This document shows positions 1-40,687 of a stretch of 40,687 bases of DNA, one piece after another. Position numbers and translations under genes: made by a program. A model generated the notes under the pieces. That model was not told the origin of the DNA. It worked only from the letters and a program-made list of their open reading frames with translations, and did no database searches. Source of the stretch: an uncultured Dehalococcoidaceae bacterium (GTDB lineage: Bacteria; Chloroflexota; Dehalococcoidia; Dehalococcoidales; RBG-16-60-22); NCBI GenBank assembly GCA_964480145.1, contig CAYZOI010000004.1:1-40687 (forward strand). Direction: 5' to 3'. The first letter of the stretch is position 1. Every line of letters starts with the position of its first letter.

Positions 1-1473
1 TCCGAAGATGGCCTTACTTATACCATCACCATCCGGGACGACCTGAGGTGGAGTAACGGCGCCAGTGTCACCGCCGAAGACTACGTCTATACCCTGAAGA
101 ACCTCATGTTCTCCGATTGGCTCAACTACGTCTATCAGACCGACTGGCAGGAGGATGTCGAGGGTGAAACGGTATTCGTCGAAGTTGAGTCGGTCGATGA
201 GACCACCTTCGTTATCCGGCGGCAGACCGTTGACCCGGAGTTTGCCGATAACGCCATCTACTCCCTGACGCCTTATCCCAAGCACATTGCCGTCAAGTAC
301 GAGGGCGACCTGGAGGCATTCACCGAGGCCGAGGAGTTCAACAACCTGACCTATACCGGCAACCTTGGCGCCTACAGATTCAAAGAGTGGATACGGAATG
401 ACAAGTACGTCGTCGAGCGCAATCCGGACTTCTACCTCGGACAGGAGACGGGCGCCCCTTACTTCGAGGAATACACCACCAAGCTCTTCGGCACTTCGGC
501 GGCCATGCTGGCCGCCCTGGAGGCGGGAGATATTCAAAATGCCGGCATTGAGCCGGAGCAGGTGGCCAAGTTCAAGCAGATGGAGGGAATCAAGGTCTAT
601 ACCGTGCCCACCAGAGCCTACGACCTGGTTGTCTACAACCTGCGCCACAATGGCTGGGAGGGGTTACGCGACAAGGCGGTCAGGCAGGCCCTGTCCATGT
701 CCATCGACAAGCAGACCTTCATTGACCAGATACGTTTCGGCTTTGCCGACCCCGCCTTCAGTTTCATCCCCAAGCCCTCTCCGTGGTACACCGAGGAAGG
801 CGTACCCAAGTTTGGCACCGGCGACCTGTATGACAAGGAAGCGGCCAAGGAAATGCTGCTCGAAGCCGGCTACGGCACCAGAGAGAGCGACGGCAGTATA
901 TCCATTCATGACGGTGACGGAGAGCCGATACAGCTGACACTGGTGACCACCACCGGCAGCAAGCTCACCGAAGATATCACCCTCTTTATGAAGCAGGAGC
1001 TGGGGGAAATCGGCATCGAGGTGTCTTTCAAGCTCGTTCCCTGGCCTACCCAGCTGCGTCAGTACATGATGAATAAAGTGCCCGGTTCAGATGAGGAGCC
1101 GAATTACAATAACGGCCCCGATGCCGTCAGTGAGGAGACGTGGGACATGATGGTCCTCGCCTTCAATACCCACCCCATTGCCCCGTCAGGTTCCAGAGTC
1201 TTCTTTATCACCGACGGCGGGCTCAATTTCTGGGGATATTCCAACGAGAGAGTTGATAAGCTCTTCCTGGAGGTCAGGTCAGAAAAGGCGCTGGACCTCG
1301 AGGTGCGCAAACAGATGTATGCCGAGATAAGCCAGCTTATCGCCGATGACCAGCCGGCCAATTTCCTCTCATTCCCCAGCAGCAATCAGGGCTTTCAGAC
1401 AAACGTGGAGGGAATTGACCCGGGCATGAGGCTGGGCTGGAACCACCATGAATGGTATTTCGCCGAACCCTAA
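1..1473 (+). CDS. Peptide/nickel ABC transporter substrate-binding protein (family 5, DppA/OppA-like), 5'-truncated
   Basis: Frame is open from base 1 (SEDGLTYTITIRDDLRWSNGASVTAEDYVYTLKNL, a typical SBP5 N-terminal motif). Also contains GAYRFKEW, RNPDFY and VRQALSMSID. Precedes dppBCDF-like genes. Confidence 0.93.
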   Translation, partial: SEDGLTYTITIRDDLRWSNGASVTAEDYVYTLKNLMFSDWLNYVYQTDWQEDVEGETVFVEVESVDETTFVIRRQTVDPEFADNAIYSLTPYPKHIAVKYEGDLEAFTEAEEFNNLTYTGNLGAYRFKEWIRNDKYVVERNPDFYLGQETGAPYFEEYTTKLFGTSAAMLAALEAGDIQNAGIEPEQVAKFKQMEGIKVYTVPTRAYDLVVYNLRHNGWEGLRDKAVRQALSMSIDKQTFIDQIRFGFADPAFSFIPKPSPWYTEEGVPKFGTGDLYDKEAAKEMLLEAGYGTRESDGSISIHDGDGEPIQLTLVTTTGSKLTEDITLFMKQELGEIGIEVSFKLVPWPTQLRQYMMNKVPGSDEEPNYNNGPDAVSEETWDMMVLAFNTHPIAPSGSRVFFITDGGLNFWGYSNERVDKLFLEVRSEKALDLEVRKQMYAEISQLIADDQPANFLSFPSSNQGFQTNVEGIDPGMRLGWNHHEWYFAEP

Positions 1474-1496
1474 TGAACTTCTGAAGGGACATAACA

Positions 1497-2474
1497 GTGA
1501 AACGGGGCGGCTTGCAGAATTACATCATCAGAAGGCTGATTTACGCGTTCCTCATCGCCTTTGGTGTGGTGACCATCACCTTCATACTGCTGCGCATCGG
1601 CCCCAGCTCTCCGGCAGATAAGTATCTGGCCAATATATCCGCCCGCACCCAGGACCCAGCCGCGGTCGTTGAAGCCGTTGAATCGCGCTATGGCCTCGAC
1701 AAACCGATATACGAACAGTACTTTAACTATCTGGTCAATATGGCCCGCGGCGACTGGGGATGGTCATTCAGCACCTCCCTGCCGGTTATCGAGCTAATCA
1801 AACGCCACTGGGTCTATTCCTTCCAGCTTATCCTGCTCAGCATGCTCTTCGCCTCTTCCCTGGGCCTTCTGATTGGTATTTACTCGGCGGTGAAGCAATA
1901 CACCAAGACCGATTACATCGCCACCTTCTTTTCCTTCATCGGCATCTCTATACCCAACTTCTGGCTGGGCATTATGCTTATCCTGGTTTTCTCGGTGCAG
2001 CTGGGCTGGTTCAAGACCTACTACGATACCGGCCTGCCCCTGTTTTCCCTAGCCAACTTGAAAGCACTCGTCTTGCCCGTGATTACCCTCGGCACCGGCA
2101 TGATGGCCGGCTATACCAGATACGCCAGGTCGGCAACGCTGGAAAATCTGAGAAGAGATTTCGTGAAGACGGCCCGGGCCAAGGGTCTTCCGGAACACGT
2201 GGTTATCGGCAAGCACGTGCTCCGCAACGCCATTCTGCCCATCATCACCATCATCATGTTTGACCTGGCCGGCGTTGTCTTCGGAGGCGCCTACCTGACG
2301 GAAATCATCTTTGGCATTCCCGGACTTGGTCGAGTGTCCTTCAATGCCATCTTTGCCAACGATTACCCGGTGGTCATCACCATTACCCTTATCGGCGCCA
2401 TGGTGGTCCTGCTCACCAACCTGGCCACCGACATCGCCTATACCTGGCTTGACCCCAGAATAAGGTACGATTGA
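1497..2474 (+). CDS. Peptide ABC transporter permease (DppB/OppB-like)
   Basis: YIIRRL N-terminus, GLDKP..QYF, SIPNFWLG, EAA loop DFVKTARAKGL, terminal LDPRIRY; GTG start. Confidence 0.95.
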   Translation: MKRGGLQNYIIRRLIYAFLIAFGVVTITFILLRIGPSSPADKYLANISARTQDPAAVVEAVESRYGLDKPIYEQYFNYLVNMARGDWGWSFSTSLPVIELIKRHWVYSFQLILLSMLFASSLGLLIGIYSAVKQYTKTDYIATFFSFIGISIPNFWLGIMLILVFSVQLGWFKTYYDTGLPLFSLANLKALVLPVITLGTGMMAGYTRYARSATLENLRRDFVKTARAKGLPEHVVIGKHVLRNAILPIITIIMFDLAGVVFGGAYLTEIIFGIPGLGRVSFNAIFANDYPVVITITLIGAMVVLLTNLATDIAYTWLDPRIRYD

Positions 2475-2484
2475 GGAAATCTTG

Positions 2485-3579
2485 ATGAGGCGATTAAGCA
2501 AGATTTTCGGCGGACGGCGGAACCTGCTCTTCAGCGGGCTCATGCTGGCTTTGCTTTCCATCTTTCTTCTCGATTTATTCGTCGTCGACCGCATTTTCGG
2601 GCCTTTCGCCTATTTCTCCCTGTTCTTTGCCCTGCTCATCATTTTCTACGGTATATATCCGCTTTACGTGAACCGCCGCCTGACACGTTACTACTGGGAT
2701 AGAACCAAAAGACACCGGCTGGCCGTCATCGGGCTGGCATTCATCATCGTTCTGGTCGCGGTCGCCATCTTTGGCCCCTTCCTGACACAGGACCCGACCA
2801 GGGTGGACTTCCCGAACAAGAACCTGCCCCCGGTGGGCTTTTCTTCAGAACAATCCCTTTACGACCGGACAACGGGGCAGTTCATCATCACGGAGACGCC
2901 CGGCACCTGGCTTCACCCCCTCGGCACCGATGACAAGGGCCGTGACCTGCTTGCCATGCTCGTCTCCGGCACCAGGGTATCTCTGCAGGTCGGCCTCATG
3001 GCCACCCTTATCGCCATATTCATCGGCCTGATAATGGGGGTTGTTTCCGCCTACCTGGGAGGCTGGGCGGATAATGTCCTGATGCGCTTCACCGATATCA
3101 TGATGACCTTTCCTTTCTTCCTGCTGCTGGTATTCATCGTCTTCATCTTCGGCCCGTCGCTCTGGTTCATTATCCTGGTCATCGGGCTCACCGGCTGGAC
3201 GGGCACTGCCCGCCTGGTCAGAAGCGAGACCTTATCACTCCGCACGCGGGATTTCATCATGGCGTCAAAATCGCTGGGCGCCAGCGACCGCCGCATCGTC
3301 TTCCGCCATCTCATCCCCAATGTCTTGAGCTCGGTTATCGTCATCGCCACACTATCTATTCCCGGTGTCATTCTGGCCGAAGCTGCCCTGAGCTTTATCG
3401 GCCTCGGCGACCCCACCGTGACCAGCTGGGGCCTGGTTCTGCACGCCGGCCAGCGCAGCCTGGACACCGCCTGGTGGATTGCCGTTGAGCCCGGCATCAT
3501 GCTTTTCCTGACCGTGTTGGCCTTTAATTTTCTGGGGGACGGCATCAGGGATGCCTTCGACCCCAGAAGTCAGTTGTAG
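2485..3579 (+). CDS. Peptide ABC transporter permease (DppC/OppC-like) with extra N-terminal TM segments
   Basis: HPLGTDDKGRD, EAA-like DFIMASKSLGAS, EAALSFIGLG, FNFLGDGIRDAFDP; start is ATG 2485 or TTG 2482. Confidence 0.95.
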   Translation: MRRLSKIFGGRRNLLFSGLMLALLSIFLLDLFVVDRIFGPFAYFSLFFALLIIFYGIYPLYVNRRLTRYYWDRTKRHRLAVIGLAFIIVLVAVAIFGPFLTQDPTRVDFPNKNLPPVGFSSEQSLYDRTTGQFIITETPGTWLHPLGTDDKGRDLLAMLVSGTRVSLQVGLMATLIAIFIGLIMGVVSAYLGGWADNVLMRFTDIMMTFPFFLLLVFIVFIFGPSLWFIILVIGLTGWTGTARLVRSETLSLRTRDFIMASKSLGASDRRIVFRHLIPNVLSSVIVIATLSIPGVILAEAALSFIGLGDPTVTSWGLVLHAGQRSLDTAWWIAVEPGIMLFLTVLAFNFLGDGIRDAFDPRSQL

Positions 3580-3582
3580 AAA

Positions 3583-4551
3583 ATGAACAATACCATATTG
3601 CAAATCGACCAGCTGAAAACATATTTTTTCACCCGCAACGGGGTGGTCAAGGCGGTGGATGGCGTAAGCTTTGACCTGCGAAAGGGGGAGTGCCTGTGTC
3701 TGGTGGGTGAGTCGGGCTGCGGCAAGACCGCCACCGCGCTGTCAATCCTGCGGCTGGTCGATAGCCCGCCGGGCCGAACCGTAGGCGGTAACATACAATA
3801 TCACGGAGAGGACCTGCTCCAGAGTTCCGGGGCAAGGCTCCGGCAGGTACGCGGCAACCACATCGCCATGATTTTCCAAGACCCGCAGTCCTCGCTCAAT
3901 CCGGTGTTCACCGTGGGCGACCAGATAATAGAACAGATACGCCTCCATCTGAAACTGGGACACCGGCCGGCCCGCGACCGGGCGCTGTCCCTTATGGAAC
4001 AGGTCGGCATCCCCCAGGCGGAGGAGCGTATGAAATACTACCCGCACCAGTTTTCCGGCGGTATGAAGCAGCGGGTGATGATTGCGACTGCACTATCCTG
4101 CGACCCGGAGATTCTGATTGCGGACGAACCCACTACCGCCCTGGATACCACCATCAAGGCGCAGATTCTGGATATTTTCCGCGACCTGAAAAAAGAGAGG
4201 GATATGTCCATCCTGTTCATCACTCACGACCTGGGCACCGTGGCCGGGATTGCCGACCGCATTATCGTGATGTACGGCGGCCGTATCGCCGAAGCCGGCA
4301 ACGTCCTCGATATCTTTGACCGGCCGAAGCACCCGTACACCTGGGGCCTGCTGAACTGCCTGCCCACCATCTCTGAGCGCCGGGAAAAGATGACGCCCAT
4401 TCCGGGAGTTATTCCCAGCCTGATTGACCCGCCCGAGGGCTGTATCTTTTATCCCCGCTGTCAGTGGCGGATGCCGGTCTGTCAGCAAGAAAAACCTGAG
4501 GAATTTATTATTTCGGGGGAGCACATCGCCGCGTGTTATCTTTACGCATAG
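3583..4551 (+). CDS. Peptide ABC transporter ATP-binding protein (DppD/OppD-like)
   Basis: Walker A GESGCGKT, FSGGMKQR, ADEPTTALD, HPYT, C-terminal Cys motif GC.F..RC..C..C. Confidence 0.96.
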   Translation: MNNTILQIDQLKTYFFTRNGVVKAVDGVSFDLRKGECLCLVGESGCGKTATALSILRLVDSPPGRTVGGNIQYHGEDLLQSSGARLRQVRGNHIAMIFQDPQSSLNPVFTVGDQIIEQIRLHLKLGHRPARDRALSLMEQVGIPQAEERMKYYPHQFSGGMKQRVMIATALSCDPEILIADEPTTALDTTIKAQILDIFRDLKKERDMSILFITHDLGTVAGIADRIIVMYGGRIAEAGNVLDIFDRPKHPYTWGLLNCLPTISERREKMTPIPGVIPSLIDPPEGCIFYPRCQWRMPVCQQEKPEEFIISGEHIAACYLYA

Positions 4552-4563
4552 GTATCTAGTAAA

Positions 4564-5547
4564 ATGAGCCGGAAACTGTTAGAGGTCGAAAATCTGAAAA
4601 AATACTACCCGGTAACCGCCGGCCTGCTCGCCAGGCACGTTGCCGATGTCAAGGCGGTGGACGGGGTTTCCTTTTTCATCGCGGAGGGGGAGACGCTGGG
4701 CCTGGTTGGCGAATCAGGCTGCGGCAAGTCAAGCCTGGGCAGAGCTCTGCTGAGGTTGGAAGAGCCTACCTCGGGACAGGTATTCTATCGCGGGGACGAT
4801 ATTACCTCTTTTAACCGAAAACAGCTTAAGGAGCTGAGGAGAGAAGTACAGATGATTTTCCAGGACCCGCAGTCCTCCCTTGACCCGAGGATGACCATCG
4901 GCGATGCTATCGGCGAGGCTCTCCTCATCCACGGCGTGGGCAGCGAAAAAGAGAGACTGGAGCGGGTGGAAGAACTGCTGAAACGCGTGGGGCTTGAGTC
5001 GGGTCACGCCGCGCGCTATCCCCATGAATTGAGCGGCGGGCAGAAACAGCGCGCCGGCATTGCCCGCGCCCTGGCGGTAAGCCCGAAACTAATCGTCGCC
5101 GATGAACCGGTGAGCGCCCTGGACGTATCCGTTCAGGCGCAGATTCTAAACCTGATAACAGACCTGCAGCATGAATTCTCCCTGGCGTATCTTTTCATCG
5201 CCCATGACCTCGCTGTCATCGGGCAGGTATCAAGTCGCATTGCCGTCATGTACCTCGGACAGATAGTGGAACTCGCCGCCAGAGACGATTTATTCCGCCA
5301 GCCGCTTCACCCCTATACTCAGGCGCTGCTTTCGGCGGTATTTCTCCCGGACCCGCATCAGAAACGGAAACGGATTCCGCTGCCCGGCGAAGTCCCCTCG
5401 CCCATCGACCCGCCGCCGGGTTGTCGCTTCCACACCCGTTGCCCCAGAGCCATGAGCGTCTGCCGCCAGCAAACGCCAGTGCTTAAAGATATTGATGAGA
5501 ACCACCTGGTAGCCTGTCATCTCTACGATGGGGCAGACACAGCATAG
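4564..5547 (+). CDS. Peptide ABC transporter ATP-binding protein (DppF/OppF-like)
   Basis: [52 protein letters not shown]. Confidence 0.96.
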
Positions 5548-5567
5548 AAACCGCTTTCACGGGCAGG

Positions 5568-5573
5568 TATAAT
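5568..5573 (+). promoter_or_regulatory. Putative -10 element (TATAAT) for the 3-hydroxyacyl-CoA dehydrogenase gene
   Basis: Perfect TATAAT in the intergenic gap, followed by SD AAGGAGG before ATG 5607; no clear -35. Confidence 0.45.
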
Positions 5574-5606
5574 AATGACTGATAGAAGTAACGCAAGGAG
5601 GCATAT

Positions 5607-6560
5607 ATGGTAGTATCCGCAGATCAGGTCAAAAAGGTAGGCGTTATTGGCGCCGGGACCATGGGCCACGGCATCGCCCAGGCTTACGCCCAAGAAGGCT
5701 ATCCGGTTACCATCACCGATGTTGCCAAATCGGCGTTAACCGGTGTGAAAGACCGGATAAAATCCAATCTCGATACACTGGTACGCGAAGGACTCATCCC
5801 GGAAAAAGAAACGGAAAATATTATGGGCAGGATAACTGTGGTCGACAGTCTGGAAAACGCGGTTCGCGATGCCGACCTTGTTACCGAGGCTGTCTTTGAA
5901 GACCTGCCCACCAAAACCAATATTTTTCACGAAATGGAGAAGTTCTGTTCCCCGGAGTGTCTTCTGGCCAGTAATACCTCATCATTTCCGATGACTCAGA
6001 TATCATCACAGATGGCAAGGCCGGAGAGAGCCATTGTCACCCACTGGATGAATCCGCCCTACCTGGTGCCACTGGTGGAGGTCGTGCCCGGAGAAAAGAC
6101 ATCGGAAGAGACCTGTAAAACGGCCCACGAAATCCTGGTGAAAATAAAAAAGGTGCCGGTAAAAGTGCAGAAGGAAATCCTCGGCTTCCTCATCAACCGC
6201 ATTCAGACGGCGATGAACCGCGAGGTATACCATCTTGTGGAAGTCGGCGCCGCCAGCGCTGAGGATATCGACCGCGCCGTGGTTACCAGCCTTGGCTTCC
6301 GCCTGGCGTTCCTGGGTCCGCTGCTGGTGAGAGACCTCGCCGGCCTGGACGTTGACTGCAAGGTGGCCGATACGATACTTCCCGTGCTGGACTCTTCAAC
6401 ACAACCGAACCGATTGCTCAAGGAGATGGTCGACCGCGGTGATTATGGTACCAAGACCGGGAAAGGCTTCTTCTCCTACACGCCGGAATCAATCGCTGAA
6501 CTCATTAAGGAGCGCGACCGTAGGTTCATCCATTTGCTGAAGGAGCTCTATTATCAGTGA
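5607..6560 (+). CDS. 3-hydroxyacyl-CoA dehydrogenase family protein
   Basis: GAGTMGHG Rossmann motif, EAVFE, ASNTSS, HWMNPP catalytic His, GFLINR, DLAGLD, GTKTGKGF. Confidence 0.93.
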   Translation: MVVSADQVKKVGVIGAGTMGHGIAQAYAQEGYPVTITDVAKSALTGVKDRIKSNLDTLVREGLIPEKETENIMGRITVVDSLENAVRDADLVTEAVFEDLPTKTNIFHEMEKFCSPECLLASNTSSFPMTQISSQMARPERAIVTHWMNPPYLVPLVEVVPGEKTSEETCKTAHEILVKIKKVPVKVQKEILGFLINRIQTAMNREVYHLVEVGAASAEDIDRAVVTSLGFRLAFLGPLLVRDLAGLDVDCKVADTILPVLDSSTQPNRLLKEMVDRGDYGTKTGKGFFSYTPESIAELIKERDRRFIHLLKELYYQ

Positions 6561-6564
6561 TTAA

Positions 6565-7320
6565 TTATCGGGCTGATACTTCTTCCCGCCATTCGGTTAT
6601 GCGCGATGACCAGATACGACCGACCGCCTTCTCCAGTATTTCCCGGCGGGGGTCCGGCACATCGAGCGGTGGTAAAACACGATCTTCAAACAATTTCAGT
6701 AAGGGGCAATGTTTCTGCAGTTGCAGCACTGTCTGGCGCGGGCCTCCATAGACCACATAGTCAATCAGTTTAGCCCGCGATTCCAATTGCTCCCGCGCGT
6801 GAAGGCATACCCTGTCCAGAAATTCCGCGGCCTGGTTTTCCCGACGCCGCTGGAATCGCTGCTGTGAGGAACCGCCCTTTTTATGTCTCCCGTGCACCAG
6901 CCCCGTCCCCACCTTGCTCGTAACGAGCTTCTCACCCTGGCACAGGCCCACAGCATAGGCACCGAGATGCACCAGAATCAGGCCAATCGTGTAATCAACC
7001 TTGAGCAGATTGGCCAGTGGCCCGGTGACAAATCCGCCGAACACAGCTTGCTCTCGCAGCGGGAAAGGAGGCGAAACCAGGTGCTTTTTTCCCCCGCCCC
7101 AGAACAGCACCGCTCCGTTTTTTGAGCCGGCAATCATGCCCGCCAGTTCTTCTGGGAAGCTTGATTCACTGCCGGCATTCCGCAGCACCTTATTAATCAC
7201 ATCTGCAGACAGTCCCGCGGGCAGGTAGACGGTGCTGGCCGCGACATCGCCGGTATTCTCCAGTTCGCCTAGAAACTCAAGCATTCTAACGCGACGCAGA
7301 TAATATGTACCCGATATCAA
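6565..7320 (-). CDS. acVLRF1-family (Vms1/ANKZF1-like, aeRF1 superfamily) peptidyl-tRNA release factor
   Basis: Catalytic loop VHGRHKKGGSSQQRFQRRRENQ flanked by LILVHLGAYAVG and VVYGGP; N-terminal NGAVLF..PPFPL resembles a remnant eRF1 N-domain. TTG 7320 is better spaced from SD AAAGGA than TTG 7329. Confidence 0.85.
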   Translation of the reverse strand: MISGTYYLRRVRMLEFLGELENTGDVAASTVYLPAGLSADVINKVLRNAGSESSFPEELAGMIAGSKNGAVLFWGGGKKHLVSPPFPLREQAVFGGFVTGPLANLLKVDYTIGLILVHLGAYAVGLCQGEKLVTSKVGTGLVHGRHKKGGSSQQRFQRRRENQAAEFLDRVCLHAREQLESRAKLIDYVVYGGPRQTVLQLQKHCPLLKLFEDRVLPPLDVPDPRREILEKAVGRIWSSRITEWREEVSAR

Positions 7321-7363
7321 TGCCGGCAATCCTTTCTATACTGTGAAAATAAGTTATGCGGAG

Positions 7364-9721
7364 CTACAGGCTGACCATGGTGGCGCCATCGCCGCCTTCA
7401 TCGTGCTTGCCGGTGCGGAAAGACTTGACCAGTGGGTGGGCGGCCAGGAAATCCCGCACAATCTGGCGCACCGTGCCGCCACCGATTCCGTGTACGACCC
7501 GTATTTCGCTGAGGTTGGCGAGCACTGCATCATTGAGGTAGATATCAAGCGCCACCTCTACCTCATCGGCCCGTTTGCCGCGAAGGTCAAGCTCGGTCGA
7601 TATCACCTTTGTTGCCATCCGCACCACGGCACCCCGTGTACGCGCTGGTTTTGGTTCGGTCACTTTTTCGACGCTCTCCAGCCCGATTTTGAGCTTGAGC
7701 TGCCCTGCCTGAACCTCGACTTCCTGTGTATCTTCAAAAACGGACAGTACCGTGGCCTGCAGTCCGATGTCCTTTAAATATACGGCGTCACCAGTTGAAA
7801 TGCGCTGCTCCGGTTCCGGCCCGCCGGTCTTTGGCGTCCACGCCTCGCTGCCCAGTTGCTCATGAGCCCCGGCCAGCGCCTTCTTTGCCTGTTCGAGCCT
7901 CTCCCGGGTCATTTCCCGGCGCAGCTCCGAATTTGCCTGACGAATTTGCCGGTGCAACTCGGCGGCTTCTCTGACAATCCCATCCCTGGCCTCCTGCAGC
8001 ACCACCCGTTTTTCTTCCTCCAAGCGCTCCAGCCGGTTTTTAATCTCGGTGTTCTGCGCTTCCACCTCATTTCGCTCATTTTCCAGGGCAGTACGAAGTT
8101 CCCCTGTTTTCTGCTTCTCAACCATCAGGTCGCTCAGCAGCGATTCCAATTCCAGAGTCCCTTTGGACAGCATACTCCTGGCCTCGTCAATGATTTCCGG
8201 CGGGACGCCAAGTCGCATGGCTGTAGCCAGAGCGTTGCTGCCGCCGGGTATGCCCACGGTAAGGTGATAGGTCGGCGCAAATGTCGCCGGGTCAAAGTCA
8301 AAGGAAGCGTTCTGCACCCCGGAAGTGGTATGGGCAAATGCCTTCAGGTCGCCATAATGAGTGGTGGCGACGGTCAGGATTTTTCGGTTCCGAAAGTGAA
8401 GCAGTACGGAACAGGCCAGGGCTGAGCCCTCGGTCGGGTCGGTACTTGTCCCCAGTTCATCGAGGAGCACCAGGCTGCACGGAGTGGCATTCCGTATAAT
8501 ACGGACAATATTGCCGACATGCCAGCTGAAAGTGGATAGCGTCTGCTCGATGCTCTGCTCATCACCGATGTCGGCAAAGACGCCATCGAAGACGGGCAGG
8601 CATGTTTCCGGCGAAGCGGGAACAGGTATACCGGCCTGTGCCATCAGGCTGAACAACCCGATGGTTTTGAGCGCCACCGTTTTGCCGCCGGTATTGGGGC
8701 CAGTGATGACCAGGATGGAGAAATCGCGGCCCATTTCCAGCGATAACGGCACTGCCTTCTCCTCGAGCAGAGGGTGCCTGGCCTCAACCAGTCTTATCGT
8801 CGCCTTTTCAGAGCTTTCTTTTTTTACCCCGTTGATATCTATAAGTACCGGCTCGCAGGCTCTCACCACGCGGGCATACCTTGCTTTGGCCAATGCCAGG
8901 TCCAGCTCCGCCACCCTTTCGATGCTTAGAGAAAGCTCTGTCTCATATCCGCCCACCCCGGCGCTGAGCTTCCGCAGTATTCTTTCCACCTCACGCTTTT
9001 CCTCATTCACCAGCTCACGGACGGTATTCCCCAGCTCCATGGTTGACCAGGGTTCCACAAATACGGTGGCTCCGGTGTTGGACACGTCATGGGTGATGCC
9101 TTTAATTTCCTTTCTCATTTCCACCCTGATTGGAATAACGTACCGGCCTTCCCGCTCGGTGATTATCGGTTCCTGGATTATCTTGTTTCCGCGCGGTGAC
9201 CTTATGATTGCCTCCAGACGGCTCCACAAATGCTCCCGTTCCTCTCTTAGCTGCCTCCTGGTTGCGGCCAGCTCCGGTGATGCCCGGTCGAGCACGTCGC
9301 CATTGGGGGAAATACAGCGGGCGATTTCCTTTTCCACTGAACGCAGTTCCACCAAGTCACTGGCAATATCCCAGAGCAAGGGCAGTTCTTCGGACACCGT
9401 GCGCAGGTAGCTGCGTGTCTGACGCATGGCAGCGAGAGTCTGTTGAAGCTCGACCAGGCTTTTCGGCTCGAGGATTCCCTCCAGCGACGCCATCCTGACG
9501 GCTTCCCGTATGTCCGAAACGCCGCCGATGGAAAAGCCCGGTTCCAGGTCAAGGAGCTGCCGTGCCTCCGCGGACTGGCCGAGCCGCAGCGCAACCTGTT
9601 CGTAATCAGTCAGCGGTTTCAGCCCCAATGCCAGGTCGTGGCTGGCTGAAAAAGAGGTGTAACCCGCCAGGATTATTGTTATCTGTGAAAACTCCAGTAT
9701 TTCCAGGCTTTTTTCATCCAT
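7364..9721 (-). CDS. mutS2: MutS2 (ribosome-collision sensor/splitting ATPase with Smr domain)
   Basis: ITGPNTGGKT Walker A, DIGDEQSIEQTLSTFS, DELGTSTDP, TTHY, coiled coil, KOW-like segment, Smr (LDLRG..VVHGIGGG). Start ATG 9721 follows SD GAGGA. Confidence 0.97.
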   Translation of the reverse strand: MDEKSLEILEFSQITIILAGYTSFSASHDLALGLKPLTDYEQVALRLGQSAEARQLLDLEPGFSIGGVSDIREAVRMASLEGILEPKSLVELQQTLAAMRQTRSYLRTVSEELPLLWDIASDLVELRSVEKEIARCISPNGDVLDRASPELAATRRQLREEREHLWSRLEAIIRSPRGNKIIQEPIITEREGRYVIPIRVEMRKEIKGITHDVSNTGATVFVEPWSTMELGNTVRELVNEEKREVERILRKLSAGVGGYETELSLSIERVAELDLALAKARYARVVRACEPVLIDINGVKKESSEKATIRLVEARHPLLEEKAVPLSLEMGRDFSILVITGPNTGGKTVALKTIGLFSLMAQAGIPVPASPETCLPVFDGVFADIGDEQSIEQTLSTFSWHVGNIVRIIRNATPCSLVLLDELGTSTDPTEGSALACSVLLHFRNRKILTVATTHYGDLKAFAHTTSGVQNASFDFDPATFAPTYHLTVGIPGGSNALATAMRLGVPPEIIDEARSMLSKGTLELESLLSDLMVEKQKTGELRTALENERNEVEAQNTEIKNRLERLEEEKRVVLQEARDGIVREAAELHRQIRQANSELRREMTRERLEQAKKALAGAHEQLGSEAWTPKTGGPEPEQRISTGDAVYLKDIGLQATVLSVFEDTQEVEVQAGQLKLKIGLESVEKVTEPKPARTRGAVVRMATKVISTELDLRGKRADEVEVALDIYLNDAVLANLSEIRVVHGIGGGTVRQIVRDFLAAHPLVKSFRTGKHDEGGDGATMVSL

Positions 9722-9746
9722 TTGCATTCCTCGCACGCACTGTTAG

Positions 9747-9755
9747 ATTATAACA
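9747..9755 (-). promoter_or_regulatory. Extended -10 promoter (TGtTATAAT) of mutS2-acVLRF1
   Basis: Minus strand reads CGTGTTATAAT about 25 nt upstream of the mutS2 ATG. Confidence 0.6.
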
Positions 9756-9814
9756 CGACACGGCCGACAACAGGCCATCCTCACTCCTCGGAAAACGAGC
9801 ACCCGGTAATTAAT

Positions 9815-9843
9815 TTGACTGCGCCCACCCCATAGTCTAGGAT
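9815..9843 (+). promoter_or_regulatory. Sigma70-type promoter TTGACT-N17-TAGGAT, predicting a leaderless DUF362 mRNA
   Basis: -35 at 9815-9820, -10 at 9838-9843; ATG 9851 lies 7 nt after the -10. Confidence 0.55.
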
Positions 9844-9850
9844 TAATGAA

Positions 9851-11095
9851 ATGAAAGACAGGGTATCCATTGTCAGCGCCGGGGAAATTGGCGTTGACGC
9901 TGCGGTGCGCCAGGCCATAGACCTGGCCGGCGGCCTGTCGGACTTAATCACACCCCGCTCCAAAGTGCTGATAAAGCCCAACCTCTGTCGCCCCGAACCA
10001 TCGGGCACGGGAGTCACCACCGATTGCCGTGTTACCGAGGCGGTCACCAGATTCGTTCTGGAGCTCAAGCCACAGTCAGTAGTAATCGGCGAGGGTGCCG
10101 GTGCCGGCTATGATTTCAGCGGCAGCACCAGCACGGAGGAAGCCTTCCGGGTCTCCGGCACGGCTGATGTTGCCGCCCGGCTTGGCGTCGAGCTGCGCAA
10201 CCTCAACCGCGACGAATGGGAGGAAGTGTCCGTAAAAAAACCCTACATCATGGACCGGGTGAAAATTGCCCGCACCGCACTGGAAAGCGATGTTACCATC
10301 AGTCTTCCCGTCATCAAAACCCATTTAAGGACCCTGATTACGCTGAGCCTGAAGAACACAAAAGGCGTCCTGCCCGGTGCCGAAAAGAGAAAGACGCATG
10401 CCCTGGGCCTGGATAAAGCCATCGCTGACCTGAATTCAGTGGCGAAACCAAACTACGTGGTGGTCGATGGGCTGGTGGGAATGCAGGGGCTGTGGGCATA
10501 CCCTCAAGACAAAGTCGAGCCGGGGCTTATCCTGGCCGGCAGAGAGCCATATGCGGTCGATACGGTGGGAACGTATCTGATGGGGTTCAGCCCTTCTCAG
10601 GTGATGCACCTGCAGTATTTCGCCGCCCGACAAAGGCAAAAGGCTGACCTTGAGCATATTGACGTTGTTGGCGAACCTCTTGAGGCACACAGACAAAACT
10701 TCAAGTCCGGCTGGGACGTATTCCGGGAGCGATACCCGGGCGTCCGTATCGTCGAGGGTAAATCAGCCTGCAGCGGCTGCAACGGAGAACTGATGGGCGC
10801 CCTGACGGCGATAAATAATTACGGCGACCGCAGCGCTCTGGACGGGCTGACCGTCGTCCTGGGCAACGCCCGGCGGGATGAGGTTACCGAGACTGAAAAG
10901 ACGGTTATCCTGGGTAAATGCGCTCGAAATCTAGCCCGCCTTGGCCTCTTTGCCAGGGGCTGCCCGCCAATGTACGATGATATCATCAGGGCTATCTGCC
11001 GCACCGTCGGCGCCGATGCGGATACAGTTATCACTTCCCTTGAACGCGAACGCAACCGCCGCTGGGACGAGACAGAACACCTGCTTGCCAGATAA
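9851..11095 (+). CDS. DUF362 domain protein with C-terminal putative Fe-S module
   Basis: VLIKPNL, IGEG, LPVIKTH, SLKN, VVDG, AVD motifs; C-terminal CSGC..GKC..GCPP. Confidence 0.85.
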   Translation: MKDRVSIVSAGEIGVDAAVRQAIDLAGGLSDLITPRSKVLIKPNLCRPEPSGTGVTTDCRVTEAVTRFVLELKPQSVVIGEGAGAGYDFSGSTSTEEAFRVSGTADVAARLGVELRNLNRDEWEEVSVKKPYIMDRVKIARTALESDVTISLPVIKTHLRTLITLSLKNTKGVLPGAEKRKTHALGLDKAIADLNSVAKPNYVVVDGLVGMQGLWAYPQDKVEPGLILAGREPYAVDTVGTYLMGFSPSQVMHLQYFAARQRQKADLEHIDVVGEPLEAHRQNFKSGWDVFRERYPGVRIVEGKSACSGCNGELMGALTAINNYGDRSALDGLTVVLGNARRDEVTETEKTVILGKCARNLARLGLFARGCPPMYDDIIRAICRTVGADADTVITSLERERNRRWDETEHLLAR

Positions 11096-11133
11096 CTCCG
11101 GTTTAAGAACGGCCAATGCGGTGACCGCACAGA

Positions 11134-12237
11134 TTACTTCTTGAGCAGGTCGGAGCAGTCCACCTTCTCGTACTCGCTCTGACAGGGATAACCTTTGGCG
11201 ACGTACATCGCCGGCTCATTCAAATCCATTATGGCGGAATACAGAGTAACCCACTGCTTGATGCCATCAACGTGGTCATCCAGATGACGGCAGATGGAAT
11301 TGGGCTGGCTGAAGTGGTCCCGGAAGACCCGCTGAAAGCTGTTGACGTCAATATGCCCCTTTTCCGGCTCCAGCAAGTGCCTGGCCCGCTGGTCACGGAG
11401 AAGCGTATCGGGGTATATTGATTTAAGCATATCGGCGAAGTCCTCCCGGCCTTTCAGAGCGATAAAGTGATTGCTGTGGGTAAGGATGCCGTTCTCGGGG
11501 TACAGAAAGCCCACGTCCACCGGTGACATTTCCAGACTTACGGCCTCACCATCGCGGTGGGCAATGAAAAAATTGCCTGATACCGTGGCCTTTGCCTGAA
11601 AAACTGCTCCCAGGGCCTGACTGAAGCTCTCTGAATTCAATATCCGACGCATGATTAAGAGACACGGCATCGTGGCGCCGAACGCGTCCCGGCTTGACGC
11701 CAGGCCATTGAAACAGGCACCGATTCCGACTGAGTTCATGCCGCGGTGAGCCAGTACTCCTGCCTCTGGCTGGGTTACCACAGTCGGTTTCCCTTGCTGG
11801 TCTGCTTTCAGAATGACGTTGAACTCCTGAAACCGGGGCAGCCAGTCCCAGGTCTGGCCGATTAACGTGTGACCATCTCTGGTTACCGGCGGCAGTGAAG
11901 ACACCGAGGTGCAGCCACCGCCCTGATACAGGCAGGAAATTCCCAGGTCAAAGTTAATCTCGTAGCGGGCATTTATGGCGACTATTTCATCAAGCGACAA
12001 CTCGGCGCCCTTAGCCACCCCCTCCAGTTCCTCCAGTATATCGGCATCATAACCACCGATAACCTCTACTAAAGCGTGGCTCTTTTCCAGAATTGCCTTG
12101 CGTTCGGCTCCCCACAGGGTGCGCCACATATCAAAGTAAACTTCAACGTTCTGCTGGATTATCTTCCGCGCCTGGGTACCATATTGCTGGCCACACTCAC
12201 AAGGTTTGCCCTTGACCGAAATTACCGGAGGCAGCAT
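11134..12237 (-). CDS. Peptidase C45 / acyl-CoA:6-APA acyltransferase family Ntn hydrolase
   Basis: INARYE, autoprocessing site GG|CTS, GQTWDW, GMNS.G, HSNHF, SICRH. Confidence 0.9.
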   Translation of the reverse strand: MLPPVISVKGKPCECGQQYGTQARKIIQQNVEVYFDMWRTLWGAERKAILEKSHALVEVIGGYDADILEELEGVAKGAELSLDEIVAINARYEINFDLGISCLYQGGGCTSVSSLPPVTRDGHTLIGQTWDWLPRFQEFNVILKADQQGKPTVVTQPEAGVLAHRGMNSVGIGACFNGLASSRDAFGATMPCLLIMRRILNSESFSQALGAVFQAKATVSGNFFIAHRDGEAVSLEMSPVDVGFLYPENGILTHSNHFIALKGREDFADMLKSIYPDTLLRDQRARHLLEPEKGHIDVNSFQRVFRDHFSQPNSICRHLDDHVDGIKQWVTLYSAIMDLNEPAMYVAKGYPCQSEYEKVDCSDLLKK

Positions 12238-12268
12238 AGTTTTGGCTCCTTTCTAAAATTCGACGGGC

Positions 12269-13813
12269 TCAGGCTATCCTTCGGTTATCTGCCTTCTTGA
12301 TAACCCCGTTGCCCAGCGAATTTTCTATCGGCGTGCTGACGTACTTTTCCATAACCTTGCGGAAGTGATATCCGTAGACACTCATGGTTATTGATATCGG
12401 CAATTTCCGCGGGTACTTCATTAACGTCAGCAAAAACAGTCTCCAGTAGTATCTCCGACCCTTTTCTCTGAAGCCCAGGACCCAGATGGATTTCAGGAAC
12501 GCCTCCAGTTCGTAGGAATGGAGTTTGTTCTTCTTGATAGTCGGCCGATATTCTTTCAGAAATGCCTTGACCCGCTCGTAGTACTGTTTTGGTGAATAAA
12601 TCGTGGACAGGATGTGCTTGTAGCCATCGATGAGAGTAGCCGAGTTCATCTTGGGGATGAAGTTAAGGGAAATATCATTGTTGTCACCGGTAAACGCTCG
12701 AACCAAACGGTTTTCTTTCTTGAGCCGCTGGTGCAGCCTGGTACCGGTCGGAGCATTAAGCAGGCCCACCATCGCCGTGACGATGCCGCTCTTCTGAATG
12801 AAATTTATCTGGCTCCTGAAGATGGATAGCGGGTCGCTGTCAAAGCCAACGATAAAGCCTCCCTGCACTTCCAGACCGTGATTCTGTATCTTTTTCACCG
12901 AAGCCACGAGGTCGCGATTCCGATTCTGCGCTTTATTGCATTCCGCTAGGCTTTCCTCGTTTGGCGTCTCAATGCCGACAAACACCCGGTCGAAACTGGC
13001 TTCCGCCATCATTTGCATCAGCGTATCATCATCCGCCAGGTTTATCGAGGCCTCCGTGGAGAGAACAAAGGGATATTTTTTACTTTTTTGCCATTTAATT
13101 ACAGCCGGTAGAATCTCCTCTTTCAACTTTTTCTTGTTCCCGATGAAGTTGTCATCGACGAAAAACACCCCGGAACGCCATCCGCTACTATACAGCACCT
13201 CCAGCTCGGCAATTACCTGCTCCCCGCTTTTGGTTCTTGGCCGGTGTCCGTTCAAGATAATGATATCGCAGAACTCACAGTTGAATGGACAGCCCCTGGA
13301 ATACTGGAGGCTCATTGAAGAATACTTTTTCTGGTTAATTAGCGACCAGAGCGGGGTGGGTGTTTCCCGGATTTCCGGTCGGGCCTTCGATAGATAAACG
13401 CGCTGCGGTTTCCTTTCCGCCAGGTCTTTAATAAACAGCGGCAGGGTTACCTCAGCTTCGCCGAGCACCAGGTGGTCCACCTCCCGGAACTCCCGGTATC
13501 CGGTGGTGAAGAGAGGGCCGCCGGCCACCGTCCTGGTTTCCAGATTTTGACAGCGCTTGATTACTTCCTTTACCGAATCAGCCTGCACCACCATGGCACT
13601 GATAAAGACAAAGTCGGCCCAGCTTATGTCCTCATCGGTGAGCTGGCTCACGTTCATGTCGATAAGTTTCTTCTCCCAGCTTTCAGGGAGCATTGCCGCC
13701 ACCGTTAGAAGGCCCAGCGGAGGGAAGGACGCCTTTTTGGAGACAAATTTCAGGGCGTACCGGAAACTCCAGAAAGTGTCCGGGTATTGCGGATAGACAA
13801 GCAGTATCTTCAT
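12269..13813 (-). CDS. B12-binding domain radical SAM protein (DUF4070-type)
   Basis: FPPLGLLTVAAMLP B12-binding N-terminus, SRGCPFNCEFC (CxxxCxxC), VDDNF, GIET, GFIVGFD. Confidence 0.93.
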   Translation of the reverse strand: MKILLVYPQYPDTFWSFRYALKFVSKKASFPPLGLLTVAAMLPESWEKKLIDMNVSQLTDEDISWADFVFISAMVVQADSVKEVIKRCQNLETRTVAGGPLFTTGYREFREVDHLVLGEAEVTLPLFIKDLAERKPQRVYLSKARPEIRETPTPLWSLINQKKYSSMSLQYSRGCPFNCEFCDIIILNGHRPRTKSGEQVIAELEVLYSSGWRSGVFFVDDNFIGNKKKLKEEILPAVIKWQKSKKYPFVLSTEASINLADDDTLMQMMAEASFDRVFVGIETPNEESLAECNKAQNRNRDLVASVKKIQNHGLEVQGGFIVGFDSDPLSIFRSQINFIQKSGIVTAMVGLLNAPTGTRLHQRLKKENRLVRAFTGDNNDISLNFIPKMNSATLIDGYKHILSTIYSPKQYYERVKAFLKEYRPTIKKNKLHSYELEAFLKSIWVLGFREKGRRYYWRLFLLTLMKYPRKLPISITMSVYGYHFRKVMEKYVSTPIENSLGNGVIKKADNRRIA

Positions 13814-13856
13814 ATTGTCTGACTGTACCTGCGAGCGAATATCAGGTTCTAAATAT

Positions 13857-13865
13857 ATTATATCA
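13857..13865 (-). promoter_or_regulatory. Extended -10 promoter (TGaTATAAT) of the radical SAM-C45 pair
   Basis: Minus strand TGATATAAT about 44 nt upstream of ATG 13813. Confidence 0.55.
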
Positions 13866-13891
13866 GCTTTCCCTCCTGATGTAACGCTTAC

Positions 13892-13975
13892 TTACTCTAT
13901 TAGTTCATACTTACCGCGGCGGCGTGTGCCCAGGACAATCTGGGGTTTCATTTCAACAACCGTGATTTCATTCAT
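13892..13975 (-). pseudogene. 27-codon ORF, probable N-terminal remnant of a GyrI-like domain gene
   Basis: SD GGGAGG (13984-13989) 8 nt before ATG; reads MNEITVVEMKPQIVLGTRRRGKYELIE*, like the first strands of GyrI-like effector-binding proteins. Confidence 0.5.
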
Positions 13976-14049
13976 CGCAAATGCCTCCCGATTACATTAA
14001 TTATCGAATTTTTGATACTATACCTGAACCACCGCCGCCATCATACTCT

Positions 14050-15345
14050 CTAGTAGTACACCTCGACCCCTCTCCCCTCCATCTGCCGTATGTCTGCTAT
14101 ATCCCGGGAGTTATCCGAAAGGTCAAGGTTGTTCCCTTTCAGGTCCAGCTGGTCGCCTTCTCCCAGGCCGTCATTTGCCAGCAGCGGGGAAATATCACTT
14201 ATTTGATTCTGGTCAAGGTTCAAGCGCTCCAGGCTACCCGGCGAGCGCAGTGGCGAGATGTCATTTATTTCATTGGCGGAAAGATAGAGAAGTCTCAGCC
14301 TGGTAAGCGGTGCCAGTGGCGCAATATCGCTGATTTTGTTGCTACCGAGCCTCAGTTCTTCCAGTTGAGTCAATAATGACAAAGTGGATATCTCCGCTAT
14401 TTTATTGCTGGAGAGGTCCAGTATTTTCAGGTTGGTAAGCGAGGCCAGCGGAGATATGTCACTGAACCCGTTACCATAGAGGTCGAGCAGGTTCAAAGCG
14501 GTCAGGGAGGCCAGTGGCGCAATATCGCTTATCCAGTTGGTCGAGAGGTGCAGCTCAACGAGGTTCGACAGCCCGGCCAGCGGTGATATATCTCGTATCT
14601 TGTTGGCAGAAAGGTACAGGGTAGTCAGGCTGGCAAGCGATGCCAGTGGTGAAATATCATCTATCTGGTTGCCGCCAAGTCCCAGCACCTCCAGCTTGGC
14701 GAGCGGCGATAGCGGGCTGAGCTCGCTTATCTTATTGCCGTGGAACTCCAGCTCCTTGAGAGCGCCGAGCGATGATAATGGCGAAACATCGGTTATTACA
14801 TTTGAGGACAGAGAGAGAAATGTCAGGCCGGTCAGTGACCCCAGTGATGAAATATCGCTGACCTGATTGAAAGATATATCCAGCCAGTTCAGGTTGGTGA
14901 GCGATGACAGGTGAGAGATATCTTCTATTTGATTGTACGCCAGGTTTAAAACGGTCAAGTTGACCATCGACGAAAGCGGGGTAATATCAACGGCCAGATT
15001 GCTAGACAGGTCAAGCGTAGTCAGATTGACCAGCGAGGCCAGTGGGGAAAGGTCAACAAGATAGTTATAGGCAAGGTCCAGTTTAACCAGGTTCGGGCAA
15101 TTTTCAATGCCGGACAGGTCGGAGATGTTAGCGTAATTAGCCGTGAGTTCGGTAAGTCCGTCTAAATCCTCCGCAGATATCGGCCCGGCAGACGGTTTGC
15201 CGATTGCGGTGCGCATCGCCGCTTCAAGGTTAAGGTCGGTGATTATTATTGTCTCCGGGTTCGCAGCCGGTAGCGCCGCACATGCCGAGATGAAAACAAC
15301 GCTTAATGATAATAAAACCACACCCTGCCATCGTATCTTGGGCAT
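14050..15345 (-). CDS. Internalin-like leucine-rich repeat lipoprotein
   Basis: Lipobox-like ISAC after hydrophobic signal, cap D.NLEAAMR.AI, about 15 x 22-aa repeats LxxLxLxxNxIxDIxPLxx. Confidence 0.92.
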   Translation of the reverse strand: MPKIRWQGVVLLSLSVVFISACAALPAANPETIIITDLNLEAAMRTAIGKPSAGPISAEDLDGLTELTANYANISDLSGIENCPNLVKLDLAYNYLVDLSPLASLVNLTTLDLSSNLAVDITPLSSMVNLTVLNLAYNQIEDISHLSSLTNLNWLDISFNQVSDISSLGSLTGLTFLSLSSNVITDVSPLSSLGALKELEFHGNKISELSPLSPLAKLEVLGLGGNQIDDISPLASLASLTTLYLSANKIRDISPLAGLSNLVELHLSTNWISDIAPLASLTALNLLDLYGNGFSDISPLASLTNLKILDLSSNKIAEISTLSLLTQLEELRLGSNKISDIAPLAPLTRLRLLYLSANEINDISPLRSPGSLERLNLDQNQISDISPLLANDGLGEGDQLDLKGNNLDLSDNSRDIADIRQMEGRGVEVYY

Positions 15346-15389
15346 TTAGCTCTCCAATCAGGCCACCTCTACAGGTTACCCTGTTTTGC

Positions 15390-15398
15390 ATTATAACA
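15390..15398 (-). promoter_or_regulatory. Extended -10 promoter (TGtTATAAT) of the LRR gene
   Basis: Minus strand CGTGTTATAAT, the same 11-mer as upstream of mutS2. Confidence 0.55.
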
Positions 15399-15657
15399 CG
15401 CTGGCGGTTGGGGATATTAGCAGGGTGGGCCGGCCATTTATTGGGCTTGTGATAATCGCATTGGTTATATCTGGCACCGCTTACCATGTGGGAGAGGAAA
15501 GCACTCCCCTCCCGTTTTGTATTGCCGCCATGCAGATAAGCCTGTTGCGTTGTCTCATTTATAGGAGTAAATTATATTTATATATTTGACCTGCTGATGC
15601 CCGGTCGGATAATAAAATCGACACCATGACCGGCAGCGATAGATAAAGGAGGCTATT

Positions 15658-15918
15658 ATGGTACCGGAGGAAAATACGGATAAAAAAGGCACTGCCGAAA
15701 GCTTCGGCGAGATATTCCGCTCCTTTGGCGAAGCCTTGAGCGAAATCTTCAACGACCCCCAGCTGAAGGAAAAGGCCAAGGAATTCGGCGATAGCGCCGC
15801 CAAGGCGGCCAAAACTTTCGGCAGCCGCTTTCAGGATGATGACGTTAAAGCCAGGTTCAGAGAGGCGGGTCAAGCGGCTCAGGATTTCGGCAAAAGCATC
15901 GCCGACCGCTTCAAATAG
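15658..15918 (+). CDS. Small hypothetical amphipathic-helix protein
   Basis: Strong SD AAGGAGG; 86 aa with recurring FG motifs; no family recognised. Confidence 0.75.
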   Translation: MVPEENTDKKGTAESFGEIFRSFGEALSEIFNDPQLKEKAKEFGDSAAKAAKTFGSRFQDDDVKARFREAGQAAQDFGKSIADRFK

Positions 15919-15970
15919 AGCGGATAATCAGTATGCCGCTATTGCCATTTCAGTTTGAACGAAGTGAAAT

Positions 15971-16312
15971 ATGTGGAACTGGGTAGTATCCTACGAACCA
16001 AGCCCGTTCTGGGGCCTGGCGGTATATGTCTGGCTGGCGCTTACCATTCACGTCATTGCCAATAAAACAGATACCCGTAATTCCTGGCTTGCCTGGATAC
16101 CAATCGCCAATCTGTACCTGATGTGTAAAGTCGCCGGGCGTTCCGGCTGGTGGACCATCCTTTTTTTCATCCCGCTGGTCAATCTCGTCCTCGGCGTCAT
16201 TATCTGGATGGCAATCGCCCGGGCCAGAAATCAGCCGTCCTGGATAGGGATACTGATGATTATCCCCATCGTGAACCTGGTAGCATTGGGGATACTGGCC
16301 TTCTCGGAATAA
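15971..16312 (+). CDS. Small membrane protein (DUF5684-like)
   Basis: Repeated W...IP..NL units (AWIPIANL, FFIPLVNL, IIPIVNL), hydrophobic. Confidence 0.78.
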   Translation: MWNWVVSYEPSPFWGLAVYVWLALTIHVIANKTDTRNSWLAWIPIANLYLMCKVAGRSGWWTILFFIPLVNLVLGVIIWMAIARARNQPSWIGILMIIPIVNLVALGILAFSE

Positions 16313-16343
16313 GCCTGATTTTTTAATAGCTTGCAGATGCCAC

Positions 16344-16374
16344 TTGACAAAACCACTCTATTTATCTGTATACT
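16344..16374 (+). promoter_or_regulatory. Putative trp leader promoter TTGACA-N19-TATACT
   Basis: Perfect -35 and near-consensus -10 just upstream of T-box stem I; spacer is longer than canonical. Confidence 0.5.
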
Positions 16375-16389
16375 TAAATAACAGAAGAT

Positions 16390-16680
16390 AAAGGCTGCGA
16401 ACAGGAATAGTAGGCTTCGCAACGGGGCGCAGAGAGTCGGGTAAGGTGAGAGCCGATGCCAGCGCCGGAGCAGAATGGGCCTGGGAGCCGCAAACCGAAA
16501 GCCACCACGGCGAGTAGGCTTTGACGCAGGGGAAGCGTTATCACATCCCGGGGTATCGTCCTTCCACGAAAGGACCGTACCGGCAAGAGATGGTCATATA
16601 TTTTTCTTTATCTTCTTTGACCAAGAAGGGTGGCACCGCGGAAGCAGCCTCCGCCCCTTCCAGGGCGGAGGTTTTTTTAT
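16390..16680 (+). promoter_or_regulatory. T-box riboswitch, Trp-specific
   Basis: Stem I with AGTA, AGAGA and GGTG boxes; specifier GAA-TGG-G (UGG at 16476-16478); T-box AAGGGTGGCACCGCG (16626-16640); terminator immediately before trpE. Confidence 0.93.
16647..16678 (+). terminator. T-box intrinsic terminator
   Basis: GCCTCCGCCC / GGGCGGAGGT hairpin followed by a T run. Confidence 0.9.
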
Positions 16681-16700
16681 TCCCCGAAAAGGCAAGGAAA

Positions 16701-18140
16701 ATGTACTATCCGGAATTAGAAGAAGTAATAAAACTGAAGAAACGGGGTAACCTGGTACCGGTATATCATGAGATGGTGGCCGACCTGGAGACACCGGTCT
16801 CGGCATATCTCAAGATAGCGCAGGGCGACTACTCATTTCTTCTGGAGAGCGTGGAGGGCGGGGAAAGACTCGCCCGCTACAGCTTCATCGGCACGGAGCC
16901 GTCTCTGGTCATAAAAACCGGCCGGGAAAACCCCGTTGACCCGCTGACGCTTATCGAAAAGGAGTTCCGGCATTACCAGCCGGTGCCGGTATCCGGCCTG
17001 CCCCGTTTCCATGGTGGCATCGTCGGCTATCTCAGTTACGAAGTGGCCAGATACTTTGAAAAACTGCCCACCCCGGATAACGACCCTCATGGTCTTCCGG
17101 AGTCGGTGCTGATGCTGGCGGATACGCTGCTGGTCTTCGACCACCTGACCCACAAGATAAAGATAGTAGCCCATGCCCACCTCGACGGCGATATTGAGCA
17201 GGCGTACTCCGAGGCGACGGCTAAAATCGACCGTATGGTGGCAAGGCTAAAGCAGCCGGTCAGCACCGATGCTCCGCCGCCAGCCGTCCCGGAGTCCCCG
17301 GTCACGCCAAATCTCTCCCGGGCGGAATATGAAAACATAGTCACCAGAGCCAAAGATTACATTTTTGCGGGAGACATCATTCAGGCCGTCCTGTCACAGC
17401 GCCTGTCCAAACGTACCAGCGCCAGTCCTTTTGCCATCTACCGCGCCCTGCGCTCGATTAACCCCTCCCCCTATATGTACTTCCTGCATCTTGGCGACTG
17501 CCACATCGTGGGCGCTTCTCCGGAGCTGCTGGTCCGGGTGGAGGACGGCATTGTCTCCAACCACCCCATCGCCGGCACCCGCCCCCGCAGCCCTGACCCC
17601 GACCGCGACCTGGGGTTGGCCAGAGAGCTGCTGAATGACGAGAAGGAACGCGCCGAGCATATCATGCTGGTCGACCTCGGCCGCAACGATATCGGCCGTA
17701 TCAGCCAGCCGGGCACGGTTTCCGTTACGCAGTTCATGGACATCGAGAGGTACTCGCACGTAATGCATCTGGTGTCCCATGTTCAGGGTAAATTGAGGGC
17801 GGGAATGACCCAGTACGATGCCCTGAGGGCCTGCTTCCCCGCCGGCACCGTCTCCGGCGCACCGAAGATACGGGCTATGGAGATTATTGCCGAGCTGGAA
17901 CCGGATAAAAGAGGCCCTTACGCCGGCGCCGTCGGCTACTTTGATTTCTCCGGCAACCTTGATACCGCCATCGCCATCCGTACCATCGTCATCAAGGATG
18001 GCGTCGCTCACGTGCAGGCGGGCGGCGGCATTGTTGCCGACAGTATTCCTGAGAATGAGTACCAGGAAAGCCTGAATAAAGCCCAGGCATTATTTACTGC
18101 CATCAAGCAGGCGGAGGCCAGCCATGCTCCTGTTGATTGA
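16701..18140 (+). CDS. trpE: Anthranilate synthase component I
   Basis: DLETP, LLES, NPSPYM, PIAGTRPR, KERAEHIMLVDLGRND, GAPKIRAM; true start ATG 16701, since the ORF-track start lies inside the T-box. Confidence 0.97.
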   Translation: MYYPELEEVIKLKKRGNLVPVYHEMVADLETPVSAYLKIAQGDYSFLLESVEGGERLARYSFIGTEPSLVIKTGRENPVDPLTLIEKEFRHYQPVPVSGLPRFHGGIVGYLSYEVARYFEKLPTPDNDPHGLPESVLMLADTLLVFDHLTHKIKIVAHAHLDGDIEQAYSEATAKIDRMVARLKQPVSTDAPPPAVPESPVTPNLSRAEYENIVTRAKDYIFAGDIIQAVLSQRLSKRTSASPFAIYRALRSINPSPYMYFLHLGDCHIVGASPELLVRVEDGIVSNHPIAGTRPRSPDPDRDLGLARELLNDEKERAEHIMLVDLGRNDIGRISQPGTVSVTQFMDIERYSHVMHLVSHVQGKLRAGMTQYDALRACFPAGTVSGAPKIRAMEIIAELEPDKRGPYAGAVGYFDFSGNLDTAIAIRTIVIKDGVAHVQAGGGIVADSIPENEYQESLNKAQALFTAIKQAEASHAPVD

Positions 18141-18702
18141 TAACTACGATAGTTTTACCTACAACCTCTATCAGTACCTGAGCGAACTGGGTGCAGAGGT
18201 GCAGGTGTTCCGAAATGATAAAATCAGCCTTGACGGGATGGAAAAGCTGGCGCCGGAGCTCATTGTCATATCCCCCGGCCCGGGCACCCCGCAGCAGGCC
18301 GGCATTTCCAACGAGGTTATTCAGCGCTTTGGGCCGCGCCTGCCCGTACTGGGCGTTTGCCTGGGCCACCAGTGCCTCGGCTACAGCTTTGGTGGCAGAG
18401 TGGCTGGTGCCGGTGAAATCAAGCACGGCAAATCTTCCCTTATCCACCACGACGGCCGGGGGCTGTACGAAGGCCTGCCCAATCCGTTTCCGGCCATCCG
18501 CTATCATTCGCTGGCGGTAATGCGCGATGGCCTGCCGGATTGCCTTGAGGTCAGCGCCTGGACGGAAAACGGAATTATCATGGGCCTGCGCCACCGTGAA
18601 TATCCGATTGAAGGCGTGCAGTTCCACCCGGAGTCCATTATGACTGAAATCGGCAAGGACTTACTTAAGAACTTCATCGCCATGAGAGGTGGAGAGCAAT
18701 GA
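18124..18702 (+). CDS. trpG: Anthranilate synthase component II (glutamine amidotransferase)
   Basis: IDNYDSFTYN, SPGPG, GVCLGHQ, RYHSL, QFHPES. Confidence 0.97.
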   Translation: MLLLIDNYDSFTYNLYQYLSELGAEVQVFRNDKISLDGMEKLAPELIVISPGPGTPQQAGISNEVIQRFGPRLPVLGVCLGHQCLGYSFGGRVAGAGEIKHGKSSLIHHDGRGLYEGLPNPFPAIRYHSLAVMRDGLPDCLEVSAWTENGIIMGLRHREYPIEGVQFHPESIMTEIGKDLLKNFIAMRGGEQ

Positions 18703-19715
18703 TTAAAGAGGCTATCAACAATCTGGTTTCAGCCAATTCACTGAGCTTTGACCAGTCTGCGGCCGTGATGGAGGAGATAATGGACGGGGAGGCGACCCCG
18801 GCCCAGATTGCCGCCTTTGTTACCGCGCTGCGCATAAAGGGAGAAACGGTGGATGAAATCGCCGGTCTGGCCAGCGTCATGCGGGCGAAAGCCGTCCCGG
18901 TAAAGGCTACGCCGCCCGTGGTCGATACCTGCGGCACCGGTGGTGATAACTCCTCCAGCATAAATATTTCCACCGCGGCGGCGTTCGTGGCCGCCGGGGC
19001 CGGCCTGAAGGTCGCCAAGCACGGTAACCGCGCTATGACCAGTCAGTGCGGCAGTGCTGACGTTCTCGAAGCGCTGGGCGTTAAAATCGACCTCAATGCC
19101 GAAGCCGTCGCCACATGCCTGGAAAAAGTCGGCATCGGCTTTATGTTCGCCCCCATCTTCCACCCGGCGATGAAACACGCCGCCGGTCCGCGACGGGAGA
19201 TAGGCATCCGGACGGTGTTCAATATTCTCGGGCCCATTACAAATCCCGCCCGTGCCGAATCCCAGGTCATAGGCGTGCCCAGCAAAGAGCTGGGCGAGAA
19301 AATCGCCGCCGTACTGCACCGCCTGGGCACGAAGCATTCCCTCGTGGTCCACAGCCTCGACGGCATGGATGAGCTTTCCATCAGAGGAAAGTCCGTTGTC
19401 TGGGAAGTCAACGAGCAGGGTGTTCTGCCCCCGTCTGAAGTCGAACCCGCCGATTTCGGCTTTAAAAATACCGCCATATCGGAAATCAGGGGAGGAACGC
19501 CGGCAGAAAACGCCGACATAATGCGTCGCGTCCTCAACGGTGAAAAGGGAGCCGTCCGCGACGTGGTAGCGCTGAACGCCGCGGCCGCTATTTACGCCGG
19601 CGACCTGGCTTCCGATATGAAGGATGGTTTACGCCTCGCCGAAAGCGCCATTGACAGCGGCCAGGCCACGGAAAAGCTGGAAAGCCTGATTAAACTCAGC
19701 AACAGTCTGGGATAG
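18699..19715 (+). CDS. trpD: Anthranilate phosphoribosyltransferase
   Basis: DTCGTGGD, NIST, KHGNR, GSADVLE, RTVFNILGP, DGMDE. Confidence 0.97.
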   Translation: MIKEAINNLVSANSLSFDQSAAVMEEIMDGEATPAQIAAFVTALRIKGETVDEIAGLASVMRAKAVPVKATPPVVDTCGTGGDNSSSINISTAAAFVAAGAGLKVAKHGNRAMTSQCGSADVLEALGVKIDLNAEAVATCLEKVGIGFMFAPIFHPAMKHAAGPRREIGIRTVFNILGPITNPARAESQVIGVPSKELGEKIAAVLHRLGTKHSLVVHSLDGMDELSIRGKSVVWEVNEQGVLPPSEVEPADFGFKNTAISEIRGGTPAENADIMRRVLNGEKGAVRDVVALNAAAAIYAGDLASDMKDGLRLAESAIDSGQATEKLESLIKLSNSLG

Positions 19716-19723
19716 AAGCTATC

Positions 19724-20491
19724 ATGCTGGAAAAAATCGTCGCCGATAAAAAAGAGGGGCTTAAGCAGCGCAAGAAAGCGGTGTCCGTCTCCGAGATGGA
19801 AGCGCGGATTGCCCGGCGCGCGGCTACGCTGGACTTTGCCTCCGCCCTGAAAGGCGACGGAGTACGCCTGATTGCCGAGGTCAAAAAGGCGTCGCCTTCA
19901 AGAGGCGTCCTCTGCCCCGAGTTCGACCCCGCGGCACTGGCCAGGGTTTATGCGGATAATGGCGCGGCCGCCATCTCGGTGCTGACGGAAGAAAAATATT
20001 TCGGCGGTCATCTCAATCACCTGGCTGAAATCAGGAAGGAAGTTGAAATACCGCTATTACGCAAGGACTTTATCTTTGACCCCTATCAGGTTTATGAATC
20101 CCGCGCTTGTGGCGCCGATGCGCTGCTCCTCATCGCGGCCATACTTGAGCCGGAGCAGCTGAATGAATTGTTATCGTTGAGCCATGAACTCGGCCTGAGC
20201 TGCCTCGTTGAGGTGCACAACGAAAGCGAGCTTGAGATGGCATTGCACAGCGGCGCCCAAATCATTGGCATCAATAATCGCGACCTTAAAACTTTCCGCG
20301 TCGACATCAGCACCACGCAACGGCTGCGGCCACTGGTGCCGAAAGACAAAACCGTGGTCAGCGAGAGCGGCATAAGCCGCCGCCAGGATATGGAATATCT
20401 GAAAGAATTGGGCGTAGATGCCGCGCTGGTGGGCGAGGCACTGCTCACCGCCGGCGATATCGCCGCGAAGATGAGGGAACTGCTAAAATGA
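19724..20491 (+). CDS. trpC: Indole-3-glycerol phosphate synthase
   Basis: IAEVKKASPSRG, SVLTE, LRKDF, LVEVH, GINNRDL, SESGI. Confidence 0.97.
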   Translation: MLEKIVADKKEGLKQRKKAVSVSEMEARIARRAATLDFASALKGDGVRLIAEVKKASPSRGVLCPEFDPAALARVYADNGAAAISVLTEEKYFGGHLNHLAEIRKEVEIPLLRKDFIFDPYQVYESRACGADALLLIAAILEPEQLNELLSLSHELGLSCLVEVHNESELEMALHSGAQIIGINNRDLKTFRVDISTTQRLRPLVPKDKTVVSESGISRRQDMEYLKELGVDAALVGEALLTAGDIAAKMRELLK

Positions 20492-21147
20492 CTTACATCA
20501 AGATTTGCGGTATAAAAGAGGAAAGGCATGCGCTGGCGGCCGCCAAAGCCGGCGCGGATTTTATCGGGCTGGTCTTTGCCCCCAGCCCGCGGCGGATTAA
20601 TCTGGAAAAAGCGCAGCATATAGCCTCAGTGGTAAAGCAGAGCGGCTGCCCAACGGAAGTGGTCGGGGTGTTTGTCAATTTATCGGTTTCGACGGTGAAC
20701 ATGGTTGCCGATAACTGTAACCTGGACCGGGTGCAGTTGAACGGCGATGAATCATGGGAATACTGTAAAGAGATTGCCAAGCCGCTGATAAAAGCCGTCA
20801 GGCTAAAACGGGGCCAGAGTGCGGCCGAAGTCTGCGCCTACCTGGCCGAAGGTGTTAAGGTTATGTCAAATCAGAAATATTTGTCTCTTCTAGACCCGCA
20901 GGTCAGGGGAAAGTACGGTGGGACCGGAACCAGGCTCGACTGGAAGCTGGCCGAGCAGATAGCCAGGGAATACCCGGTTATCCTGGCCGGCGGTCTTACC
21001 CCAGAGAATGTCCCCCGCGCGCTCAAAATGGTAGTCCCCTGGGGTGTTGATGTATCATCGGGCGTGGAGGCGGGCGGAGTGAAACATGTTGCCCGAATCA
21101 GAGCTTTCATTGAGGCCGTAAGGAGGTTTGATGAACACGGAAGATAG
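20488..21147 (+). CDS. trpF: Phosphoribosylanthranilate isomerase
   Basis: [38 protein letters not shown]. Confidence 0.95.
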
Positions 21148-22330
21148 GCCCGACGTCCGCGGTTACTTCGGCGAGTTCGGCGGCCGGTTTGTCCCGGAGA
21201 CCCTGATGGCAGCCTTAGACGAACTTGAGCACGCTTATCGGGAAGCATGTGCCGACGAAAGTTTTATCCATGAGTTTCAGCACTTATGCCGGGAGTATAT
21301 CGGCCGGCCCACCCCGCTTTATCACGCCCGCCAGCTTTCCCGGCAGATTGGCGGCGCCGTTATTCTGCTAAAAAGAGAAGACCTGGCACACACCGGGGCG
21401 CACAAGATTAATAACGCCGTGGGGCAGGCCCTGCTGGCCAAACGTATGGGCAAAAAGCGGGTGATTGCCGAAACCGGCGCGGGACAGCACGGCGTGGCCA
21501 CGGCTGCTGCCTGTGCCCTGCTTGGCCTCGATGCCATCGTCTATATGGGCAAGGTGGACATCGAGCGGCAGTCACCCAATGTCCACCGCATGAAATTGAT
21601 GGGCGCTGAGGTCCGCAGCGTGTCCTCCGGCAGCCGCACCCTCAAGGACGCCATCAACGAAGCCATACGCGACTGGGTCACCAACGTCGGCGACACCTAC
21701 TATCTGCTCGGTTCGGTGGTTGGCCCTCATCCTTACCCGCTGCTGGTCCGCGATTTTCAATCGATAATCGGGCAGGAAACGAGAGAGCAGGTGCTGGCGA
21801 CGTATAACCGCCTGCCCGACTATCTGGTAGCCTGCGTCGGCGGGGGCAGCAACAGCATCGGACTCTTTCACCCCTTTTTCAATGATAGCGAAGTCGAATT
21901 CATCGGCGTCGAGGCTGCCGGGCGGGGCCTGGAAACGAACCAACACGCGGCACCTCTAACCGCGGGCAGGGCGGGCGTCCTGCACGGAGCCAAATCATAC
22001 CTTCTGGAAGACGACAACGGCCAGATAAGCGAGACCCACAGCATCGCGCCCGGGCTCGACTATCCCGGTGTGGGACCGGAACACAGCTACTACAAGGATA
22101 TCGGCCGGGCCAGCTACGTCGCGGTTACCGATGAGCAGGCGGTTGAGGGGTTCAGGCTTCTCTGCGCCACGGAAGGTATCATCCCGGCCATGGAACCCGC
22201 CCACGCCATCTACCATGCCGCCAAAATGGCCGCCGATTTGCCCGCGGATAAAATCATCGTTATCAATCTTTCCGGCCGCGGTGATAAAGACCTGGATATA
22301 ATCGCCGGAGCTAAGGATAAAAAACCATGA
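21131..22330 (+). CDS. trpB: Tryptophan synthase beta chain
   Basis: [15 protein letters not shown] (PLP Lys), [30 protein letters not shown]; start is ATG 21131 or TTG 21128. Confidence 0.98.
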
Positions 22331-23106
22331 GCCAGATTGTTTCCGTCTTCAAGCCAGACTACAAAGCGCTGATTGCCTACCTTACGGTCGGCTATCCGAA
22401 CCTCGACGTTACCAGAAAGGCGGCCATCGCCCTGGCCCGTAACGGCGCTGACATCATCGAACTTGGCATTCCGTTTTCCGACCCGCTGGCTGACGGCACC
22501 ACCATTCAGAGGGCCAGCCATCAAGCGCTCCAGAACGGCATCACACCGCAGATTTGTTTCGATATGGCAAAGCAGCTTCGCCGGGAAATAGACACGCCGC
22601 TGGTTTTCATGACGTACTACAATCCGGTGTACAATTTCGGCCTTGATGCTTTCTGCCGGAAATGTGCCGAAGTCGGCATTAGCGGTCTTATCGTGCCCGA
22701 CCTTCCTCCAGAAGAAGGCCAGGAACTGGAATCTGTTACGCAGAACCATAAACTGGACCTGATTTACCTTCTGGCTCCCACCAGCAACGAGGAACGTATC
22801 AGGCTCGTTGCGGAGCACTCCCAGGGGTTCATATACCTGGTATCGGTGACCGGCGTTACCGGGGCCAGAAATACCCTGCCTGATAATTTGCAGACTATTG
22901 TAACCGGGGTTAAAGAGAAGACCGCCAAACCACTGTGTGTTGGCTTTGGCATATCCACCACAGACCAGGCAAGACAATTTTCCAGGATAGCTGACGGGGT
23001 GATTATCGGCAGCCGGATTATTCAGCTGATTGAGACTGATGGCTCCCTGTCGGCACTGATTGATTTCACCCGGCAGTTGAGACAGGCCCTCGACCATGCC
23101 AGATAG
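22327..23106 (+). CDS. trpA: Tryptophan synthase alpha chain
   Basis: [37 protein letters not shown]. Confidence 0.98.
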
Positions 23107-23206
23107 TCGCCGCTGCCACCACTGGTCCTCTGCCCGTGCAAAATCTTTTTATCGATACCTGAGCTGGCGTTTGCCTGTCGGGACAGTCAGCTTTTTCCTC
23201 CTGAAA

Positions 23207-23248
23207 TTAACAACTACTTAACATTTCTCTGTCATACTTGTTATGATA
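23207..23248 (+). promoter_or_regulatory. Promoter of the MacAB-like operon with 11-bp-period direct repeats
   Basis: TTAACA 23207, TTAACA 23218, CTGTCA 23229; extended -10 TGtTATGAT 23239-23247. Confidence 0.5.
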
Positions 23249-23282
23249 GTTATTGACTGAAGCTCGTTGACAATAGAGGTAT

Positions 23283-24797
23283 ATGGAGGCAGGTAAAATT
23301 GTGAAGAGAATCTTAAAGATAATCCTGACAGCACTTATCCTCGCTGGAATTACAGTTCCACTTATCGGCTGCGGCTCTGAGCCAGGCGAGGCGGGAACAG
23401 CCGAAACCCAGATAGTCACCGTAGAGCGCGGCGATCTTACGATAGATATTACTGCGGCTGGCAACCTGGCATTATCCCGTACGGAAGACCTCGCTATTGA
23501 CCTGTTCTACCAGGAAGGGACGATAGAAGAAGTTATGGTGGAAGAGGGAGACGCCGTTGCCGAAGGACAGGCCCTGGTCAGACTGGACACCGAGGAATGG
23601 GAAGACGAATTGGGCGCTTTGGAGGACCAGGTTACCGCAAAAGAGCGTGACTTACTTCAGGCAGAAATCAACCTGCAAACCGCCGAACAGAACCTGAAGA
23701 ACGCGCAGGATAACCAGACAGCCAAGGAACTGGCGCTGCTTAATGCTCAAATAAGTTTGAAAAACACCGAGCATAACTATGATGAAGCCCGCGGAATATA
23801 CACCTGGCCTGATGTTGAAACGGCGCAGAAAGACGTTGAAAGCGCCGAGGCATTCCTGCAGTACGCGTTGGAGCAAGACCTGCCGGAGGCCACCGTGACT
23901 TATGCTCAGGCCAGATTAGACGCAGCCGAGGCGGTATTGGATTCAAAAGTAAATGCCTATGACACCGAAGAGGTGCAAATTGCGAAAATGCAGGTTGAAG
24001 CGGCCGAGCTATCTCTGGCTCAGGCCGAAGAAGACCTCAATGAGGTAGCCAAAGACGTGACGGTAAAGGAGCTTCAGCTGACATTGAGCCAGGGGAAACT
24101 GGAGGATGCCAGGAAAGCGTTAATTGATGCACAGGAAGAGCTGGACAAAGCCAGAGAGAAAAGCCCGCTTATTGAGGCACCGTTTGACGGCTTCATCACC
24201 ACCGTAAATGTGGAAGGCGGCGACGAGGTACTGACCGGTACGGTTGCCGTGCAGCTTGCCGACCCCAACAAATTTGAAGCGGATATCATGGTCAGCGAGA
24301 TGGATATCCTTCAAGTAAACCTTGGGGGGGAAGCCTGGGTGCAGGTGGATGCCATGTCAGGACTGACCCTTCCGGCTGAAGTCATTCACATTTCACCCAC
24401 CGCCACCATTCAGTCGGGCGTGGTGAATTATGAGGTAAAAGTCGAAGTAAAGTCACTCGAGGCGGTAATGCATAAGCGACAAGCCGCCATATCTGAGGAC
24501 TTTCAGCTCAGAGAAGGGCTGACCGTCACCGTGACCATCCTGGTGGACGAGCGAACAGATGTATTGCTGGTTCCCAGCAATGCGATTATTCGCCGGGGGA
24601 CGGGGGCATATGTCCAGGTCGTCAATGGTGACGCGACTGAAGAACGGGCGATAGAAACGGGCGTCAGCGACTGGCAGTTCACCGAGATAATTGCTGGGCT
24701 AAGTGAAGGTGAGCAGGTGGTTGTGCCAAAGAATACCAGCGCTACAACTTCAACGCTACAGCCAAAGGGGCCAATGCCTTTTCCGCGGCCGCACTAG
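23283..24797 (+). CDS. Efflux adaptor / membrane fusion protein (MacA/YknX-like), probable lipoprotein
   Basis: Signal ending LIGC; lipoyl halves EVMVEEGDAV and APFDGFIT; long coiled coil; EGLTV, LLVPS, GLSEGEQV. Alternative start GTG 23301. Confidence 0.9.
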   Translation: MEAGKIVKRILKIILTALILAGITVPLIGCGSEPGEAGTAETQIVTVERGDLTIDITAAGNLALSRTEDLAIDLFYQEGTIEEVMVEEGDAVAEGQALVRLDTEEWEDELGALEDQVTAKERDLLQAEINLQTAEQNLKNAQDNQTAKELALLNAQISLKNTEHNYDEARGIYTWPDVETAQKDVESAEAFLQYALEQDLPEATVTYAQARLDAAEAVLDSKVNAYDTEEVQIAKMQVEAAELSLAQAEEDLNEVAKDVTVKELQLTLSQGKLEDARKALIDAQEELDKAREKSPLIEAPFDGFITTVNVEGGDEVLTGTVAVQLADPNKFEADIMVSEMDILQVNLGGEAWVQVDAMSGLTLPAEVIHISPTATIQSGVVNYEVKVEVKSLEAVMHKRQAAISEDFQLREGLTVTVTILVDERTDVLLVPSNAIIRRGTGAYVQVVNGDATEERAIETGVSDWQFTEIIAGLSEGEQVVVPKNTSATTSTLQPKGPMPFPRPH

Positions 24798-24813
24798 AAG
24801 GAGAGTAACCCGG

Positions 24814-25482
24814 ATGATTCACCTGCAGGACATAACGAAAGTCTATCCCATGGGCAAAAGAGAGCTGACGGTGCTCAGAGGGGTTAACCTTCGTATTGAG
24901 AAGGGCGAGCTGCTGGCAATTATGGGGCCTTCCGGCTCAGGCAAGTCGACCATACTCAATCTCATCGGCTGCCTGGATAAACCAACTTCAGGCAGCTATT
25001 ATCTGGAGGATAGAGAAGTAAGCCGCCTCAGCAGCGGTGAGCTGGCTGCGGTCAGGGGCCAGAAGATAGGCTTTGTTTTTCAGACTTTCAATCTGCTGCC
25101 CCGGCTCTCGGCACTGGCCAATGTAGAGCTGGGTATGAGATACGCCGGCGGTGTCGACCGTAATCGAGCTATGGAGGCATTGACCAAAGTCGGGCTCTCC
25201 GACCGGGCCAACCACCGCCCCACCGAACTCTCCGGCGGAGAGATGCAAAGGGTCGCCATCGCCCGGGCAATAGTAAAAAACCCTCCCCTGATTCTGGCGG
25301 ATGAGCCCACCGGCAACCTGGACAGCCGTTCCGGCGCCGAGATAATCTCCATCCTCACCTCTTTACACGCCGAGCAGGGCGTTACCCTGGTGGTGATAAC
25401 CCATGACGCCAACATCGCTCACCACTGCCAGCGCATTGTGCATCTCATGGACGGACAGGTAGAAAGGGAGGAGAAGGTATGA
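24814..25482 (+). CDS. ABC transporter ATP-binding protein (MacB/LolD-like)
   Basis: GPSGSGKST, IGFVFQTFNLL, LSGGEMQR, ADEPTGNLD; start ATG 24814 after SD AAGGAG. Confidence 0.95.
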   Translation: MIHLQDITKVYPMGKRELTVLRGVNLRIEKGELLAIMGPSGSGKSTILNLIGCLDKPTSGSYYLEDREVSRLSSGELAAVRGQKIGFVFQTFNLLPRLSALANVELGMRYAGGVDRNRAMEALTKVGLSDRANHRPTELSGGEMQRVAIARAIVKNPPLILADEPTGNLDSRSGAEIISILTSLHAEQGVTLVVITHDANIAHHCQRIVHLMDGQVEREEKV

Positions 25483-26702
25483 AAAAGTGGCTCGAGCCTT
25501 TAGCCACTGCCTGGGTAGGCGTGATTACACACAAGCTTCGTAGCTCCCTGACCATACTGGGAATCGTCATTGGCGTCGCCGCCGTGATTACGCTCATGTC
25601 CATAGGAAAAGGTGCCGAAGCCCGGATTATCTCCAACATCGAAAGCATGGGGTCAGACCTGGTTACTATCCAGCCAGGCGCACGCACCTTTGGCGGCGTC
25701 AAGAGCGCCGCTGATACGCTCACTATTGAAGATGCGGAGGCAATAGCCGAACAAGTCCCCTACATATCTTCTGTAGCTCCTTCTTACTCAAGCAACCTCC
25801 AGTTGGTCGTCGGTGGTGAGAATATGAAATCCCAGGTTACCGGGGTAACCCCCGAGTATATGCCGGTAAACAATCTGGAAATTGCCAATGGTATTTTTTT
25901 CTCCGCAAATGATTATCGGCGTGGTTCCAAGGTAGCCGTGCTCGGTTCTGATGTTAAAGATACGCTGTTCGGAGATACAAATCCCATCGGCCAGCAGATG
26001 CGGATGGGCAGCATTATCGTGCGCGTCATCGGCATTCTGGAGAGCAAAGGGGCAATGTGGGGTTCACCTGATAACGCCATCTTTATCCCGCTGACCGCTA
26101 TGCAGCAGACGGTTGCCCAGCCGCGGACGGCTCAGGGAGAGCGCCTGGTATCATCCATCGCATTATCGGTAAGCGACGAGGAACAGGCAGATTACGTCGT
26201 TGTCGAAATCACCAGCCTCCTCCGTACCCGCCACCAGCTCAGCCCCAATGACGACGATGATTTTAACATTATGTCCATGGAGGAGATAGCCAGCACGCTC
26301 TCCGAAGCCATCGGCACCATGACCCTTCTTCTGGGAGCTATCGCCGCCATCTCGTTACTGGTGGGGGGTATCGGCGTGATGAACATCATGCTGGTGTCAG
26401 TACTGGAGAGGACGCGGGAGATAGGCATCCGCAAGGCACTGGGAGCTAGGGAGCGAGACATATGGACTCAGTTTCTCATCGAGGCGGCTTTTCTGACTTT
26501 TACCGGCGGCATCATCGGCGTTATCGTGGGCTGGGCGGTCTCATATATCATCTCCAGCACCGGTGCGATAACGACTGTGGTTACTGCTGATATAGTTATC
26601 CTGGCGGTTTCGGTATCGGTAGGCATTGGTCTGTTCTTCGGCTTTTATCCCGCATGGAATGCCTCACGCCTTAACCCAATTGAAGCTCTCAGGTCCGAAT
26701 AG
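25479..26702 (+). CDS. ABC transporter permease (MacB/FtsX-like)
   Basis: KLRSSLTILGIVIGVAAV, GGIGVMNIMLVSV.ERTREIGIRKALGA, YPA.NAS.LNPIEALR. Confidence 0.95.
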   Translation: MKKWLEPLATAWVGVITHKLRSSLTILGIVIGVAAVITLMSIGKGAEARIISNIESMGSDLVTIQPGARTFGGVKSAADTLTIEDAEAIAEQVPYISSVAPSYSSNLQLVVGGENMKSQVTGVTPEYMPVNNLEIANGIFFSANDYRRGSKVAVLGSDVKDTLFGDTNPIGQQMRMGSIIVRVIGILESKGAMWGSPDNAIFIPLTAMQQTVAQPRTAQGERLVSSIALSVSDEEQADYVVVEITSLLRTRHQLSPNDDDDFNIMSMEEIASTLSEAIGTMTLLLGAIAAISLLVGGIGVMNIMLVSVLERTREIGIRKALGARERDIWTQFLIEAAFLTFTGGIIGVIVGWAVSYIISSTGAITTVVTADIVILAVSVSVGIGLFFGFYPAWNASRLNPIEALRSE

Positions 26703-26773
26703 GGTTCTTCGTCAGGTAGTCATCTCTGGGAAACGGTGCCGGTTTTCATACCGCGCCGACGGCCACGTTTTAT

Positions 26774-27343
26774 TCACTGGCCTGAGTCGTCGCTTTTCAA
26801 CGGTAGCGGTATTCCGGCCACCATCATAATCACTTCATCGGCACGCTGCGCCAGCATTTGATTGGCCTTGCCCAGCAAATCACGGTACAGGCGGCTCATT
26901 CCATCGGCGGGCACTATCCCTGAACCAACGTCATTGCTCACCATTATGAAGCTGGCCTCGACTTTATGGAAACATTCTATCAGCGCGCTGATTTCATCCG
27001 CGACGGCTTGCTCAACAATATCAGTCTCTTTCTGCCTGTTATCCAGAGGGTAATGCTGACTTAAAATATTATTCACCAGGAGAGTGATGCAATCGATAAT
27101 CACCACCTGAGCATCGCCTATTTCCTGTCGGACACCATCTCCAACATGGGTCGGCACTTCCAGTGTCCGCCACGCGGCTGGCCTTGTTCTCTTGTGTTCC
27201 TCAATGCGCTGCCGCATCTCTTCATCCAGAGCCTCTGCCGTGGCCACAAAAAGCACCGGCCCCGAAGCTTTCCGGGCCAGTTCCATCGCGTAGTGACTTT
27301 TACCGCTGCGCGCCCCACCAACTATCAGGGTAGCTTTCCCCAT
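26774..27343 (-). CDS. cobU: Adenosylcobinamide kinase / cobinamide-phosphate guanylyltransferase
   Basis: GGARSGKS, ATA, DEEMRQRIEEH, IDC, SNDVG.GIVP, VAGIP. Confidence 0.96.
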   Translation of the reverse strand: MGKATLIVGGARSGKSHYAMELARKASGPVLFVATAEALDEEMRQRIEEHKRTRPAAWRTLEVPTHVGDGVRQEIGDAQVVIIDCITLLVNNILSQHYPLDNRQKETDIVEQAVADEISALIECFHKVEASFIMVSNDVGSGIVPADGMSRLYRDLLGKANQMLAQRADEVIMMVAGIPLPLKSDDSGQ

Positions 27344-27345
27344 GA

Positions 27346-28023
27346 TTACTTCGCTCTCAACTCCGCACTCAATATTTCCAGAAACCAGTGCTTGTCCCGG
27401 AATACCTTTTTGGCTTCCGTTATTTCCATTCTCTCCCGGAACAGGGGGCCATCAATCACCAGGGTATGGTATTCCCCGGCTTCACCGCAGGGCGTAATGC
27501 CTTTGGTCTTACCCAGTTCTTTTATCTCGTTGAAAAAGTCCATGTCCAGGCTTCGCCCCAGCCACTCCTCGCCAAGAAAATCAGCCCTCGTGGCAACGAT
27601 AACCGCCTTGAACCCAGAATTTATAAAATCTTTCAATATATCGTCCTGGCTTTCACCCCAGACTGGCTGATGTGCCGTTATACCGACCTCCCGACACACC
27701 CTTTCCACCCACTCCCGATGCTCATCAAGGTCAATATCCCCGAAGACGCCACCCTCAATACCCTCTTTCTTTAGTTCATTGACCATTTTCTTGAATTCGA
27801 CTTCATAGCTCTGCCAGGTAGCCTGCCGCTGCACCAGTGGAATGCCCATCGCCTGTGACTGCAATCTGAGTATCTCGGCCGACAGCCCGTGAGTGCGCGA
27901 GCGTGCCCCGTCTTCAGTGACCATATTGGCCAGATAGCATATTTCCAGCCCGTCTTTTCTCGCCCGGTAACCGGCAAGGCTGCTTTCCTTGCCTCCACTC
28001 CACGATACAAAAACCTGACTCAT
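27346..28023 (-). CDS. Diphthine-ammonia ligase-like (DUF71/COG2102, PP-loop) ATP-dependent enzyme
   Basis: SWSGGKES PP-loop, HG, QSQAMGIP, FGDI, PCGEAGEYHTLV.DGPLF. Confidence 0.9.
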   Translation of the reverse strand: MSQVFVSWSGGKESSLAGYRARKDGLEICYLANMVTEDGARSRTHGLSAEILRLQSQAMGIPLVQRQATWQSYEVEFKKMVNELKKEGIEGGVFGDIDLDEHREWVERVCREVGITAHQPVWGESQDDILKDFINSGFKAVIVATRADFLGEEWLGRSLDMDFFNEIKELGKTKGITPCGEAGEYHTLVIDGPLFRERMEITEAKKVFRDKHWFLEILSAELRAK

Positions 28024-28035
28024 TATTCTCCTCTC

Positions 28036-28785
28036 TCAGGTCAGCCCGAACTTGGCCAATATGATGATGAAAATTAACACGCTTACTTCAGCCACCTCGT
28101 TTATAGCACCGTAGTTATCACCGGTGAGTCCCTTGAATTTTCTCTTGAAATAAGCGGCTGTCACCAGCGTGACCACCCAGCCGAAAAACAGGACGACCAG
28201 GCCGACTAACTGCGCGATTACTGCCGCTATGACTACCGCGATAACCGTTGCCAGGGTGAACCTTGGCCATGTGGTTCCCTGTTTGAAAGCCTTCCCCAGG
28301 CCAGCGTCGCGGGCATAGGGATAGGCGAACAATGCATAGGCCATCGCCCAGCGGCCTGTGACCGGCATCAATATGAGCGTCATTATCAGCAAAATTTCCG
28401 GAATGCTGGATAGCGAAACGTATTTTACCAGGAGAAGCAGGACAATCCCGACGATACCGAAGGCTCCGGCCCGGCTATCGCGCATCACCTGCCACCTGTC
28501 TTCCGCCGTTTTGTGACCGCCCAATCCATCACAGGTATCGGCGAAGCCATCGAGGTGTATGGCCCCGCTGATAACCGCCAGAAAAGCAATCAGCAGTGCG
28601 TTCACCACCATCGGTGGTAATAGAATCCCGAGCAGCCAGTTCAAACCGACCAGAATGAGCCCGATGATAAGCCCGACCACCGGGAAGTAACCGGCAGAGC
28701 GTCCGACCTCATCCGCCTGTATCTCACGTCGCCACGGTATGGCGATTATGGTCAGAAACTGCAACGCAGCGAAAAACCTGGTCAT
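28036..28785 (-). CDS. cobS: Adenosylcobinamide-GDP ribazoletransferase (cobamide synthase)
   Basis: ALQFLT, GAIHLDGFADTCDG, MRDS, GLTGDNYGA; likely start ATG 28785. Confidence 0.96.
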   Translation of the reverse strand: MTRFFAALQFLTIIAIPWRREIQADEVGRSAGYFPVVGLIIGLILVGLNWLLGILLPPMVVNALLIAFLAVISGAIHLDGFADTCDGLGGHKTAEDRWQVMRDSRAGAFGIVGIVLLLLVKYVSLSSIPEILLIMTLILMPVTGRWAMAYALFAYPYARDAGLGKAFKQGTTWPRFTLATVIAVVIAAVIAQLVGLVVLFFGWVVTLVTAAYFKRKFKGLTGDNYGAINEVAEVSVLIFIIILAKFGLT

Positions 28786-28789
28786 TGGC

Positions 28790-29851
28790 CTACCCGTCTC
28801 CTTCCGATACTCCAGCTTCACCGAAGGTGGCCATATCGGCCAGAATCCCGGCAGCTACCTCGGCCAGAAATATCCCCAGCGCGGCGCCGGTGCCTTCCCC
28901 CAGGCGCATGTTCAGGCTCAGTAACGGTTCTAACCCCAGGTGCTCGAGCAATATCCGGTGTCCCGATTCCGCCGAAAGGTGAGCGGCAATGAGATGGTCT
29001 TTTACTCCGGGCGACAGGGCGCTGGCAATAAGTGCCGCCGCACCCGAAATAAAGCCGTCTATAACCACCGGAACGCGTCTCGCGGCGGCTCCCAGCATTA
29101 CCCCAACCAGCCCCCCGATTTCAAATCCGCCTACCTTTGCCAGCACTTCCATGGGATTTTCTGGCTCAGGCCGGTTCACCGAGATAGCCCGCTCAATTAC
29201 GGCTATTTTATGCTTCAACTGCTCATCAGTTAAGCCGGTGCCAAGACCGGTTACCTCAGTCACCGGTTTGCCCGTCATAACGGCACAGATGGCACTGCTG
29301 GCCGTGGTGTTCCCGATGCCCATATCACCCGTGCCCACAATATCCAGCCCCCTGTCTGCCTCCTTTGCCACCAGTTCTATCCCGGTCTCCACTGCCTTCG
29401 ATGCCTGTTCCGCAGTCATCGCCGGGCCGCGCGCCATGTTCTGTGTACCAGAGTCAACCTTCCGTGATATCAGGTTGGCATCCTGACCAATTTCGGTGGC
29501 GACTCCCATATCAACGACGATAACTCTCGCTCCCACGTGCCGGGCAACGACATTTATACCTGCCCCACCCCGCAGAAAGTTGGCCACCATCTGAGCGGTT
29601 ACCTCCTGCGGCCAGTTTCCAATTTTCTCCGCCACCACACCATGGTCGCCGGCCATCACCATAACCGCTTTCTCCCTAATCCGCGGGGGTGACTTGCCCT
29701 GAATGCCTGCCAGCTGAATGGATAGTTCCTCCAGACGACCCAGGCTCCCCGGTGGCTTGGTCAGCCTGTCCTGCCTGTCCCGTGCCTTCTCCATCGCCAT
29801 TTGGTCAAGCGACTCGATTTTTTCAATGGTGCTGTTTATCAATTCTGTCAT
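28790..29851 (-). CDS. cobT: Nicotinate-nucleotide--dimethylbenzimidazole phosphoribosyltransferase
   Basis: LTKPPGSLGRLE, AGDHG, GDMGIGNTT, GGFEI, DGFIS, RLGEGTGA; start is ATG 29851 or GTG 29872. Confidence 0.97.
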   Translation of the reverse strand: MTELINSTIEKIESLDQMAMEKARDRQDRLTKPPGSLGRLEELSIQLAGIQGKSPPRIREKAVMVMAGDHGVVAEKIGNWPQEVTAQMVANFLRGGAGINVVARHVGARVIVVDMGVATEIGQDANLISRKVDSGTQNMARGPAMTAEQASKAVETGIELVAKEADRGLDIVGTGDMGIGNTTASSAICAVMTGKPVTEVTGLGTGLTDEQLKHKIAVIERAISVNRPEPENPMEVLAKVGGFEIGGLVGVMLGAAARRVPVVIDGFISGAAALIASALSPGVKDHLIAAHLSAESGHRILLEHLGLEPLLSLNMRLGEGTGAALGIFLAEVAAGILADMATFGEAGVSEGDG

Positions 29852-29868
29852 GGTTTCTCTCCCAACAG

Positions 29869-30981
29869 TCACGCTGGTGACATAAGTTCGCCTCTATCCT
29901 TCATTTCTTTCACGGCAGCCATCAATTTTCGACATTCCGGCAGGGCGCGTGCCGCAATGCGTACGTATTCCGGAAAACCGAAAGACGCACAGTCCCGCAC
30001 CTGGATGCTGCGCTTGAGCAATCGGGCACGGAATACCTCAGCGTTGCCTACTTTGACCAGAAAAAAATGGGTGTCCGACGGCACCGGCGGCAGGCCGAGC
30101 TGAGACAGCCCCTTCCAGAGGAACTGCTTCGCCTCGTTTAGTTTCTGCTTGCTCTCGTTCAGAGCCGTTTCGTGCTCCAGAACCCGGGTCCCGACCTGCT
30201 GGGCAATGATATTTACGTTCCACGGTGGACAGACCTTCCGCAGCGTGCTGATTATCTCTTCACCGGCTACGGCATACCCGAGGCGCAGGCCGACTAAGGC
30301 GTAATCCTTGGTCATAGAGCGCAGCAATATAACGTTACCCTTATGAATTAACTCGATAGCCGCCCAGCTTTGCTCCACGAAAGAAAGATAGGCTTCGTCA
30401 AGAACGAGCAAGCCGTCTCCGATTGTCGTCAAAACCGACTCCACTTCCTGCCGTGATAGATATTTACCCGTGGGGTTGTTGGGATTGCAGATGAAAACCG
30501 CCCTTGGCTGGCACTGGCTGATAAGGTTGCCCAATTCGTCAGTTCGGAGGGCAAAACCATCTTCCGTTCTCAAGCGGTGCTTGACCACTCTGGCTCCGGC
30601 AATGCGACTGGCCAGTTCATACTCGCCATAGGTGGGCTCAGGTATCACAACGCTGTCGTCCTTATCGAAATAGGCCAGGGCAATGAGGCGGATAAGCTCC
30701 GTGCTGCCGCCGCCGACTATGATATTATCAGGCTGGACCTTTAATTTATCGGCCAGCCTCTGTCTCAGTCCAGCCGCTTCTGAATCAGGGTATCGGTCGA
30801 TGGCAAAATCGCCGAGCGGCATTTTTTTTATCTCCGGCGGCGGCATGAAGGGGTTGGTACAAACGCTGAAATCGAGCAGGGTCTCGGGAGAGATACCGCT
30901 GCCTTTCAGTTCAGCGTAATTTATCCCGCCGTGGGGGCATGCCTCCACGTTCCGTACTTCGGGTCTAGGTCGCAAGGACAA
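29869..30981 (-). CDS. cobD: L-threonine-O-3-phosphate decarboxylase (class I/II PLP enzyme, Salmonella CobD-like)
   Basis: HGG, LDFS, RYPD, CNPNNPTG, DEAY, RSMTK, LRLGY, VRDC; located in the cob operon; TTG 30981 follows SD AGGAGG. Confidence 0.85.
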   Translation of the reverse strand: MSLRPRPEVRNVEACPHGGINYAELKGSGISPETLLDFSVCTNPFMPPPEIKKMPLGDFAIDRYPDSEAAGLRQRLADKLKVQPDNIIVGGGSTELIRLIALAYFDKDDSVVIPEPTYGEYELASRIAGARVVKHRLRTEDGFALRTDELGNLISQCQPRAVFICNPNNPTGKYLSRQEVESVLTTIGDGLLVLDEAYLSFVEQSWAAIELIHKGNVILLRSMTKDYALVGLRLGYAVAGEEIISTLRKVCPPWNVNIIAQQVGTRVLEHETALNESKQKLNEAKQFLWKGLSQLGLPPVPSDTHFFLVKVGNAEVFRARLLKRSIQVRDCASFGFPEYVRIAARALPECRKLMAAVKEMKDRGELMSPA

Positions 30982-31897
30982 GATAAATACCTCCTGCCAA
31001 GCCACAGGTCACTATCCATAAAGCTGCGGCGATATACATCAGTTTCAGCGCACCGTCAATTGTTGCCGGTCGAAGAGCGGTCAGTGCTTCTCCCAGTTCA
31101 TATTGTCCGGTCTTCTCCAGTTTTATGTTCAAAGCTCCCGCCATCGCTGCCATCGGCCAGCCGGCGTTCGGGCTTGCCGTCCTGCTGTGCTCGCGGAGCG
31201 CCACCTGCCAGGACCTCCGTCCGTTTTTTCGGGCCAGGTAAGCCGCCAGAACCACAAACAGCGCCGTCAACCTGGCCGGGATAAAATTGAGCACGTCATC
31301 CAGTCGGCCAGCGAACTTGCCCAGGTACTCATATTCACCATGATAACCTATTATAGCATCCAGGGTATTGACCACCCGGTAGGCAACCGCCCCGGGAACA
31401 CCGAAAAGCAGAAAGTAGAACAGGGGCGCCACAAAACTGTCACTGATATTTTCCGCCACCGATTCCACTGCCGCCGATATTATCTTGGGACGGGTCAATT
31501 TCCCGGTATCGCGACTGACGAGCGCCCTAAGCTCAAAACGGGCTTCATCCAGCCTGTCCTGCAGTAAATGCCCCTTTGTTACCAGCGCGGCTCGCCGCAG
31601 CCCTTTTACAGAAAAGGACAGCTTTAAAATTACCGCCCCGGCCACGATGTAGGCCGCGGTGTTGAAGTTGCTCAGATACTGCAGTCCAAAGTAAACGGGC
31701 ACAGCAAACAGCCCCATGACGAAAAGCACCATACCCATACCGTAGATGAATTGAACGACACTGGACCGGCTTTTTAATCCTTTTCTCAGACATGAAACCA
31801 CCCGGCCCATCCACGCCACCGGGTGGACGGCATCCGACGGGTCGCCGAAAACAAAATCGATTATTATTGCCAGAAACAATATGAATAGAATTTCCAT
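30965..31897 (-). CDS. cbiB: Adenosylcobinamide-phosphate synthase
   Basis: GDP...HPV, LVSRD, ESVAEN.SD, YRVVNTLDA, DDVLNFIPARL, SPNAGWP. Confidence 0.96.
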   Translation of the reverse strand: MEILFILFLAIIIDFVFGDPSDAVHPVAWMGRVVSCLRKGLKSRSSVVQFIYGMGMVLFVMGLFAVPVYFGLQYLSNFNTAAYIVAGAVILKLSFSVKGLRRAALVTKGHLLQDRLDEARFELRALVSRDTGKLTRPKIISAAVESVAENISDSFVAPLFYFLLFGVPGAVAYRVVNTLDAIIGYHGEYEYLGKFAGRLDDVLNFIPARLTALFVVLAAYLARKNGRRSWQVALREHSRTASPNAGWPMAAMAGALNIKLEKTGQYELGEALTALRPATIDGALKLMYIAAALWIVTCGLAGGIYLVLAT

Positions 31898-32731
31898 TTA
31901 ACCTGGACTAAAATCCTTCTTATTAATATCAACAGGTCCGGGGAGTCTGCCGTTATCTGCCTTGAGCAAAACGCAGGGCAGGCCGTTCCCCGGGTGAGAG
32001 TAGACACTGTTCCCGGCCCCATAGACTTCAGCGATATTTCGCTCGTTAATAACCTCCCATGGTGTTCCCTCGGCGTATATTCTACCTTCGTTAAGCATAA
32101 CCAGTCGGTCACAATATTGCGCCGCCAGATTCAGGTCATGGAGGGCGGCAAGCACCGTCATATTTTTATCGGAGCACAGATTCCTTATCAGGCCGAGTAT
32201 TTCAACCTGTCGACCAATGTCCAGATTTGCCGTTGGCTCATCCAGAAGAATCGCTTTCGTTTCCTGGGCCAGAACACGGGCGATGAGCAAACCCTGTATT
32301 TCCCCTCCGGAAAGCTCGCTTACTCTCCGCTCGGCAAGAGATTGCGTGCCCGTCTTCTCCATAGCCTGCCAGGTGATGGCGATTTCCTTCGGCCCTTCAT
32401 ATTGCAGGAAACCAAGATGTGGATTGCGGCCCATGAGCACTATCTCAAAAGCGGTAAAGGCGCTGGGCAGTAGCGGCATCTGGGGTACCACCCCGATTAA
32501 GTGCGCCAGCTGTTGCCTGGATAACCTGGTTATATCCTGACCATCGACGAGAATCCGTCCTGAAAACGGGGAAATGATGCGGCTTAACGCCCGTATCATG
32601 GTGGACTTCCCGCAGCCATTCGGGCCAATCAGCCCCACTATCTCCCCCGGCTTTGCCCGCAGGCTGACGTCTTGCAGGACAGTCCTGTGATTGTAGCCAA
32701 GCGATACATTCTGCATTTCTATCGTTATCAT
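31898..32731 (-). CDS. btuD: Cobalamin ABC transporter ATP-binding protein
   Basis: GPNGCGKST, LSGGE, LDEPT.NLD, LHDLNLAAQY; located in the riboswitch-led operon. Confidence 0.88.
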   Translation of the reverse strand: MITIEMQNVSLGYNHRTVLQDVSLRAKPGEIVGLIGPNGCGKSTMIRALSRIISPFSGRILVDGQDITRLSRQQLAHLIGVVPQMPLLPSAFTAFEIVLMGRNPHLGFLQYEGPKEIAITWQAMEKTGTQSLAERRVSELSGGEIQGLLIARVLAQETKAILLDEPTANLDIGRQVEILGLIRNLCSDKNMTVLAALHDLNLAAQYCDRLVMLNEGRIYAEGTPWEVINERNIAEVYGAGNSVYSHPGNGLPCVLLKADNGRLPGPVDINKKDFSPG

Positions 32732-32738
32732 ATCCGCC

Positions 32739-33797
32739 TCAGAAAATCACCCGCTTCCGACGCCGCAACAGGTACAGGAAGAAGGGGGCTCCACAAATAG
32801 CCGTGATGACACCAATCGGTATCTCGACCGGCGCCAGCACGGTGCGCGCCAGTATGTCGGCCAGAATAAGAAATATCGCCCCGGTTAGAATCGACAAGGG
32901 GAGCAGAAAGCGGTAGTCGGCACCCCATATCAGGCGCACCGCATGGGGGATGATGATGCCAACGAATCCGATAATGCCCACAAAGGAGACCGCCGCCGCC
33001 GTTATCAGCGTGGCCGCACCGAGTAAGATGAGCTTCAGCCTTTCCACATTGATGCCGAGCTGCTGGGCCTGCTCCTCATCAAGCTGCATCAAATTCAACG
33101 AGCGAGCGTAAAGCAAAAGGACAACCAGGCCCACCAGCATATAGGGCAATACCATTATCGCCTCTGACCACTGGCTCAGGGAAAAGCTGCCCATTAGCCA
33201 GAACATGATACTGTGCAATTTGTCACCGCTGGAAATGATGAGGTAGGAAACGATTGAGGATAATAGCGCTCCCAGTGCCACCCCGGCCAGTATGAGCGTC
33301 GTCACGGGCAGCGCCTTGCCGACGCGGGCCAGCAGATAGACGACGGTGGTGCTGATGAGCGCGCCGGTGAAGGCGAGCAGAGGGATTATACCAAACCCCA
33401 GAGCGTGCCAGCCAGAAGGCAGCAGGAATCCGATTACCGCGCCCAGCGCGGCCCCCTGAGCTACCCCGATTAGATACGGGTCCGCAAGTGGGTTTCGAAA
33501 GAGTCCCTGATAGGTGGCGCCGGCCGCCGCCAGTGCGGCACCCACCAGTCCCGCCAGCATGACTCTGGGCAACCGGATATCAATGACAATCGTCTCCAAT
33601 GTGCTCGCCCACTCGGGCGCTATCTCAACCAGCGGCAGCTTGGAAAGCAGAATGGTGCCGGTGGTTAAGAACGGTATCTTGACGCTCCCAACCGTGGTCG
33701 CAAAAGCCGCGACCACTGCCAGCAGGATAATCAGGCCGGCGATGCCATATATCCGGCCGCGCCAGTGAAGCAAATGCACCGGCGGAGAATTGTTCAT
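32739..33797 (-). CDS. btuC: Cobalamin ABC transporter permease (BtuC/FecCD)
   Basis: IRLPR, QGLFRNPLADPY, IGFVG..IPH, GAPFFLYLL. Confidence 0.9.
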   Translation of the reverse strand: MNNSPPVHLLHWRGRIYGIAGLIILLAVVAAFATTVGSVKIPFLTTGTILLSKLPLVEIAPEWASTLETIVIDIRLPRVMLAGLVGAALAAAGATYQGLFRNPLADPYLIGVAQGAALGAVIGFLLPSGWHALGFGIIPLLAFTGALISTTVVYLLARVGKALPVTTLILAGVALGALLSSIVSYLIISSGDKLHSIMFWLMGSFSLSQWSEAIMVLPYMLVGLVVLLLYARSLNLMQLDEEQAQQLGINVERLKLILLGAATLITAAAVSFVGIIGFVGIIIPHAVRLIWGADYRFLLPLSILTGAIFLILADILARTVLAPVEIPIGVITAICGAPFFLYLLRRRKRVIF

Positions 33798-34765
33798 CTG
33801 GACCCCTCAAACAGTTCGGGATGGATGAATTCCGCAAGCTGTTTCAGACCTTCTACAACCCTTGGCCCGGGACGGCTGGTCAGGTCTGAATCTATCTCAT
33901 ATACCCGGTTATACAATCGGGCTTCCACTTCAGCCAATCTCGATTCCGTCAGGGCAAACAGAACGGGGACATCCTGCCCGCTTCCATGACCGCTGCCGGC
34001 GATAATGACCTGGGGGTTGGCCATAATCACGGCTTCCATACTGATTTTGGGATATTCCTCGGCCAGGTCCCGCGCAATGTTCATACCTCCGGCCGTATGA
34101 ATTAGCTCATGGATGCGCGCTTCCTTACCCACTGTCATCAGCGGGTCATGCCACAGAATATAAAGAACCCGTGGTTTCTGTTCCTCGGTCAGCGCCGCCG
34201 TTTTATCCGTAATCACCTTAACCCGGCTCTCCATTTCCGCGGTTATATGAGACGCCGCCTCTCTTTTTCCTGTAACCCTTCCCATCAAACTGATTGCCTC
34301 CACCACCTCTGCCAGATTTGTCGGGTCCAGAGTAACTACGGTTAAGCCAAGCCCTTCCAGTCGCGGTGTTATTTCATCCTTGTGAATGTTAGTCGCGAAT
34401 ATCAGGTCTGGTTCAATGTCCACTACTTTCTCGATATCAACCGTGGAAAACCCCCCTACCTTCGGTTTCTGCCTGGCTGCCTCAGGGTAATCACAGTATT
34501 CAGTGACGCCCACCAATCTGTCTTCCAGCCCGAGGGCGTACAGGATTTCAGTATTGCTCGGCGCCAGTGATATTATCTTTTCCGGCGATTTCTCTATCCT
34601 GACTGCCCTGCCCGCCTGGTCGACTATTTCCAGAGGAAACGCATCTCCTCCAGCAGGAGGCGCCGCTGGTTCTTCACCGGTAATTTGAGTACAGGCCGCC
34701 GTCAGACCCGTTATCGTGACCAGAGCTATACAGAGCATCGCCATTTTCAGCCACTTTATCTTCAT
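33794..34765 (-). CDS. btuF: Cobalamin-binding lipoprotein
   Basis: Lipobox TAAC, IISLAPSNTE, VGVT.YCDYP, RPGPR; directly downstream of the cobalamin riboswitch. Confidence 0.9.
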   Translation of the reverse strand: MKIKWLKMAMLCIALVTITGLTAACTQITGEEPAAPPAGGDAFPLEIVDQAGRAVRIEKSPEKIISLAPSNTEILYALGLEDRLVGVTEYCDYPEAARQKPKVGGFSTVDIEKVVDIEPDLIFATNIHKDEITPRLEGLGLTVVTLDPTNLAEVVEAISLMGRVTGKREAASHITAEMESRVKVITDKTAALTEEQKPRVLYILWHDPLMTVGKEARIHELIHTAGGMNIARDLAEEYPKISMEAVIMANPQVIIAGSGHGSGQDVPVLFALTESRLAEVEARLYNRVYEIDSDLTSRPGPRVVEGLKQLAEFIHPELFEGSR

Positions 34766-34788
34766 CTCGTTCTCTCCTTATCAGTCTT

Positions 34789-34818
34789 AAAAAACAAAAA
34801 CCCTCGCTCCAGCGAGGG
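34789..34818 (-). terminator. Intrinsic terminator of the cobalamin riboswitch expression platform
   Basis: Minus strand CCCTCGC-tgga-GCGAGGG followed by TTTTTGTTTTTT; upstream GCGAGGAGGGG can pair with the 5' arm as an antiterminator. Confidence 0.85.
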
Positions 34819-34862
34819 GAAATAAAAATTCCTACCCCTCCTCGCGGAGCAATGTAGGATAA

Positions 34863-34979
34863 CAAGGGCTGGCGTTCTGACTTGTGATGGCTCAACCATC
34901 ACTCACAGCGGCGCGGCCGCGTCGGTTTTGCACCGACTTGCCTTCCATTTAAGCCCTGACTCGCGACAGGGCGCCCCTG
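34863..34979 (-). promoter_or_regulatory. Cobalamin riboswitch (compact)
   Basis: Minus strand: TTAA..AAGGCAA, hairpin GTCGGTGCAAAACCGAC, GCCGCTGT, B12-box-like AAGTCAGAACGCCAGCC; closing helix CAGGGGC/GCCCTTG; upstream of btuF. Confidence 0.88.
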
Positions 34980-35068
34980 CCTAACCTTTTCTTATATTAT
35001 AATATAACTTACTATATTTTTCGCGAAAAATCCACCGTTTCAATATTTTCCAGGCGGTTACCCCTACA

Positions 35069-35830
35069 TTACGGTGCCACTATCCTGTTTCTGAGGGTGC
35101 CGATACCCTCAATCTCCACTTCCATAACATCGCCGACCTTTACCGGGCAGGCGCCACCCGGGGGTGTTCCCGTCCAGATCATGTCGCCGGGCTGCAGTGT
35201 CAGAAAAGCCGATATGTAGCTGACCAGTTTCTCAACTCCAAAAACGGTAAGCCCGGTGTTGTTGTCCTGCTGGGCCTTGCCGTTGAGTCGACTCTTTATC
35301 TTCAGGTTATGAGGGTCGAGCCCGGTTACCAGAAAGGGACCCACCGGCCCGGAGGTATCAAAGGCTTTCGCCCTCGTCAGGCGCCCGTCCTTTGCATTAA
35401 GGTCATAGGCAGTCACATCATTGCCGCAAGTATAGCCGAGGACATAATCCAGTGCTTTGTCTTCCGGCACATCTTTGGCCTCGCGTTTGATAACACAGCA
35501 TAACTCACCCTCGTAGCGTAAATCCTCAGATGCTTTCAGGTAGACGACGTCATCATCCGGCCCAACGATAGTATTTCTTGGTTTGAAGAACAGCGCCGGC
35601 TCCTTGGGTGGCTCCCAGCCCATCTCCTTGATATGGTCCATGTAGTTCATGCCGCAGGCAATGGTGATGCTGGGGTCAATCGGGGCTAATAGTTTCACAT
35701 CTCCCAGCTGACACAACTTCGCCCCCTTCTCGAATTCCTGGTAGATGTCGCCCTTGAGGGCATAAATGTCCTCACCTTCGACAATTCCCCAGGTCACCTT
35801 GCCCTGCCACTGAAAACGCGCGATTTTCAC
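35069..35830 (-). CDS. Fumarylacetoacetate hydrolase family protein
   Basis: GMNY..H, FFKP, YEGEL, GNDVT, KAFDT, PGD..WTGTP; start GTG 35830 after SD AGGAGG. Confidence 0.93.
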   Translation of the reverse strand: MKIARFQWQGKVTWGIVEGEDIYALKGDIYQEFEKGAKLCQLGDVKLLAPIDPSITIACGMNYMDHIKEMGWEPPKEPALFFKPRNTIVGPDDDVVYLKASEDLRYEGELCCVIKREAKDVPEDKALDYVLGYTCGNDVTAYDLNAKDGRLTRAKAFDTSGPVGPFLVTGLDPHNLKIKSRLNGKAQQDNNTGLTVFGVEKLVSYISAFLTLQPGDMIWTGTPPGGACPVKVGDVMEVEIEGIGTLRNRIVAP

Positions 35831-35981
35831 TGCTTTTCCTCCTTCTACCCGATAATTTAATGTTTTTATTATCGGTTTATCGCAATGCCTATACAATTTA
35901 GCCGAAAACAGGCGATAAATTCAAGTATAAAATTATCTTTTTTCATCCAGTGTTAACTTAATAATTGAAAAAGAGGTGAGT

Positions 35982-36010
35982 TTGACAGTCAGGAGTGGAG
36001 ATGCTACACT
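35982..36010 (+). promoter_or_regulatory. Sigma70 promoter TTGACA-N17-TACACT (extended TG) for SDR-sucCD
   Basis: -35 at 35982-35987, TG at 36002-36003, -10 at 36005-36010. Confidence 0.7.
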
Positions 36011-36077
36011 ACCAGCGATTTACCGACCGGGACAGCATCTCTACACATTTTCTCACCAGAAATACGGAGGATAAACG

Positions 36078-36890
36078 TTGGGAGAGCGCGTTAAAGGGAA
36101 AGTGGCCATTGTCACCGGTGCTGGCTCAATCACCGCCGGTATAGGCATCGGCAAGGCGACAGCTATTCTTCTCGCCAGAGAGGGTGCCCGGGTCATGCTG
36201 GTTGATTTGAACCCGGAGGCGGCTGAAGAGACCAAGCACGCCATCGATGAGGAAGGTGGAGACAGCTTTGTCTTCCAGGCTGATGTGTCCAAAGCCAGTG
36301 ACTGCCAGAGCCTGGTGGAGAAATGTATCCAGACTTACGGCAGAATTGACATACTGGATAACAACGTCGCTCTGGGGGCGCACGGCGGGCCGGTTGAAAC
36401 CAGCGAAGAAAACTGGGACCGGGTCCTGAATGTCAACCTGAAAAGCATGTTCCTGACCTGCAAGTACACCCTGCCCCATATGGAGAAGCAGGGAAGCGGT
36501 TCCATAATTAATATAGCTTCTATCGTCGCCATAAGGGCAGAACCGAAACCGATGCTTGCTTATGCGGTGTCAAAGGCCGGGGTGCTCGCACTCACCCGGG
36601 AGGTCGCCATTCAGTATGCTCAGAAAGGGATTCGGGTTAACGCGGTATCGCCCGGGCTGATGAAGACCCCGAGGATTGCTCGCTACTATACCGATGCCTG
36701 GGATGGAAAGGTTGACGAGATGTGGAAACAGCGTGATGCCATGTCCCCTACCGGCAAGCAGGGCGATGCCTGGGACATTGCCTACGCTGTCTTGTACCTG
36801 GCTTCAGATGAGGCCAAGTATATAACGGGAGCGAATCTGGTTGTCGATGGCGGCATAACGAGTACCATATCCCAGGGGGCACGCAAATAA
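36078..36890 (+). CDS. Short-chain dehydrogenase/reductase
   Basis: TGAGS...GIG, IINIAS, YAVSK, IRVNAVSPG, VDGG; TTG start after GGAGG. Confidence 0.94.
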   Translation: MGERVKGKVAIVTGAGSITAGIGIGKATAILLAREGARVMLVDLNPEAAEETKHAIDEEGGDSFVFQADVSKASDCQSLVEKCIQTYGRIDILDNNVALGAHGGPVETSEENWDRVLNVNLKSMFLTCKYTLPHMEKQGSGSIINIASIVAIRAEPKPMLAYAVSKAGVLALTREVAIQYAQKGIRVNAVSPGLMKTPRIARYYTDAWDGKVDEMWKQRDAMSPTGKQGDAWDIAYAVLYLASDEAKYITGANLVVDGGITSTISQGARK

Positions 36891-38086
36891 AAATCCACGA
36901 ATATCAGGCAAAAGAACTCCTTTCCGGTTACGGGGTGCCGGTACCTCAAGGCAGGGTAGCGAAAACGGCCGGTGAAGCCAGAGAAGCTGCCCAACAGCTC
37001 GGTGGGCGGGCGGTCCTAAAGGCCCAAATCCATGCCGGAGGCAGGGGCAAAGCCGGAGGCATAAAGGTCGCGGAAACACCGGCGGAAGCAGAGCGAATCG
37101 CCCGAGACCTGCTTGGCACCAGGCTCACCACTCACCAGACAGGACCAGACGGACTGCCGGTGAACGCGGTACTGGTAGAGGAAGCAATTCAGGCGGAGAA
37201 AGAGCTTTACCTCGGTATGCTGCTAGACACATCGACCCGTGCTCCGGTCATGATGGCCAGTGAGGCTGGAGGCGTGGAAATCGAGGATATAGCCGCGAAA
37301 AGTCCTCAGAAAATTCTTAAACAGCAGGTTAACCTGGTCACCGGCCTTATGCCCAACCAGGCACGGATGCTGTCCTATCGACTTAACCTGCCCGGTGAAA
37401 GCGTCCGGCCAGCCACAGAGATGATGGCGGGTATTTACCGGTTATTTATGGAAAAGGAATGCTCTCTGGTAGAAATCAATCCGCTGGTCGTTCTCAAGGA
37501 TGGAAAGTTGCTGGCGCTTGACGTTAAGGTCAATTTTGACGATAATGCCCTGCCCCGACACCAGGACGTGGCCCAACTGCGGGATAGCTCCCAGGAGGAC
37601 CCGTCAGAGGTGGCAGCGGGTGATATTGGCCTGAACTACGTTAAGATAGGCGGCGATGTAGGCTGCCTGGTCAATGGCGCCGGCCTAGCCATGGCCACCA
37701 TGGACCTGATAAAGCTGGCGGGGGGCGAGCCGGCCAACTTCCTGGATTTAGGAGGAGGCGCCAATGAAGAACAGGTTGCCAGTGCTCTCAAGATTCTTCT
37801 TGCTGACCCCAAGGTCAAGGCCGCCTGGATAAACGTGTTCGGCGGCATCCAGAGATGCGATGCGGTGGCGAAAGCCCTGGTATGGGTGCTCAAAGAAAGG
37901 GGAGTAAAGATTCCGTTTATTGTCAGAATGAATGGCACCAACCTCAAGGAAGCGATGCAAATCCTGGAAGAGTCCGGGCTGAATATAACCTTTGAGGCAG
38001 ATCTGGTGAAGGCGGCCGAAACGGCCGTCTCAATGGCAAAGCTGGGAGAGGGCGCGCCAGATAGAGATGCCGGGGAACGAAAATGA
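36887..38086 (+). CDS. sucC: Succinate--CoA ligase (ADP-forming) beta subunit-like, apparent ATA start
   Basis: In-frame [15 protein letters not shown]-terminus, [39 protein letters not shown]. Confidence 0.93.
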
Positions 38087-38958
38087 TACTGGTTGATAAC
38101 GATACCAAGCTGCTTGTTCAGGGCATTACCGGCAGAGAAGCCTCCTTCCACACCCGGAAGTGTATCGAGTACGGCACCAACGTGGTGGCAGGTGTAACGC
38201 CCGGAAAAGGAGGCACCAGATGGGAGGAAGAGGTGCCTGTTTTCAACAGCGTGGAACAGGCAAGGGACGAAACCGGAGCCAATACCAGCCTGATTTTTGT
38301 CCCGGCCGCTTTTGCTTTTGATGCCATTATAGAAGCCGCGGATGCGGGTATCAGACTGGTTGCCTGCATCACCGAACATATCCCGGCGCTGGATGAACTT
38401 AAACTGCACCATTATCTCCGCGGCACGAACACCACTCTCATTGGACCTAACTGCCCCGGAGTCATTTCCCCGCCGGCCAAATGCAAAATAGGCATCATGC
38501 CCGGTTACATTCATAAACCGGGGAACGTAGGAGTGGTATCGCGTAGCGGAACGTTGACCTATGAAGTGGTCGCCCAGTTGACCGAACAGGGTCTGGGACA
38601 GTCCACGTGCGTGGGACTGGGCGGCGACCCCTTACCAGGCAGCAGTTTTGTGGCTATTTTGCAGCTTTTCCAGCAGGACCCGGAGACAAAGGCCGTGGTG
38701 CTCATAGGTGAAATCGGAGGCACCGGTGAGCAGGAGGCTGCGGAATTTATCCGCAAGCAGATGACCAAGCCGGTGATTACTTACATCGCCGGGATTTCGG
38801 CGCCACCGGGAAGAAGGATGGGGCACGCCGGAGCCATCATCAGCGGTAATGCCAGCAAAGCTTCGAATAAAATGGAATCGCTGGCCGCAGCCGGAGCCAC
38901 CGTAGTGGACAATTTTGCCCGGATAGGCCTTGCCACCAAAGAGGTACTGGGAAGCTGA
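38083..38958 (+). CDS. sucD: Succinate--CoA ligase alpha subunit-like
   Basis: [34 protein letters not shown], phospho-His MGHAGA. Confidence 0.95.
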
Positions 38959-39006
38959 ACATTAATATATATATGCTTCACCGGACGGCGGTTGGAACAG
39001 GCATAC

Positions 39007-39036
39007 TTGAGACATATCGTGAGGTAAGGATATAAT
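39007..39036 (+). promoter_or_regulatory. Putative promoter TTGAGA-N18-TATAAT directly before the beta-CASP gene
   Basis: -10 at 39031-39036, 5 nt before ATG 39042. Confidence 0.5.
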
Positions 39037-39041
39037 AATAT

Positions 39042-40454
39042 ATGCGGGCTAAACTTACATTTTTGGGTGCGGCGCGCAACGTCACCGGCTCCTGCTATCT
39101 TCTGGAGGTTGACGATGCCCGCGTGCTGGTTGACTGCGGGCTGTATCAGGAACGCAAATATCAGTACCGGAACTGGAATCCGTTTGCTTTCCGACCCGAT
39201 GAAATCGATGCTGTCTTTCTGACTCATGCCCACCTGGACCACTGCGGCCTGTTACCCAAGCTGGTGCGTGATGGCTACCGGGGCAAGATATTCTGCACGC
39301 AGGCAACCGCTGAGATAGCCCAAATCATACTGCTTGATTCGGCACACCTGCAGGAAGAAGACGCGGCCTACAAGGCGAAGCGCCACCGGCGCGAGGGGCG
39401 CCGTGGGCCGTACCCGGAAGTGCCTCTATATACGACCCGGGATGCGGAAGCGGTTGTACCTCATTTCGAGGCTGTAGAATATGATAGCTGTATCCGGGTG
39501 AAAGACGGCGTTGATGGATGCTTCTACGATGCCGGCCACGTGCTTGGCTCGGCGACTATCGCCATTAATATAACCATGGACGGGGAGAAGCGTCGTATTC
39601 TTTTCTCCGGTGATGTTGGCGAACCGGACCGTCCGATTATAAATGACCCGGCCATTTTCCATGAGGCAGATTATGTAGTCATCGAATCGACTTATGGTAA
39701 CCGCACCCACGCCGAGCACAAGAACATTGACATTCAGGTACAGCTGCGTGACTGCATCAACGAGACTATAAAGGCAGGTGGCAACATCGTTGTGCCCAGC
39801 TTTGCGTTAGAACGCAGCCAGGAACTGCTCTACCATTTGAACGACCTCTTCCTGCGCGACGAAATCCCGCCGGTAACCATTTTCCTGGACAGTCCCATGG
39901 CAATACGCATCACCGAGGTCTTCAAGCGCCATGCTGAACTCTTCGACAGCGAGATGATGCAGCACTTACGCCAGGGGAATTCACCTTTCGGCTTTGACAA
40001 CCTGAAGATGGTGCAGACTGCGGAGGAGTCAAAAGCAATCAACTTTATAAAGGGGAGCGCCGTAATAATAGCTGGCAGCGGCATGGTGACAGGTGGCCGT
40101 ATAAAGCACCATCTGGTGAATAACATTTCTCAACCCGAGAACACCGTCCTGTTCATTGGCTATCAGGCGGAGGGAACGCTGGGCAGACTACTTCTGGACG
40201 GAATTAGAGAAGTCCGGCTATTCGGGCAGACCTATCCGGTACGGGCGCGTATCGACAAGGTAGATGGATTTTCCGCTCATGCCGACCGCGAAGGTCTTTT
40301 AGCCTGGCTATCTGACATGCGTACGCCGCCCCGTTGCGTCTTCGCCACCCACGGCGAGGCAAAGGCCGCTCTCGCCTTTGCTTCATTTCTCAGTGCGCAG
40401 ACAGGCTGGCGAACACAGGCCCCGAGCTATCAGGATACCGCTTCGCTCGCCTGA
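39042..40454 (+). CDS. Metallo-beta-lactamase fold beta-CASP ribonuclease (YSH1/CPSF73-like)
   Basis: VTGS, VDCG, THAHLDH, AGHVLGS, SGD, ESTYG, FSAHAD, THGE. Confidence 0.93.
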   Translation: MRAKLTFLGAARNVTGSCYLLEVDDARVLVDCGLYQERKYQYRNWNPFAFRPDEIDAVFLTHAHLDHCGLLPKLVRDGYRGKIFCTQATAEIAQIILLDSAHLQEEDAAYKAKRHRREGRRGPYPEVPLYTTRDAEAVVPHFEAVEYDSCIRVKDGVDGCFYDAGHVLGSATIAINITMDGEKRRILFSGDVGEPDRPIINDPAIFHEADYVVIESTYGNRTHAEHKNIDIQVQLRDCINETIKAGGNIVVPSFALERSQELLYHLNDLFLRDEIPPVTIFLDSPMAIRITEVFKRHAELFDSEMMQHLRQGNSPFGFDNLKMVQTAEESKAINFIKGSAVIIAGSGMVTGGRIKHHLVNNISQPENTVLFIGYQAEGTLGRLLLDGIREVRLFGQTYPVRARIDKVDGFSAHADREGLLAWLSDMRTPPRCVFATHGEAKAALAFASFLSAQTGWRTQAPSYQDTASLA

Positions 40455-40583
40455 TAAACCACGTCCCGGTAATTATTTTTCAATCTTCAGGAATATCCAT
40501 TTTTGCCAATTGGCGAAATATTTGACATATTGATACGGGTATATGAGATAATTGGTTTATAGTAAAACCCCTTGAGAACTTGT

Positions 40584-40687
40584 TGGGGGGGGGGGGGGGG
40601 GTTTTTTGGGGGGGGGGGGGGGGGCCCCGGGGGGTTATTTACCCAAAGGGGGGGGAGGGGGGACGTTTTACTTGGGGCCAATTTGCC
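40584..40687. other. Low-complexity poly-G tail, probable sequencing/assembly artefact at the contig end
   Basis: Long G homopolymers broken by short T/C/A runs; abrupt compositional break at the window end. Confidence 0.8.

What the first reader, a model, noticed from the sequence alone, without database searches (positions are those of the whole stretch)
6565..9755. mutS2-acVLRF1 operon: candidate bacterial ribosome quality-control module coupling collision splitting to Vms1-type release
Seen: a full-length mutS2 is followed on the same strand, 34-43 nt later and with no terminator hairpin in the gap, by a VLRF1-type gene with the loop GRHKKGGSSQQRF. One extended -10 sits upstream of mutS2. 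Established: Bacillus MutS2 (RqcU) recognises collided ribosomes and promotes splitting, leaving 50S-peptidyl-tRNA; eukaryotic Vms1/ANKZF1 frees nascent chains from 60S-peptidyl-tRNA. I know of no demonstrated substrate for bacterial acVLRF1 proteins. Inference: the product of MutS2 is the substrate of acVLRF1, giving a two-gene, eukaryote-like rescue path that could bypass or complement RqcH/Pth.
Basis: partly seen in the sequence, partly recalled or inferred. Interest (0 to 1): 0.82.

Follow-up and report, generated by a model that had tools for sequence, protein, structure and literature searches.

The report
Conserved MutS2 and release-factor-like gene pair
In a large group of Dehalococcoidia bacteria the gene for the ribosome-splitting enzyme MutS2 is followed in one operon by a small release-factor-like gene, and these bacteria lack the usual follow-up factor RqcH, which points to an untested, eukaryote-like way of freeing unfinished proteins from stalled bacterial ribosomes.

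Summary
On the minus strand, full-length mutS2 (7364-9721) is followed after 43 nt (34 nt from the longest ORF) by an acVLRF1 gene (6565-7320) with the loop GRHKKGGSSQQRF. There is no terminator in the gap, and an extended -10 lies upstream of mutS2.

The pair is strongly conserved:
- 31 of 34 acVLRF1-bearing relatives have it.
- 73 of 75 testable species-level Dehalococcoidia loci have it.
- 9 of 19 strong acVLRF1 genomes in a 401-genome phylum sample have it.

The flanking genes differ from locus to locus, and acVLRF1 identity falls to about 37-45%. One metagenome contig carries the reverse order and sits outside the linked clade.

RqcH was found in 0 of 61 relatives and in no sampled family of the class. 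It was found in 186 of 401 genomes across the phylum. Pth, SmpB and RF1/RF2 are present in this genome.

The most likely reading is that MutS2 splits collided ribosomes and acVLRF1 then frees the nascent chain from the 50S-peptidyl-tRNA. That step is inferred, not shown.

Two results weaken the reading. Most RqcH-less, MutS2-bearing Chloroflexota have no acVLRF1. The loop glutamine is missing in 14 of 73 linked genes.

I found no paper describing the pairing. This scan had not noted it before; a parallel, untested note pairs acVLRF1 with HrpA.

The parts
9747..9755 (-). Extended -10 promoter element TGTTATAAT upstream of mutS2
   Evidence: Read directly. No good -35 at 16-18 nt. The consensus scan lists no full sigma-70 site here, since it requires both hexamers.
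9728..9732 (-). Shine-Dalgarno GAGGA of mutS2, 6 nt before ATG 9721
   Evidence: Read directly.
7364..9721 (-). mutS2 (rqcU-type) coding sequence, 785 aa plus stop. The longest frame starts at GTG 9736.
   Evidence: TIGR01069 810 bits against a cut-off of 400. Pfam MutS_V, MSSS and Smr. Walker A GPNTGGKT and Walker B LLDELG are invariant in 17 linked orthologues.
8165..8713 (-). MutS domain V (ABC-type ATPase) of MutS2
   Evidence: PF00488, 112.6 bits, residues 342-524 of the 790-aa frame.
7676..7792 (-). MSSS / KOW-like SH3 domain of MutS2
   Evidence: PF20297, 33.8 bits, residues 649-687. In B. subtilis the KOW domain binds uS10 on collided ribosomes (PMC10897456, passages).
7367..7591 (-). 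Smr domain of MutS2 with DLR and HGIG motifs
   Evidence: PF01713, 77.5 bits, residues 716-790. The DLR/HGxG state matches the non-cleaving B. subtilis MutS2 (sequence; conservation; PMC10897456 passages).
7321..7363 (-). Intergenic gap of 43 nt with no terminator or stable hairpin
7330..7337 (-). Shine-Dalgarno-like AGAAAGGA, 9 nt before TTG 7320
   Evidence: Read directly.
6565..7320 (-). acVLRF1 coding sequence, 251 aa plus stop. The longest frame starts at TTG 7329.
   Evidence: PF18859 122 bits; NF041024 140.7 bits against a cut-off of 125. AlphaFold2 model with mean pLDDT 95.1. Best PDB fold matches are aRF1/eRF1.
6853..6891 (-). Catalytic-type loop GRHKKGGSSQQRF (residues 147-159 of the 254-aa frame), carrying the family motif GGxSQ
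   Evidence: An archaeal RF1 alignment places the GGQ glutamine on S154. Burroughs and Aravind name GGxSQ as the acVLRF-1 motif (PMC6514570, passage).

Best explanation
mutS2 and the acVLRF1 gene form a two-gene operon that has been kept together across a large Dehalococcoidia clade. They most likely act one after the other in rescuing collided ribosomes.

Proposed sequence:
1. MutS2 recognises a disome through its KOW and Smr domains.
2. Its ABC-type ATPase splits the stalled ribosome.
3. acVLRF1 enters the vacant A-site side of the resulting 50S-peptidyl-tRNA. It is an eRF1-fold protein with a truncated N-domain, no decoding loop and no C-domain.
4. acVLRF1 places its GGxSQ loop at the peptidyl-transferase centre and detaches the nascent chain. 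This happens either by ester hydrolysis or, as in Vms1/ANKZF1, by cutting the tRNA 3' end.
5. No alanine tail is added, because RqcH was not found in the lineage.

Shown here: gene identities, operon anatomy, conservation of the linkage, the phyletic pattern and the fold. Inferred: the substrate (50S rather than 70S), the chemistry and the order of action.
For: Families and motifs.

Operon anatomy:
- The gap is 34-43 nt with no terminator or hairpin.
- In 21 loci from at least 10 families the order and strand are always the same. The stop and start overlap by 4 nt in 5 loci and by 1 nt in 1 locus.
- In 63 species-level loci the median gap is 34 nt, and 53 of 63 gaps are 50 nt or less.

Linkage:
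- 31 of 34 acVLRF1-bearing genomes among 61 relatives are linked. Two are undetermined at contig edges and one is unlinked.
- 73 of 80 species-level loci are linked. Five have no room at a contig edge and two are not adjacent.
- 9 of 19 strong acVLRF1 genomes in the phylum sample are linked.

Flanks vary:
- The commonest upstream neighbour occurs in 6 of 47 loci (35 distinct clusters).
- The commonest downstream neighbour occurs in 5 of 55 loci (41 distinct clusters).

Linked acVLRF1 copies are only 37-50% identical between families.

A reverse-order pair (L221) lies outside the linked clade in a quick tree. Starred branches there force at least 2 changes of the linkage state.

Presence and absence among the 61 relatives: both genes 32, acVLRF1 only 2, mutS2 only 3, neither 24. 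The four f1 genomes that lack acVLRF1 (75-96% complete) also lack mutS2.

RqcH (PF05833) was found in 0 of 61 relatives and in 0 genomes of every sampled family of the class. It was found in 186 of 401 genomes in the phylum. None of the 19 strong acVLRF1 genomes has it.

The Smr domain carries DLR/HGxG, as in B. subtilis MutS2, which splits ribosomes without cutting mRNA (PMC10897456 passages).

The decoding (NIKS) stretch of aRF1 falls in a gap of the alignment, and the match ends before the aRF1 C-domain. This fits codon-independent action.

Vms1 acts on 60S-peptidyl-tRNA and depends on its GxxQ residues (PMC5989216 passages).

Against: - No experiment exists for any acVLRF1 protein.
- At least 147 of the 333 MutS2-bearing Chloroflexota genomes lack RqcH (333 minus 186), yet only 15 of the strong acVLRF1 genomes carry mutS2. 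Most such genomes therefore manage without acVLRF1.
- Pth, the release factor of B. subtilis RQC, is present in this genome and could do the job alone.
- acVLRF1 occurs without mutS2 in G365, G421, G282, G141 and G026. It occurs unlinked in G145, G163, G453, G381, G253 and G428. It is mostly unlinked in a marine clade, where 61 of 66 testable loci have no mutS2 beside it.
- The linked copies form one clade, so most of the conservation may trace to a single ancient event. Related genomes are not independent.
- The loop Gln is absent in 14 of 73 linked genes, and the canonical GGQ occurs in 0 of 73.
- By sequence and fold the protein is nearer to aRF1/eRF1 than to Vms1. The family profile hits no Vms1 chain at E <= 10, and the fold match to Vms1 has E 4.3e-4 and TM 0.42.
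Confidence: 0.5

Rival explanations
1. acVLRF1 is a codon-independent release factor for intact 70S ribosomes with an empty or accessible A site, doing an ArfB-like job. It is co-expressed with MutS2 because both deal with stalled ribosomes, but it does not use the product of MutS2.
For: - The protein lacks the decoding loop but keeps the release-factor M-domain and its loop.
- No ArfB-sized RF-1-domain gene was found in this genome. The only two matches lie in frames of 365 and 370 aa, the size of RF1 and RF2.
- Other eRF1-fold bacterial proteins such as Balon bind 70S A sites. Balon chains are among the fold matches.
- acVLRF1 exists without mutS2 in several genomes.
Against: - tmRNA-SmpB is available in this genome for non-stop 70S rescue (SmpB found).
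- The Smr domain has the non-cleaving DLR state, so MutS2 is not expected to create non-stop 70S substrates.
- This reading does not explain why MutS2, of all genes, is the one conserved neighbour.
- Vms1, the characterised member of the clade, works on the large subunit alone (PMC5989216 passages).
Confidence: 0.2
2. acVLRF1 is a Pelota/Dom34-like A-site partner of the MutS2 ATPase. It binds the stalled ribosome and helps MutS2 to split it, as Pelota helps the ABC ATPase ABCE1. Its own release activity would be weak or absent.
For: - MutS2 carries an ABC-type ATPase.
- eRF1-family members include inactive splitters such as Dom34 (PMC10897456 and PMC6514570 passages).
- The canonical GGQ glutamine is Ser in 73 of 73 linked genes, and the +2 Gln is lost in 14 of 73.
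- Pelota and Dom34 chains appear among the fold matches.
- Stop-start overlaps in several loci would fit, though do not show, production of the two proteins in fixed proportion.
Against: - The loop is otherwise strictly kept. G152, G153, S155 and R158 are invariant, and R148, H149, F159, R161 and R163 are at least 90% conserved in 94 diverse members. Burroughs and Aravind describe poor conservation of the catalytic loop in the inactive Dom34 family (PMC6514570 passages).
- B. subtilis MutS2 splits disomes in vitro without such a partner (PMC10897456 passages).
- Most MutS2-bearing genomes have no acVLRF1.
Confidence: 0.12
3. The adjacency is inherited gene order from one ancestral arrangement in Dehalococcoidia, with no functional tie between the two proteins.
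For: - Linked copies form a single clade (97* in the quick tree; 97/92 in the careful tree), so one origin explains nearly all cases.
- Elsewhere in the family, conserved neighbours look like mere local synteny. An example is the Abhydrolase_10 gene upstream in 31 marine loci.
Against: - Flanking genes turned over almost completely while the pair stayed. There are 35 distinct upstream clusters in 47 loci and 41 distinct downstream clusters in 55 loci.
- The pair persists down to 37-45% acVLRF1 identity.
- Gaps are short or overlapping.
- The two genes are present or absent together in 56 of 61 relatives.
- A reverse-order pair exists outside the clade.
- Both families are ribosome-rescue families on independent grounds.
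Confidence: 0.1

Closest known systems
Eukaryotic RQC termination: ribosome splitting (RQT or Dom34-Hbs1-Rli1) followed by Vms1/ANKZF1 acting on 60S-peptidyl-tRNA
   Same: A splitting ATPase is followed by an eRF1-fold, codon-independent factor of the VLRF-1 clade with a GxxQ-type loop (GSSQ here). The two steps proposed here mirror it (PMC5989216 and PMC11317155 passages).
   Different: - The splitter here is MutS2, which is unrelated to RQT.
- acVLRF1 has none of the Vms1 accessory domains. Pfam reports only release-factor-type domains.
- There is no RqcH/Rqc2 tailing step.
- Direct similarity to Vms1 is weak: fold E 4.3e-4, and no sequence hit at E <= 10.
- Activity is untested.
Bacillus subtilis RQC: MutS2/RqcU, RqcH, RqcP/YlmH, Pth
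   Same: The MutS2 architecture is the same (core, ATPase, KOW-like, Smr with DLR/HGxG) and Pth is present.
   Different: - RqcH was not found in 0 of 61 relatives.
- No S4-domain match in a frame of the size recalled for RqcP/Hsp15 (about 90-130 aa) was seen in this 84%-complete genome. The five S4 matches lie in frames of 212-437 aa.
- An extra release-factor-like gene is fused into the mutS2 operon. This is not described for Bacillus in the passages read.
acVLRF-1 family as defined by Burroughs and Aravind 2019 (Pfam PF18859, NCBIfam NF041024)
   Same: The window's protein is a member. It passes the HMM cut-offs, has the GGxSQ loop and a short N-terminal region instead of a decoding domain.
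   Different: [quoted passage not shown] Here one large clade is tied to mutS2.
Pelota/Dom34 with ABCE1/Rli1 (archaeal and eukaryotic splitting pair)
   Same: An eRF1-fold protein is paired with an ABC-type ATPase on stalled ribosomes.
   Different: Pelota lacks a conserved catalytic loop, whereas acVLRF1 keeps one. MutS2 splits without a partner in B. subtilis.
ArfB (YaeJ), the bacterial codon-independent release factor
   Same: A small rescue factor that releases peptides without a stop codon.
   Different: It has an unrelated fold (bacterial RF-1 domain with a C-terminal tail that probes the mRNA channel) and acts on 70S. No ArfB-sized RF-1-domain match was found in this genome.

Membership tests
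acVLRF-1 (PF18859 / NF041024) | Scores above the curated HMM cut-offs | tested here: met
   PF18859 122 bits against 27.1. NF041024 140.7 bits against 125.
acVLRF-1 (PF18859 / NF041024) | GGxSQ motif in the catalytic loop (Burroughs and Aravind 2019) | tested here: met
   The window has GGSSQ; the motif is named in PMC6514570. In linked orthologues GGxSQ occurs in 59 of 73. In 94 diverse members Gln at that position occurs in 69 of 94.
acVLRF-1 (PF18859 / NF041024) | No stop-codon-recognition domain (a short N-terminal region instead) and no C-terminal eRF3-binding domain | tested here: met
   The family profile aligns to aRF1 residues 7-270. The aRF1 stretch that carries its decoding loop falls in an insertion relative to acVLRF1, and the match ends before the C-domain. 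The protein is 251 aa.
acVLRF-1 (PF18859 / NF041024) | eRF1-type (RNase H-like) M-domain fold | tested here: met
   AlphaFold2 model with pLDDT 95.1. Foldseek: aRF1 4af1 at E 4.7e-12 and eRF1 chains at E 1e-10 to 1e-7.
Vms1/ANKZF1 (eukaryotic VLRF-1) | GxxQ loop with essential Gly, Gln and upstream Arg | tested here: met
   G153-S-S-Q156 with R148 upstream. The Vms1 residues G292, Q295 and R288 are from PMC5989216 passages. The Gln is not universal among orthologues.
Vms1/ANKZF1 (eukaryotic VLRF-1) | Accessory domains (Rei1-type zinc finger, ankyrin repeats, VIM for Cdc48) | tested here: not met
   Pfam finds only acVLRF1, baeRF_family10 and eRF1_2 on the 254-aa frame.
Vms1/ANKZF1 (eukaryotic VLRF-1) | Detectable direct similarity to Vms1 | tested here: inconclusive
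   There is no Vms1 chain among the PDB sequence hits at E <= 10. The fold match to 6r84_R has E 4.3e-4 and TM 0.42 over 194 columns, weaker than the matches to aRF1/eRF1.
Vms1/ANKZF1 (eukaryotic VLRF-1) | Acts on large-subunit-peptidyl-tRNA; cuts the tRNA 3' CCA end | not testable with these tools
   Needs biochemistry.
MutS2 / RqcU | Equivalog HMM; no mismatch-recognition domain; MutS_V ATPase, KOW-like and Smr domains | tested here: met
   TIGR01069 810 bits against 400, covering model positions 2-790 of 790. PF00488, PF20297 and PF01713 all hit.
MutS2 / RqcU | Intact Walker A and Walker B motifs | tested here: met
   GPNTGGKT and LLDELG are present and invariant in 17 linked orthologues.
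MutS2 / RqcU | Binds collided ribosomes and splits them | not testable with these tools
   Shown for B. subtilis only (PMC10897456 passages).
Canonical bacterial RQC (MutS2-RqcH-RqcP-Pth) | RqcH (NFACT_N) present | tested here: not met
   PF05833 matched 0 of 61 relatives, including the window's own genome. The control search matched B. subtilis and 9 other genomes. It matched 0 genomes in all sampled families of the class.
Canonical bacterial RQC (MutS2-RqcH-RqcP-Pth) | Pth present | tested here: met
   PF01195 213 bits at G000:C93.

The most novel reading that the evidence does not exclude
Dehalococcoidia run a stripped-down, eukaryote-like ribosome quality-control pathway in which MutS2 splits collided ribosomes and a dedicated Vms1-clade factor, acVLRF1, detaches the nascent chain from the 50S subunit. 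It may do so by cutting the tRNA 3' end rather than hydrolysing the ester. There would be no RqcH tailing. This would be the first dedicated RQC termination factor in bacteria and the first function for the acVLRF1 family. If the untested note pairing acVLRF1 with the splitting helicase HrpA in actinobacteria also holds, acVLRF1 would be a general 'post-splitting' release factor that different bacterial lineages have attached to different splitters.
Probability: 0.4. Interest if true: 0.88.

Novelty: new variant of a known kind. Interest (0 to 1): 0.72.

Why it matters
How the nascent chain leaves the 50S subunit after splitting is the least understood step of bacterial ribosome quality control. 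A 2024 paper states that no dedicated termination factor is known and that the general enzyme Pth does the job in Bacillus (PMC11317155, passage).

Bacterial Vms1-like proteins have no known function. They were described as standalone (PMC6514570, passage).

A conserved operon joining the splitter to a Vms1-clade factor, in a lineage without RqcH, provides:
- a concrete, testable candidate for that missing factor;
- a context in which to test whether release is by hydrolysis or by tRNA cleavage;
- a view of how the eukaryotic arrangement of splitter followed by Vms1 could have a bacterial counterpart.

It also supports a ribosomal role for MutS2, rather than a DNA role, in Chloroflexota.

Tried and rejected
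- **Complex prediction.** MutS2 residues 1-700 with acVLRF1, both given as 17-row alignments, returned 'no answer' (score 0.00 against a mark of 0.32). This says nothing either way. The Smr domain and the MutS2 dimer were not included.
- **Fused MutS2-acVLRF1 proteins.** A search among proteins of 446-2000 aa found none at E <= 1e-5. The tool calls this weak evidence.
- **First locus scan.** A 21-row alignment was used instead. The 80 loci it returned are therefore biased towards the clade of the query.
- **RNA evidence.**
  - Contigs from two libraries registered as metatranscriptomic bridge the gap: X1 record 3 (7246-7474) and X2 record 11 (7246-7544), both about 92% identical to the window. 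X1's RNA status is a guess.
  - One RNA-seq run (X3) holds two identical pieces inside acVLRF1 (6691-6836 and 6871-7021).
  - Contigs cannot show a single transcript and DNA carry-over is possible, so I do not count this as proof of co-transcription. Uncovered bins are not interpreted.
- **Promoter-like match inside acVLRF1.** The match at 7329-7300 (9 of 12) lies inside the conserved N-terminal coding region. I rejected it as a promoter.
- **Neighbours of unlinked acVLRF1 copies.** These are rhomboid/PhoU/PHO4/metallo-beta-lactamase, enolase-like, cyclophilin-like, PCC, SerRS-containing frame and luciferase-like. None suggests translation. No HrpA lies beside the two f48 copies.
- **Abhydrolase_10 gene upstream of marine acVLRF1.** It occurs in 31 loci. 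I considered it as a partner and set it aside, because the whole neighbourhood is syntenic there.
- **Clean joint deletion in f1 genomes lacking both genes.** I considered testing this but did not run it. Adjacent genes lost by one deletion would not be independent evidence.

Full report
**Observation.**

The region holds two minus-strand genes.

The upstream one is a full-length MutS2:
- It scores 810 bits against TIGR01069 (cut-off 400) and covers the whole model.
- It carries Pfam MutS_V, the KOW-like MSSS domain and Smr.
- Its start is most likely ATG 9721, preceded by GAGGA. TGTTATAAT, an extended -10, sits at 9755-9747.

The downstream one is an acVLRF1-family protein:
- PF18859 scores 122 bits, and NF041024 scores 140.7 bits against a cut-off of 125.
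- The loop GRHKKGGSSQQRF is present.
- Its best start is TTG 7320, 9 nt after AGAAAGGA. Homologues begin 1-3 residues into the longest frame.

The gap is 43 nt, or 34 nt from the longest ORF. It holds no terminator-like site and no hairpin better than shuffled sequence. A convergent dehydrogenase gene and a divergent DUF362 gene bound the pair.

**Organism.**

The window belongs to a 1.56-Mb, 126-contig, 84%-complete genome. Its homologues are labelled Dehalococcoidia or Chloroflexota.

**What the small protein is.**

- An AlphaFold2 model built on 94 diverse homologues is confident (pLDDT 95.1).
- Its best PDB fold matches are archaeal and eukaryotic RF1 (E 4.7e-12 and below). Balon, Pelota/Dom34 and yeast Vms1 follow (6r84_R, E 4.3e-4, TM 0.42).
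- By sequence, the family profile matches aRF1 residues 7-270 at E 3.8e-24 and matches no Vms1 chain at E <= 10.
- In that alignment the aRF1 segment carrying the decoding loop is an insertion relative to acVLRF1, and the match ends before the aRF1 C-domain.
- The protein is therefore a release-factor M-domain on a trimmed N-domain scaffold. This agrees with the family description (PMC6514570, passages).

Conservation of the loop in the 94 homologues:
- G152, G153, S155 and R158 are invariant.
- R148, H149, F159, R161 and R163 are at least 90% conserved.
- The residue aligned with the GGQ glutamine is Ser in 62, Gln in 17 and other in 15.
- The +2 position, the Q of the family's GGxSQ motif, is Gln in 69, Ala in 19 and Ser in 6.

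Among 73 mutS2-linked genes, GGQ occurs in 0, GGxSQ in 59, and no loop Gln at all in 14.

In yeast Vms1 the corresponding G292, Q295 and R288 are needed for function (PMC5989216, passages).

**Conservation of the linkage.**

*Relatives.* Among 61 genomes of the same order (36 in the window's family, besides the window's own genome), 34 have acVLRF1 and 34 have MutS2 above the cut-off.
- Comparing coordinates, acVLRF1 lies directly downstream of mutS2 on the same strand in 31 of the 34.
- Two cases are cut by contig ends (G001, G002).
- One (G026) has acVLRF1 but no mutS2 was found.
- Presence and absence: both 32, acVLRF1 only 2, mutS2 only 3, neither 24.
- Four genomes of the window's family without acVLRF1 (75-96% complete) also lack mutS2.
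- Relatives are not independent, so these are descriptive counts.

*Phylum sample.* In an evenly drawn sample of 401 Chloroflexota genomes, 59 match PF18859. Only 19 besides the window's genome do so strongly (61 bits or more, in frames of 208-304 aa). The rest are longer proteins of other release-factor-like families. Of those 19:
- 9 have the adjacent pair, in families f27, f29, f31, f32, f33, f37 and f39.
- 6 have both genes apart.
- 4 have no mutS2.

*Species-level scan.* A scan of one genome per species found 276 relatives. Of the best 80 loci:
- 73 have mutS2 immediately upstream.
- 5 have no room at a contig edge.
- 2 are not adjacent: the G026 contig, and a partial second copy in a genome whose other copy is linked.
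- acVLRF1 identity to the window runs from 94% down to 45%, and MutS2 identity from 95% down to 52%.
- This set is biased towards the query's clade, because the search pattern came from close homologues.

*Flanks.*
- In 21 loci from at least 10 families, the order and strand of the pair are constant. No flanking gene recurs in more than 6 loci.
- In 63 species-level loci where my simple ORF caller put the two genes in succession, the upstream neighbour falls in 35 clusters over 47 loci and the downstream neighbour in 41 clusters over 55 loci. Ten linked loci were dropped by that caller.
- Gaps are short: median 34 nt, with 53 of 63 at 50 nt or less.
- Among the 21 loci there are five 4-nt stop-start overlaps and one 1-nt overlap.

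**Where the linkage stops.**

- A careful tree of 33 acVLRF1 proteins places all 21 linked copies in one clade of 28 rows. That clade also contains a long-branched unlinked paralogue group (G365, G421, G145, G163 and the second copy of G301).
- In a quick tree of 51 rows, the linked copies and four further linked metagenome copies form a 27-row clade (support 97) with two unlinked members, G026 and G428.
- Most of the signal is thus one old linkage that has been kept.
- A metagenome scan aimed at a more distant, mostly marine clade gave 80 loci: 4 with mutS2 upstream, 1 (L221) with mutS2 directly downstream, 61 without, and 14 with no room.
- L221 falls outside the linked clade, and starred branches force at least two changes of state. 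This hints at a second origin, but it rests on one contig and a quick tree.
- Neighbours of unlinked copies show no translation theme.

**Other rescue genes.**

- RqcH (NFACT_N) was found in 0 of 61 relatives, while the control genomes matched.
- Across the phylum it was found in 186 of 401 genomes, but in none of the sampled families of the window's class. It was also absent from families f48, f50 and f52.
- None of the 19 strong acVLRF1 genomes has it.
- MutS2 is present in 333 of 401 genomes. At least 147 MutS2 genomes therefore lack RqcH, and most of those have no acVLRF1 either. For example, family f50 has MutS2 in 24 of 24, RqcH in 0 of 24 and acVLRF1 in 0 of 24.
- These two phylum tallies include the unpublished genomes G203, G096 and G285. 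No other statement here depends on them.
- Across bacteria, 97% of RqcH genomes have MutS2, and 87% of genomes without RqcH also lack MutS2 (PMC11633108, passages). MutS2 without RqcH is therefore unusual in general, though common in this phylum.
- The window's genome has Pth, SmpB and two RF-1-domain genes of RF1/RF2 size, with no ArfB-sized match.
- Its five S4-domain matches lie in frames of 212-437 aa. None is of the size I recall for RqcP/Hsp15. The genome is incomplete, so these absences are weak.

**Mechanism.**

- The MutS2 here has intact Walker motifs and an Smr domain with DLR and HGIG. This is the state of B. subtilis MutS2, which splits disomes with ATP and does not cut mRNA (PMC10897456, passages). 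A splitter leaves 50S-peptidyl-tRNA.
- The gene tied to it encodes a codon-independent release-factor fold of the clade whose one characterised member, Vms1, frees chains from 60S-peptidyl-tRNA (PMC5989216, passages). PMC11317155 describes Vms1 as a tRNA endonuclease (passage).
- The simplest reading is therefore sequential action: MutS2 splits, then acVLRF1 releases, with no tailing.
- I put this at about 0.5. The broader claim that the two genes work in the same rescue pathway I put at about 0.8.
- Rivals: an ArfB-like role on 70S (0.2), a Pelota-like helper of the MutS2 ATPase (0.12) and mere inherited gene order (0.1).
- Gln-less loops in 14 of 73 linked genes fit either a chemistry that does not depend on that side chain or a partial shift to a non-catalytic role. 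I cannot tell which.

**Expression.**

- Contigs from two libraries registered as metatranscriptomic span the gap at about 92% identity.
- One RNA-seq run holds identical pieces of acVLRF1.
- This is compatible with expression and read-through but proves neither.

**Literature.**

- Searches for 'acVLRF1' gave 0 papers.
- Searches for 'VLRF1' or 'baeRF', for VLRF1/bacterial/MutS2, for Vms1/MutS2/RqcH/peptidyl-tRNA and for MutS2/eRF1/gene neighbourhood/Vms1-like/Dehalococcoidia turned up no description of the pairing.
- Burroughs and Aravind call prokaryotic VLRF-1 proteins standalone.
- Park et al. 2024 mention no neighbourhood link in the passages searched.
- I read passages only, not whole papers. 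Cerullo et al. 2022 and Svetlov et al. 2024 were seen only as citations. Supplementary files, where neighbourhood tables would be, were closed.

**Earlier notes of this scan.**

- None describes this pair.
- One untested note (e1-3584886) pairs acVLRF1 with the splitting helicase HrpA in soil actinobacteria. If true, that would be an independent parallel.

**Verdict.**

It is a conserved MutS2-acVLRF1 operon in an RqcH-less lineage, and a well-founded, testable candidate for a dedicated bacterial RQC release step.

Noticed in passing
L221:8001-11160: A metagenome contig has the reverse order: acVLRF1 (8001-8651, +) followed about 120 nt later by a full-length mutS2 (8776-11160, 36% identical to the window's). 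Its acVLRF1 falls outside the linked clade in a quick tree. This may be a second origin of the linkage.
   Followed up: partly
L147-L226 (e.g. L175:5983-8732): In a marine clade of acVLRF1 with loop GG[S/Q]SQRR, 31 loci have a roughly 660-aa Abhydrolase_10 (PF20091) gene directly upstream on the same strand, with gaps from -20 to +155 nt. The whole neighbourhood is syntenic there, so the meaning is unclear.
   Followed up: partly
L052:5702-6451, L056:5705-6454, L051, L055, L062: A long-branched paralogue group of acVLRF1 in Dehalococcoidia is never next to mutS2. In two genomes it follows a PhoU_div-PHO4-PhoU-metallo-beta-lactamase-rhomboid gene row. G301 has both a linked copy and this paralogue.
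   Followed up: partly
G162:C122:78771-81185 (not fetched): One Chloroflexota genome has its mutS2 match inside a 1752-aa open frame, about twice the normal length. This may be a fusion.
   Followed up: no
window 6565-7320 (residues C175 and C208 of the 254-aa frame): Two cysteines are at least 90% conserved across 94 diverse acVLRF1 proteins. Their role is unknown.
   Followed up: no
window 11134-15345: Upstream of the pair on the minus strand lie an acyl-CoA:6-APA acyltransferase-like gene (11134-12237), a B12-binding radical SAM gene with DUF4070 (12269-13813) and a 431-aa protein made almost wholly of leucine-rich repeats (14050-15345). The last is an unusual gene for a 1.6-Mb Dehalococcoidia genome.
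   Followed up: no
window 106-5547: An Opp/Dpp-type peptide ABC transporter operon on the plus strand: substrate-binding protein, two permeases and two ATPases.
   Followed up: no
phylum sample, families f50 and f52: Whole Chloroflexota families have MutS2 (24 of 24 and 16 of 16) but no RqcH and no strong acVLRF1. How they clear split 50S complexes is open.
   Followed up: no
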